NCBI RefSeq assembly: GCF_037042905.1
Contig: NC_087252.1
Coordinates: forward strand, 6,698,001 to 6,762,000
Length of the DNA: 64,000 nucleotides
Reading direction: 5' to 3'
Origin: Lytechinus pictus
Lineage: Eukaryota
Under the pieces are notes generated by a model that saw only the letters and a program-made list of their open reading frames with translations, ran no database searches and was not told the origin of the DNA. Each line of letters opens with the position of its first letter. Positions within the stretch are counted from its first letter, which is position 1. Made by a program: the position numbers and the translations under genes. Positions 1 to 64,000 of this stretch are shown one piece after another.

Positions 1-217
1 TTATTAGGATATGGGGTACCCTAGACATGATTTTTTTTATCGGAACTCGTGAACAACCACTTTGCCAGTAAAGCTCAAGCGATACAATCATGTATGAACT
101 AAATATTTAAATATTCAAAATGTTCATAATGTCACGAGTTTCAAGGCTAATAAACTTCTCTTTCTCGTGTGTTTCCGTATTTCGTTTATAAAAAGATATA
201 TCATCAAAAGAAGTTAC

Positions 218-399
218 CTTCTTAGAAGCAAGGAACTGCATTCCTTTAGCAACCTACCAAGCCAAGTTAAGTAGGGTATCCTCTTGAATACGAACACCGT
301 TTGGTTTGAGATTGCTGTATGTAGGTTGAGATTGCACCCCTGAAGTATGTAGATGGGTAAGTAGTGTACCCCCTGAGATAAACTCATACAGGATACTAC
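218..399 (-). pseudogene. Paralog A kinase exon (hinge to alphaE): GSILYEFISGGTLLTHLHTSG...LLNLAW*VAKGMQFLASKK
   Basis: ttgcag acceptor, gtaact donor, 182 bp like paralog exon 47298-47479; TAG at 254-256 where paralog B has CAG. Confidence 0.9.
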
Positions 400-579
400 C
401 TGCAAATTGGATAAATAATATATTGTAAAGAAAGGTAAACCCGGTGACATAATGTTATCTTTAGTTTTATGTGCATGGAATATAAAGTCCTGATTATGAA
501 ATGGAATGCATTGTTATTATGTCTCATATTTAGTATAAGAGAATTGTGACTAAAACCTTTTCAGTCTCTGTTAGTTCAA

Positions 580-1170
580 GTTCAGTTTCAAGTTTATTTC
601 AATTCTGCAAAACATTAGACATGTCATCAATTAAGTAACAATGAATTAACAATAATTAAAATGCATAACTGAGGTGATCTATTAAAAAGCACTGCTTGTA
701 AGGTCACCTGTAAAACATATATACAATGCTAAGGCAGAAGTTTAAGAAATAGAATAGAATTAAAAGAAGACGGCAGAGCTAGGAGGTATATCGAAAAGAA
801 GAAAGTGGAGACAGGAGAGGAGCGCTTAGATAAGAAAGGGTGGGGAAGGGGAGAATGAAATAACTTACAAATTTATGGCAAGTACCTACATGTAAATTCA
901 CAAAAACACGCCCGCACACACATGAGCTACTAAGAAAGATAATAATAAACATTACACATTAAAATATAATACCTACATAGAATATTATAGGCAAGACAGA
1001 GAGACATATACACAAAACACGTATAGTTCAATTAACAAGTTGTAGAAAAGTAACATTTACAAGGAGGATTTGTACTTCATCTTAAATGTTGATAATTTAC
1101 CGGTAGATGCAATATCAGAATACATTCCAAATACGGGGGCCACTGCGACGAATAGAATTTAGACTAAGTT
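580..1170 (-). mobile_element. Decayed 3' end of a CR1/L2-like LINE
   Basis: Minus strand near 1050-1170 reads roughly SIRRSGPRIWN...KLSTFKMKYKSSL, typical of the ORF2 C-terminus, followed by a T-rich 3' UTR and an aataaa-cttgaa-like tail at about 580. Confidence 0.5.
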
Positions 1171-1189
1171 GTTTTTTCGCTACAAAATA

Positions 1190-2315
1190 AACCCCTAAAA
1201 AAAGTTTGGAAATCTGTGTTTGGCCATTATTTTCTCCCAACTCCCAATTTAACACAATGCATTTTTTTACATCATTCAAAAATCATATAATTTTCTTTAA
1301 AATGATACCATGCTTGTTATGATAATGCCATCACGGAAAGAGCAGGATTCAAAAGTGTTGGATGAGGTCTGATGATGAGGTTTGGAAATCTGAGTTTGGC
1401 CATTAATTTCTCCCAACTCCCAATTTTAAACAATACATATTTGATATTATTCAAAAGATCATTTAATTCTCTTTAAAATTATATCATGCTTATTATGATC
1501 ATGCCATCACGAAAAGAGCAGTATTCAAAAGTGTTGGATGAGGACTGAATTGAAAAGCTGCAAAACGAGTAGAAATAGTCATGATGGGTCAATACAGAAC
1601 ATGATTATTTTGTTTGTGTCAATAGAGATGAAAATCCATTCAAATAAAGCCTCTGCTTCTGTAGTGATGGTTCTGTGAGATAACATGGTTTGAGTCGTGG
1701 TTTGAAATACATGCATGTGTGTTTGTTTGTTTGTTATGTGTTTGCTTGTGCAGTGGTGTGTTTGATTCCATGTTAATGTTGATGTTAAGGTGCATGAAAA
1801 CAATTCAAAGAAACCGCTGAGAAACTCACTCATCACCACTGAAAAAAGAACAGTGACATTCAATATTGCGTAATTTTGCAACTTTTGAAATTTGACCTTG
1901 CCCCACATTTCAAAGCACTGCACCTCCATATGAGCCATAATCACATCATGTATGGTATCATTTCAAAGAAAATTAAATCATATTTTCATTGATATTGATT
2001 ACACATTGATATTTACTCAAACCGATAAGGAATTATTGATCAAACTTAAAAGAAACCGCTGAGAAACTCACTCATTACTACGGAAAAAACAGTGACTTTC
2101 AATATTGTGTCATTTTGCAGCTTTTTAATTTTAACCTTGCCCCACATTTCAAGGCACTGCACCTCCATGTGAACCATAATAATATCATGTAGGGTATCAT
2201 TTTAAAGAAAATTAAATGTTCTATTTATTGATATTAGTTACCCATTGATATTTACTAAAACCGAGGAGAGATTATCGGTCAAAATCAGACTTCCAAACTT
2301 TTTTTGAGGAGTTTA
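1190..2315. mobile_element. Non-autonomous TIR element (MITE-like) with two internal tandem duplications
   Basis: Terminal inverted repeats aaaaaaagtttggaa(a/g)tctg at about 1197 and 2287-2308; direct repeats 1204/1380 and 1808/2050. Confidence 0.65.
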
Positions 2316-2316
2316 G

Positions 2317-3460
2317 GTTCGTTAATCCGAAGGTTCGTTAGTGCGATAATAAAAAAAAACATGTTTGGGGGGAAAACGAATGTTTCAAGAAAATCATGGT
2401 GTAATTAAAAAATAACATGATATTAGTGCAGTCATAGTTTCAGAGAAGGATTATACATGTTGTGATCAAAGCATGTATTGCATCAAGAATAGGCGCTTGG
2501 ATCAAACATGTGAAAATTCCCAAGGTAATTCCTTTTCTTTAGGGCAGGGGGGGGGGGGGGGCTGGGGTGTCATTTTTAACAGCTTCTGTTGGTTATGATA
2601 AAAAAATCCTATAGATAAAAAAGTGCCCTTAAAAAGGATTAAAAAATATTTTTTTGTGAAAATGAAATTTGCCCTTTTCGAAATTAAATACTTTTTTAAA
2701 GGTAAAACATAATACATTTCAGGTTAAAAAATCACATTTTTTGCCTGCACTTCACGCTCGCATCAGTTATTATGTAATAAGGTACCTACTCGCCCCTTTT
2801 CTGGTTATAAGAATGCTTATAGTGTCAAGTTTTCTGGTGGAATATCATTAATTTTCAGCTCGCGCCTCATGCTCGCGTTAATTTTTTTGTTAGATACTCA
2901 TCTTTTTCATGATTATGAGAACTGCTCGGAATGTTTCATTTCTATTTCTTATTGAAGTGTCCAAAAGCTTGAGCTGTCAATTAGCGCTTGCAACACCTCG
3001 CGCGAGATGCCCTTTTAACAGTATGGTTTAATTAGACCGATAATTGACCAAAAATCGAGTTTTAGAACTTCAGATTAAAAAAAATCAAAACCGAGTAAAA
3101 AAGTCTTCATATATATTTTCGGATAAACGAACCTTATTTCATTTTCGGATTATCGAACCTTTGGAATAACGAATCCTATTTCGTTTTCGGATTAACGAGC
3201 CTTCATAATACGAACCTTATTTCGTTTACGGACTAAGGAACCTTCGGAATATAGGACCTTAATTTTGTTTTCAGTTTAACGAACCTTCGGAATAACGAAC
3301 CTTATTCTATTTTCGGATCAACGAAGATTCGTTATTCTGAAGCGTCGGGATAACGCCACAAATATTTGGATCAACGACAGATTTTTTGTTTTCAGATTAA
3401 TGAACATATAATAGAGGTATAGGCAAGTTGCATGTTTTAGAATAACGAAGTGTTTGCCCA
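2317..3460. repeat. Repeat element built from ttcggaataacgaacc-type subrepeats
   Basis: About 10 degenerate ttcgga(a/t)taacgaacctt units at 3115-3450 and inverted copies at 2317-2345. Confidence 0.6.
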
Positions 3461-3530
3461 AATCAAATTGTAATAATTGAGTGAATTATACAACATAACT
3501 AATTGTTTTTCAGGCAAAGCAGCACGCAAT

Positions 3531-3690
3531 TTATACAGAATACCTAGTTTCAGAAACCTCACTACAAATTTTCATGCGATGTTCAGAAAAGGTTAAATGC
3601 TCGTCTAATTTAACACCAAGAAAATGTACACCTTTGGAGACTTTCAATTGTTTACCGTAGGTGTATTTATTGATATTAATATTAAGTGCT
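3531..3690 (-). mobile_element. CR1/L2-like LINE ORF2 fragment (end of RT)
   Basis: VHFLGVKLDEHLTFSEHRMKICSEVS matches the FLGVxLDxxLxFxxHIxxIC motif of non-LTR ORF2. Confidence 0.7.
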
Positions 3691-3840
3691 GTCGCATCAT
3701 GAAACTTAAACATGTGCTCTTTCCCATCTTCCTTAAAGCTACAAATCTCTCTCCCGATACTGATTTTTACAAATATATTAAATGATACTTTCACTGACTT
3801 TTAAACATTATTTATTTAATTATCTAAATAATTCACATAC

Positions 3841-3945
3841 CTTGTTCTTTACAATATCCGAGACATTTGGCAATATTTGGTTGATCCGATAGCTTGTAAA
3901 GAACCTCAATCGCTTGAAGTACTTGTGATGAATTTGTGACGCGAT
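3841..3945 (-). pseudogene. Paralog A kinase exon (alphaC-beta4): RVTNSSQVLQAIEVLYKLSDQPNIAKCLGYCKEQ
   Basis: AG/GT boundaries, phase 1-1, 105 bp, homologous to 48124-48228. Confidence 0.9.
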
Positions 3946-4559
3946 CTAAGATTAGAAAAGCCACCACAAGTACCATTTTAATATTTTCAAACAGATTTGA
4001 CAAGGGCAGATCCAGGAATAGAAAAGGGACACAATTTTAAAAAGACAAGTAAGGGGGATGTTCAATTCAATTAATTAGCAAGTGGAGCCTCTGGCAGTCT
4101 CACCTGCATCACAAGATTCAATATAGCAGCGGTGCTGACTTTGAAAACTACTATAAAATAATTATTCACAAAAACATCATTTATAAAACGATACAATACT
4201 ATGTTCATTGACAATAAATGACATTTGACCTTGATCATGCGACCTAAGACTTGTCAGTAATACTTGATTACCCCTATATTCACATTTTATAAAATATATC
4301 TATAAACTTTGAAAAATATTACAGCAATCCAATCATTACCTCCAAATGGCCAAAGATCGATGACCCTAAATGACCTTTAACTTTGGTCATGTGACCTGAA
4401 ACTCGCACAGGGTGTTCAGTGATACTTGATTAGTCTTATGTCCATTATTATGAACTAGACCAATAAATATGGCACGCCCATAGGGAAACAATTATATATT
4501 TATTTCACTTGAAAAGAATATGTTTCTCTTCCACTAAACCATTTCACTCAAAGAAATTT

Positions 4560-4985
4560 ATATTTCACTTTTCCAAAAAAATATATTTCACTTTTCAAAA
4601 AAAAAAATATTTCACTTTTCCAAAAAAATATATTTCACTTTTCAAGAAAAATATATTTCACTTAAAAAAAAAATATATTTCACTTAAAAAAAAAATATGT
4701 TTCACTTTTAAAAAATATATATTTCACTTTTCAAAAAAAAGATATTTCACTTTTTCAAAAAAATATATTTCACTTTTCAAAAAAAATTATATTTCGCTTT
4801 CCAAAAAAATATATTTCACTTTTCAAAAAAAATATATTTCAATTTTCCAAAAAACATATTTCACTTTTCAAAAAAAATATATTTCACTTTTCCGAAAAAT
4901 ATATTTCACTTTTCAAAAAAATATATTTCACTTTTCCAAAAAAATATATTTCACTTTTGAAACAAAAATATTTCACTTTTCAACA
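4560..4985 (+). repeat. About 21-bp minisatellite tatatttcacttttcaaaaaaa in the foldback arm (mirror at about 10030-10490)
   Basis: About 20 tandem units seen directly. Confidence 0.9.
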
Positions 4986-5159
4986 ATTTTTTTTTTTTTG
5001 AGAGAGAAAACAAATCCTTTCACTTTTGTTGGATAACACATGCGGCTGCCGTATTCGACCGTACGTAGAATTCATCTATCTACCTACATGATATATCTAT
5101 CTATCTATCACTCTGCCTAATATATATCTATCTGTTTAAATATGTCTATCTATCCATCT

Positions 5160-5798
5160 TACCATGTCCATGCTCATGTCCTCATGTTCAAATTTATGAT
5201 GTGTACTTAAAGCTCAGGAAATTGCGGATTGGTAAAGCTGGATTAACTAATGACCTACCTCTCAGAATCTTGAAAGAATTTGCATATGAATTGTGTGTAC
5301 CTTTAACTGATTTGATCAACCTATCATTCCAAACGGGAATAGTACCACAACAATGGAAAGAAGCTCAAATAACCCCAATTCCGAAATCATTACCGGCAAT
5401 CATTAACAATCTCAGACCAATCGCATTAACAAGTCAATTTGCTAAAATTGCAGAATCTTTTATAGCCAAATGGCTTCTTAAAGATATCACTGACAAAATT
5501 GACTCACGACAATTCGGAAACCGCTCTGGTTTTTCGACCACTCATTATCTTGTGAGTTTGCTCCACAAAATGTATGAGAATGGCGAAAAGAGCAAGAGTC
5601 TATCCACATTTGTGTGTACTGATTGCCTAAGTATTCTTGCCTATACACATATTTCTCATGTCAGTTTTTACAAAGGTGTACTGCTTTTTATGTTTGAAAT
5701 ATGTAATGAGTCTTTTAATTGTTTTTACTTTGTATACATGACCAATTCAGCCATTTGGCTGCGACTCATGTTTTTAATAAACCTTGATTTGAATTGAA
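5160..5798 (+). mobile_element. Internally deleted CR1/L2-like LINE (RT N-terminal part plus 3' UTR)
   Basis: PLTDLINLSFQTGIVPQQWKEAQITPIPK...NLRPIALTS...RQFG..STTH is a non-LTR RT motif set. Ends aataaa...ttgaattgaa. Absent from the mirror arm. Confidence 0.85.
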
Positions 5799-6484
5799 TA
5801 TATCTGTCTGTCTGTTTATCTATCTATCTCTCAAACTATTTATTTTTCTATCTATCTGTCTAATAATTATCTGATTAAATATGTCTGTCTATCTATCTAC
5901 GAATCTATATATCTGTCTGTCTGTCTCTTTATCTATATATCTATCTAATATTTTTAATATGTCTGTATATCTGTTTATTTATCAATCAGTCAATCTATCT
6001 ATCTATCTATCTATCTTATTATTTATCTGTCTTTTTATCTATCTGCCTATTTATCTTTATCTATCTATCTTATGTCTATCTGTTCAAAATATGTATGTCT
6101 ATCTGTATGTCTACCTTTCATCTTTCAATCTAATATCTATTGATCTGTTCAAATAATCATGTCTGTTTATTCAACTGTTTATCTATTTGATATATATCTA
6201 TTAAATATGTTTAATGTTATTATATCTGTCTATCTATCAATAAATATATCGACCTATTTTCTCTCTATCTATACATCTATCCATCTATTTATCTATCTGT
6301 GTATGTACCTATGTATCTATCTGTCTCTGAATCTATGTTTATATCAAATATATCATAATCACCGTTATCATCATCATCATATTTGCCATCAATCATTATC
6401 AGCATCATCCTCCTCATCATCGTATATTTTTTTGTCAATCAATATCTATCTAATGTCTGTCTATCTATCTAATACCTATTTTCT

Positions 6485-6554
<70 letters not shown>

Positions 6555-9500
6555 ATTAATATATATCTATCTTCTATTAATCTATCCACCTATCATTTAT
6601 CCCTCCATCCATCCATCTATTTATCTATCTTTCTTATATGTATCTGTTTAAATATGTATGTCTATCTGTCTGTCTATTTATCTTTCATACTTATATCCAC
6701 TCATTTGTTTAAATAATTATGTCTGTTTATCTATTTATCTACGACAGACCACCTAATTCGTTCGCACGACGAATTAAAATCTAGTTTCACTTGTTACATT
6801 TTAAAGCTGAGAGAAAACAAATCCTTTCACTTTTGTTGGATAACACATACGACGGCTGCCGTATTAGACCGTACGTAAAGTTCATTCCTCACGTAAAATC
6901 CATTCCTCTCGCTACGAAAAACATTTCCCTCTTGTTGCAAAATTCATTTCACTCAATTGCAAAAAATACGTTCCTCTTTTTTCTCGGCCTGTAGGCTTCA
7001 TTGTTGGTGGGAAATAGAGATGGTTGCAACATTTTCGCTGTGCTGAGGGGAGAAATCATGAAAGCGGTTGCAACTCACAAAATGACAAGGATATGGGGAT
7101 ATCAGCGAACGCAATTACGTCACTTTCCCACGTGCACGAGAATGCACCACGAGGTGGGACCATGAACACAAAACGTAAAGTTTGATTTTATTGCTGATTA
7201 TGCACAATAGCCAGTGCAATCAGCTGTTGCATTCTGCCCTACGATCAATCACTAACCTTAGCACGGTCTGGCTATACGTTTTGTAGGCATGGGGCATGAA
7301 TACTTAATACATACAATATCTACAGAGCTGAATGGTCAAGGTAAGTGTTGAAATTTCCCTTTTCTCCATTCCGTCTGTCTTTTACTTCATTGACATACGA
7401 TGATCGTAATGATTGATGAAATGAAGCTTACAAAAATCTACAATTCACTGGTCAACTCGCTTGTACCTGCACTGCAAAACCAAATTCTCTCCAGTTTGTC
7501 CGATACATGAATGGGGGGTTTTCCAATGCTACTCTCAGAACGGGCAGTACTTCACCGTCTTTTGAACAGACATGAAAAGTGAGTATACGGGACTGATGTT
7601 GAGTGATGACGTCATCGCTCAACCCTAAAAAAATTGGTGTTAGCCGAGAATGTCCACCGAAAGCGATGACGACTTCACCCATTCAGTCATGTATGCTTTA
7701 CCGCTTATGTCTGGTTTGAAGCACTCATCCTACAAACGAGGTTATAATGGTTTGAAGAAGCACTGGCACTGCCGTGACAAAATGGTGAGAATTTGGTTTT
7801 GCAACGCAAGTACAAGCGAGTTGACCAGTGAAATGTAGCCTTTTGTATGCTTCATTTCTTCGATCATCGCGATTATCGTATGTCAATGAAGTAAAAGACA
7901 GACGGAATTGAGAAAAGGGAAATTTCAACACCTTGTCCATTTAGCTCCGGAGATAGTGTAGTGCCATGCGTGGAGCTATTCATGCTTCATATCATGCCCA
8001 CAAAACGTTAGTGATTGATCGTAGGGCAGAATACAACAGCTGATTGCACTGACTATTGTGCATAATCAGCGATAAAATCAAACTTTATGTTTTGTGTTCA
8101 TGGGCCCACCTCGTGGTGTATTCTCGGGCACGCGTACGTGGGAAAGTGTCGTAATTGGGTTCGCTGGTATCCCCATATCCTTGTCATTTTGTGTGTTGCA
8201 ACCGGATTCATGATTTCTCCCCTCAGCACAGCGAACATTTTGCAACCATCTCTGTTACCTCGTCCTGCCAACAATGATGTGCGCCGCCTACAGGCCGAGA
8301 AAAAAGAGGAACGTATTTTTTTGCAATTGAGTGAAATGAATTTTGCAACAAGAGTGAAATGTTTTTCGTAGCGAGAGGAATGGATTTTACGTGAGGAATG
8401 AACTTTACGTACGGTCTAATACGGCAGCCGTCGTATATGTTATCCAACAAAAGTGAAAGGATTTGTTTTCTCTCAGATTTAAAATGTAACAAGTGAAACT
8501 AGATTTTAATTCGTCGTGCGGACGAATTAGGTGGTCTGTCGTAAATAAATAGATAAACAGACATAATTATTTAAACAAATGAGTGGATTAATAAGTATGA
8601 AAGATAAATAGACAGACAGATAGACATACATATTTAAACAGATAAATATTAGAAAGATAGATAAATAGATTGATAGATGGAAGGAGAGATAAAAGATAGG
8701 TGGATAGATTAATAGAAGATAGATAGATATATATTAAAAGATAGATAGATATAAACAGATAAATAAGTATTAGATATATAGACATTAGATAGATATTGAT
8801 TGACGATAAAAAATACGATGATGAGAAGGATGATGCTGATAATGATTGATGGCAAATATGATGATGATAACGGTGATTATGATATGATATACACATAGAT
8901 TCAGAGACAGATAGATACATAGGTACATACGCAGATAGATAAATAGATGGATAGATATATAGATAGAGAGAAAATAGATCGATATATTTATTGATAGATA
9001 GACAGATAGAATAACATATTAAACAGATTTAATAGATACATATTAAATAGATAAACAGACATGATTATTTAAACAGATCAATAGATATTAGATTGAAAGA
9101 TAAAAGGTAGACATACAGATAGACTTACATATTTGCACAGATAGACATATTAGATAGATAGATAGATAAAGATAAATAGGCAGATAGATAGAAAGACAGA
9201 TATACAGACATTTAAACAGCCGGATAAATCATTAGATAGATAGATATATAGATTGATTGATGAATAAACAGATATACAGACATATTAAAAGAAATAAATA
9301 GATATTAGATAGATAGATAGATAGATAAAGAGACAGACAGATAGATGGATAGATAGATATGTAGAAAGATAGACATATTTAAACAGATAGACATATATTA
9401 GGCAGAGAGATAGATATATAAAGATAAATAGGCAGATAGATAGAAAGACAGATATACAGACATTTAAACACCTAGATAAATCATTAGATAGATGGAAAGA

Positions 9501-11904
9501 TAGACAGATAATTATAAGACAGATAGATAGAAAAATAAATAGTTCGAGAGATAGACAGACAGATAGATGGATAGAAAGATAGACATATTTAAACAGATAG
9601 ATATATATTAGGCAGATTAAGATCGACATATTTAAACAGATAATATATCTATCTGTTTAAATATGTCGATCTTTCTATCTATCTATCTATCCATCTATCT
9701 GTCTGTCTATTTATCTATCTATCTCTCGAACTATTTATATTTCTATCTATCTGTCTAATAAGTATCTGTTTAAATATGTCTGTCTATCTATCTACGAATC
9801 TATCTGTCTGTCTGTATGTCTCTCTATCTATCTATCTATCTATCTAACAGGCAGAGAGATAGGTAGATAGATAGATATAATAATGTAGGTAGATAGATAG
9901 ATAGATGGATTTTACGCACGGTCTAATACGGCAGCCACATGTGTTATCCAACAAAAGTGAAAGGATTTGTTTTCTCTCAAAATTAAAATGTAACAAGTGA
10001 AATGATTCTTCGTCGAACAAAAATATTTTCTTTTTGAAATATATTTTTTTGAAAAGTGAAATATATTTATTTGAAAAGTGAAATATATATATTTTTTTTA
10101 AAGTGAAATAATTTTTTTTTTAAAGCGAAATATATTTTTTATTTGAAAAGTGAAATTTATTTTTTTTGAAAAGTGAAATATATTTTTTTGAAAAGTGAAA
10201 TAGATATTTTTTGAAAAGTGAAATATATTTTTTTGAAAAGTGAAATATAATTTTTGGAAAAGTGAAATATATTTTTTTGAAAAGTGAAATATATTTTTTT
10301 GAAAAGTGAAATATATTTTTTTGGAAAAGTGAAACATATTTTTTTGAAAAGTGAAATATATTTTTTTGGAAAAGTGAAACATTTTTTGGAAAAGTGAAAT
10401 ATATTTTTTTGGAAAAGTGAAATATATATTTTTTATGTAAGTAAAATATATTTTTTTATAAAGTGGAATACATTTTTAAAAGTGAAATATAAATTTCTTT
10501 GAGTGAAATGGTTTAGTGGAAGAGAAACATATTTTTTTCAAGTGAAATATATATTTAATTGATTCCCTATAAGCGTGCCATAAATAATCTTTCAAAGTTA
10601 AGATGTTAATTCAACAAATACCCCTAACTTGGCCAAAGTTCATTGACCTTAAATGACCTTTGATCTTGATAATGTGACCTGAAACCCACACAGGATGTTC
10701 AGTGATACTCGATTATTCTTATGTCCAAGTTTCATGAATCAAATCCATAAACTTTCAGAGTTATGATGGTATTTCAACATATACCCCCAACATGACCAAA
10801 GTTCATTGACCTTTGACCTTAGTCATGTGACCTGATATTCGCACTAGCTGTTCAGTGATGATTGATTGCTCTTATGTCTAAGTTTCATGACTAGACCAAA
10901 AAAAATTAAGTTATGATGGTAATTCAACAAATACCCCCAACTTGGCCAAAGTTCATCGACCCTAAATGACCTTTGATCTTGGGCATGTGACTTGAAACTC
11001 TAGCAGGATGTTAAGTAATACTTGGTTAACTTTATGTTAAATTTTTATGAACTAGGTTTCTATATTTTTTAGGTTATGATGTCATTTTAAAAACTTAACC
11101 TTAGGTTAAGAGTTTGATGTTGATCCCCCAACATGGTCTAAGTTCATTGACCCTAAATGAGTTTTGACCTTGGTCATGTGGCATGAAACTCAGGCAGGAT
11201 GTTTAATAATACTTGATTGACCTTATGTCTAGGTTTCATGAACTGGGTTTATATTTAAGTTACGGTGTCATTTTAAAAACTTAACCTTTGGTTATATTTG
11301 GTGTTGACGTCGCCGCCGCCGTCGGAAGAGTGGCGCCATAGTGTCACTCTGCTTTGCAAGTGAGACAAATATGTATTTTCTTCCGATTGACATTTCGATA
11401 ATCTACATATAAAATAAACAAAGGATATCATGAATATAGTACAAATGAATTAAAGTAAAAAAATAAAAAAAAGTATGTAAATTATGTACATGGAAGAAGC
11501 CGTTAAAACCAGAAAACAGGTGCTTTTGTAGGGATATTCATATATGCCTGTAAAACTATGTGACGAATGTTGGCAATCCTTGTCTGGAGTACTTTTCCAT
11601 CACCAATATCTGGGCATGCAAAAGTAAAAATCGAAAGGATATACTTCTTCAAAACGAGGCACCCCCTTCCATCCTTCCCATGTTAGCATTGTTGATTGAA
11701 TTAAAGTGTAGGGGAGGCCAGCCGCAAAAAAAATTTTTTGATTTGTAGCGGTGTGCTTTCCAATCTACATATTCAGAATGACATCCTACAATCATTAGGT
11801 AATAATGAAATTAAATCTTTATTTAGATGACAAATTAATCATGACCTTTTCAAGATACAGTAGTTTGGATTTCTGTTATGGTTGCATGCAAATGACGCAA
11901 TCAC

Positions 11905-12072
11905 CTGGTATTTGCCTGATAGCAACGTCGAGATGGTTTTGTTTTGAGCGGAGGTCTCCTTTCCATACCATGCCGAAGTCACCACCCCCAATCGAGCCAA
12001 GTCTGGTGAAGAATGTCACGTTTTCACGAGCAATGACGAAGGAGTGGGGATCAAGTTTTAACGCTGTGTATG
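11905..12072 (-). pseudogene. Paralog A kinase exon (Gly loop, beta3): YTALKLDPH...IGGGDFGMVWKGDLRSKQNHLDVAIRQIP
   Basis: GxGxFGxV motif; AG/GT boundaries; homologous to 48652-48822. Confidence 0.92.
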
Positions 12073-12561
12073 CTACATTTTTTGAAGAAACATATTTATT
12101 ATACTTATTGCCATACTTGAAAGGTTAAATCCAAGCAATAAATTAAATCAAAAGCAAGACCAATATTTGATGATATACAATGACCGTCCACGAGAAGTTC
12201 AATACTTCCGGAACATTTGAAATTAATATGCTATATTTGACATGAATTCATGCAACTCAAACAATTATTTTGTATTAGATTCGACACAAGAAAGAATACA
12301 CAGAAAAAAGTATTTTGGAATATTTATTTTGGCTTTCATGATTAGGAATTAACAATATATTCCTCAGTTTACGTTATAATTTGAATTAAATTAATCACTG
12401 ACCAGAGTTTATGAGTGAGTGACTATCAGGATGTGTTGAGGTACAATTTGGTAGAAGTAAAACAAAACAGATTTTGAGAATATGATCTCGGAAATGCAGG
12501 GCTTAAAATCAAAATAATATGTTAATACAATTGAATTACAATTTCTAGAATGACTTGTTAC

Positions 12562-12632
12562 CTCGATCACCGCTTTGAACCATCTCATAAGCCACGTTGT
12601 CATTCACCTCCAATGGTTTATTTTCTTCCACT
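12562..12632 (-). pseudogene. Paralog A juxtamembrane exon: VEENKPLEVNDNVAYEMVQSGDR
   Basis: 71 bp, phase 2-1, homologous to 49544-49614. Confidence 0.85.
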
Positions 12633-12784
12633 CTGTAGAGAAAGAATGATCGGTCCATTTCATTTCGTAATTTCAACACATAAAATACCAAATAGCTTGT
12701 TTAAAGCAATTTCAAGGCATTCCATTGTAGAAATATAATCTCTCTCTCTCAATATCTTTATGTCTCTCTCCACACCCACCCCCC

Positions 12785-12883
12785 ACAGACAGACAGACAG
12801 ACAGACAGACACACACACACACACCCTCTCACACACACACACGCACCCACCCACCCACCCACACACACACACCCTCACACACC

Positions 12884-12967
<84 letters not shown>
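12785..12967. repeat. Compound microsatellite (CAGA)n(CA)n(TA)n
   Basis: Seen directly. Confidence 0.95.
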
Positions 12968-13902
<935 letters not shown>

Positions 13903-14979
13903 ATACTCAGAGCGACAGAATTTGATGATAACAAAGCAAGGTCTTGTAAATATATATGTAAAGTGTTAGCTAGTGTATTTACACTCTTGTTAAACCTAAA
14001 AAAGACAAGGACTACATAACGTATTACATCTTTCAACCAAATGATTAGAAAAGAATAGAGTCAAGGCAACAGAATAATAAATCCAATGTGTCGTGGAAAC
14101 CAGTTAACTTGAATTAAATAGAGCTGAAAATCTGTCATTAAATATCAATATATATGATCAGATATCTGACCGGTTTTTTTACGTATTGAGTACATGTATG
14201 AAGACAAATACACAGTGACTGAATTGAACTTACCAATCTTATCATTTTCTTTCTCTTTTTGATACGTACCTCAGTAAAAATTGGTACCTGAATGTTGGAA
14301 TCGAACGCCTGTGTATTACTGGCCTGTTTGTTAAGGTTAGGTTCGTTTGGTTCTGTGAGTGGTATTATATTGTGAACTATATAAAAGTGTTTTAGGGTGG
14401 GTATTCGGTATGAGATTTCTAAGAGGGTTTGAGGGGTGAGGGTGTGTGCGTATGCGTGTGGGTGTATGTGTGGGTGAGTGAGTGCGATGTTGCACTCGCT
14501 TGTCTTTAATAAAAACTTGGAGAAAGAGAGTTAGGTGAGTATGGGTGTATGCGAGCAGGTAAATGTGAGGCTGTGTGTCAGGGGTGTGGGTGTGAGATGT
14601 GCGAGTGTGAGTGTAAGGTGTGCGTGTGCGATTCTTTTTAGTTGAGGGTGTTCAGGTGGGAGGGTATTGAAATGCCAGGGTGGGTGTGTATGATTGGGTG
14701 GGCATATGAGAGTGCATGAACTGTGTGAGAATGTGTGAGAGAGAGGGTGCGAGGTAGTTCGTAAGATTATCTGAGTGGACGTGTGTGTGCGTTTGCGTAT
14801 TGTGCATGTGGAATGGAGTCGATGATGTGCCTATGCAAAATATTGGGTTCGGGTTAATGAACATTTGTATACAGTATATAGGTTGGGGCATTTCATTCAT
14901 ATAAAATGTTAGTGTTGGTGTTGCCTTGGAGTATGTCTTTGTATGTATGATCAACAAAATCTTTTTTCTTTCCACTTAC

Positions 14980-15010
14980 CTTTTATTATTCCTCTTTGAC
15001 TGATCAAACT
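14980..15010 (-). pseudogene. Paralog A 31-bp microexon: (E)FDQSKRNNK(R)
   Basis: tag / gtaagt boundaries; phase 1-2 links the TM and juxtamembrane exons; conserved at 50640-50670. Confidence 0.8.
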
Positions 15011-15849
15011 CTAGTGAAAAGACATTATAAAAGACGTGTTTCCATTAGAGTGATAGGGAAATGAAATGAAGCCTATGTAAACTGAGAGGGGAAATAAATT
15101 CACGATGGCAATCGTGGTCAAGTTCTTCAAAATGAACATACCTTCGCTCTTGACTTTCAGTTTTATCTTTCGATGATAAAAGCAATAACGATTTGACGAC
15201 TTATGCTTAATTACGGAAAAGTGCTTTTAACACGATTTTGGTATGAAGGGGAAATATGGTGTGATCTAGTACCAAAACTAGCTCAGATAAAAGATATAAC
15301 ACGAAAAAGGTATCAAAGGAAAGCAGTCATATTTTTGCTCATGCATGCCTCGTCTTTTATTATCTTCTCTGTCATTCTGTATTAATTTTTGTTAATGGAC
15401 GTAAGTGCATAACGTCATACTATGGCGGGGACGAAAAAAGTAGATCACCTTCTGAACAATAGGTCCACCGCTTGGATTTATAGGCTATTTGTGTTGCAAT
15501 AAAAAGAACTCATTGTTCTCACAAAGATTTATAGGGCATACACTATGTAAAATATGTTCAAATATGCAATTCATAATAACGGTGCAAATTAATATTTAAT
15601 TGTGTATTCGAATTTACTCCCACTGTGACTTTGTTATGTACCCTCAGGCCTTGACTGTGCAACGTTTTTGAGCTCATCCAATCAAGAAAATTTGTAAAAA
15701 TAATATTCTTTGAAATGTCACTTGGCAACTTTTACTTCTTCTACGTAGTCAGGAAACACATATGTAAAAATATCCATAATTACATTACTTCATCTTCTTT
15801 TGCATTCTCATTTTAGCTATTTAAATAAGAACTGATGAATAACAATCAC

Positions 15850-15984
15850 CCGGTTTAGTCCTCCTAAGAAGAATGAACTAAACAATGATGATGATGATGG
15901 AAGCTACTAGAAGGATGACCAAGACAGCAATCCCTATGTAGGCTCCAAAACTCAGACCAGACGGTGAGGATTCGATCGTGGTGC
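15850..15984 (-). pseudogene. Paralog A transmembrane exon: TTIESSPSGLSFGAYIGIAVLVILLVASIIIIIV*FILLRRTKP
   Basis: Hydrophobic helix followed by basic residues; TAG at 15878-15880 (CAG in paralog B). Confidence 0.88.
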
Positions 15985-16984
15985 CTAGGTATTAAATTTT
16001 ATGTATTATTATTATTATTATTATTATTCGGCAATTCACACAAAATATAACAATGTAAATATGAGTACACAAACAATTATAAATGCAAAATCTTACTGGC
16101 GGTCCTCTGAATGCATCAGTTGGCTGCCGGGGAAGAGGAAAGCAAACTTAATCACTGTAACCGTAATGGTCCCTCTTCCCGACCAACTGGTGCACATAGA
16201 AGACCTGTAAGATATAGCATGAAGGTAAATAAAATGTAAAATGTAAAACATTTCATAAACTAAACAACTAACAAAAACAAAGTACAAGGAGAACATAAAA
16301 CTAATATGTATGATGACACTAGGTCATGACACGATACTGAGCTTAAACATGAGGAATTAATTCTGGCTTAAAAACTATTGCATGAAATGTAAAGTAAGCA
16401 AACTGAAACGATGAAGTTTAAAACTGAGAAAAAAAGAAGAAAAGAAAAAAAAATATGAGAACATGTAGTAGCAAGCTGACAAGAATGTCTAAAATTATAT
16501 ATGTTGACCGGTATATAGAAGTTAAGAAAACATGGTAAAAGAAGTGAATAGGTACATAGGCTTAGTGGGCTTCAGGCGATTAAGGAAACTAGGAAAACAC
16601 ATTAAAGAACGAGTACTTCATATATTAAATTGTATACACAATTATAATAAAGAAGCTGCGATGGAACTGTCCAGAAGATGTTTAAATAAAGGCAGGAAAA
16701 AGAGGGGAAAAAGCAAAAGAAAAAAGTCTCCAGAGACATAAAAGCAGTATAATCAAAATTATAGTTTCGGCTCAAGAATGTCAAAAAAAAAGGAGACGAA
16801 TGAATGATTCCAAATCATGCCGTAATTATTAAATTAACCTATCGTAAATTAAACAAAGACTTCACAAGATAAAGTTAATATATGTTAATAAAGTTAATAA
16901 ATTTATTTTTGTTACCATGGTTTACGCAGTGAGCAGTGTGCGGAAAAAAACATTACACACTAATATTGATGCAACACATCTTAA

Positions 16985-17526
16985 AGGTCAAGTCCACCCC
17001 ATAAAATTATTGATTTGAATCGATAAAAATAAATCCAACAAACATAATGCTGCAAATTTCAACGAAATCGGATGTATAATAAGAAAGTTATGACATTTTA
17101 AAATTTCGCTCATTTTTCACAAAACAGTTGTCTGAATGCCCAACTCAGCGATATGCAAATATTTCAATTTTTACAGATTTGACAATTAGGATCAACTTGA
17201 CTCAACCATAAATGTTAAAATAATGGTAGCTCCATATGTTCAGGGAGGAATTAATCGTTGTTTCACATAACAATGAGGAGAACATTATCATTTTTCACAC
17301 TTGATATAGTGTAATACAAAAGAAATAGTGAGTGGGTGACGTCATCAGTCTGCCAATTTGCATACCAACCAGGATGTGAATATAAGTGTTTTGTGAAATT
17401 AAGCGAAACTTTAAAAGTCATAACTTTCCTATTTTACATCCGATGTTGATGAAATTTTCAGCGTTTTGCTTGTTGGATTTTTCTCTTTTTATTCAAATTA
17501 ACTTTTTGTTGGGATGGACTTGTCCT
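16985..17526. mobile_element. TTAA-flanked MITE; right-half copy at about 26000-26331
   Basis: ttaa-aggtcaagtccacccc ... ggatggacttgtcct-ttaa. Confidence 0.8.
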
Positions 17527-17624
17527 TTAAATGAAATGGTCGTTTGACACATTCCTCGCTCTTCTTTAATCACAGATCAACTATTGTTTTTCAAAGCCTT
17601 ACTTTAAAATTGGCACCAACTTAC

Positions 17625-17669
17625 CTCCTTCAACACATTGTTTACAGGATCGCGTTTCAATGCTCACTC
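17625..17669 (-). pseudogene. Probable paralog A stalk exon: (G)VSIETRSCKQCVEG
   Basis: ggcag acceptor, perfect gtaagt donor, phase 1-1, open frame; no paralog counterpart available to confirm it. Confidence 0.5.
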
Positions 17670-18384
17670 CTGCCACATGCAAACATATAACGATTCAATA
17701 AGTACAGGATGTATATAATTTTGATGTACAATGCATATAATATTGATTGTGCCGATTTGCTTGTCTTGTGACAGAAAGCTTTAAAAAACATTAAAAATAC
17801 ATACTAGTCTACACCCACATTGTGGCTCCATCCCACATTATGCACATGGTATATGCCTAGTCTAGTAAACACTTAGCCTAACTATCATTTTAACATCAAT
17901 TTCTGGTTAAGCTACACGCATTTCGCACAATATGGTCTTGGTCCAACACCACTAAGTCTGTATGATTAGATGAACTGCTTATGAATCTTCTTTTATTTGA
18001 AAACTTGCAAAATATTGCATACATGAAATGGGAATTAGTCCATCAGAGCATAAGAAGAAATTGATAATAGCCCTGTTGAATTCAGCCACGAGGTGACGAG
18101 GCTGTTCGCCGATCCGAGGCTATCTGCTAGGAGACCAATAACTAAATTTAGTTAAGGTACATGGTTGTGGTTGGAGTTTGATACGACGAACTTCCTGAAG
18201 TCGGATTTCTGTTAAAGCAGCAGTGATAGTAAGGTAATTTCAAACGTCATTTCAGTAGATAACTGACACTATACACAACCAACATTTATATTCATGTATA
18301 GAGGATTCGCTTAATAATAGAAATTATCAAAGCAGAAATTGTTCTTTGAAAAAATGAGGCTGTGTTAATGCTGAGTCTGAATAA

Positions 18385-21300
18385 TAGACAGGTCCAGATT
18401 TGAGAAAAGTAGACTGCCTTAGGCAAATCGTGTTAATGCTGAATTGAGAATTGTTTTAACATAATTTGAGGGCGCTGAGTCCAAATTTGCTGTTTGCCAA
18501 CCTTGATTTTGATGTTAAAATCCTCAAATTGGCAAAAACAATATGGCCGCCATTCTACACCCATTTTTACTCTATTCTGACCCCCAAAACTTGTAACAAA
18601 AATGTTTGTCAACGGTTTTTGGTACTATTTGATCTTAGAAATAACATACTAAAAATCCATCAAAATCCGTATCCGGGAAAGTGGTTATTTTTAAGATGGC
18701 GTCTAAGATGGCAGCCATTAACTGAAAATTAATATAACCGGCACTTTTCTACCCTAGACACCTTTTTCGGTGCATACATGTATTCAATGGTGGAGAGCAT
18801 AAAAGGAAAGAGTGAACATAAGCACTCCAGGGTACCTGAAAGTCCAAGATTGCGCAAAAATGGCTGCCATGGCCTAAAAATTCATAATTCATCTATTACG
18901 TATTTTATTTGGGTTTTATTCATTGGTGATGATTTCAAGGGTCAAGAAGTAAACCGGAACAAGTTACAAGGACAGTCAACGGTCCACTATGTCCAAAAAT
19001 CCAAGATGGCTTTCAAAATTGGTGTCTAAAATAGCTGTTGTTATCTAAAAACCCCCAAACCCGACATAGTTTGTTTAATATTTGCCTTGAGGATATGATG
19101 TTGGTGTCTAACCCATGGTTTAATGGGTCAAGAAATACGTTGGGACAAGTAACAAAGACAGTCTATGGTCCTCCATGTCCAAAAATCCAAGATGGCTGCA
19201 AAAATGGAGTATAAAATGTCTGTCGTTAATAACAAACCGACACAGTTTGTTTAATAACCGCCAGGAGAATATGATTTTTTAGTATAACGCATGGTTTAAA
19301 GGGTCAAGTATTAGATTGAGACAAGTTACAAGGACAGTAAGTGGTTCCAGTATGTCCAAAAATCCATGATGGCTTCCAAAATTGGAGTCTAAAATGGCTA
19401 TTGTGACCTAAAAACTGACATAGTTTGTTTAATATCCGCCTGGGGTACATGATTATGTTGTCTAACCCTTGGTTTAAATGGTCAAGTAATAAATTAGGAC
19501 AAGTTACAAGGACAGTCAGAGGTCCAGCATGTCCAAGAATAAAAAAAGACTTCCAAAATTGGAGTCTAAAATGGCTATTGTTACCTAAAAACTGACATAG
19601 TTTGTTTAATATCCGCCTGGGGTACATGATTATGTTGTCTAACCCTTGGTTTAAATGGTCAAGTAATACATTAGGATAAGTTACAAGGGCAATCAATGGT
19701 CCTGTATGTCTAAAAATCCAAGATGGATTCCAATTAAGGACTCTAAAATGGTTGCTGGTACTTAAAAATTGACATAATCTATATAGAATCCATCTGGGAT
19801 ATATGATGTTGGTGTCTACACTACGGTTTCAAGGGTTAAATAATACTTTTGGATTAGTTACGATGGTATGAAGCTGTCCATTTTGCCTATTATTCAAAGA
19901 TGGCTTTCAAAGTGAGTCTAAAAAGACTTCCATCGCCTAAACATAGTCATAATTAGGTGAACAAAATCTACAATATTGTGGTTTGAAGGCTAAAATAATA
20001 AATCGGGACAAATAAAAAGGATGGTCAGTTTCCTCTTCGTCGTAAAAAGTCCAATGCGACTTCTGAAATTGCGTAAAAAATGACTACTGTCCCCTAATCA
20101 TAAAACCATAGGATCGTCCTAAGCACAAAAATGACGTGTCTTGAAATACTTATCAGTGAATTATGGAAAATTTGTAGGTGAAAGTGTACCTTACTTTTTT
20201 AAAGTTAGTTTTTTATGTTTACCTATTGTCGCACCACCGTCTAATTGTGTCACTAATTCTTGTAAAACAGAGACGCCAAAATAGTGGCACTAGATGGGAT
20301 ACGAAGTATTGTCATTTTTGTAACAATGGTGGCCAACTTGAATGCAATTTTTGGAGCGTTCTTCATTTTTTTACAAGATGGACAACATTGTATCCCTGTA
20401 ATTCGTCTTCACCTATATCATTCGACCCTTGAAATCATGAGAAAGACACAAAAATGTTTCTAGGTAGATAGTATATGGACTTTGCAGCCAGATTTTTAAG
20501 AAATAGCAACTATTTTTTAAGCCATCATCATTTTTTTGCAAAACTGCACCACTGATAAACCTTGAAATTTTTCCAATGTAATTTTTCTCTTTGGAACCAT
20601 GATTTTATATATGTTTTATTTTATTCTCGGTAAACCCCAACGTTATTTCTACCAGGTGGATATTCTATGAATTTGGACCATTTCAAAGTTGCAACGTCCA
20701 TTATAGACGCCATTTTGGATGGTCATCTTGGATTCTCTGACACACTCACTGACCATCTTGTAAAAAACATGTCCTGTTTCATTATTTACCTTGAAAGTTT
20801 TTGATGATTTTGATTTTGATTTTGAGGATTTACTTTATTTTTTTAGTTGACGGTACAACGACTGCCGTTGTGGACGCAATGTTGGATTTGCAGGTAACCT
20901 TGGCGACCTTTTGTAACTATAACCTGTGTCAATAGACTTTGTTTAATCCTGACATGCCTAAGTTTCATGAAATAGACCTCTGTACCCTAAAAGTTATGAC
21001 ATTTCAAAAACTTAACTTCGGTTAAGATTTCATGTCGACTTCGCCACCGCCGTCGGAAAAGCGACGTCCATGTTTTGCTTCTGCTATGCAGGCGAGGGAA
21101 AAATGGCGGACACGTTAAAGATACCACAATATGAATATGCCAGCATCGCCTCAAAATTATCAAACATTTGGCCATATTATTTATCAAATCAGCAGCTGTG
21201 AATCATGGCAGCCATCTTGGAATTAAAGATGGCTGACGAATCAGTCGGACACATTATGTTTGCAACCCTGGGTATCAAAAATAACGCATAGATCCCAATT

Positions 21301-21531
21301 TCTGAAATATAATCACCCATAAAAATCGTTTAATATGGGAAACTGCATTAAAAATGCCGCCATTTTGTTTTTTGCCGATTTGAGGATGAAAACGTCGGAA
21401 TCAAGTTTGGCAAACAGCATTTTTGGATCCAGCACCCCTGAATTACCTTAAAACAATTGATAAATCAGCATTAACACAAAATGCCTAAAGCACTTTTTCT
21501 GAGCATATTTTTTCAATTCTGGACCTGACTA
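18385..21531. mobile_element. Academ-like non-autonomous DNA transposon with internal 178-bp tandem array
   Basis: TAG...CTA termini, about 170-bp imperfect TIRs, 3-bp TAA target duplication; repeat period 178 bp (19321 vs 19499). Confidence 0.75.
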
Positions 21532-22469
21532 TAAACAATAAACGAACTTTGGAATCTCCTCGGATTTGAAACATGAGAAAAAGCAAATACCTTACAGGGA
21601 TCAATGCACATTGAAACATTTATGTTTCTGAAATTCAATATCACCAAATTCGTACACATTTAACCATGTATTTCTATACGTTGAAAAGTCTTTGAGTAAA
21701 TCGTGAATGCTTTAAAAATTGAAAAATCCGCTTAAGATATTTCAATTAACTTAAAGAGGTTACTTCATAAATGCATTTATCAAAGTGATATCTTCACATA
21801 AAAGCTCTTGTTATTTCGCTTTCGATGTAGTTACATTTCCCCCCGTTTTAAGTGTATAAGTAGGTTGACTGTCTTTTCATTTAGTATTACATTTTAGAGA
21901 AAAATTATCTTGTTTCCAGAAGTGATTTTCTGATTCTGTATTAACATGGCTAAAAAGAAAAGTTATGTTCCCTCGCAACAATGCTTGTATTTCCATAATT
22001 TCATTGAAAAAACGTGTTTCCATCGGTTTCCAACAGAAGCTATCGCACGGTTAACAAAATATTTAATGCATGGCTGATCGTAAGCAAAACAGAGTGTCGA
22101 GAGAGTCTGAACGCTAGCCTTTAAAACCTCTTCATTTTATGAAATTAATGAAATTCAAGCCTTATTTCAAGTTACCAGAAATTTCCTTTTTTACCATTTT
22201 CTGTAATTGAATTATCAAATTAAAGAGCAGATGTTGAACTTTTTGAAAATGTGGTTGTCTTTTTGAAACCCAGATACGCCCGTCAAATGACTTTTTGGTA
22301 CCCCTTCTTCAAACTGTGTTTGCTCACGCATGCGTGAATGAAAGAGTGGATTCTAAGCTTTACAATGATAGGTCATTTGTCTGCTGTCTTTGTAATAAAG
22401 TTTTGATAAATCATCGATAAATGTGGATATCTTTTTTTTGTGGAACGCACTGTATATACCCCCTCTCTC

Positions 22470-22524
<55 letters not shown>

Positions 22525-23006
22525 ACTTATCTCCTAACATTTCATCATTAAAAACTCAGGCCTCATTTACAAACCTAATACATTAATCATTTTGGAATAT
22601 GAAATCTTAAGTAATTTCTAATAACAACCGAGGGACATAATACTCACGATTGAATAAGTATATATAAATAAAACAACTCATTTTATATAATAAAACAAAA
22701 TTTATTTGATGTTCGCAAATTTTCGACGATTACATATCGTCTATATCAAGTGAAAGAGACAAAGACTGTAAGTAACTTTTCTTGGAATAAAGCACGCAAG
22801 TGTAAACCTTCTTTTTATCAACATTGGTCCACCACGTGGACTTTCTACGGAATATAAAAAAGGGCTCCAAAAGAAACCTATCAAATATTACAAGGACACC
22901 ACGCAAATTTCACTATCACTCTCTAAAAAAATAGTTTTACGCAGGCCCGTTTCAGTTTTCTTTACTATATAAAAAAAAAAGAGATAGTTCAATCACAAAG
23001 ATTCTA

Positions 23007-23981
23007 CAGTGCGTATAAAAAAGTTTACACTTATAAAAAATCCTGTAAAATTATATATTTGTAATATCCTGACGATTTTTCCACATTTTAGCATTGGTAC
23101 AGATCCATTTAAGCAAATGACGATATAACTGTCGAAAAATATTTCCGCTTGTGTGAGCACCACTTACTTTTGAAAAGTTGGTGAAAAATGAATTGCGCAG
23201 AACTTTGAAATAGTTATGCGAATAAAAGTAGACCTTAATCATGAAGAACACTTGGAATTTAGTTAGTAAAATTGATTTGAAGATATCTTTTACCTTTTTA
23301 AACTTGTTTCCTTGCCCAAAACACTTCGAGGAGTGCATTGCGCCCCACCCCACTCCCCCACAGACTGAGGCCATCGTGACGATATTTGCTTTACACTGAC
23401 CTGTATCAACATGAAATGGCTTAGGCTTGATTTTCATTTTGTTAATCATTGTCAAGCTTGGGAAAAGTGTGGAGAAACAAGTATTGAATAAAAAATGAAA
23501 TGTAAACCCACTTTAAATGATAAAAACTTAGTGAAAAATGCTGGACATGTCTGTTATAAACTTTTGTTCATTATGTCCTCAGATCAAGCTGGCACAAAAA
23601 GAGTAAGGGTTGTGCTTACTAAGTGTTGAAATTTCGATTTGGGCAGAAAAATTGTTACCAAATGCTTGAATGTATCCGTTGTATTTCAATTGGCTAAAAG
23701 TGCTAGGGAAATTTATGAGAAATGCTTCGCAGGGTAAGTTTGATTTCGCCCTTTCCCCTTGAAACAGCTTGAAAACAAGCATTTCTGCGCAAACAGATTT
23801 CTGCGAGTTTTACAAAAATGGACAGTGCTCACTGAAGTGTAACATTCTGTCAAAACATTTACTTTCATTGGATAGATGAGACCCAAACCCAAGATTATAT
23901 GTGAAAAAATTACCCACATGTTATATATTTTTTAATTTCCAGGGCTTTTTCAAAGTGTAAACTTTTTTTTTATACGCACTG
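23007..23981. mobile_element. Tc1/mariner-type MITE
   Basis: ta-cagtgcgtataaaaaaagtttacactt ... aagtgtaaacttttttttttatacgcactg-ta. Confidence 0.85.
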
Positions 23982-24226
23982 TATAGCCCCTAAAATCAAT
24001 TAGTTTGATAAACCAAAGTCACAAAATGGTAAAAGAAAGACCTTCCCGGTTATGATATCACAAGTGTCCTTTACAGTGATTTTCTTGATCACAAAGAAAC
24101 AAAAGTAAATCAAAATAAAAAGAATGATTGGAAGTTCTGGAACAATCTTACAGCCACTTACAAATCAGCGGGGAATGTCCCAGTGAGTGGGATATAATGT
24201 GAACACCGTGTTCTATGTGTGACTGA

Positions 24227-24408
24227 CCGCCCTTTCACACGGTTAAAACAAATTGTAATTTGAATGATGATTCTAGTGGAAAAATAAGACTAATGACGAT
24301 TGTCTATCACGTGTGAAACCAAACTAGAACGTGATTAGAATCACGAACGCTAATCACAGTCACGATTACAATAGCAACCATCATTAAGTTTCTCGTGTGA
24401 AATGCCCT
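24227..24408. mobile_element. Short MITE-like repeat; related copies at about 52440-52590 (inverted) and 52622-52780
   Basis: Shared ccgccctttcacacgg...aatgatgatt..agtg..aaataag...cacgtgtgaaaccaaactagaac. Confidence 0.7.
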
Positions 24409-24728
24409 GAGTGAGATACAGGCACTCACTGAGTTCAGACTATCCCCCGTTTACCAGGACATCCGGGAGGGGGGGGGGGTGCGTATGGCTGTTTAACTGT
24501 CTCAGTCATTTAAATTTTGATGAACATTTCCTGTAGCTTGTTTGTGATTGAGCGGATCTCTAAACATGTCCGTCTTGACATGTGTAATAAACTGGGAAGT
24601 TTGGACGCCTTCTTTGAAAAGGTTGTTTCAGTTTAAAAAAGTAATATTTATAATAAAGTAAAGTAAGGGTTACGTACTAGCAAATAGGAAATGGTCTTCA
24701 AAGATTGTATACATGCATCCTTCCTTAC

Positions 24729-25052
24729 CTTTCACAGCCACTACTGTGGCAGGAGGTGTGGATGATGCTGTTGTAGTAGTACATTGATACCGTCCTTCCT
24801 CTTCAAGTTGAATAGCATTGATTCCTAAAATTGACGTATGAATATCAGTACCTCTTCGTAGCACTATGTTACTGTATCTTGCTTAAGGTGCACTGTCTAT
24901 ATCCCCAAAGTATAACAGCTGGGATGAAACATCATCTGATGTGAAAGTCCATTGAAATGTCGGGGTGCTCTCTGAAGAAGTACAGGTCAATGATACATTA
25001 TCTCCAATTCGAACAACAATTGATGGAGGTGGGATCACTTGACCATCTATGT
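24729..25052 (-). pseudogene. Paralog A V-type Ig domain exon: IDGQVIPPPSIVVRIGDNVSLTC...FQWTF...SAP*ARYS...EEEGRYQC...VVAVK
   Basis: B-strand LTC, C-strand W and F-strand GxYxC with 66 residues between the Cys; phase 1-1; in-frame TAA at 24883-24885. Confidence 0.88.
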
Positions 25053-27847
25053 CTGCAGAATTAGAAAATCATTCTTTGAACTTGTACACTATACTTAAAC
25101 CCATGTATTTCCCGATTTTCCCCATCATAATCATCTATTCTTTCTCCCTCTGTCCATCTCTGTCCCTCTTCCTTAAAAAAATTATTCCCTTACCAACGAC
25201 TGCAAACTTATAATATTCTCGCAACGGACTTTTACATGGAAATTTTCTTTATCAAAGACCTAACGTGACTTTGTTAGTATAGTAACACCCTCTAGAAAAA
25301 TGAATAGAAAAACATATATAAATTAAGTAAAATCAATCACTAATAAGATATTTCAAATTACATAAAACCAAAAGTAATAATATTGGTAATGACCAAAAAT
25401 AATGGTAATCATGACAAACAAATAAAGAATTAATTAACGCATACATTGAATGATTTATTTATCCGTTCATTAATACATCATACTGTATATATAAATATAC
25501 ATGAATAAAGGATTAAATGAATATGATATATACCAACAAATATCATCAAACACCTTACGTTTTGTCCAGCCAAAACCAAAAACCATCTTGTCCAAAATGA
25601 TTTTTCCACAATGTTTTTTCCACCCGTTTAAGTAATACCCCCAAAATAATAAATGAATAAATATATTAAAACAAAGATCAAGCAAAATATGGCTGTCAAT
25701 TTCATATTTCGAACATTTAAATCTCAATGTCTGTATGTTTAATAAAAAATAAATGAAGATTATCTCTTAGCATAGAAGATGAGAAGGGTCATAATTATGT
25801 TAAATACACTAAATGAAAAAAACAAACAAAAATACCGTAAACAAGCAGAAGGGCTGTATAAACTCGGAAAGCCGTGAAAGGTGCCATCACTATCAAATTA
25901 TATATGGGTTTCCAATGTCTTTGGACCTTTTCGCATCCCTTGTCGACGATTCGTGCTTGAAAAAAAAACATGCATAAGTATAATAAACAGAAAAGTGAAA
26001 ACAAAGATTAATTCCTCCCTGAAAATGTAGAATTAGCATTATGTTAATATTGTATGGTCAGTCAAGTTAGTCCTTATTGTGAAATCTGTAAAAAAATGAA
26101 ATATTGTATAATTCAAACAATAAAAAACAAAATAAATAGTGAGTGATGGACATCATCGACTGTCTCATTTGCATGTCACTGAGATGTGCAAATAACTGTT
26201 TTGTGAAAAAAGGCGAAACTTTAAAATGTCATAACTTTCTTATTTTACATCCAATTTTGATGAAATTTTTAGCGTTTTGCTCGTTGGATTTATTCAAATC
26301 ATCATTTTTCTGGGGTAGACTTGACCTTTAAGGAATTGCTAAAAAATATGCATTAGCGAACCTTTTGCTTGTGCGTTTAAATATTTTACTTTTTTCAAGC
26401 TCCATCAGAACAGCTTGACCGTTAACTTGATCGGGGCGCTTGCATTTTTTAATCATGTTTTTGTATTTGAGAACCCCGAGATGTAAGAAGCCGACATGTA
26501 TATTCATTCCCCGAGTAAGTGCAAACTGAATGCCAACTACAGATATATAAGTTAATTAATCAGGGGCGTACGCAGAAGAGGGGGGGGGGGGAACAGGGGC
26601 TCAAACCCTCCCCCATATTTTTTTTCTTTTTTTAAACTCATTTTACGTAGAGATTCAGAACCCCCTAACCATTTTTTTGGGGGGGTATGGAAGGACCACA
26701 TTTTCTTCTGAAAACCTTGTCACATTTTGTTGGTACGAAACGACCGCCAAATTTGGCTGAAACCCTTTTTTTTTGCTTGTCATATTTCTATTCATGTTTC
26801 AAAAATCCAGGGTATGCCCCTGTTATTAATTAGAAACAAGTTAAAAGAATAGTTTGAAATCACGTCGAGTTCTGCCTCTGTTCTGTGAGTCGTGTCCACA
26901 ACAGCTGCGTGACGTTGTTATTGGGGCAATTCCATAAAATTATCAACCTTTTTGTACATCCGACTCCCATTCTCTTTAAGTTTTACTTCACTTCATAAAC
27001 CGATCAATTCATGGTTCTTTAAGAACACTACAGACTTTCAAAAGAACAAGAAATCAGAGACAGAGTTCCCACATATGGAATTGCACATTGTTCAAATAGC
27101 TTCTTTCTGAAGCCTGAAGGCAAGAAAATTGTTTAAGTGCAAGCAAAGGCTTATGCATACGAAATAAAGCAATTGCTAAGACATGATCTTTTTCTTGTCT
27201 CGCAATTGCTTGTGTTTAAGGAAATTTCTACTTTTTATGCATCTGACCCAATGTTATTAAAACTACAAAAAATTGCCATAATTGATACGCAAATATAACA
27301 CAATTTTGAATGTCCAAAATTGATTATTACAGACCCTACTCCTCATTCGACGAACACGAACATCATGTCGTAATATTTAGACACTCAATAAATTTGTCAA
27401 AAAACTTTTTTTTATATCCATAATCACTTCTTTTACTGTGATAAAAATAATAAATTTTTAAGAAGCTTAAATAATGAAGGATATAATACATTTATTACTG
27501 CTTACTGATGAACGGGAAAGACTTGATATCCATATGCTTAAAAGGGAAATCTCGTATGAACCAACAATTATAAAGAAATCAGTACGCTGAATATTTTTTT
27601 TATAGAGTACCCTACTTCCTCCAGGAGTGAGGTGACAATTCATCGGAAATGTATTACTATTTAAATGCATATACGGTGAAATACAATACGAAATTCGGGT
27701 ATTCTCAATATCATTTGCTTATATAAGGAAACTGTTAAATTATGGCAATCGTCTTCCGAGAAACACGTGTTTCTTACTGTTCCTAAATTATCTTATGACG
27801 ATGTCTAGCATACGTACCTTAGTGCTGAACATGCTAAAACTCCTTAC

Positions 27848-27911
27848 CTGGTGATAGAGTAAATAGCAAAACCAGTAGTTGATAGAGAAAGATGGACGAT
27901 AAATTATCCAG
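27848..27911 (-). pseudogene. Paralog A signal-peptide exon: (CTG)DNLSSIFLYQLLVLLFTLSP
   Basis: Hydrophobic core; CAG/gtaagg donor in phase 1 joins the Ig exon; first codon is CTG with an in-frame TGA two codons upstream. Confidence 0.7.
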
Positions 27912-28008
27912 ATATCACTGAATGAGGGGGTACTTCAAATCTGCTAATGATGGTATACTGTAGATCTATTATCGTTTGGCAATTCTAAATAGGTTTAGAT
28001 ATATATAT

Positions 28009-30228
28009 TGTAGCCGAACCGACTTTCTTTCCTGACGAGCTGGTTCGTTTCGGCTGCAATATACAACCAGTTGATGTTAAGTCCGTCTTTCTTCACTTCT
28101 GACTCTTTACTCCTTCATAATATCTTATATCATATCTCGTGGAACCGCACAACCATGTTGAAGACCGAATACCCAGCATTCAGTATTTCCGTAATTTCAG
28201 TATCTTGGTAAGAACTTTCAAGCATCCTCACTCATCTCGGAATCTCGGTAAGATCAGTAATTCCCGTCTATTCTCTCGACTCAGTACTTTCCGTATCTTC
28301 TCTCGAGTCAGTATTTTCAGTATCTCAGGAAAGTCGGTATTTTCTGTACTTCAGTAAAGTCAGTATTTTCCGTACTTCGGTAAAGTCAGTATTTTCCGTA
28401 CTTCTCACTTTTTCCAGTCAGTACTTCCAACACTTTTCGTGCTTCTGCTTTTCAGACCATGCATTCTGTAGCTCCGTACTCAACACAATCCGGACCTTTC
28501 GTTTGAGGACGCGCACGCTTATTTACGACGTTAGTTGATTTTGGAAGAGACTTTTTGGGCCCGTCATCATGGTCGTCCTGCAATGCAAATTGTGTGACAT
28601 GAGATTTTTTTTTCGTTTCGCATCTGCGACGGAAACATTCAATATGCGTTTCGTGTGCAAAATGTTGGTTGCTACTATGGTAACAGCGATATATCTCATT
28701 GAGGACGACTTTCCAAAGCCACATTTGACTCCTCCTAGAGCTCGAGAGGCCGCCCGGGGGGCCCACTTCCATTGATTAGTGGATCCCAGGGGCGACCACG
28801 CGTAAAAGGGGACAGAGTGGGCAGGTACGTTACGTATAGGCCTATGTAACGTTATAAGGGTGTCAAAACGATGTTTAAAATGCTGACAAAAAAGGGATAT
28901 CCAATACTTGTAGGGTTTCACAAGCCAAATTCTTGTTAAGAGATGCATTTTCATAATCTGGAAAAGAATTACTTCCCAGCTTGTTTAGGGTATTTTTCGA
29001 AACCCCATGGTCGTGCCTGGTATCCACTCATTAATGGAAGTGGTCCCCCCGGAATTTGAATCTAATCCCCATTTCTGGGGGAAGTAAAACATAATGCCCA
29101 TTACATCGTGTGCGAGAGGCATATCGTTTGTGTAGAAGGAATAAACAAAAGAAACAAAAGAAACAAAAAGAAACGAGTTCAAATGTATTACATAATGGTG
29201 TGCACATATCAACTCACGCGAAATGTTCGGCTGGAGAGGTTGATCTGACCCATGAAATCAATTGCCAGTGATACACCAATAATCCACATTAAATGTAATA
29301 TCGATTCGATGGACTGTAATGATCTATATCTAAGCCTTCATTCAGTAAGTTTTTCCTCACTCAATATGTACTCGATTTGTTTGAAAAACCACTTTCTTAT
29401 CCATGTCATAATCTATTTTAGGTCTTCATTTCGAATATCTCAAACCATCAGTCGTAATATACATGCTATGTATGGTGCGAGTGTCGCAGAAAAGGATTTT
29501 GCACACGAAAAGCAGATCTCTAGGGCCTGTAACCCCCCTGTAACACAAAGTTTAGCATTGATTGTAGAGCAGTTTTCTACGTTTGATTCTATTGACTATA
29601 ATGCACATTCAATCTTAAAAATCAAGTGTATGATTAAGCGTTAACTTTTGTGTTAGGGGACACTAATATTAGCGTCCGTGAGGATTGCGAAAGGTCCCAA
29701 ATGACAGGCATGAAAACGAAGTATTTCTTTCTTCAAACTTTACTAGAATACATGCTCACCCTGGCGCAGCAGGATCAAACAGAACTTGAGCAGAGTTTCG
29801 GGCAGAAAATACTACTTGTAGGCCTAGTAGCCTGGTTTGTGATCGAGCGTATAGTAGACCTGTACCAATCTAGCTCATCGATTGAGGAGGGAGCTTGTCA
29901 GGCTATAAAATTTTATCACTATTTAAAAATAGTTAAAGTCATAGAATAAATCTTTTCAGTAAGACAATGGTGATTGTCACTTATTTTGTGTATCCAAACA
30001 GTGTGAAATTATTAAACATAAAGAGCTAAAACAATTATACAGTTGTAAACTTCGATACTTCTCAGCAAAAAGGCATAATTACATTTTTACAGAAAATCAC
30101 TACATAATCGATTACAAGCGATTACTGAATTTCGCTATACAACTATAAATATGGGTTAAAAATTATTCTACAGTCTTTGCCGTTCCAAAACAACACTGAT
30201 AATTAAATAAACCTTTCATTTTGTTACA
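28009..30228 (-). repeat. 3' LTR (about 1007 bp, interrupted by a 1.2-kb insertion)
   Basis: 28009-28489 and 29700-30228 match the 5' LTR with roughly 8 substitutions and one 1-bp indel (counted by eye). Confidence 0.95.
28490..29699. mobile_element. Composite non-autonomous element inserted in the 3' LTR
   Basis: Absent from the 5' LTR; apparent AAT duplication; 10-bp inverted repeat ggacctttcg (28492) / cgaaaggtcc (29688); diverged inverted relative at about 58360-59075. Confidence 0.85.
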
Positions 30229-30231
30229 CAA

Positions 30232-30241
30232 CTCCCTCCTT
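30232..30241 (-). promoter_or_regulatory. Polypurine tract
   Basis: AAGGAGGGAG three bases upstream of the 3' LTR start TGTAACA on the minus strand. Confidence 0.85.
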
Positions 30242-30626
30242 CGAAAAGCTCGGTCCCCGAGCTGTCCAATTTCCTAGCAAAGCAACACTTGCAAATTCAG
30301 TTTCTTTACATTTTGTAACAATTCCATAAGAAATTATCATGTTTAATATGAGCAAGATAACCACTCCGCATTTTCTAATTTCAAACTTCCTATGGATATA
30401 ACATTCGAGATGATTTTTTTTTCCTTCCATCTGAGTTTGTAAACAATATTTCTAAAGATGAACTAAACTACATACAACTTCTATGTACACAAACGTTAAC
30501 ATCATCATACATTAAAAGGCTACAACAAACGATGCAGAATTTTCTTCTCAAGAGTCCTTTTCCGTTTTGTTTAATTCTGCATTTTATGCAAGAGTCTTTT
30601 GAGAGTCATTTTCAGTTTATATAGAA

Positions 30627-31373
30627 TTATGGTTCATCCGGCACTCTTTTGATTTCTTCTGTGAAAATTTCAACGAGCTCTCCTTGTTTGGTGATATATC
30701 TTTCAGTTTTACGTGTAAGGATCACATCTCTGGGTATTTTGATGGATGATGTGGTATACTCCAAAACCGATCCCCCATCATGTCCAGCTTCCCTCAGCTT
30801 AGCTGTCAGATTCCTGACGCGCTTCCGGAGTTCTCCGTCTTCCTCTGTCTGGCAACTGGCGTCGCAGCACCTTGAAGGAGTCTTCTCTGCAGATCTAAAT
30901 CTTTGGTGAGATTTCCCTCGGTCGTTCCGATGAGAAGATTGAGGTGTATTAGATGCGGGTGACCGAGAGCGGCTTCTGCTTCTTCGTCGAATGACACTTC
31001 TTACAGACCTTTCCGGACTTCTTGATGACCTAGGTGCTGAGTGGGAATATCTTCCGCTATCCCTAGGAGATCTCGGGCTCCGGTGTCGGAATGGTGACCT
31101 GTCTAAACGGGACCTAGATTCCGGAGTGTGAACTGGAGTTTTTCCATACTTTCTGGTTGGGACTGGCTCTGCATGGGTCGCTTCATGTTTTTCCAAGTCG
31201 CCCTTCCTTCCACATCTGTAATCGCATTTGGTGCATCTGAACCTTTTCACATGACATTCCCGGTGATGGCGATTAAGCTGTGCCAGTTTCTCAAACGTTT
31301 TGCTGCATTCCCCACAGGAGAATTCATTGTGTGATACTTTGCTGGAAATGCTGATCTCGTCGTCACTCACCAT
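30627..31373 (-). CDS. Retrotransposon accessory protein: two C2H2 zinc fingers, Arg/Ser-rich region, short predicted helix (248 aa from ATG)
   Basis: CGECSKTFEKLAQLNRHHRECH and CTKCDYRCGRKGDLEKHEATH, then RRRSRSRSRSP. Intact ORF between pol and the PPT, preceded by the acceptor tttttattgcag. Confidence 0.85.
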   Translation of the reverse strand: MVSDDEISISSKVSHNEFSCGECSKTFEKLAQLNRHHRECHVKRFRCTKCDYRCGRKGDLEKHEATHAEPVPTRKYGKTPVHTPESRSRLDRSPFRHRSPRSPRDSGRYSHSAPRSSRSPERSVRSVIRRRSRSRSRSPASNTPQSSHRNDRGKSHQRFRSAEKTPSRCCDASCQTEEDGELRKRVRNLTAKLREAGHDGGSVLEYTTSSIKIPRDVILTRKTERYITKQGELVEIFTEEIKRVPDEP

Positions 31374-31573
31374 CTTCTGCAATAAAAATTGGAGAAGAGC
31401 ATAAAATTGGTCATAATTCTGGGCCCGAAATTCGATTTAATTTGTAGCGTGAAACAAAACAGCTGAATTTTATATCCTTCATCTTATTTTACATCTAAAC
31501 GACAGAGTGCATGGTCAAAGCAGAAATACGTTTGTTGTTGGTGAATAATCAATCAACTGTGGTCGTTGTAAGT

Positions 31574-34500
31574 TTAGTTGTTATTGGTTGTTCTGAATTG
31601 CCATACTGGAAGCTCAACACCTTGGTATTTCTTCATGCGATCTGCATGGACCACAAGTGGTAGAGATCTAGGAGATTGTTGAAGACGAAATGTGACAGCA
31701 GAGAGCTTCGAAACGATAAGAAACGGTCCGAGCCATCGGGGTTCCAATTTTGGAGATACTCCTTTTTTTCTAGTTTTCTTTCTGAGCCACACGTATTGCC
31801 CCACGTTGAAGTCGGCCTCGGATGCCCTTCTGTTGTATAGAGTGCGTTGTCGGCTTCCAGCATCCTTTAGGTTTCTTCTTGCTCTTTCATGTACTGTCCG
31901 TAGTGTATCTCTGAGTTTGAAGGCGTAGTCAGTATTAACTTCTTCATCTAGTGGGGTGGGCGGCATTACCAGATCTATTGGTAAGGTGACTTCTCTTCCT
32001 AGCATAAGCATGTTCGGAGTTTCTCCAGTGGACTCTTGAGGACTGCTCCGGTATGCTGCTGTGGCAAAGGGGATATATTTATCCCAGTCACGTTGATGCG
32101 ACTCTGAATCCATCATAGAGGCAACCGTGTTGAGAAGAGTCCGATTAAATCTTTCAATTAGGCCATCGGACTTCGGGTTATAGGGCGTTGTCCGAGTCTT
32201 CTTTACACCCATCAGGCGGCATACCTCTTTGAATACATCCGACTCGAAGTTTCGGCCCTGGTCAGAATGGATGACTGAGGGGACTCCGAATCTACAGAGG
32301 ACTTCTTTCACTAGCTTTTCTGCCACGGTGTCGGCTCGTTCATCAGGTATAGCAAATGCTTCCATCCATTTAGTGAAATAATCCCCAACAACTAAGACAT
32401 ATTTATTGCCATTTGTAGATTCGGGTAACGGACCAAGGATGTCTAGGGCTATACGGTCCATTGGAGATCCACTTATTTGTTGTTGCAAGGGTGCTCTGGT
32501 ATGTACTCCGCTAGCTTTTCTTTTTGCACAGATGTCGCACTGGCGTATTCCAGATCGGAAATCTTCTGTCATCCCGACCCAGAAATACTTCAATCGTGCT
32601 TTCTCGAGGCACTTCTTGATGCCGAAATGGCCTGCGGTAGTAGCAGAATGCATTTCTTTCACCATCTCTTGTACCATGACTCGGGGCACCACAAGTTGCC
32701 ACCTGGTTATTTCCCCATCACTTGACTCCCACCTGCGGTAGAGCACTTCATTCTTGATGTGTAGTGAATCCCAGTATTCTAAGAGACGCTTAGCTTCTCT
32801 TGGCCAGGCAGATGTTTGGGCATCGCTTGGTTTCTGCCCATCCAGTTTGGCCTGTACTACCGGCTTGATCCCGACATCACTTCTCTGTTGGTCTTTGAGT
32901 TCTTTTTGTTCTTCCTCAGTATCAACTGATAATATCCGTACTTGTTCTGGATCTGAGTCTGCTTTGCTATCTTCACGCCCGCACTGCTTACATGGTCGTC
33001 GGGACAAACTGTTTGCATTACTATGGTTCCTTCCAGGTCGGTGAATGATGTCCATGTCGTACTCTGAAATAACCTCAAGCCAGCGGGCAAGTTGTCCGGC
33101 GGGTTCTTTGAAACTTGTCAACCACCTGAGAGATCCGTGATCGGTTCTCACAGTGATATGACGTCCATATAAGTACTGGCGAAAATGTTTCAAGAAGATG
33201 ACGATGGCAAGTAATTCCTTCCTAGTGACACAATAGTTTCTTTCAGTTTTCTTGAGTGTCTTGCTTGCGTACGCAATTACTTTCTCTTGCCCATCCTGGA
33301 TCTGAGACAAGACTGCACCTACTGCAAAATCACTAGCATCAGTGTCCAGAATCATCTGTCCATCGGGCTCAGGGTATGCTAATATGGGCGAGGTGGTGAG
33401 TCTCTCCTTAAGCTGATCGAAAGCTGACTGGCATTCTTCTGTCCAATCAAAGTGTCTGTTCTTTTCCATAAGCTGATGCAAAGGTCTGGCGATCTCTGCA
33501 AATCCCTTGACATAACGTCGGTAATAGGATGCTAAACCAATGAAGCTCCTGAGCTCTGATACAGAAGTTGGGTAATCCCAGTCACGTACAGAGCTTATCT
33601 TCTCTGGATCTGTGCTCACACCTTCAGCCGAGACGACGTGTCCGAGATATCGTACACTTCTACAGAACAGATAACACTTTGATGGTTTCAGTTTAAGGCC
33701 TGCTTCTTTCAGCCGTTGGAATACCATTCTCAGCCTTGTCAGTTCTTCTTCTATTGTTCTGCCATACACGATGACATCGTCCAGATACACAAGCAAGATC
33801 TCCCACTTTAAACCGGCTACCACTCGGTCCATCAGCCTTTCAAACGTGGCCGGCGCATTACATAGCCCGAAAGGCATAGCGCGCCAGGTATATAACCCTC
33901 CATTCGCGAAGAATGCAGATTTCTGTCTTGCCTGTTCGTCCAATTCCACTTGCCAATATCCACTGGCTAAGTCTAATGTGGAGAACCACTTCGCCCCGCC
34001 TAACGCATCTAAGGTGTCACTTATTCTTGGTAGCGGGTAAGCGTCTTTAATGGTGCTAGCATTTAGTTGGCGGTAGTCAACACAAAACCGCTTGCTTCCA
34101 TCCTTCTTGGATACCAACACTACATTTGATGCCCATGGGCTAGAAGTAGGTTCTATCAAACCATGTTGCAGCAAATCCTGAACTTGCCGTTCAATCTCTT
34201 CCCTCTGTGGGGCTGGATATCTTCTATGTGCTTGTCGAAACGGTGGTGTATCTCCGGTGTTGATGCTATGCTGCACATAGTCAGTTCTCCCAATATCAAA
34301 CGAACCCTTCGAAAAGATATCACTGAAGTCCCCTAGTAACTGTGATATGGATTCCTGATATTCTACTGGGACATTCTGCATGGTTCTAGCGAATAGATCA
34401 GTCAGGTGTTCTGGTATGCCAGTCGTAGGTTGTTTACCACATGAGTCCAGGCCCGTGGTTTCCTCTTTCTTCAGAGATGTCATACTAGCTACACAAGTTC

Positions 34501-36490
34501 CTTTCTTGATGACTCTATGTTGTTGGGTTGTGTTGAGAATCCGTACAGGGAGGATCTTTTCCTCGGCGCTTACAACAGCTCGTGCAACCATCAAACCTTT
34601 ACCGAGTAATTCCGTACCATCTCGCGGTCCTTCCAGTAAAGCCGAACCACTAAGGAACTGAGTGTTCCTAGCTTCGCCTGGTAGAATGACTTCACAGCCG
34701 GCCGGAATAGTACTTGTTTGCTGTGCAACAATTCTACAGCAAAATGAATTCCCTTCGTGATCTTGGCATGCTATGGTTCCCTTCGGAGTTCTCAACTCCA
34801 ACATTCTGAGATCTAGTACCACATTCATCTGGATGAGTAAGTCCAGTCCAATGATTCCTTGATTCTTCAGCGCAGCTACTATGACTTCGGAGGCCGCCGC
34901 CATACCTCCAATTTCTAAGACGATCGATGCTCTCCCCATTGTTTCTAGCGGTGAACCGTCTGCCTGGTAAACCATGTCTGTAATTCTACGAAGAGGAGGT
35001 CTCCTTGACTCAATGATGTTGCCGTATACCTCGTTTGATACTAGAGTATGTGAAGAACCAGTATCTATCAGAAATTTTACTGACTGCCCGTTAAGCTTCG
35101 CATTAACGAACAAACCCTGTCTCTTGGCATCCTCTGATGTTCCAACTCTAGCCTGGCCGGGTTCAGGATTGTTCTCTCCTAAATTTCCGTCATCCGGCTC
35201 TTGCTCTTTATTACTGACTTCTTCATGGATATCATCCGTGTTGGATTCAGATGTGATCATGGAGACATGAGCATTTGACTTTGGACAATTCTTGATGAGA
35301 TGTCCCGTTTGGTTACAGTTGTGACATCGTCTCTCAGTAGTCTGATCACTTGTTTTCTCCTTCCTAGGATGTGGACACTTGTTAGCAAAATGGCCAGATT
35401 CTCCACAATTGTAGCAATTGTTGTTTTCTCGGTTGGTCTGCTGTCCAGCTCCATGAGATGCTGTATTCTGTCTTGGCCTTTCAGTAGTTTTGGATTCCAT
35501 TTCCAGAATGAGATCTTTAAGGAACTTTTTCATTCTCACTTCCCATGAGGCTTCTTCAGTAGGGGAAGGGTTTCCGGCATTATCCCCTGAAACAGCTCGG
35601 CTGTACCTGGTTTGTCGGTAGTCCCTCCTGTCTCCTTCCATCCTTAGGAACGCCTCCGTATTCAGGGCAGCTTCTATTGCCTCGTCCAATGATCTTGGTT
35701 GCGAGCGAAACAGTCCTTCCCGAATCTTACTATCCATAATTGCATCTAGGAAATGCCCCCTCGCCAACCGGTCTTGTCCGTCTTCATCGAATTCGGGATA
35801 GGCGAGAGCCGTCATATCTCTAACACTCTGTCCTAATTCCTGGAGGGTCTCTTTAGGCTTTCTCCGTCTCTGTCGCAACTCGGCGAGATAGACTTCCGCT
35901 TTTCCACCTGGACCATATCTTTTTCTCATTCTGTCAACCAGTTCACAGTAACTCAGTCTTCTTCCCGTTTTCTGGGTTAGCAATTTAACAGCAGAACCTC
36001 TTAAGCTGGCTGCCAGATATTTCATCGCTTCGGATTCTCCCCATTCATTCACTACAATGCATGCCTCAAAATGGTTTATATAGTCTTCAACTGGCGAGCG
36101 ACCATCGAACCGATCTGGTATCACATTTGGTTTCTTTGATCTTACATCAGGATAATTCGGTTGACTTGACAAAGGATTTTCTGATTCGGTTCTCAACTGT
36201 GCTGTTGGTCTGTGTTGTGTATTTGATAGCCTGGTTCCGTGAAATTCTTGTTCAAGACTAGTGGGTTGCGGTACTTGTGCTGTTGCTCCGAAATTTTCAA
36301 TTGGTGAAGACTGGAACTGAACTCTTGGCCCTTGCCTACTGCTTGCCTCATCAGTCCCCCATGATGGCGTGAACCCCACACTGGTTCGCAACTCCGCCAT
36401 CATCTGGTCAATCTCCGCCATACTGCTTTCCAACCTCTCCATCACTTCAGCCGGCGATACCGCACGCCCTCTTTGTCCTCTGACATCCAT
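31574..36490 (-). CDS. gag-pol: Gag-Pol polyprotein (single ORF): capsid-like Gag, two CCHC knuckles, aspartic protease, RT, RNase H, integrase
   Basis: CYNCGESGHFANKC, CHNCNQTGHLIKNC, LIDTGS, YLDD, LDTDAS, HHCC, DILGP/HSDQG/IERFN and GPF motifs; first ATG after the PBS at 36488-36490. Confidence 0.97.
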   Translation of the reverse strand: MDVRGQRGRAVSPAEVMERLESSMAEIDQMMAELRTSVGFTPSWGTDEASSRQGPRVQFQSSPIENFGATAQVPQPTSLEQEFHGTRLSNTQHRPTAQLRTESENPLSSQPNYPDVRSKKPNVIPDRFDGRSPVEDYINHFEACIVVNEWGESEAMKYLAASLRGSAVKLLTQKTGRRLSYCELVDRMRKRYGPGGKAEVYLAELRQRRRKPKETLQELGQSVRDMTALAYPEFDEDGQDRLARGHFLDAIMDSKIREGLFRSQPRSLDEAIEAALNTEAFLRMEGDRRDYRQTRYSRAVSGDNAGNPSPTEEASWEVRMKKFLKDLILEMESKTTERPRQNTASHGAGQQTNRENNNCYNCGESGHFANKCPHPRKEKTSDQTTERRCHNCNQTGHLIKNCPKSNAHVSMITSESNTDDIHEEVSNKEQEPDDGNLGENNPEPGQARVGTSEDAKRQGLFVNAKLNGQSVKFLIDTGSSHTLVSNEVYGNIIESRRPPLRRITDMVYQADGSPLETMGRASIVLEIGGMAAASEVIVAALKNQGIIGLDLLIQMNVVLDLRMLELRTPKGTIACQDHEGNSFCCRIVAQQTSTIPAGCEVILPGEARNTQFLSGSALLEGPRDGTELLGKGLMVARAVVSAEEKILPVRILNTTQQHRVIKKGTCVASMTSLKKEETTGLDSCGKQPTTGIPEHLTDLFARTMQNVPVEYQESISQLLGDFSDIFSKGSFDIGRTDYVQHSINTGDTPPFRQAHRRYPAPQREEIERQVQDLLQHGLIEPTSSPWASNVVLVSKKDGSKRFCVDYRQLNASTIKDAYPLPRISDTLDALGGAKWFSTLDLASGYWQVELDEQARQKSAFFANGGLYTWRAMPFGLCNAPATFERLMDRVVAGLKWEILLVYLDDVIVYGRTIEEELTRLRMVFQRLKEAGLKLKPSKCYLFCRSVRYLGHVVSAEGVSTDPEKISSVRDWDYPTSVSELRSFIGLASYYRRYVKGFAEIARPLHQLMEKNRHFDWTEECQSAFDQLKERLTTSPILAYPEPDGQMILDTDASDFAVGAVLSQIQDGQEKVIAYASKTLKKTERNYCVTRKELLAIVIFLKHFRQYLYGRHITVRTDHGSLRWLTSFKEPAGQLARWLEVISEYDMDIIHRPGRNHSNANSLSRRPCKQCGREDSKADSDPEQVRILSVDTEEEQKELKDQQRSDVGIKPVVQAKLDGQKPSDAQTSAWPREAKRLLEYWDSLHIKNEVLYRRWESSDGEITRWQLVVPRVMVQEMVKEMHSATTAGHFGIKKCLEKARLKYFWVGMTEDFRSGIRQCDICAKRKASGVHTRAPLQQQISGSPMDRIALDILGPLPESTNGNKYVLVVGDYFTKWMEAFAIPDERADTVAEKLVKEVLCRFGVPSVIHSDQGRNFESDVFKEVCRLMGVKKTRTTPYNPKSDGLIERFNRTLLNTVASMMDSESHQRDWDKYIPFATAAYRSSPQESTGETPNMLMLGREVTLPIDLVMPPTPLDEEVNTDYAFKLRDTLRTVHERARRNLKDAGSRQRTLYNRRASEADFNVGQYVWLRKKTRKKGVSPKLEPRWLGPFLIVSKLSAVTFRLQQSPRSLPLVVHADRMKKYQGVELPVWQFRTTNNN

Positions 36491-36511
36491 TTCTGAACTT
36501 CTACACCAACT

Positions 36512-36529
36512 ATCCCACTTCTGACACCA
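36512..36529 (-). promoter_or_regulatory. Primer binding site, tRNA-Leu type
   Basis: TGGTGTCAGAAGTGGGAT, 2 nt inside the 5' LTR end; complementary to the 3' end of tRNA-Leu(CAA). Confidence 0.9.
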
Positions 36530-36531
36530 CG

Positions 36532-37537
36532 TGTAGCCGAACCGACTTTCTTTCCTGACGAGCTGGTTCGTTTCGGCTGCAATATACAACCAGTTGATGT
36601 AAAGTCCGTCTTTCTTCACTTCTGACTCTTTACTCCTTCACAATATCTTATATCATATCTCGTGGAACCGCACAACCATGTTGAAGACCGAATACCCAGC
36701 ATTCAGTATTTCCGTAATTTCAGTATCTTGGTAAGAACTTTCAAGCATCCTCACTCATCTCGGAATCTCGGTAAGATCAGTAATTCCCGTCTATTCTCTC
36801 GACTCAGTACTTTCCGTATCTTCTCTCGAGTCAGTATTTTCAGTATCTCAGGAAAGTCGGTATTTTCTGTACTTCAGTAAAGTCAGTATTTTCCGTACTT
36901 CGGTAAAGTCAGTATTTTCCGTACTTCTCACTTTTTCCAGTCAGTACTTCCAACACTTTTCGTGCTTCTGCTTTTCAGACCATGCATTCTGTAGCTCCGT
37001 ACTCAACACAATGACAGGCATGAAAACGAAGTATTTCTTTCTTCAAACTTTACTAGAATATATACTCACCCTGGCGCAGCAGGATCAAACAGAACTTGGG
37101 CAGAGTTTCGGGCAGAAAATACTACTTGTAGGCCTAGTAGCCTGGTTTGTGATCGAGCGTAAAGTAGACCTGTACCAATCTAGCTCATCGATTGAGGAGG
37201 GAGCTTGTCAGGCCATAAAATTTTATCACTATTTAAAAATAGTTAAAGTCATAGAATAAATCTTTTCAGTAAGACAATTGTGATTGTCACTTATTTTGTG
37301 TATCCAAACAGTGTGAAATTATTAAACATAAAGAGCTAAAACAATTATACAGTTGTAAACTTCGATACTTCTCAGCAAAAAGGCATAATTACATTTTTAC
37401 AGAAAATCACTACATAATCGATTACAAGCGATTACTGAATTTCGCTATACAACTATAAATATGGGTTAAAATTATTCTACAGTCTTTGCCGTTCCAAAAC
37501 AACACTGATAATTAAATAAACCTTTCATTTTGTTACA
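36532..37537 (-). repeat. 5' LTR (1006 bp)
   Basis: TGT...ACA ends, matches the 3' LTR, adjacent to the PBS and the TSD. Confidence 0.97.
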
Positions 37538-38429
37538 ATATGGTAACACCGCTGCAATGTTAATCTTTCAACCTGCTTCGATACAAATGTTAAGTATAGG
37601 CTTAACTCACCCGCAGGATAGATCTAAAGCCCCCATCACACTTATTCCGAATCAAGCAGAATTGGCCCGAATGAAAGGACTATTGTTCGACCACCAGTCG
37701 GTCATTCAAATCTACTTCGAACACCGTTCGAAAATACCCCTCGAATGTTTTGAACATGACCAAAACCTTCGGGACGGCCAAAAGAAATGACAAAAATATT
37801 TCGAATGCACTCAGAATGCAGTCAGAATATCTAGAATGCGCCTAGGATGTCCAAGAATGTAGCACGAATTATTTATCTGACTCCATTGCGGTTCATTTTG
37901 ACTAGTGTATGATGATTCACCTGGTCAATTTCCTGAATTTTAACTCCAGTTTGGTGAATTCATAAGTTCCTCCCAAAAATTTCTAGATATTTTGAATATT
38001 TTTTTCTTTCCAGCTTCTGCTTGATTCCTGCTGATTCCGAATAAGTGTGACGGGGGTATAAGTGCAGATGTATCTAGATGTTAAAGGCGAAGTTCACCAT
38101 GACGAAAAGTTTGTTGCAAAAATAGCAGAAAATAATAACAATAAAAATGATGAAGGTTTAACAAAAAATCCATAAAAACGATCCAGAAAGTGATTATAAT
38201 TTTAAGTTTTTGAATTATTACGTCAGATATGAACAGCTGCCTGTTTATTTTACGATATCATATTGATATTTACAAATTGTTTTTTTAGTGTTCATTCTTC
38301 CAGGAGACAGTGTGAAATGATTGGGATATTGATATGCTGAATATACAATGAAACCAAAGAAAACTTTATTCAAGAAAATGACAATCCATTGAATTTTGTA
38401 ATTCACGATAATAGAAAGCTGTTCACATA

Positions 38430-39240
38430 CATAGGCGGATCCAGCTTTTTGCGAAAGGGGGGGGGGGGGGGCGCACTGCCGAGCGGCGCACAAATTTTTG
38501 CACTTCACCGGCGCCATAAAAGAAAATATTGAAAAAGGCGTGTCTATATATATATATACATATATAATGTATATATGACTCATGAGATAGAGACACATAT
38601 CTCACCAACAAATAAATGCGAGCGCGAAGCGCGAGCTGAAATTTGTATAGTATACTGACCTGAAAAAAAGGAAAAAGGTGCCTGTTTAGGACTTTTTGTA
38701 GTAACTCATGAGGAGGATACATATCTCACTACACAGATAATGCGAGTGCCGAGGGCGAGCTAAAATTTCTTTATATTCTAAGCATTTTTGTACCAATGAT
38801 TAAGATGGGTATCTAAAAAAAAACAATAGATGCGAGTGCGAAGCGCGAGCTGAAAATTTTTATATTCCAATTTGAAAAGCGGACAATTTGCACGATTTTA
38901 AATAAAGAATGAGTTGTGTAGCTTTATCTCACTTGCTGATTTCTGTGTAACATTACCATCTTATTTTATTTTTGCACATGCGGAACTATTGGGGGAGGGC
39001 AAAACGATATGTTTGCCCCCTAAACCCAATATTTTCATTGGTGGGGCGATCGCCCCCTGCCCCCCCCCCCCCGGATCGACGCCACTTCATATACAATGAA
39101 TCATAAAAAGTATGGGGTTTTGCTACAGAAATGATGTGAGCGCGAAGCGCGAGCTGAAAATTTTTATATTCCAATTTGAAATGGGACAATATACACGATT
39201 TTAAATAAAGAACGAGTTGTGTAGCTCTATCTCATGATAA
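38430..39240. repeat. Interspersed GC-rich repeat with gcgagcgcgaagcgcgagctgaaa subrepeats
   Basis: Motif at about 38617, 38741, 38831 and 39135; related inverted motif at about 2850-2880. Confidence 0.6.
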
Positions 39241-39997
39241 CAAGTCATCATGAATCATTTGTAATACATCACCAATCAAGGTTTATATATTATCATTTAA
39301 TTTTCATGTACATGATGTTTAGGCCTATATACAGAATTATATATTGTGATGCTTTTCACTAAATCTAATGCAATTTGAAATAATGAGAAATTTTTATCTA
39401 ATTACTTTGATGAAACTGGATATAATGCTTATGAGCTGAATTCAGACAGAGTTTTATAGGTATCGTTATCTTTGTTTTAAACTTCTTCCTGAGTGATCAG
39501 ATGAATAACATACTTAATGGAAGATGAAAATAAATCAAATTTTGTGGCGTGAACATTTAAACGTTAAAACAAAGGTATTGAAAAACTGTATTTATACATT
39601 GAAAATGATATTTAGTGGTTTAAGGTCTAACGAATATACGTCTACATGGTTGCGTAATTATACACTCCCGGTATAAGCAACGTTTTGGACTAAAATATCG
39701 AATCATCTTCATAAAACACTAGAGTAGCTCTCTTACACTAAAGGCCATAGAGGTGGCACAATGTGGAATGTGTTAAGAAGAAAAGTGACTGACCTTTTTT
39801 TTTACTAAAGCATTGGAAAATGAGATCAAAATTAAAGGATTTGCTCTACACTTTTGTATGATTCTGGGCTTTCTTAAAATAACAAATTAATGATTTCATG
39901 ACATCTGTGGGCAACTGTCCCGCCCCAGTGCACTAAAGGGCATGCGATAAGCTTTGTTATTCGTTATGACCATTAAACAATAAAATGTATAACCAGC

Positions 39998-40620
39998 TAG
40001 GTGCCGCTGATCATTATTGACCGGCGCCGATCTAGATTTGGTTGGTAATAGGCCCTTCTTCGTTATTCTACCGGCGCCTATTTAGTAGAACCAGGGGACG
40101 CTGATCATTCTTGACCGGCGCCGATTTAAATTTAGGTGGCGCCGGTTAAGACAAAGGCAGCGCCGATTTGTCTTGACCGGCGCCGATTTAAACAAGTAGT
40201 GCTGACTATTTTTACAGACGTCACGTAAAATTCAGGCAGCCGGGCAATTCATAATCGACTGGCGCCGATTTAGAACCAGGAGGCGCCGATTATTCTTGAC
40301 TGGCGCCGATTTGGATTTAGGTGGAGCTGATTATTCTTGATCGGCGCCAGTTAAGAACTCAGGCAGCGTCGATTTTTCTTTACCGGCGCCGATTTATAAC
40401 CGAATGGCGCCGATTATTCTTATCCAGCGCCGATTTAGATTTAGGTGGCGCTGATTATCATTGATTGGCGCCGGTTAAGTCTCTGGCAGTGTCAATTTTT
40501 CTTGACTTGCGCCGATTTATAACCAAATAGCGCTGATTATTCTTGTCCGGCGCCGATTGAGATTTAGGTGGCGCTGATTATTCTTAATTGGCACCAGTTA
40601 TATGCAGGCAGCGCACTGCA
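39998..40620. repeat. GC-rich minisatellite of ggcgccgatt units
   Basis: More than 20 degenerate ggcgccga(t) cores at about 21-bp spacing. Confidence 0.85.
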
Positions 40621-41870
40621 ATACCGGCGAAGTTGTTTGGAAAAAGGTAGTTTTCTTTTCTTTCCTTTATTTTTATTTTTTCAAGCCGCGCCTTTTCTTT
40701 CTTTTACTTTTTTTTTTGAGCGGCGCCGCTCAAATATTAGGGGGGGGGGGCGCGCCCCCTGTGCCACCCCCTGGATCCGCCGATGACATATGACGTCGAA
40801 AAATGTAGTATAATTAATCGTTGATAGATTTTCTACAAACCGTCATCAATATCTTTTGTTTTTTCTGTATTCAAAATAAACTTTTTTGACAGGGTTAACT
40901 TCCCCATTAAAACTAGCATTTGGGAATATCATAGTCCCCAGAACAGTTTGTAAAAATCTGTTTACTTCTCTCCATACACCAACACCTGGATCCGTCTTCC
41001 AAAGAGTTTCGATTAATCCATTCATCATGAACTATATGGAAGTCCATCATTGTAATAATTTCAGGGAATATGCACATTGTCCATGCAAGCAAAGAGAATC
41101 ACAGTGAATTTTAAAGAAAAATATTAATGTATGTTTATACATTATTATGTCTAAAAAAATATTCTGAACAAATATATATGCGTTATATATTATGTATATG
41201 TTGCTGGCTTTCCATACATACTGTTGTTCGGATCAATCACAACCCTTTTTAAAGACGAGGTCCATGGCTATCTATACTGCAGACACTACACATATATAAA
41301 GAACGTAAACACAATCATGTGTAGCATTTCATGGCTTGTTATATTAGAAAGACCCGACCAAGTAAATATTTCGGGAACAATGCTAACTGTAATATTTGCA
41401 CATTTTTTAATTGTTTAAATTATCTGTCGTATATTAAGCAATCACATAAGCATTATCAAGATTAGGTGATATAACATTCTGGCAAATCATTCGAAAAGAT
41501 TATTTGTCATTTTTTAAGTTATCACATAATTGATAATATGACCATTTATTCCTATATTTACCCCAACAATGTTTTTAACATGTATTCTAAGACGAAACAC
41601 AATGCTTTTGTATTTTAACTTAAGTATATTTCTGATCATCCTGTAATTCAGATTGGCCAACTAATTATCTGGCGTTAATTTGATTACATATTAGCATGAT
41701 TAAAACTGCTGTATCTCAACCATATGATATAACTACAGTATCAAATATATGACTTACGTCTTATATGTTCATTGATGTTTATTGATCTTTTAACAAATAT
41801 GAAAATGAATAGGACTAACATAGATCCTACTCCGAGACCGATAGGGAAAGTGTTCAAAATCAAGTTGGTA

Positions 41871-42053
41871 TACTCTAAAAGCACTGAGTATAAAAGTTTT
41901 AACCAATATTGGGTAGAAAGGGAACATGCATGTTTGCTGTGTAATTTTCTCTACAACATGGAATAAATTTTACAAGATATCGGGTATCTTTTCTACCCAA
42001 CCACATCATGCATGTTCCCATTTTATCCAATAATGGGCAACCTTTTTAGAGTG
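41871..42053. mobile_element. Small palindromic MITE with TA TSD
   Basis: ta-tactctaaaa ... tttttagagtg-ta; internal inverted gggaacatgcatg / catgcatgttccc. Confidence 0.75.
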
Positions 42054-44524
42054 TAATGTAGGGTACTATTTTATTGTCGCAAGGTAATTCTGAAACAATT
42101 CAATGGCTTTCCGAAGGTCCGCACACCTTTTAAATTTAAAGGAGGCAATTTGACTAAGTCAAAAACCTTCGTACTTAGACCCAATCATTATATTCCATTG
42201 ATCAAATTTTCTCAAACTATTATCTTGAATTTAATCATCGCCGTTGACGTAGAATGTTTAAGACGAAATCCCGAATGATCCACACATAAAACATGATTAT
42301 TTTGTAAATGATTAACTTGAAGTCTTTAATTACCTTTTCCATTCTGTGTATAAAAAACTGAAATGGGATATTCCTTTAAAATTATTTATTTATGATAACC
42401 TGGGGCTCCTTTCCGCATCTTTATATATTGATACAAGACTCTTTAAGCAAACGACACTATGGATTTCAACAAATCTTTTCGCTTGTATGAGCACTACCTA
42501 TTTTCAAAAAAATCAACGAAAAATGATTTGCGAAAAACTATGATATGAAAAAAATAAGTATTAATCATGAAGAGCGCATGGATTTTTAACTTAGAAGATG
42601 CATTTTTCCTTTAAAACTTATAAATGTTGTGTTCTTGGCCAAAACACTCCCTCGAGCGCCACTACCCACATCCCCCCCACACATACACACACCACAGTAC
42701 TCAACCCAAACAATAGCCTATCCAATATGCATCGGGCTAGTGGGCAAACTACTGACGGGCGAGGGCGCAGCCCGAGCTTCGCCCTCGCCCGTCAGTCTGC
42801 TTCGCGCGACCAGTAACTTGCCCACTATAGCCCGGCGCATATCAGATAGGCTACCCAAACAAAAGATTATGTAAAAAAAGTTTACTTTCATATAACTGAT
42901 GAGATCAATGCCTAAAAATAAGTGTGAATAAGATATAAACTTTTTTCAATTTTGGGGAATTTTTTAAAGTGTATATTTTTTATTGATACGAACTGTGGTG
43001 TCATCCATAAAAAAGTATTAAAGATTCACTCATAATGATATACTGTATATGCAATATACAAAAACATAATATTATTATACAAATGAAAAGTCAGACTCTA
43101 TATTAAACATGGTAAGTATAAAAATAAAGCTTAAGTGCCTGTTCGGCATATATACATTTATTACATACAGGCACACACACGCACAACATATCTATGCAAG
43201 CACTCACATTTTCATAATAATAATAATATTTGAGATTTATATAGCGCATAATAGTCAAAAGACTCTCTATGCGCTTAACAAAATTATATTTAATAAATAA
43301 TACATTAAATCTTATCTGAATTATACAATAAACCTAAACTTTAATCCTAAAATACTTAATACAAATTAGAACAAATTAAATCAATACATAGAAATGAAAG
43401 CTTACAATATTTAACAACATAACATATTTATCATTATAAAAAGACTATTTTGAAAATAAGTGAGTTTTGAGAATTGATTTTCATAAATCAATTCAAAGTT
43501 CTCTTTATTCGCATTAAATTTTTAAAATGCAGAATAGGTATACGAAAACAAAACCAATAATTTGCCATTTACATTCAACATAACAAATGAAAGAAATAAA
43601 CACTAGGCCTACATAATCCGAATAGTAAAAAATCACACGGTAAAAACTGTATCGAACGTAAGGAATAGATTAATATGAAGAAATGTTGAATGAGAAATGC
43701 TCTACAACTACTTACAATTGAACTTGATCGTGGTTTTTTCATTAACATAAAAACTTATGCCAATAACCAACTCCAACAGTAAATAGCGAGTTTAATGATC
43801 AGGTTAATTTTACCTTAGATAATTGGAAATGTGACTTTTTGCAAGATTGATGAATTTAACTTGTTAATTTAACTTGTCACAGACACATCCTCGAAACATT
43901 TGGTTATAATTTTTCTGTATTACAAATAACGCTTAAAAATTAGATTTATAGCTGTTAACTTAATATGATTAAAATGACTTAAAAGTGGTAGAATAAGTGT
44001 ATAATAAATCAATTTGAGTGCAAAGCTTGGCAAAGTATATTTTAGTCACGATAAATATCAAACATCTCTTGCTGAATTAGATATTGTAGACGTGTGAGAA
44101 TCACATTGAGATATTCATTTATTGTTACACCTAAAACTAAATATTTTCTATTTTGCAAGTTACATTTTTGGCATCATTTCCTTTCATCAAGGTGAGATTG
44201 AAGTGTTTACCTTTATTCTGTTGCTTGTCACGAAAAAAATCGACGGGAAAGTCTGCAAAAATAGTCCTTTGAATCACTGTATAGGTCTATCGAATAGCTA
44301 AAAATGTGATATATCAATATACCGCTCATTATTTATCCTTACAATAGTTTTGAAACAATTTCCAAAAGTTAAAAGTGTAAACGACGTGTTGTTAGAGTGA
44401 CGGGCTTTAAGTTTTTCACGCGTTTTTACATGATTAATGTACGTCAACGATCAGGCACACTTATAATTATGAAAATAATATTTTCTTGATGATATTTTTA
44501 CACGAATGATGCGGTAATTATATT

Positions 44525-44584
44525 TCACATATCACTGGTAGACGCATACAACTGCTCATCCAAGTCATTAAGTGACAGGTAGCT
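44525..44584 (-). CDS. Paralog B last coding exon: SYLSLNDLDEQLYASTSDM*
   Basis: ttttcag acceptor, phase 0, Tyr-containing RTK-like tail, TGA at 44525-44527. Confidence 0.75.
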   Translation of the reverse strand, partial: SYLSLNDLDEQLYASTSDM

Positions 44585-47500
44585 CTGAAAATTGAACGAT
44601 ACAGACAATTAAAGTCCGTTATCAATCAGTCAATAGCAATGTGATGTAAATAGATATTATTCAGCATTTTTCATCAAGAAAATTCATAATCAAATGTTTT
44701 AATACTTCAATATTTACTGAAGTTACAACGTTATTACAGATACAAATTATCAAAAAAAAAATTAACAAACAAAATTAACAAATCTACGGGGGATAGGGCA
44801 ATCTGAGGCCAACCGGGTACCCAAATTAAATCTCGGCTCTTGAATTTAGGGAGCAAGTTTGTCTTTTCTCCTTGCATGATAAAACACATAATATTATAAT
44901 TCAAAGTGAGAGTTGGGAAAAGGCCTCGCATGGCTTAATTATTCTAACTCTACTGCATAGTATAGTATACAGGTAAAACAATACACACTAAGAAATAAAG
45001 GTTCAAAATTGAACCCAGAAAGGTTGATGCAAAATCAGCACCCTATGGGTTCAAAAATTGAACCCCTGATTTGGGGTTCAAAAATTAAACCCTGCGATTG
45101 GGGTTAATTTTTGCACCCTGCGGGTTCAAAACTGCACCCATAGGGGTTCAATTTAAAATTTAGGGTGCAGTTTTGAACTCGCAGGGTGCAAGAATGAACC
45201 CCAAACGCAGGGTTCAATTTTTGAACCCCAACTCAGGGGTTAAATTTTTGAACGCATAGGTTGCTGATTTTGCATCAACCTTTCGGGGTTCAATTTTGAA
45301 CCTTTATTTCTTAGTGTGTAGATTTCAATCGTATATTGCCCCATGGTTGATAGACCTGATAAAAGCAAAGTCAATCAGTATCACAGCAGAAGATCAAATT
45401 GTGTGGAATCAAAATTTAAGCTTACATGAGTTTTTTCTAGAATCATTTCCAAATCTTTCAGGATCCGGTCAAAGTTTGTCCTATTTGTAGGGTCCTTCTC
45501 CCAACATCCAGTCATAACCGAATACCTGTGAAATAAGATAACGGTTCTTTATTCACAATGCAATATCAGTCCATGTTATCATTTGTGAGCCACAAATAGA
45601 GATTTACACCATCCTTAAATTCATGTGATATTTAAACAGTCTTTGATCATATTATAACACTTCTTTTTTTATTACACCACTTTATGCATGGACGTACATA
45701 GGTCCATACGTTATGGATTGCTCCTGTAAAGGGAACGAATTGACGTTGTTCTTATAACACCGTAATTATCAAAGGGGAAGGTCACCCTGAAGAAAGGTTT
45801 GTTGTAAAAAAAATACCAGGAAATAATTACAAAATATTGGTAAAAATCTGATGAAAATCTATCAAAGATTAAGAATGTTATTGAAATTACACTTCTTGTG
45901 CACAGTGACGAGGGCGTGGCATCTGGTAACCATTAGCAACCTCCGTCTGAACCGCGCCGAATGTTATATTTGGGTATGGTCTTGCACCTATCAGAATAAA
46001 GAAAATGATAATGCTGGTGATCTGAAAATATTACTTTATACTGTATGTTTTGTAATATTCCAGTTCACAACTCTTCTCATCGTCAATCAAAACTTTGAGC
46101 GTTCCTGTGTATTCTTCATTTTAATAACTGAATTACATCAATTCAACATGTTTGACATCACCCGGCGTTTCAATTCAAGGAGAATTATGATTTCATCAAC
46201 TCCCAATGAAAACAAATAGAGATATTATTAGTGTCGTTTTTAATATCTCCGTCGCTTTTTCATTGGGTTTTTAAGTTGAAGCAGGAAAATAAGGGTATTC
46301 GTGTAGTAGTCATGTGAGTCAAATAATTGTTGTTGCTTTGGTTTCATTTAGCCTATCAGCACACTCATTTATCATTTAAGTCATCATTGTACTGTGACTA
46401 TTATCATCTTCAAAACAAACCATTATAATCATTATTATACAACATATCTATGGATATGTAAGATTTAATAACAGGGCATCACACATTTACAAACATTGAT
46501 TCATGCACCTCATTTCTTACCCAGTGTTACAATTTCCCATAAGACGATACCAAAAGACCAGATGTCTCCTTCTGTTGTTTGGTCACCCGTTACCATGGTT
46601 TCTGGTGAACTCCATCTGGTAGGTTTCTATGACGGTGTACAAATTATGAAGAATCGTGTTAAAGCAATAATTCGATCGACTGCCAGTTGCAATCTGTAGT
46701 TAAGGTATACAATGTCAAATATGTCTTAATAATGATGTAAAACCAGCAATCTGGTATATTTGCAGGCTGAGGAATAAAACCAAAAGTCTCAATTGTTCAG
46801 ATATCAACCTTGTTACATTAGGTATCAGATATTTGCGTTTATCTTCAGAAAAAGGAGAAGAGCTCTAAATAAAGCTACAAAATAACATTCCTTATTATTT
46901 GGCATAAACCGTCACACTTACAGCTACGTCACCAAAGAACGATGAAGAAAGTCCATAGTCTGATATCTTGCATTGTTTTCTTTCTCCTAGCAACACGTTG
47001 TGAGCGCAGAGAGCTCCATGGATAATCTGAATAAAAAGAAAAAATATCACAACTAAATCTATGAGTCATTGGGAGTATTTTTTTTATTTTGGATCTTTTT
47101 TAATTGTTTATTGAGAATAAACAAGTCTCTTGGGTTACCCTTCCACTGTTTGAAACTAATAGGATTCTGAACTGATAACATAAACTTGAAAGTTGATTAT
47201 ATTTCTAATCCTAACTAACTTCCTTTCCTCGTCTTATTCCTTATTTCGTTAAGGGATTTCATAATAAATTGTTAAGTTACCTTCTTAGATAAATTACCTT
47301 CTTAGATGCTAGAAACTGCATCCCTTTAGCAACCTGCCAAGCCAAGTTAAGTAGGGTACCCTCCTCAATACGAACACCATTTGGTTTGATATTGCTGTAC
47401 GTGGGTTGAGATTGCACCCCTGAAGTCTGTAGATGGGTGAGGAGTGTACCCCCTGAGATGAACTCATACAGAATACTACCTATAAATTGATGGTATATAA

Positions 47501-50500
47501 ACGATCGTTGGAGAAAGGTAAACTCCGTGACTTTATATTTAATTAACAACCTCCTGTAGTGTGTTGCAGGAGAGGAATGAAGTATAATGTCCTCTGCTTC
47601 GTATTTCTTGAACCATTAACACTAAATCAATTCAAGGGGTTTCTGCGATTGTAAAATGAGGGGAAAGACACCCTTTTCCCTCACCCCCTCTCTCTCTTTC
47701 TTACACAAAAACAGACTAACCCATCAGCTCAGACACGCACACACATATTTTTTTTTTCCTTTTTTTGTTTGTTAATTCCTTCATGTCTTCTATCATTTTA
47801 TTCACTTTTTCTATATATTCGATTCGATTCTATAGCATCTTTTTATTTTATTTTTTTACTATCACTCATGATTTATCATTATTATTATTTTTTATCTTAT
47901 TTATAAAATTCATTATTACTTTGAATGACACTTCCCAAGCTGGAATTTGCCATTTTCTTTCAAATTGCGGACTCCCCGGGACTTACGTGTATAAACACAA
48001 TGCAAAAAAGTTACAGTACTTACGACCTAAGTATATTAATTGTTTAGATGATACATTTCACTGTCGTTTAAAGAGAACCTCTTGTATTTAGATTTATGAT
48101 ATTATTGAAGAGGCTTTACGTACCTTGCTCTTTACAATATCCTAGACATCTTACAATATTTGGTTGATCCGATAGCTTGTAAAGTACCTTGATGGCTTGA
48201 AGTACGTGAAGTGTTTTTGTCACGCAATCTAAGATAGTAGTTCATAAAAATAATCACATTATCATTCACTGAAAAAAAAAAAAATTTTCAAGGATTATTT
48301 TCCCATGACCAATTTCTGGAGAAGTAAAAAGATAATAATAATGAACACTTTTTGAAATAGGAGCATGTACCTCATTTGCGTACCCCTCCCTTCATCCTTC
48401 CCATGTAAGGCATGTTAATTGCATTCAAGAGAACCCGAATCCACTAGTCGTATGAAAACAATTCAACCAATTTCTAGCGAATCACTTTCCAATCTACATT
48501 ATCTACATGTCCTGAATGGCATCCTACTATTATTCGTTAATTAGGACATTCATTGTTTTATTGTGATGACAAATCAATCATAACCTTGAAAAGATCGAAT
48601 TTCTGTCATATCCATTAAAAATGCTTGAATGAATGAATTACACACTATCACCTGGTATTTGCCTGATAGCAACGTCAAGATGGTTTTGTTTTGAGCGCAG
48701 GTCTCCCTTCCATACCTCGCCGAAGTCACCCCGTCCAATCGAACCGAGTCTGGTAAAGAACGTCACGTTTTCATGGGCAATGACGAAGGAGTGGGATGAA
48801 TCAAGTTTTAACGCTGTGTATGCTATATTTGTTTGAAGAAAAATTAAAGAAATTGAGTTAGAACACTTACTGCCATAATCAAAACATCAAACCCATCTGA
48901 ACTGAAAAAAGTAATTATGATGAATGTAGATTTATTGTGCTCTGGTATATAGAATGCAATGTTTATGCAATACATTGGAGTTTAATCAATGCAAAATCGA
49001 ACAGTTTCTCTTCAGCTCTATATATCTGGAATGCCTTTCCATCTGTCCATTGAGGATTCGAACAATTGAATCGCTTGAAACATTTAAAAGGTATAAAGCC
49101 CTTTCTGTTTTCTTCGTACTTTTGTTACTGTAATATATGTTACTGTAATTTGATCTGACCATTTTGATACCTCCACACAGGCAAACATATTTTTTCCTGT
49201 AACCCCTCCCTCACCCTTCGCCTCGTAATAGTTTACTAGATAGATGGTGCACAATAAATGCTGTGTTTATTATTATTAGCATTCACACACAAGAAAATAC
49301 AAGAGAAACCGTTTATGTGTATGTTAGCTATTTAGGTTTTACAATTCGGAATAAGCATTATATTCATCAGTAAAAGTGATGATTTTGAATTATGAGGATG
49401 TTGCAAAGCTACGGCACTATGTCGCAGATGTAAAATATGTTATCGAAAACTATGGGCGTATATCTGATATGAAATATGTTCCGTGATATGTATAATTATA
49501 AAGAAAAGAAAATTAGAAACATTATTCTTGAATAATTTTTCACCTCGATCTCCGCTTTGAATCATCTCATAAGCCACGTTGTCATTCCCCTCCTGATGTG
49601 TATTTACTCCATCTCTGTACAAGGAAAGTATTATTTTGAAATAATAAAATAATTTTTTAAATAATTAATTGTTTTACATCGATAAGGATAGACTCCAAGA
49701 TGATTTCATTTCATAGTTTGATAGTATAAAGTAAGATGTAGCTTACTTACGCCTACTCAAAGGGATTTCATGGCACTAACATCATTCCTGCGCAATCAGT
49801 GAAACATTGGATTGATCAATAGATGTTAAAAATAGCGATTATGTGTCATAGAGTGTTGTTATGAATGGGATTATAAAAAATAACTTGAAACTACAAAAAT
49901 TACAATGTGATGAATACGTAGTACATTTTCCAAATAGAATGATTAGGCAAGAGTAGAAACAAGCAAACTCAATAATACATAAGTAGCTAGTGAACCAAAA
50001 TCTGAAATTTTATCACATACTAAATATCATTAGATGATCAGATATTTGAAATGGGATTTATAAATATTTACTGAAATGAAATTATCCTTTTTTTTCTTTA
50101 TGTTGTCAATTATATGCATGCACCTTGTAAGAATTGGTGCTCGAAAGTTGCAATTGAAAGCATTTGTATTAATACTGAAAGGTATGTTGAGGCGAAGGGT
50201 ATTTATTTAAAAATGTGTGCTTTGAATGGTTTGGTATTTGAGTATATTATATAAATATGAGTAAGGGCGGGGATGGATATTTGGTATGTATCTTCCCAGT
50301 TTCTGAGAAATTGGTGGTGTGCGAGTGTTGAGTGTTGGTGTTGGAGCCTGTGGGTGTATGTGTGATAAGGTAGCTATGTGTGTGTGTGCATGCGTGTGAA
50401 AATTTGTGTACATGAACGCTTGTAAATGTGAGAAAGAGGGTGCGATGGTGTTTGTGAGATTATAAAAGGGTGTAGATGGGTGTGCGTGTGCATATTTACA

Positions 50501-51414
50501 TGTGGGAAGAGTTGAGGACGTGCCTGTGTAAAACAGTTTGTGGTAATGAGGATTTGTATACAGTATAATGCGAGAGGGGATGTTGGATTGATGGGTGTAT
50601 TTGGGCGTGTGATTAATACCCCTTCCCCCTTCCACTTACCTTTTGTCATTCTTCTTTGACTTATCGAACTCTAATAAATAAAATAGTAAATGTAAATAGA
50701 CAATATTTGCCAAAGAGTTATAAGGAAATGAAATGAAGCCACGTGTAAACTGAGATGTGCAAAAGATCAATTACTCGAGGTTAAGATGTTAAAGATAAAT
50801 AACCTTCACTATTAATTTTCAGTTTCATTTTCCATAAAATAAATATAAATTACGGAAGAGAGGTTTTTCACCATCTGTTGGTATCGAGAGGAAATCTGGT
50901 AAGAACTAGTAACCAACCCACCTTATATACATGATAATACACCATACAGGTATCAGAGGAGAAAAAACATGTTTGCTTTGTCTTTTATGATACTCTCCAT
51001 ATTCTTTATTGTTCATGGGCGTAAAATACATGACGTCATACGTTTCAAGTTGGACGGGGATTAAACAGTAGTTCACTCCCCCTTCTAAACAAAAGGTCTA
51101 CCGCTTGGATTAACGGCATTGTAATTGTTGCAATAAAATATTTATTATTCATCATAATGTTCATAGGGCATATACTCTTGTAAAAAAGGGGTCAACTGTG
51201 CTCCTTTACACATACTGAGAGCACCTTTGAAGATACACCTTTGAGGTTGTCCCCTTTCTTGAAGGTGTAAATCTACGTTTGCATTCTCATTTTAAATATT
51301 TTAATGGAACTGGTGAATAATAATCACCTGGAATACTTTTTCTCTCTGGAAGTATGAGCTGTACAATGTTGATGATGATTGAAGCTAATAGAAGGATGGC
51401 TAAGACAACTATTC
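44525..51414 (-). CDS. Receptor tyrosine pseudokinase paralog B (TM to C-terminus; 11 exons in window; 5' exons not found)
   Basis: Phase-compatible open exons: 51328-51414, 50640-50670, 49544-49614, 48652-48822, 48124-48228, 47298-47479, 46922-47026, 46521-46626, 45891-45987, 45426-45525, 44525-44584. Confidence 0.88.
44984..45318. mobile_element. Near-perfect palindromic MITE, TA TSD
   Basis: ta-cacactaagaaataaagg ... cctttatttcttagtgtg-ta; the whole 335 bp folds back. Confidence 0.9.
45426..45525 (-). CDS. Paralog B kinase subdomain XI exon: YSVMTGCWEKDPTNRTNFDRILKDLEMILEKTH
   Basis: MxxCWxxDPxxRxxF tyrosine kinase motif; AG/GT boundaries. Confidence 0.92.
45891..45987 (-). CDS. Paralog B kinase subdomain X exon: (G)ARPYPNITFGAVQTEVANGYQMPRPRHCAQE
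   Basis: GxxPY...GYxMxxPxxC motif; phase 1-2. Confidence 0.92.
46521..46626 (-). CDS. Paralog B kinase subdomain VIII-IX exon: [35 protein letters not shown]
   Basis: PxRWxxPE and [11 protein letters not shown], diagnostic of the tyrosine kinase group. Confidence 0.95.
46922..47026 (-). CDS. Paralog B catalytic-loop exon: IIHGALCAHNVLLGERKQCKISDYGLSSSFFGDVA
   Basis: Aligns to IHRDLAARNVL...KISDFGL; phase 0-0. Confidence 0.93.
47298..47479 (-). CDS. Paralog B hinge to alphaE exon: GSILYEFISGGTLLTHLQTSG...LLNLAWQVAKGMQFLASKK
   Basis: QVAKGMxFL motif; ORF track 47277-47549. Confidence 0.93.
48124..48228 (-). CDS. Paralog B alphaC-beta4 exon: CVTKTLHVLQAIKVLYKLSDQPNIVRCLGYCKEQ
   Basis: PNIVxxLG motif; phase 1-1. 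Confidence 0.92.
48652..48822 (-). CDS. Paralog B Gly-loop/beta3 exon: YTALKLDSSH...IGRGDFGEVWKGDLRSKQNHLDVAIRQIP
   Basis: IGxGxFGEV motif; phase 1-1. Confidence 0.93.
49544..49614 (-). CDS. Paralog B juxtamembrane exon: DGVNTHQEGNDNVAYEMIQSGDR
   Basis: Homologous to 12562-12632, same length and phase. Confidence 0.85.
50640..50670 (-). CDS. Paralog B 31-bp microexon: (E)FDKSKKNDK(R)
   Basis: Homologous to 14980-15010; gtaagt donor. Confidence 0.8.
51328..51414 (-). CDS. Paralog B transmembrane exon: (G)IVVLAILLLASIIINIVQLILPERKSIP
   Basis: Homologous to 15850-15984. 5' boundary uncertain: strong phase-1 acceptor at 51415-51416, alternative AG at about 51467. Confidence 0.75.
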
Positions 51415-51528
51415 CTGAAGAGGAATGAGAGAGAAAGCCAGACGGAGTACATAGGTTGGGTGTGGTCTATGATTGGTGAGCAAGGTTCCTCACCAGAGGT
51501 TAAAACAGTTTTTACAAATTTAATTACT

Positions 51529-52125
51529 AGGGATGGTCCGGGCTGAAAATATTTATATCGAAATAAATAGAAAAAAAATTCACAGAGCATACTGCAAAAA
51601 ATATCAAAGTCGGATAACAAATAACGAAGTTATTGAATCCTAAAATTTATCGATATTTTGTGAAAACAGGCTGCACATCGTCATGAATATTTATTAGGGG
51701 TTAATGATGTCACATCCCCTCTTTCCATTTTCTTATTTTATTACATGAAATCATAAATGCTTCATTTTTTCATACATGTGTAAATGATGTGTCTCCATCA
51801 TGATGAAATAAGTTGCGGCAATAGATAAATAATGCACTTAATCAGTTGTCAATCCAATTGTTGTAGTTCTTGGTAGAAAAATTTTTAATAAACCTAATTT
51901 CATATAATAAAATACAAAGGAACAAGTGGGGATATGACATCATCAGCCCACCTAATGAATATTCATAGAGACATGCCTAGAACTGTTTCACCGGAATAAT
52001 GGAAATCTTTGAAATTAAATAACTTTGTTATTTGTTATCCGACTTTGATCAAATTTTCAGCATCTTGTTTTGTGAATTTTACACTATATACTGGGATATA
52101 AATATTTCCAGCCTAGACCATCCCT
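51529..52125. mobile_element. MITE with long imperfect TIRs (TTAA-type at the right end)
   Basis: agggatggtccgggctgaaaatattt ... aaatatttccagcctagaccatccct-ttaa. Confidence 0.8.
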
Positions 52126-53387
52126 TTAAAACAACAAAGACAGGCATTATCACACGTGAATCTTCAATCATCATTGCAAGTTGTCTTTAGAATTATCGGA
52201 CCTTTCACACGCTCACTCGTAAACTGTGATTTGAATTCAAATTCCCGAGGAAAGGCGGTATGTGTCCTGACTTCTCTATCAAAGTGCTGCATCGCAAATA
52301 CAATGCACTTCCTTTTATTTCCGTGATGCCTAAAATGTCGCGTATGCTCCGCCCCAAAAGATGTTTTGTAGGTAAAGACTTTCACACCCAAAATTAGTAC
52401 CTTAATTTGAGTGAAACTTAAATGGAATTCATTGCCTCCGAAGTAGAATTTTAAGTCGCGATTGTGATTAGTGTTCGTGATTCTAATCATGTTTTAGTTT
52501 GGTTTTACACGTGCTAAAAATTCGTCATTAACTTCATTTTCACTGGAATTCACATTCAAATTACGATTCTTTTACCGTGTGAACGGGCGGAAAGGCAAAC
52601 TGTCAAATCTGATTAAACTTACCGCCCTTTCACACGGAAAACAAAATCGTAAATTGAATGATGATTCCAGTGAAAAATAAGGCTAATTGCGAATTTTTAG
52701 CACGTGTGAAACCAAACTAGAACATGATTAGAATCATCAATACAATGAGTATTCAAAATTGACGTGTGAAATGGCCCTTAGATTTATCATGGGTCCAGAG
52801 GTAGTAGGTCCGCACCTCAACCCAGTATTCGATACCGTATGTTGACCCCTTTTTATATTTACATAAAACCCCTGCATTCATTTCATTAATACGTTATTTT
52901 TTTCAGCCTTAAAAATTTGTCAAATTTGCAATTGTCGAACTTCCATCAAAATATTTAAAGTGTTATTAGAAGATTATCCTAAACTTAAAAAAAAAGAAAA
53001 AAAATAGAATAGATTTTGGCCGTTCTTCAATTAGAATCAAATTTTGCACTTTTCCTTATATTCATGCAATAATATCATATCTACAAGCTTTCCTTTGCCG
53101 CCCCCACCCTCTCCTGGACCAAATAGATATTAATTTTCAAACAACTTGTTTTTTTACAAAGTTGAATTAAGATACGTATTTTAATTCTATTTAAAGATTG
53201 CAGTATAATTCCTTAATGGTAGTATTTATCGCAATGAATTGTAATGATAATATCAATGGATATAATAATACTAATAGTAGTAGTACTACTACTACTACTA
53301 ATAAAAGTAATAGTGGCAATAAGAGGTATAAATGTCGTCATCAATCTAGAAATATTCTATTCGGAGACGCACTGTTATTTTGTTGTA

Positions 53388-56300
53388 ATATAGGTTTTCC
53401 CGGTCAATTTCGCACTTAGTACATGCAAGAGTATAAATAGTTCATTCAATTTCGCTAAAGAGCAACCAAAAATTAAAACTAGTCATTCAAAATCGCCATA
53501 GGGCCGCCAAAAATTCATAATGGGCATTCAGTTTGGCTATAGAGCAATCAAAAGTGTGAAAACATCATTCAGATTCGCCCTAGTGCACTCAAGTTAACAC
53601 CGGAGGTCACGTGACTGAAGACAGAGGGTTCAATTTCGCTATTGGGTATCCATGTTCATAACTAGTGCATTCAATTTAGCACTGTATTTACATGAATTGT
53701 ATATACATATTCAAACATTCTTCGCTTGTTTTTCCCAACCTGCAGTATGTGTGCCACAAGTGACCATTCATAAAACTGCACTGGACAATTTACATTATTC
53801 TTTACAGATGCTTGTAAAAAACTCATGTAAATTACATAAAAGCAGTGGCCTGCTTATTTAGGGAGTTATATACCATCTGCAATTACGATATCATATTAAG
53901 TATATACATTTGGTTATTATGTTTTTTAAAGAATATGAAATGTTAAAAAAGAATTACATAAGGGAAAAAAACCTTAGTCAATGTCTTAAGTTTGGATGAA
54001 AAGATTATTGTTTTAAATTGTAGGTTTTCCCGTCCAATTTCGCACTTAGTGCATGCAAAAGTAAAGATAGGTCATTCAATTTCGCACATAGTGCATGACA
54101 AAGTATAGATAGGTCATTCAATGTATTAGATAGGGCAGCCAAAATCACCAGTCGGCATCCAAAATCGCTATAGTGCAACCGAAATGGCCATTTGGTATTC
54201 ATAATTGCTTTAGAGCAACCAAATCCGCCATTCGGCATACGAATTTGTCCATAGTGCAACCAAGTTCGCCCGTGAAACCCCCTCGAGCTATGTTAGAGCA
54301 TTCAATTTCGCCATTGTGCATCCAATTATACAATTTGTGCATGCAATTTAGCACACATATTTTTTTTCCTATTTGTTTTATACCTTTTTCATGTTTACAT
54401 TTTCTTCCATTTTATGGGCTTACTATGTCCATATTAAGTCACACACACACAAAAAAAATATCGGATGGCTAAAGGCATATGAATTAACAGAGGGAAAATT
54501 TCCTGACATTTTCCTGTGTTAATTCATATGTCGTTTTTATTTTTTAAATTTTTTTGTTCTTAATGTATATTTTCTTGTCATTTGCACCATCTCTTCGACG
54601 TATGCATTGACTAGATACATAATAATAGCATGTATAGAATATCATGATTTTCTTCTTTCACATTTACGTTTCATGTTCTTTTTATCTTGCATCTGTTTTA
54701 TGAATTTAATCATTTAAAACAATAATCTTTTCATAAAAACTTAAGACATTGACTACGGTTTTCTTCCCTTATATAATTCTTTTTGAACATTTTATATTCT
54801 TTAAAAAACATAATAACTAAATGTATATACTTAATATGATATCGTAATTGCAGATGGTTATATTTTACAAATCTTTGGTATGAAATTTACATGTTAAAGT
54901 TCAAAGCACAAAACTCGGTCTTTTTTCAGACATTGATTATTTAGCATGTATACAATTTCATGATTTTCTTCTTTCATAATATACTTTTTTAAAAAAATCT
55001 TGTATCTGTTTTCATATGCCTTTAATCATTTAAAACAATAATCTTTTCATCAAAACTTAAGACATTGACTACGGTTTTCTTCCCTTATATAATTATTTTT
55101 TAACCTTTTATAAATTATTCTTTAAAAACATAATAACTAAATGTATATACTTAATATGATATCGTAATTGCAGATGGTATACTTCCTAAATAAGCAGGCC
55201 ATTGCTTCTATGTAATTTACATGATTTTTTTTTACAAGCATCTATAAAGAATAATGTAAATTGTCCAGTGCAGTTTTATGAATGGTCACTGGTGGCACAC
55301 ATTCTGCAGGTTGGGGAAAACAAGCGAAGAATGTTTGAATATGTATTACAAGTCATGTAAATACAGTGCTAAATTGAATGCACTAGTTATGAACATGGAT
55401 ACCCAATAGCGAAATTGAACGCTCTGTCTTCAGTCACGTGACCTCCGGTGTTAACTTGAGTGCACTATGGCGAATGTGAATGATGTTTTTACACTTTTGA
55501 TTGCTCTAGAGCGAAACTGAAGGCCCATTATGAATTTTTGGCGGCCCTATGGCGATTTTAAATGACTAGTTTGAATTTTTGGTTGCTCTTTAGCGAAGTT
55601 GAATGAACTATTTATACTCTTGCATGCACTTAGTGCGAAATTGAGCGGGAAAACCTATATTAAAGGCATATGAAAACAGATACTAGATAAAAAAAACAAT
55701 AAAAGTATGTTATGAAAGAAGAAAATCATTATATTGTATACATGCTAAAGTAATTAATGGCTGAAAAAAGACCGAGTTTTGTACTTTGAACTTTAACATG
55801 TAAATTTAATACCAAAGATCTGTAAAATATAACCATCTGCAATTACGATATCAGATTAAGTACAGTGTATATACATTTAGTTATTATGTTTTTTTAAAGA
55901 ATATAAAAGGTTCAAAAAGTATTATATAAGGGAAGAAAACCTTAGTCAATGTCTTAAGTTTTGATGAAAAGATCATTGTTTTAAATGATTAAAGTCATAT
56001 GAAAACAGATGCAAGATAAAAAGAACATTAAACGTAAATATGAAAGAAGAAAATCATGATATTGTATACATGCTATGTCTCTAGTCAATGCATATATCGA
56101 AGAGATGGTGCAAATGACAAGAAAATATATATTAAGAACAAACAAATTACAAAGATAAAAAAGACATATGAATTAACACAGGGAAATGTCAGGAAATTTT
56201 CCCTCTGTTAATTCACATGCCTTTAGCCATCCGATATATATATTTTTTTCGGTGACTTAATATGGAAATAGTAAGCCCATAAAATGGAAGAAAATATAAA

Positions 56301-56674
56301 CATGAAAAAGTTATAAAACAAATAGAAAAAATTACGTGTGCTAAATTGCATGCACAAATTGTATAATTGGATGCACAATGTCGAAATTGAATGCTCTAAC
56401 ATAGATTGTGGGGGTATCACGGGCGAACTTGGTTGCACTATGTACACATTCGTATACCGAGTGGCGGATTTGGTTGCTCTAAAGCAATTATGAATGCCAA
56501 ATGGCCATTTTGGTTGCACTATAGCGAATTTGGATGCCGACTGGTGATTTTGGCTGCCCTATCTAATAAATTGAATGACCTATTTATACTTTGTCATGCA
56601 CTATGTGCGAAATTGAATGACCTATCTTTAATTTTGCATGCACTAAGTGCGAAATTGGACGGGAAAACCTATAT
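53388..56674. mobile_element. Non-autonomous TIR element (about 1.64 kb) with a second copy of itself (54021-55660) inserted in the opposite orientation
   Basis: Four termini taggttttcccg / cgggaaaaccta at 53391, 54021, 55657 and 56671; 53391-54018 pairs with 55030-55657 and 54021-55020 pairs with 55663-56671. Confidence 0.85.
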
Positions 56675-57679
56675 TAAGATGGAAAGGGGAATTCCAGAAA
56701 AAAACCGACCGATCTTCGAAAGAGGAACTTTTGAAATAATTTTTGGACTCGACACATCGTCTGGAATCCAGGAAAAATAATAATAAACGGACTTTGGACC
56801 TTATCATGTCTTAAATACCAAAACAAATTCGCATAATGTCGGCAAAAAAAAATTTAATCGACATTGATATTTGCATGTCATAATGTTACAATATAAATTG
56901 CCGTGTTGAATTTATCGTTGGGATGACAGAGAAAAGGGGATATTCGGGTAATCATGTACGTTTGAACCTGAATTTGGGGCATTTTTATGCTTAGTGGTTT
57001 AATACAGACATGCCAGATTTGCATGTCTATCCATGTTTTCATTATATCGTTGTAAAGAGAAAATACTTGTATGTAACAAATTCGAAAAGTGCAAAATGAC
57101 TGCTTCATAAAATATTCAGATAAGACATCTTGCTATAAATATGTCAATATGTGTAGTTCACATTCCATCCCGCCAAATATCAATTCATAAACAGTTTATA
57201 TTGGTTTATGGTCCCCCTTCTAATGATTTGATTTAGTTGGCAAACAAATTAAATACACAAAACTATAAATGAAATTAATAAAATGTCGAAAATAATTACA
57301 TACCAATTATCAAAGGGGGTATAGCTGAACCTGTCCATGAAAACAAAAGTCAATCGAGAGAATCAATAAATAATTTTTTTGCAGGTGTTTCTGCATTTAC
57401 TGAAAATTCAATATATGAAACACAGTAATCATAATGCATACATGTACAAAGAAATAAAAAATTAAATGAAAGAATTACAAATTGTGACGATTACATAATA
57501 CAATAATAACTTATATAGACATACATATAAAACAAAGTGCAGTGGCCAGCTATTGTAAGCAAAATCTTTGAGATAATAGCAGCGTGTTCTGGTCGTCATC
57601 ATTCCTGATGACTATCCGAACACGCTGGTCGAAACGTCGTTAACTAGCTTGGTTCTGTTGTAATAAATATTTGCTGAAT

Positions 57680-58335
57680 GTTAAGAAAACAAATGTATTA
57701 TTTTTCGATCAAGAGGCAAAATTATTCCCGAAACTGTGGATTATCTTGATGTTGGAGGCCACAATGTTGCTCGTAGTGAGCAATTTTTAGAAGTAATTAT
57801 CGATGAGCATTTGACTTGTAAACCCCACTTAGAGTCAGTGTGCGCAAAGGTTTATCGAGGCGTAGATTAAAATGTGTTTTACCTGAGGCTATTTTAAAAA
57901 CTTTATATACCAGCATTGTGCTTCCCTACCTGACCTACTGCAAAGTTGCTTGGGGCAATACTTTTAAGACTTGCATTGACAAACTAAAATCTTAACAGAA
58001 GAAACTTTTGAGGCTTATCACCAATTCAACTTTCAGACATCCTAGTAAACCCTTATTCCTTCAGTTAAAGTTGCTTCCACTTGATGAGTTAGTTGCATTT
58101 AATCGTTTGATTTTCATGTTTAATCTTTGTTTTTGTCCACAAATTTGCCACTTTAAAGACTCCCAAATACATAATTACAATACACGTGAACAAAACCTCA
58201 TCCACCGACCTTATGTAAGAACTAATGATTCCTTGAATTCTTTCATAACATCTTGTATTAAAGAGTGGAACCGGTTGCCTGCTGATATGAGGAACTGTAC
58301 AACTCTTTATCGGTTTAAGTACAATGTAAAATAAA
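57680..58335 (+). mobile_element. Decayed CR1/L2-like LINE ORF2 C-terminal fragment
   Basis: IIDEHLTCKPHL..., LKTLYTSIVLPYLTYC..AWG, RLITNS..HPSKPLFLQLKLL, HNYNTR, EWNRLP, with stops and frameshifts. Confidence 0.85.
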
Positions 58336-58359
58336 GCTCTTTGATAATCTGGGTTAAAT

Positions 58360-59075
58360 CTAGTACAGAAAATGAAAATGAACGTAGAAAACCGTTTTAC
58401 AATCATTGCTAAGCTTTGTGCTACAGGCGCTATAGATCTGCTTTTCGTGTGCAAAATTCCTCTATATGCGTCTAGCACACAATGTAATGAGCATTATGTT
58501 TTACTCTCCCCCGAAATGGAGGATTAGATTCGAATTTTCGGGGGGACCACTTCCATTGACAAGTGGATACCAGGCGCGACGATGGGGTTTTTGAAAAGCA
58601 CCATAAACAAGGGAAGCATGTCTTTTCCAGAAAATGAAAATGCATCTCTTAACAAGTACTTGGCTTGTGAAACCCTATTAGTATTGGAAATGTATCAATT
58701 TTTCAGTATTTTAGACATTGTTTTTGACACCCTTATAACGTTACATTTTGGCCTATACGTGACGTACTTGACCACTCTTTCGCTTTTTAAGCATGATCGC
58801 GCCTGGTATCCACTCCTCAATGGCATTGCCCCCCCCCCCCCGGGCGGCCTCTCGAGCTCAGGAAGGAACCAAATGTGGCTCTGGAAAGTCGTCCTAAATC
58901 GGATATATCGCTGTTACCATAGTAGCAACCAGAATTTTGCACACGAAACGCAAATTGAATGTTTCCGTTGCAGATGCGAAACGAAAATAATTCTCATGTC
59001 ACACAATTTGCATTGCAGGACAGTGTTTTACGACCATGACGACGGGCCCAAAGTCTCTTCCAAAATCAATATACC
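58360..59075. mobile_element. Diverged, internally deleted relative of the 3' LTR insertion (opposite orientation)
   Basis: Reverse-complement match to about 28530-29110 and 29490-29580; the conceptual peptide GGLSSS..QMWLWKVVLN.IYRCYHSSNQ is shared. Confidence 0.8.
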
Positions 59076-59472
59076 GACGCAAAGTCCGTCTGAGTTGGCA
59101 CAGCGAAAAGTGGGGAATAGCAGGTGGGGAATAACAGATGCCGGGTACGGATCCCGGTTCCACAACACGTCAAAGGACGAGATGAATACATGAATATTGA
59201 TTGAGCAGAGAGTGTATAGGCTAACGCAGCCACAATGCATAGTCTTTGCCAGATCAGACGTAATCGCTTGCGTTCAGCTTAACAGCAAAGACAATAACTG
59301 CAGCCTCCGCCTAGATAATAGGCTAACTCTGTTACGGCTCATGCTATAATGAAATGGACTGAAACTGAAACGATTCCGTGATTGTACGCTGCGGGTAAAT
59401 ATTAAAAATTTACGTTTTTCCAACGGAAGATAACATAAATGTCAATTCAGGAGATGCTAAAGGCCCCCCCCC

Positions 59473-60020
59473 CCCGGGGGGGGGGGGGGCACTTACATTG
59501 ACGAGTGGATACCATGCGCGACCAAAAAAAACACGTTAAAAGGATGTCTTTTTCACGATAGGGCACGTTTCGTACGTAACGTGATAAGGGTGTCAAAAAC
59601 ACAAAAATAATGAAAAAAGGGTATCTATTTCGCAAGGAAAGTTACGTGTTTAGGGTCATATTTGCGGGGATGATAAAACAAAATTAAAATGTTTTATAAA
59701 GGATGTCCTTTTCGCCCCAAGACTACGTGATTAGAGTCAGATTTGCGCGAGGTGTGGAAGGTGGGGTCGTACTAAACTAAATTATGTGTAAAGGCAAAAC
59801 CAATGACCGAAGGACCCGTGACATATTCCTGTACTTGTTTAGGTGTTCATTTCAGGGAATATTTGCAAAGTATCGTTTTGTTTCCAATACTTGTTAAGGG
59901 TAGGGTTTCACACGCCAATACTTGTTAAGAGGTGCATTTTCAGAGTATGGAAATTACGTATTTAGGGTGCTTTTCGAGACCCCGTGGTATCCACTCGTCA
60001 ATGAGTGTGGCCCCTCCGGG
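59473..60020. mobile_element. MITE with cccggg...cattgacgagtggatacca TIRs
   Basis: cattgacgagtggatacca at about 59496 and tggtatccactcgtcaatg at about 59985; a shorter family member is embedded in 28755-29050. Confidence 0.8.
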
Positions 60021-61019
60021 TAAAGGGCTCCCGTGACAAGCTTGGTCAATTTGCTCCCTCGCTTTCGAGTTCCTTTTAAGAAATCTACGGGTCTTGCCGT
60101 CGCAAGAAAAATAATCTTTCTGCGTAACGACATTAACAAATAATAACCAAGGGCAAACTTTTCACGACTAAATCATAATGTGTTCAAATAATTTTTTTTT
60201 CCATTTTCATGTTAAGCGGAGTTGCTGGGGGTGATGGAATACCATATGCGGCAACCCTCGAAATTATCACGGCATGCTCAACTGGTGAAATTTGACCCAA
60301 AGCACCTCAACTATGAAGTGAAAAAAACTTTGCTTGTTATTTTCTTTTTCAAAACCAGCACATTTCCAACAAAAAACACACTTCCAATGCCAATGGCTTG
60401 CCTTGATATCCTTTTGAAGTACAAATGTATATCAATTTAATTCTTTTCATTTCTATGCATGCATAATATCAAGGAGCTTCAAGCACATCCTTGATAATAC
60501 AAATAAATATAAACTAGATGAAAACTTATTTAATATGCAATATCGCATGAAACTGCCATATATCTAATCTCTTTCCGACGATAAATAGAAATTGACTATT
60601 TGTGCAATATATTGAAAAGTGTGGCATGTGATTTACAATCTTCGATATAGTATGAATTGATTGAAATATAGAGAACAGGAGTACATACCAGTTGTGGGAG
60701 GAAGGAGGGTTGGTTCTGTCCATTGTATTATAAAGAGCAAGATATGAAGGAGATAGTTCATAATATATAAATACTGCACAATTTTCATCTATAAGTAAAA
60801 ATGAATGTGAGATTTTAATTTTTGACCAGAACTTGGCACACTCCACAGACCTCCCATTTGAAGCCCATTATAAATTTTGGGCTTCATTGATCATTGGCAG
60901 AGGCTGAGACGTGGTTTGTTGAATGCTATAATCACAATTCATGTTTTTTTTTTATCATTCATATCCCCCCCCCCATTTTCCATGTTCATATTGCATTTCG
61001 TTCATATTGCATTCCGTGT

Positions 61020-61377
61020 GGAGGAGCCGTGGTGTAGTGGTTCTGACTCTCGCCTTGCAAACAGAGGGTCGTGTGTTCGAATCCCACCGCGGTCTGGCGT
61101 CCTTTGGCAAGGCGTTAATCCACACTTTGCCACTCTCGACCCAGGTGCTAAATGGGTACCCGGTAGGATGTGAAAGTCATTGTAGCTTGTCCAGTACTGT
61201 GTGCGCCTCACCGGCGACTGACTGGAATACTCCCCAGGGAGTGGAGGATGTGCACACATTGTGTGCGGGAATGACTGATTGAATCCGATGACTGGGGTAA
61301 TAATATATCTGTAAAGCGCTTAGACACGTCGTTCCGATGTATTAAGCGCTATATAAAAACGGATTATTATTATTATT
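61020..61377 (+). mobile_element. tRNA-derived SINE, full length
   Basis: A box tggtgtagtgg, B box gttcgaatccc, LINE-like 3' end tgtaaagcgcttag...aagcgctatataaa and (att)n tail. Confidence 0.9.
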
Positions 61378-61544
61378 AACAGTTTCAAATATTTCACTTA
61401 AAAAAGTAATAATAAATATATAATCATAATATGATTGCTATATATTTCTACTTATTGTATATATTTACTAGCATTCCTATGGAAATACAAAATGAGTAGA
61501 AAGCTTCCGTTTGTATTACTTCTCAACCTAAACAATTACCCTTG

Positions 61545-62880
61545 TTACACCCACTAATGTAATGACACCCACAAATGTAATAACGCCCACAAATGTAATA
61601 ACACTTTGTCAACAATTGCAATAGTTTTTTATCACCCACAAATGTAATAAATTTGAAGGGACTTTGGGTGAATCCGTTCTAAACTAAAATCCTATAGTAA
61701 TACGTTCATATAGTCTTTTTTCCAGACCCGGTTATTTAAAAATTTATAATGTAAGTCCAAACTAAGATGCCATAATGATATTCCAGTGCATTAAAAATGA
61801 GAATCGAGCTTAGACTTTTCTCCAGACCCAGTTAATTAAAACCGGTGGAACAAATGTCTTTGTTGGTGTTTTAACTTATACGGCTCGTATTGTGAATATA
61901 TATGCTAAGAGTATATTGAGAATCAAGCGTAGTCTTTTTTCCAGACCCAGTTACTTAAAACTAAAAATTAAAACCTATAGTAATGCGTTCATATAGCGCA
62001 AAAGTGCAACGTCTTTTTTCCAGACCCGGTTATTTAAAAAATTATAATGTAAGTCCAAACTAAGATACCATAATGATATTCCAGTGGAATAAAAATGAGA
62101 ATCGAGCTTAGACTTTTCTCCAGACCCAGTTAATTAAAACCGGTGGAACAAATGTCTTTGTTGGTGTTTTAACTTATACGGCTCGTATTGTGAATATATA
62201 CGCTAAGAGTAAATTGAGAATCAAGCGTAGTCTTTCCTCCAGACCCGGTTAATTAAAACTAAACACTAAAACCCTATAGTAATGTGTTCATATAGCGCAA
62301 AGACATTTCTCTGGACCCCGGTTATTTAAAGCATTCAACAAATCTTTTAAAAAAGACCACACAATCTTATTAATGTTGAACAACATGAAAGTCATGTAGT
62401 CTATCATCCAGACCCGATTATTTCAAAATAAAAAACCTAAAACAAAACAAATACAAAGACCCTGCACTCTTGGTAATGTTGAATAACATAAAAATATAGC
62501 ACAGTCTTTCCTCCAATCCCAGTTATTTCAAAATTATAAATAACAGTTTAAAAAAACAGTATAAAGACCTCATAATCTTATTAATGTTGAATAACACGGA
62601 AATATAGCGTAGTCTTTCAGCCACACCCAGTTATTTCAAAATTATGAATAACAATACAACAGCAACAAAAACAGTATAAAGACCCCATAATCTTATTGAT
62701 GTTGAATAAAATGGGAATATAGGGTAGTCTTTCCTCCAAACCCTGTTATTCAAAAATTATAAATAACAATACAACAACAATCCAAAACAGTATAAAGACC
62801 CCATTATCTTATTAATGCTGAATAACATGGAAATATTGCGCAGTCTTTCAGTCAGACCCAGTTATTTTTTTTTTCAAAAT
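61545..62880. repeat. Complex tandem repeat region (cccacaaatgtaata units; about 300-bp and 118-bp periods built on ccagacccagttattt)
   Basis: 61720-61960 is repeated at 62020-62260; about 118-bp units at 62400-62870. Confidence 0.8.
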
Positions 62881-63133
62881 AACGCTAATAGTAATAATTA
62901 AAAAAAATCTAAATCTAATACCAAACAATCCTTCAACCTAAGAACCCGTTTAAAAAGAGGTTTAGAGCGTTGTCTTTATTCCAGACCTAATCATTAAAAA
63001 AATTCTAACGAAAGACCCTATCATATTCTTATTCTTCTGGAATAACACGAGTTTTAAAACGTACTCTTTTCTAAAACGAATACCCAATAATCTAATTACT
63101 GTGGAATAAAATGAAGCTCGATTGTAGGAGGCC

Positions 63134-63294
63134 GGGGAGCATTTCATGAAATGAGTTGCCTGACGTTTTATCCGACAAGTCTCATTTTATCCGACATTTA
63201 CCATGGAAGCACTGCTTCTTAGCCAATAAACATCAATGAAAGTTGTCGGATCTGACAACTTGTCGGACATAAAATTGTTGATGCAATGCTCCCC
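63134..63294. mobile_element. Small palindromic MITE
   Basis: ggggagcatttcat ... atgcaatgctcccc. Confidence 0.7.
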
Positions 63295-64000
63295 AATCAT
63301 CTTATTCATGTTGAACAGGCACAATAACATGATTGAGTCCTAGTTATGAAGATTTCATTTATCTTATGTTTGACAATGACAAGGTATTGAATAAAGAAAA
63401 CTTTATTTAGTTTGAAGGATTGTTGGGTCTTAGAATCTGTTATTCTTAAATGATTTTTGTTATTTTAAAATTATTGGGTCTGGAGGAACGACTACGCAAT
63501 TTCTCCATGTTAAAAAGACGAGAAAAATGAATATAAAAAAACGAAAAGAGAAATAAAAGAAGAAGGAAACGAAAAAAAGAGAAAAGAATTAGACATAAGA
63601 GAGAAGAAAAAAGAAAAGTAAGAAAAGAAAAGAACAAGAAAAAAGGAAAAGCATAAGAAAATAAAGAAAACAGAAAAAAGAAAGGAAACTAAAAGAAAAG
63701 AAAGTAAAAGAGGTGGGAAAAAAGAAAAGACAAAGAAAAAACAAAAGGAGATAAAAATGTAACAAAATGTGAAGGAAAAAAGAGAAAGTAAAATAGAAAA
63801 ATGATGCTGAAGAGAAAGAAGTGTCCATCCTCAAAAGGAAGGCTCCAAATCAAAGCAGTGGCAAAAACAGTCATTTTCTGACTGGTTGCCAACTCAACAC
63901 AAGAGAGAATTAGAAAAAGAAGAAGTTATTCAGCATTAATAAGATAGAGGGTCTTTGTTCCTTTTTTTCTTACTTCATTTCTTTTTTTATTGTAATTTTG

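Follow-up and report, generated by a model that had tools for sequence, protein, structure and literature searches.

A spliced and selected C2H2 zinc-finger accessory gene in the env position of a sea urchin Ty3/Gypsy clade

The LTR retrotransposons of animals are commonly regarded as gag-pol elements in which env is optional. In Drosophila gypsy the env gene is expressed from a spliced RNA that uses a donor in the LTR. Complex retroviruses encode trans-acting regulators of their own expression, exemplified by Tat, Rev, Tax and Tas. In the env position of Ty3/Gypsy elements one characterised regulator is found in the accessible literature, CERV of the C. elegans element Cer1, which is spliced, nuclear and switched by phosphorylation, and is needed for export of the genomic RNA (PMC10309623). 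As far as the accessible text of that report describes it, CERV has 517 aa, is confined to nematodes, and comprises H, M and G-protein-like domains besides a possible C4 finger (PMC10309623). Env-slot genes of other kinds are described, in the portions of the sources at hand, from Juno and Vesta of bdelloid rotifers (PMC5408684), from orchids (AlkB; PMC9289625) and from the plant element Grande (gene23; PMC7264820). These genes are family-specific, often spliced, and have been gained and lost; some of the additional plant ORFs are nuclear, and the set comprises enzymes (DEDDy, GDSL, AlkB), membrane proteins and antisense genes. VANDAL DNA transposons encode a trans-acting regulator, VANC, and VANC21 is predicted to dimerise, according to the available part of the preprint (bioRxiv 10.1101/2024.04.02.587720). 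For the Echinodermata, the available text of a survey of Gypsy elements records none that carry env (PMC13524379), and the slot therefore holds other cargo here; supplementary file 3 of that survey, on echinoderm gag-pol elements, may include the family described below.

The window, a 64,000-nucleotide stretch of the sea urchin Lytechinus pictus, carries on its minus strand a Ty3/Gypsy element with a third ORF in this slot (ORF3), which is a real, spliced and selected accessory gene of a Gypsy clade and for which a function can be proposed. The initial annotation knew of no characterised example of such a gene. CERV supplies a precedent, and the kind of system is therefore known, although the domains of CERV differ: both are spliced non-env ORFs in the env position, whereas ORF3 is set apart by description as a stand-alone protein of 248 aa with two C2H2 fingers, an Arg-Ser (RS) linker, an LC8-type motif and a beta meander. 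Moreover, CERV shares exons with gag, which the one ORF3 splice joint observed does not. With the env genes of errantiviruses and other Ty3/Gypsy elements ORF3 has in common the post-pol position and a spliced RNA with an LTR donor. However, the highest 19-residue hydropathy of ORF3 is 0.37, so that it has no membrane helix, and no fusion-protein match was found; an env identity was therefore rejected, as had already been proposed. No sequence or fold relation to Tat, Rev, Tax, Tas or VANC was found, and those proteins are required or shown to act, whereas ORF3 is dispensable in cis and its role as a regulator is only predicted. Among the rotifer, orchid and plant ORFs, as far as the accessible texts go, no protein combining C2H2 fingers, an RS region and an LC8 motif was found. 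No C2H2 ORF3 in animal Gypsy elements was found in the accessible literature, though such proteins may already be annotated in Repbase, GyDB or Dfam.

The focal element is complete and young, with two LTRs, a tRNA primer site, a polypurine tract and a target duplication. Its 5' LTR (36532..37537, minus strand, as are all element features below; 1006 bp, TG...CA) and its 3' LTR (28009..30228) mismatch at 8 of about 1006 positions and at one gap position, and a 4-bp target duplication, ATAT, lies at its flanks (37538-37541 and 28005-28008). The near-identity of the LTRs around the ORF is thus as first described, but the picture of a simple LTR-bounded element needs amending, in that the 3' LTR is not continuous: it lies in two pieces (30228-29700 and 28489-28009) split by a foreign insertion of 1210 bp at 28490-29699. 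The insertion has a 3-bp duplication (AAT) and imperfect terminal inverted repeats, is 84% similar to 58464-59069, and looks like a non-autonomous DNA transposon. The primer-binding site (36512..36529) is complementary to the 3' end of host tRNA-Leu, a 15-mer of it ending the tRNA-Leu(CAG) genes at loci L141 and L142, and the polypurine tract lies at 30232..30242. Between them is a single gag-pol ORF of 1638 aa (31574..36490), in which Pfam identifies two CCHC motifs, protease, RT, RNase H and an integrase with an SH3-like C-terminus, the pol order protease, RT, RNase H, integrase being that of Ty3/Gypsy. Ahead of its first ATG the gag-pol frame stays open for a further 49 codons (36637-36491), reaching through the primer site into the LTR. 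An Rfam scan of 27500-38000 gave no match. Elsewhere in the window, 4300-14000 and 53400-56700 hold satellite-like arrays and large nested inverted repeats, whose arms measure 270-350 nt at 95-98%; these have no relation to the element.

ORF3 (30627..31373; ATG at 31373, stop at 30627) begins 200 nt past the gag-pol stop and ends about 380 nt ahead of the polypurine tract, its 248-codon frame being free of internal stops, as the initial annotation had it. The two C2H2 fingers also reported there (residues 18-67, 31173..31322; helices KLAQLNR and RKGDLEK) match Pfam zf-C2H2 over two stretches at E 6.8e-07. They are followed by a disordered linker rich in Arg, Ser and Pro (residues 71-166, 30876..31163), whose length varies among homologues and which accounts for the stretch of about 90 aa recognised as rich in RS and SP: its 96 residues include 23 Arg and 22 Ser (47% together), 19 RS/SR dipeptides and 5 SP.

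Expression of ORF3 from a spliced subgenomic RNA, for which an acceptor 3 nt before the ATG had been predicted, is seen in one assembled contig. Four sequencing runs (X1, X7, X11 and X12) were aligned to 30229-37560, and a 1202-nt contig of X7 follows 30235-31376 without mismatch and then continues at 37070 in the LTR, with 60 nt on the LTR side and a depth of 4.4, X7 being a run of unrecorded type. The junction falls exactly at the predicted exon start of 31376, and the contig spans the whole ORF, against the possibility that no transcript covers it. The skipped 5693 nt read GT..AG on the sense strand (CT..AC on the plus strand), between a donor in the 5' LTR that agrees with the consensus at 8 of 9 positions (37064..37072; exon end at 37070, intron GT from 37069) and a pyrimidine tract with an AG acceptor (31377..31402; intron end at 31377, exon 2 from 31376). 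This joint skips the gag ATG at 36490 and removes the primer site together with all of gag-pol, which lies wholly within the intron, and X7 has zero cover over 31454-36353. A spliced DNA retrocopy was rejected as the source of the joint, the joined form having no match at up to one mismatch in the one genome searched. Among the other runs, X1 covers 222 nt of ORF3 with no joint. X8-X10 belong to one study with X7 and contain 0.77-0.79 of the words sought, close to the 0.83 that exon 2 alone would give. Two RNA runs, X11 and X12, of which about 6% was read, yielded 37 and 14 reads on the LTR and gag-pol, all of them first mates oriented as sense RNA requires, and none on ORF3. The run index listed no RNA run that contains the sequence.

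A search of the genome with ORF3 returned 15 matches, namely six intact copies (97-100%), three that are broken or partial, and remnants of related families. All are element copies or decayed remnants and none is a host gene, and a recent capture from the host, which had been raised as a possibility, was rejected. In all eight copies that retain internal sequence upstream, ORF3 directly follows pol, in line with the expectation that it is always found there. When one within-family pair from each of five families is pooled, dN/dS is 0.27 (22/932 vs 20/3112, Fisher p 5e-05), not near the value of 1 expected of a decaying frame. The focal copy gives 0.26 (p 1e-04) against the older, broken copy L021 and 0.39 (p 0.10, not significant) against the intact copy L020. 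Pairwise values to the focal copy span 0.16 to 2.07 and rest on few changes, as do the values above 1 given by two copies that are young or partial; between families the ratio is not computable because dS is saturated. These substitution counts indicate that ORF3 is under purifying selection, and a chance ORF was rejected. One of the copies, L016 (C17:17079731-17088051), is very young and seemingly recombinant, differing from the focal copy by 18-26 changes per 500 nt in the LTR and gag and by 0-4 in the 3' half. Two others on contig C11, L043 and L044, are near-identical and share a deletion of the integrase end and most of ORF3; they probably go back to a single old copy that was duplicated along with its flanking sequence.

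Beyond this genome, homologues in ENA, Logan and JGI align over the full length at 27-64% identity, with the fingers, a short Gln motif and the C-terminal domain kept and the linker varying. A metagenome scan yielded three loci, two of them ordinary multi-finger genes and one a true homologue (L135, a metagenome contig), which follows a pol-like tail and has an AG acceptor 1 nt ahead of its ATG. A profile search of 1.84 billion representatives was dominated by multi-finger host proteins, and five rows among the best 150 matched by the C-terminal part or the whole length. NCBI proteins 97% identical to ORF3 are assigned to Lytechinus pictus. In RefSeq the ORF3 proteins appear under host-gene names (zinc finger protein 672-like, 774-like and PRDM16-like), and sea urchin zinc-finger counts are therefore inflated.

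The distribution of ORF3 was followed through an integrase search of the genome, which gave 132 matches; 30 loci and 60 longer stretches were examined, the latter chosen by eye to span families. A pol tree of 62 rows, confined to elements of this genome, midpoint rooted and supported by SH-aLRT only, places the ORF3-bearing elements in a clade of 39 rows (SH-aLRT 99) with 13 lineages. A C2H2 ORF3 is present in at least one copy of 12 of the 13 sampled lineages: focal, L026, L078, L080-82, L086, L088, L090-92, L093, L097, L098, L099 and L102. L102 was recognised as ORF3-bearing after the tree had been labelled, L026 is frameshifted and L097 is truncated. In the 11 lineages measured, an AG lies 0-12 nt before the ORF3 ATG behind a tract of 56-89% pyrimidines, and L026 appears likewise as judged by eye. 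Most ORF3s of the clade end in a beta-hairpin, in a loose alignment in which distant C-termini were compared without statistics. The linker is of a family-specific type, being RS, Glu/Lys/Arg-rich or made of acidic repeats.

The env slot of this genome also holds other contents. A second Gypsy clade of 15 tree rows (L115-L117, L119-L128 and L133; integrase about 38-43% identical) has in the same position a long ORF3 that ends in a TatD-family nuclease, for example at L125:3290-4579 on the minus strand. Three of these proteins were scanned and match Pfam TatD_DNase at E 4e-29, 3e-24 and 4e-31; most of the ORFs lie behind a pyrimidine tract and AG, and several have a single Cys/His finger-like motif. 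In three outgroup Gypsy lineages (L106-L108, L110-L113 and L118) pol is separated from the polypurine tract by an AT-rich stretch of about 1.7-1.8 kb, and in the three such stretches read no convincing ORF was found on either strand.

ORF3 is dispensable in cis. It is absent from all four rows of family C and from L103 and L104, L102 having it, and in family E it is intact in 1 of 21 loci examined, with three loci matching genome-wide. Family E (L083-L087, L095 and L130-L134) is the most numerous family sampled, and its ORF3-less form has spread; this form differs from L086 by about 18-20% in the 3' region and LTR and by about 1% in pol. The donor-like site of L086 (8/9) is missing in 9 of 9 alignable ORF3-less sister LTRs, L101 being interrupted; this joint loss of ORF3 and donor-like site counts as one event. 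L103 and L104 have retained donor candidates despite the loss of ORF3, and donor strength is in general no separator, the best scores being 7-9 in ORF3-positive and 7 in ORF3-less LTRs. In L016, whose ORFs are intact and whose LTRs agree at 1013 of 1014 positions, the donor GT is missing from both LTRs. Of what was first suggested for ORF3, a real, selected, element-borne accessory gene is supported, and the putative regulatory role has to accommodate a gene that is not needed in cis. Selection on a gene that is not needed in cis argues for action in trans or for a conditional benefit.

Part of the protein described initially as a short helix and a charged C-terminus proves more structured in models. 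The helix is there, but the 'charged C-terminus' is the best-conserved folded part of ORF3. An AlphaFold model built on six sequences has the fingers, disorder over residues 71-176, a helix (177-195) and three long strands (203-213, 217-227 and 233-243), and the C-terminal domain modelled alone on 12 sequences reaches pLDDT 79 and pTM 0.58. On these models the domain (residues 177-243, 30645..30845) is a helix plus a three-strand beta meander, probably serving oligomerisation or interaction, and its open sheet is likely to be completed by a partner. A search of 48,161 chains for folds at Z >= 5 found none (best 4.0 for the whole model and 3.9 for the C-terminal domain), and Foldseek against PDB and BFVD gave no match at E 0.001 or better. 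The ESM Atlas offered no usable match for the C-terminal part and only generic C2H2 clusters for the whole protein. The absence of a fold match proves neither a new fold nor a lack of relatives.

Immediately before this domain lies a conserved LC8 (dynein light chain)-binding-type motif that had escaped the initial annotation (residues 167-177, 30843..30875). In the focal protein it reads D-A-S-C-Q-T-E, with Asp at -4, Cys at -1, Gln at 0, Thr at +1 and Glu at +2; in the homologues the anchor is a canonical TQT, SQT or VQV, and position -4 is Asp or Glu. All 8 family-group proteins examined contain the motif, as do L026, L091 and, with two occurrences, L086, and it is absent from L078, L082, L088, L098, L099 and L102; the 1638-aa gag-pol has no match to it. 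The ORF3 motif conforms to published LC8 anchor rules, and in the accessible text of the same source many anchor-bearing peptides do not bind LC8 (PMC6607443). A model of ORF3 in complex with a host LC8 (L067) scored 0.68 against 0.46 for the best control, with contacts only at residues 167-176, run agreement of at least 98% and partner pLDDT of at least 48; among solved pairs 51 of 78 reach the mark applied, as against 2 of 108 mismatched ones (39 of 65 and 2 of 126 in eukaryotes). Binding of LC8 by ORF3 is thus predicted, with the proviso that LC8-peptide complexes have already been solved and the model may pass by reproducing them. The host genome has at least 18 full-length intronless LC8-family genes, many of them clustered (L067-L074 on contigs C2 and C6, and more on C11). 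A similar architecture is known from ASCIZ/ATMIN, a zinc-finger transcription factor with LC8 motifs in a disordered region (PMC10046861, PMC6607443, in the parts available). ASCIZ, however, is a host gene with many motifs, whereas ORF3 is element-borne with one (two in the L086 group), and the likeness is architectural only.

As to the fingers, base-contact residues are present at -1, 3 and 6, and the nearest solved sequences are DNA-binding fingers. Finger 2 has Arg at -1, Asp or Glu at 3 and Arg or Lys at 6 in 6 of 7 two-finger homologues of the family group and in L026, L078 and L102, which under the recognition code is the pattern of DNA-reading fingers. The finger helices of L082, L091, L097 and L099 are not canonical. 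By the same code the ORF3 pair would presumably read about N-C-G-G-A-N. The LTR part downstream of the donor (36608..36999) has 26-nt tandem repeats and six ACGGA words, on the sense strand only, which are candidate binding sites; the count of six in the focal LTR against 1.28 expected is post hoc and inflated by tandem duplication. ACGG-containing words are enriched in ORF3-less LTRs as well, and ACGGA is therefore a lead only.

Collectively these observations favour, at somewhat less than even confidence, a reading of ORF3 as a trans-acting nuclear regulator dimerised by LC8, which would bind element DNA and tune transcription or silencing. Transcription would start in the 5' LTR, and splicing from the LTR donor to the acceptor at 31376 would drop the primer site and gag-pol to yield a short ORF3 mRNA. 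The protein would enter the nucleus and act as a dimer, joined by host LC8 docked at residues 167-176 as well as by its own C-terminal domain, so that two 2-finger units would form one four-finger DNA binder on repeated element sites, most simply those of the LTR. The linker, phosphorylatable where it is rich in Arg, Ser and Pro and acidic or otherwise charged in sister families, could recruit or exclude host transcription, silencing or RNA-processing factors, and this effect would set the timing of full-length RNA production. Nuclear location, DNA binding, the target site and the direction of the effect are what we infer. Action in trans with a conditional advantage would explain the losses of ORF3 from single copies and subfamilies. 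A bolder and doubtful extension makes an old animal Gypsy clade 'complex': each family would have its own sequence-specific C2H2 factor, LC8-dimerised in one branch, binding repeats in its own LTR and switching on or shielding the element. Finger specificity and LTR sites would then co-evolve, and ORF3-less subfamilies would parasitise ORF3-bearing ones.

An alternative that borrows from CERV and Rev would have the spliced transcript as the default, with ORF3 binding element RNA and, through phosphorylated Ser-Pro or Arg-Ser, blocking splicing or exporting the unspliced form. Gene position and spliced expression are as in CERV in the accessible account (PMC10309623), X7 contains the spliced form and no gag-pol, and the element faces an export problem, its intron containing both gag-pol and the primer site. 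The loss of ORF3 together with the donor-like site in family E is as predicted, although this is one event, and L103 and L104 have kept donor candidates. The initial annotation took the RS domain as a hint of a splicing or export factor. Such a linker is indeed present in the focal family, L026, L078 and L086, but most sister families are without RS repeats, with only 2-5 RS/SR dipeptides in L082, L088, L091, L093, L098, L099 and L102 and Glu/Lys/Arg-rich or acidic linkers in their place. Since the RS region is inconstant across sister families, the analogy with splicing factors is weakened. SR splicing factors share the RS-dipeptide region, but ORF3 lacks their RRM, a Pfam scan to E 0.1 having matched neither RRM nor any other RNA-binding family. 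Two fingers joined by a non-canonical linker (VKR, with neither a TGEKP-type linker nor three or more fingers) may bind RNA or protein instead, against which finger 2 resembles a DNA reader. In a scan for a structured RNA response element, 1 of 120 windows had z below -3.3, within the tandem repeats, and no clearly structured element was convincing. The export reading is unlikely as it stands. It may be combined with the favoured DNA regulator, since the LTR repeats follow closely on the donor, and a factor bound to them could affect the nascent RNA.

The fast divergence of ORF3 between families (saturated dS), its swapped linkers and its repeated loss also suit a protein directed at the host, which would target host genes, the sites of finger proteins or silencing factors, or soak up LC8 as a decoy. 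The TatD nuclease in the same slot of the sister clade fits an arms-race cargo slot of this kind. However, no host target was identified, and the specificity residues of finger 2 are conserved rather than diversified across most of the family group, which leaves counter-defence improbable. Decidedly improbable is a helper that would use LC8 to couple dynein to capsids or pre-integration complexes, or would tether the integrase to chosen DNA. The LC8-type motif and complex model accord with it, as do three AT-rich target duplications (ATAT, CTAT and ATAT), but LC8 is described, in the accessible text, as mostly a dimerising hub for disordered clients (PMC10046861), and ORF3-less families likewise end on ATAT-like flanks, so that targeting does not track ORF3. 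A functionless passenger, be it a captured host exon or a decaying remnant of the env slot, would account for the frequent loss, the lack of ORF3 reads in two RNA runs and the host zinc-finger names at NCBI, but is very improbable given the intact frame, dN/dS well below 1 in many families, the conserved acceptor, domain-wise conservation at 27-40% identity and the absence of any host gene among the 15 genome matches.

In one sea urchin, therefore, the env slot holds a clade-wide C2H2 protein, and in another clade TatD nucleases. The C2H2 proteins of hosts are known as repressors of transposons, and an element-encoded C2H2 factor would reverse that role. If the doubtful extension to a 'complex' clade holds, retrotransposons would have in ORF3 their equivalent of foamy-virus Tas or plant VANC, made from a fold that hosts use to silence transposons. 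A dozen families with different fingers and LTRs, natural ORF3-less and donor-less sisters and a tractable embryo model make its function testable.

Follow-up and report, generated by a model that had tools for sequence, protein, structure and literature searches.

A probable family of receptor tyrosine pseudokinases in sea urchins, represented by a Lytechinus pictus gene annotated as Tie-1-like

The receptor tyrosine pseudokinases described so far are chiefly eight human proteins; the ectodomain of RYK contains a WIF domain. Sea urchins already are known to have expanded innate receptors, and Lytechinus pictus is a tractable laboratory urchin. By sequence, a pseudokinase is a kinase that has lost the beta3 Lys, the catalytic Asp or the DFG Asp; nucleotide binding is not predictable from sequence (PMC4718504). 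According to Table 2 of PMC13259870, PTK7, ROR and RYK keep the beta3 Lys, alphaC Glu and catalytic Asp and have an altered Gly loop and DFG, and STYK1/NOK keeps its VILK Lys and catalytic Asp, with DFG changed to GLG. Ryk and Ptk7 are single genes (PMC4898815).

We analyzed a 64,000-nucleotide stretch of L. pictus DNA (the window) that carries, on the minus strand, a gene that we call gene B, corresponding to RefSeq XP_063959134.1 (P0002) and annotated "Tie-1-like". Gene B is probably one copy of an echinoid family of receptor tyrosine pseudokinases that derives from a Cad96Ca-like RTK, lost catalysis once before Diadema split from Lytechinus and Strongylocentrotus, and acts as a non-catalytic docking receptor. 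A preliminary description, made from the letters of the window, had placed an intact receptor tyrosine pseudokinase at 44525..48822. Its motifs VAIR, LQAIKVL, HGALCAHN and DYG were all found there, on the minus strand, but the upper limit did not stand, as a transmembrane exon lies at 51414-51328 and stalk mini-exons reach to 60715. Our 13-exon model has AG/GT ends at every exon and a frame open to the stop at 44525, and its final 315 residues are identical to P0002.

From the exon model and a motif scan, the juxtamembrane exon (49544..49614) encodes YEMI, the first half of a motif that fits the ITAM consensus; a phase-1 acceptor considered at 49612 was dropped, because a 31-nt exon was found upstream and RNA joints indicate 49614. 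The second half of the motif (YTAL) shares an exon with the Gly loop GRGDFG and beta3 VAIR (48652..48822). Then come exons for alphaC (48124..48228; LQAIKVL, Glu to Ala), for the hinge, a kinase insert with a conserved Tyr, and alphaE (47298..47479), for the catalytic loop (46922..47026; HGALCAHN and DYG), for the P+1 loop, SPE and alphaF (46521..46626), for alphaG (45891..45987) and for alphaH-alphaI (45426..45525). The final coding exon (44525..44584) contains two tail tyrosines (YLSL ... YAST) and the stop.

Gene B thus carries three substitutions at catalytic positions, beta3 Lys to Arg, alphaC Glu to Ala and catalytic Asp to Ala, and it retains the catalytic-loop Asn, the DYG Asp and, as first described, an intact Gly loop and reading frame. 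Of 111 HRD-type kinases, 110 have Lys in the first of these columns, 107 have Glu in the second and all 111 have Asp in the third, the last count following from the selection of that set. The activation segment is 22 residues long and free of Tyr, which agrees with the short, Tyr-free loop originally noted; among the HRD-type kinases, it has 26-33 residues in 110/111 and bears a Tyr in 95/111. The kinase domain matches Pfam PF07714 (E 6e-66), and alignment-based prediction gives a confident kinase fold (pLDDT 80.6) with Tie2 as the nearest solved structure. The Lys-to-Arg and Asp-to-Ala changes, in an intact kinase fold under constraint (dN/dS 0.16; see below), support the assignment of the predicted gene B product as a pseudokinase by the sequence definition.

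The lesions are shared throughout the family. Across 51 distinct sequences, beta3 is Arg in 50 and the catalytic loop has HG in all; none has the catalytic Asp or the alphaC Glu, so that no paralogue or orthologue was found to keep K/E/HRD. Gly-loop positions G37 and G42, Asn170 and Asp183 are each kept in 50/51. (One species enters the family row sets used here, of 45 and 51, through two assemblies, and isoforms are counted too.)

The window also contains gene A, a broken tandem paralogue on the minus strand (218..25887) that continues below the window start. Its signal exon is at 25887, and stops occur in the Ig1 exon (25052-24729), the transmembrane exon (15984-15850) and the exon at 399-218; further exons are at 15010-14980, 12632-12562, 12072-11905 and 3945-3841. 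Exons for Ig2 and Ig3 were not found within the window, and the catalytic loop falls outside it. The motif LQAIKVL had been attributed to both paralogues; gene A instead reads LQAIEVL, and the alphaC Ala is common to both. Between the two genes, dN/dS is 0.16 over 150 codons (Fisher p 2e-9). We therefore reject neutral decay, which the preliminary description had raised as the contrary case, for gene B: its lesions define one conserved clade, and the ratio is measured against a broken neighbour.

In a kinase tree of 50 rows, all 13 family rows form one clade (support 100/99), which includes the Diadema members P0238 and P0240 and lies among Cad96Ca-like invertebrate RTKs (95/93). Members of the lesion-bearing clade came from three genera only: Lytechinus, Strongylocentrotus and Diadema. 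Motif counts and tree together bear out the earlier proposal of a lineage-specific, independently inactivated RTK family. Other HG-type kinases (Clavelina P0209; P0106, P0068 and P0206; Daphnia HGD) fall outside the clade. The best single-domain solved relatives by PDB sequence are Tie2, RET and FGFR, and an atlas search with the kinase returned only generic kinase clusters. RefSeq names within the family are scattered among "Tie-1-like", "Cad96Ca-like", "FGFR-like" and "angiopoietin-1 receptor-like". We reject the orthology to Tie, FGFR, RET or PDGFR/VEGFR that such naming suggests, because the active-site motifs are lost and the clade stands apart from the FGFR, Ret, PDGFR/VEGFR and CSK rows (the tree has no named Tie row). 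These automatic names mislead, in that they imply active kinases and split one family over several labels.

The term receptor is appropriate for the family, whose paralogues have Ig ectodomains, and for copy B only in part: a transmembrane exon is present, no Ig exon occurs in the window, and the RefSeq model has no helix. The transmembrane exon (51328..51414) was recognized by tblastn to family members and by hydropathy. The top 19-residue hydropathy, 3.14, spans this exon and a 27-nt stalk mini-exon just ahead of the membrane helix (57304..57330), which matches P0010 and recurs, nearly identical, as the loose end at 51415 of an RNA contig. The helix is in frame with the kinase, in an open model, via 51414-51328 and the 31-nt exon 50670-50640, which is included in RNA contig set X1 and skipped in X2. 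Omission of this exon shifts the frame, and the skipped frame is also open in the window. Junctions of the transmembrane and 31-nt exons are present in RNA of a close relative, and spliced RNA from close relatives uses gene B intron positions. Because few records match the window sequence at 99% or more (3/141, 9/154, 19/56 and 2/20), we credit this RNA support to close relatives and not to gene B itself. The X2 contig was rejected both as gene B and as its exact L. variegatus orthologue: among the 25 of its differences that were compared, six of nine amino-acid changes match P0037 and three do not. A second 27-nt stalk mini-exon (60689..60715, phase 1-1) was identified by AG/GT ends and frame, outside RNA coverage, and the L. 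variegatus orthologue model P0039 begins within it in a different frame. Immediately upstream and in frame, from about 60788, an ATG-started hydrophobic run of 24 codons could be a putative signal peptide, provided that 60689..60715 is the first exon.

A substantial alternative, somewhat short of probable, retains the family as described but takes copy B to be a 5'-truncated duplicate, either an ectodomain-less membrane protein of STYK1-like plan or, through skipping of the 31-nt exon, a soluble decoy or adaptor pseudokinase. No Ig exon lies within the 12.6 kb upstream of the transmembrane exon; the profile that detected none in 51.4-64 kb finds Ig1 of gene A at E 6e-19. The RefSeq models in both Lytechinus species (P0002, P0037 and P0039) have no transmembrane helix, copy B being modelled as soluble, and P0039 starts at the 60.7-kb exon. 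The open skip frame and the X2 contig, the hydrophobic run ahead of the first mini-exon and the existence of an ectodomain-less subfamily (P0099, P0233 and P0234) point the same way. However, the closest N-terminal relative of gene B, P0010 (76/85 identical), has an Ig exon above the same mini-exon, and 3.3 kb of the window remain above the first gene B mini-exon. Moreover, an ATG-started hydrophobic run is also found at 1/19 other acceptors, although of only 10 codons, and X1 contigs contain the 31-nt exon. Most likely, inclusion of the 31-nt exon anchors copy B in the membrane, and the ectodomain of this copy either lies beyond the window or has been lost.

Three characteristics absent from the preliminary description bear on the role of the family: diverse ectodomains, homogenised tails and the ITAM-consensus motif. 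Full-length paralogues carry a signal, three Ig domains, a stalk, one membrane helix, a paired-tyrosine motif, a dead kinase and a two-tyrosine tail; across the family, the ectodomain is three Ig, one Ig, Ig plus FN3, Sushi or none. In Lytechinus, ectodomain types have 38-42% mutual identity, and the same types recur across genera, whereas kinase tails are 88-97% identical and cluster by genus. Ectodomain and kinase trees conflict in both directions (AU p 6e-6 and 9e-7; P0010, whose ectodomain piece is shorter than 60 residues, was left out). Tails have apparently been homogenised within each genus, and the ectodomain types appear old and diverse.

The gene B juxtamembrane sequence YEMI-x6-YTAL fits the consensus Yxx[I/L]x(6-9)Yxx[L/I] as given in bioRxiv 10.1101/2022.03.04.482883, and by this match the pair is a candidate ITAM. 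The consensus occurs in 20/45 family juxtamembrane segments vs 1/62 among active relatives. Diadema copies keep both tyrosines at a wider spacing, with 9-10 residues between the halves and Ile/Leu ends, and a juxtamembrane motif scan did not find the consensus in three older subfamilies. Because a paired-tyrosine C-tail is also present in 34/111 active relatives, and the ITAM consensus is missing from those older subfamilies, we consider the tyrosine pairs partly ancestral.

The combination of diverse outer domains with alike inner tails bearing an immune-type tyrosine motif suggests that these are undescribed recognition receptors, and a candidate role in immunity or self-recognition is plausible. 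A more specific proposal is tentative: a multigene array of immune or self/non-self recognition receptors, in which old, diversified V-type Ig domains are joined to a homogenised ITAM/dead-kinase tail, so that an RTK would have turned immunoreceptor, and copies that lack the membrane helix or the ectodomain, gene B among them, would be decoys or adaptors. It is possible, but doubtful, that the family instead comprises developmental or adhesion co-receptors, allosteric partners of active RTKs like PTK7, ROR, RYK and HER3, whose ectodomain diversity reflects relaxed drift. According to PMC13259870, all characterised receptor tyrosine pseudokinases act in this way. The best ectodomain look-alikes are the adhesion molecules fasciclin-3-like and ALCAM (an Alr2 cluster, at score 0.92 and rank 5, is only a lead), and the three older subfamilies are low-copy as well as without ITAM consensus. 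But a tandem array with pseudogenes, ectodomain types that cross genera and homogenised tails differ from single-copy developmental pseudokinases.

Orthology of gene B to a known pseudokinase (STYK1/NOK, PTK7, RYK or ROR) is very improbable, as is the reading of it as a decaying duplicate, which its dN/dS excludes. STYK1, omitted from the pseudokinases first listed for comparison, has three introns in common with the Tie/FGFR/RET/VEGFR group and, like one subfamily here, almost no ectodomain; the tree has no STYK1 row. Its motifs nevertheless fail as well, because its lesions are the reverse of those in gene B (Table 2 of PMC13259870), and no protein named STYK1 was among the matches returned by searches for relatives. 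PTK7, ROR and RYK are rejected since gene B lost Lys, Glu and Asp while keeping the Gly loop and DYG Asp. Their ectodomains (seven Ig; Ig-CRD-Kringle; WIF) match no family type, and the best solved relatives also differ, so that the PTK7 or RYK identity considered at the outset does not apply. The names STYK1, PTK7, RYK and ROR are absent from the top 60 hits by PDB sequence, the top 50 ranks by fold and the top 120 hits by profile. HER3, EphA10 and EphB6 differ in both motif pattern and EGFR- or Eph-type ectodomain. That the family are atypical active kinases, with Arg replacing Lys and another residue serving as catalytic base, is barely credible: the Gly loop, Asn170, Asp183 and beta3 Arg (50/51) are kept and position 165 is Asn in 12/51, as in weakly active HER3, but three catalytic residues are gone together, Ala, Thr, Ser and Asn replace one another freely at position 165, and the tyrosine-kinase Arg two or four residues past the base is also missing (HGALCAHN).

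The best reading of family function is a predicted non-catalytic, phosphorylation-dependent docking receptor, and we infer a scaffold or co-receptor role, as was first proposed. The Ig ectodomain would bind a surface ligand and the receptor would cluster, whereupon a Src-family kinase or an active relative may phosphorylate the juxtamembrane and tail tyrosines. An outside kinase would be needed because the dead kinase would be unable to phosphorylate itself and the activation-loop Tyr is missing. SH2 proteins might then dock at the phosphorylated tyrosines, while the dead kinase domain would provide a rigid scaffold, perhaps with bound nucleotide. In this manner, one standardised tail, homogenised within each genus, would serve many ectodomain types.

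The family probably represents an independent pseudokinase origin, with a lesion pattern that matches none of the eight human proteins. It was kept across distant sea-urchin lineages, then amplified, and has been obscured by automatic names; its old, diverse Ig ectodomains and standardised ITAM-consensus tails make it a candidate receptor repertoire. None of the papers listed by our literature searches, which stopped short of the sea urchin kinome study and the Lapraz et al. RTK survey (both 2006), describes it.

Among described systems, the nearest active relatives are Cad96Ca/Stitcher-like invertebrate RTKs by tree (95/93) and Tie2 by PDB sequence and fold. Many of the former have the paired-tyrosine C-tail in common with the family, but both keep VAVK, the alphaC Glu, HRD, DFG and a Tyr-bearing activation loop, and their ectodomains differ. 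HER3/ErbB3, which is phosphorylated in trans, resembles gene B in having lost the alphaC Glu and catalytic Asp and kept the Gly loop, catalytic-loop Asn and DFG Asp; it differs in its beta3 Lys, EGFR-family ectodomain and unrelated branch. STYK1/NOK is a pseudokinase with an intron link to the Tie/FGFR/RET/VEGFR group, and its tiny ectodomain recalls the P0099 subfamily and perhaps also copy B, although its lesions are complementary (Lys and catalytic Asp kept, DFG Asp lost). According to PMC13259870, EphA10 and EphB6 are single-pass proteins that, like the family, have lost both beta3 Lys and catalytic Asp and kept GxGxxG, and they signal via phosphorylation sites and docking motifs; unlike it, they have an Eph ectodomain, have lost the DFG Asp that gene B keeps, and are single genes outside any tandem array. 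Finally, the Hydractinia Alr proteins, as presented in bioRxiv 10.1101/2022.03.04.482883, are likewise clustered and single-pass, with a V-set and two Ig domains, ITAM/ITIM tails and low mutual identity. They have no kinase domain, their domain 1 is without the Cys-Trp-Cys pin, and their tails diverge more than their ectodomains, the reverse of the sea-urchin family; the likeness is one of architecture only.

Gene B, the minus-strand gene for a putative receptor tyrosine pseudokinase, was assembled as 13 exons (60715 to 44525), all with AG/GT ends and with a frame open through to the stop. Its last 315 residues are identical to the annotated RefSeq protein (P0002; XP_063959134.1, "Tie-1-like", Lytechinus pictus). 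The motif readings of the preliminary description were found again, as stated, in the assembled gene, and kinase motifs were compared across 178 aligned kinase domains, 111 of them of HRD type. The column of Arg61 (beta3) holds Lys in 110 of these 111, and that of Ala76 (alphaC) holds Glu in 107. The activation segment has 22 residues, versus 26-33 in 110/111, and lacks the tyrosine present in 95/111. Kinases of the gene B type are predicted, with near certainty, to be catalytically inactive. An alignment-based structure model gives a confident kinase fold (pLDDT 80.6), and Tie2 is nearest both by modeled fold and, among single-domain entries, by sequence. The kinase introns have phases 1,1,0,0,1,2; in the portion of PMC4898815 consulted, VEGFR and PDGFR strings end 0012. 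The phases fit a putative Tie/FGFR/RET/VEGFR grouping, as a comparison of phase strings rather than of intron positions.

A search with one exon returned 36 clusters, one of them without a name, from L. pictus, L. variegatus and Strongylocentrotus purpuratus. Broader searches extended the family to Diadema antillarum and D. setosum. Family counts refer to 51 distinct sequences, which include isoforms and two assemblies and hence are not independent. The beta3 position is Arg in 50 of the 51 (one gap), none has the alphaC Glu, and the catalytic Asp is replaced by Ala (16), Thr (21), Ser (2) or Asn (12). The preliminary description had allowed that gene B might be in neutral decay among relatives that keep the Lys, Glu and HRD residues. 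Instead, the lesion pattern is shared by the family, and dN/dS between gene B and its tandem paralogue, gene A, is 0.16 (p 2e-9; 150 kinase codons); neutral decay is rejected. The Gly loop is kept (G37 in 50, G39 in 46, G42 in 50), as are Asn170 and Asp183 (50 each); this retention suggests metal-ATP binding. According to the part of PMC4718504 consulted, nucleotide binding by pseudokinases is not predictable from sequence.

A 50-row tree unites the 13 family rows in a single clade (100/99). This clade is nested in a Cad96Ca-like group (95/93) and is separate from the FGFR, Ret, PDGFR/VEGFR and CSK rows. A quick tree of 98 rows, made after removal of multi-kinase proteins and of 36 redundant rows of the family, agrees (SH-aLRT 99). 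Among the best 120 of 167 profile matches, eight family matches score 370-533 bits and the next 289, and starfish, brittle-star, crinoid and hemichordate matches retain HRD; the search scored 8000 candidates and may have passed over members that are more distant. The subfamilies are an ectodomain-less type (P0099, P0233, P0234), a one-Ig type (P0080), a Sushi type (P0035) and the expanded three-Ig type. The ectodomain-less proteins (421-426 aa) are apparently single-copy and conserved in Diadema, Strongylocentrotus and Lytechinus. It follows that kinase inactivation is older than the split between Diadema and Lytechinus, at about 200 million years.

Gene A, spanning 25887 to a point below 218, is broken: three stops interrupt its reading frame, and its Ig2 and Ig3 exons are missing. 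The motif LQAIKVL, earlier ascribed to both paralogues, stands in gene B, whereas gene A has LQAIEVL. Two of the three stops are TAG where gene B has CAG. The alphaE stop (exon 399-218) may be polymorphic, because P0045, another L. pictus model of gene A, has Gln there. A gene A intron holds a 6-kb palindromic block with AT-rich minisatellites (4468-10582; 5800-7500 against 9463-7776, 84%). Between the two genes lies a young Ty3/Gypsy-type LTR retrotransposon (28009-37537), with a gag-pol-like ORF of 1687 aa (36637-31574, minus) and a second ORF of 269 aa with zinc-finger-like motifs (31436-30627); its terminal repeats are 98.7-99.6% identical, the left one split by ~1.2 kb of other sequence. 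Fragments at 5069-5797 and 57996-58493 resemble, by reading, LINE reverse-transcriptase remnants, and tandem minisatellite arrays occupy 18929-19923 and 61681-62941 (units of ~180 and 100-300 bases).

Gene B encodes a membrane segment in one exon and a stalk in two mini-exons. The family ectodomain profile finds no ectodomain match upstream of it within the window; the same profile detects gene A Ig1 (E 6e-19). RefSeq models of gene B are without a membrane helix in both Lytechinus species, and P0010, the nearest relative at the N-terminus, has an Ig exon. Four runs, two presumed by guess to be RNA, were aligned to 43000-51520 and have joints at all ten gene B introns there. Because most records are 95-99% alike to the stretch (at least 99% in 3/141, 9/154, 19/56 and 2/20) and raw-read depth on exons is ~0-2 per direction, the joints show splicing of close relatives rather than of gene B itself. 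A 31-nt exon is included in one contig set and skipped in another; skipping yields a membrane-less frame that is open in gene B too. The intron above the membrane exon contains nested, foldback-element-like long inverted repeats (53386-56677), with arms of up to ~1 kb that are 91-97% complementary.

The juxtamembrane segment carries YEMI-x6-YTAL across the 49544/48822 exon junction, which matches the ITAM consensus as quoted in the consulted part of the Alr preprint (bioRxiv 10.1101/2022.03.04.482883). This consensus occurs in 20/45 family juxtamembrane segments versus 1/62 active relatives, and its carriers are nearly all intact segments of the three-Ig type from camarodonts. Diadema copies keep both tyrosines, with 9-10 residues between the two halves; the pair is absent from the older subfamilies. 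In some copies, the first tyrosine also matches the ITIM consensus, which is not much enriched (18/45 versus 11/62). Two tail tyrosines are retained in 43/51 sequences (7 gaps), and this tail pair is ancestral, because 34/111 active relatives have a similar one. Among active kinases, an Ig-RTK group (P0089 from amphioxus, P0091, P0092 and P0096) is a parallel case: its tails match the ITAM consensus exactly, and two members have a juxtamembrane pair as well.

Ectodomains of the family differ widely, and its kinase tails are much alike. Comparing different ectodomain types within Lytechinus gives 38-42% identity for ectodomains, hardly more than to Diadema (34-39%), and 88-92% for kinase domains; within one type, identity rises to 79-84% and 94-97%, respectively (10 proteins throughout). 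The ectodomain tree places Lytechinus and Strongylocentrotus copies in two cross-genus types (96/99 and 99/99), and the kinase tree groups the Lytechinus copies together (95/99). Each topology, when forced on the other's data, is rejected (AU p 6e-6 and 9e-7; 12 proteins), the second group tested having been defined only after the ectodomain tree was known. The pattern would survive even chimeric gene models in a tandem array, since it is seen in each domain set alone. The simplest reading is that old ectodomain lineages carry tails that would have been homogenized by conversion or shuffling. Ectodomain look-alikes include fasciclin-3-like, ALCAM, CD22 and Hydractinia Alr2 clusters, a resemblance that we treat as a lead only.

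Alongside the demonstrated lesions, selection, family, architecture and tyrosine motif, we propose a docking receptor: ligand would cluster the receptor, its tyrosines would be phosphorylated in trans, SH2 proteins would dock, and the dead kinase domain would serve as a scaffold. We consider this mechanism fairly probable for the family; a recognition role of an immune or self/non-self kind is a doubtful prospect. According to PMC6494969, two "SpTie-like" genes are elevated in coelomocytes and axial organ; they may be members of the gene B family. Family proteins are already in RefSeq under scattered names. The literature searched, in the portions consulted, holds no description of the family, including PMC8662651, PMC13519141, PMC4883820 and PMC10855541; early members, as orphan or inactive RTKs, may appear in the 2006 sea-urchin kinome paper, its companion RTK survey or their supplements.

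The preliminary description had also considered a known PTK7 or RYK orthologue. Of the eight human receptor pseudokinases whose motifs appear in Table 2 of PMC13259870, as far as that source was consulted, not one has the lesion pattern of the gene B family, which argues against such orthology. An origin independent of STYK1, PTK7, ROR and RYK is likely, judged from motifs, ectodomains and match lists rather than from the trees. STYK1 shares its size and plan with the ectodomain-less P0099, P0233 and P0234, but these carry the lesions of the gene B family, and the STYK1 pattern in the same table is the reverse.
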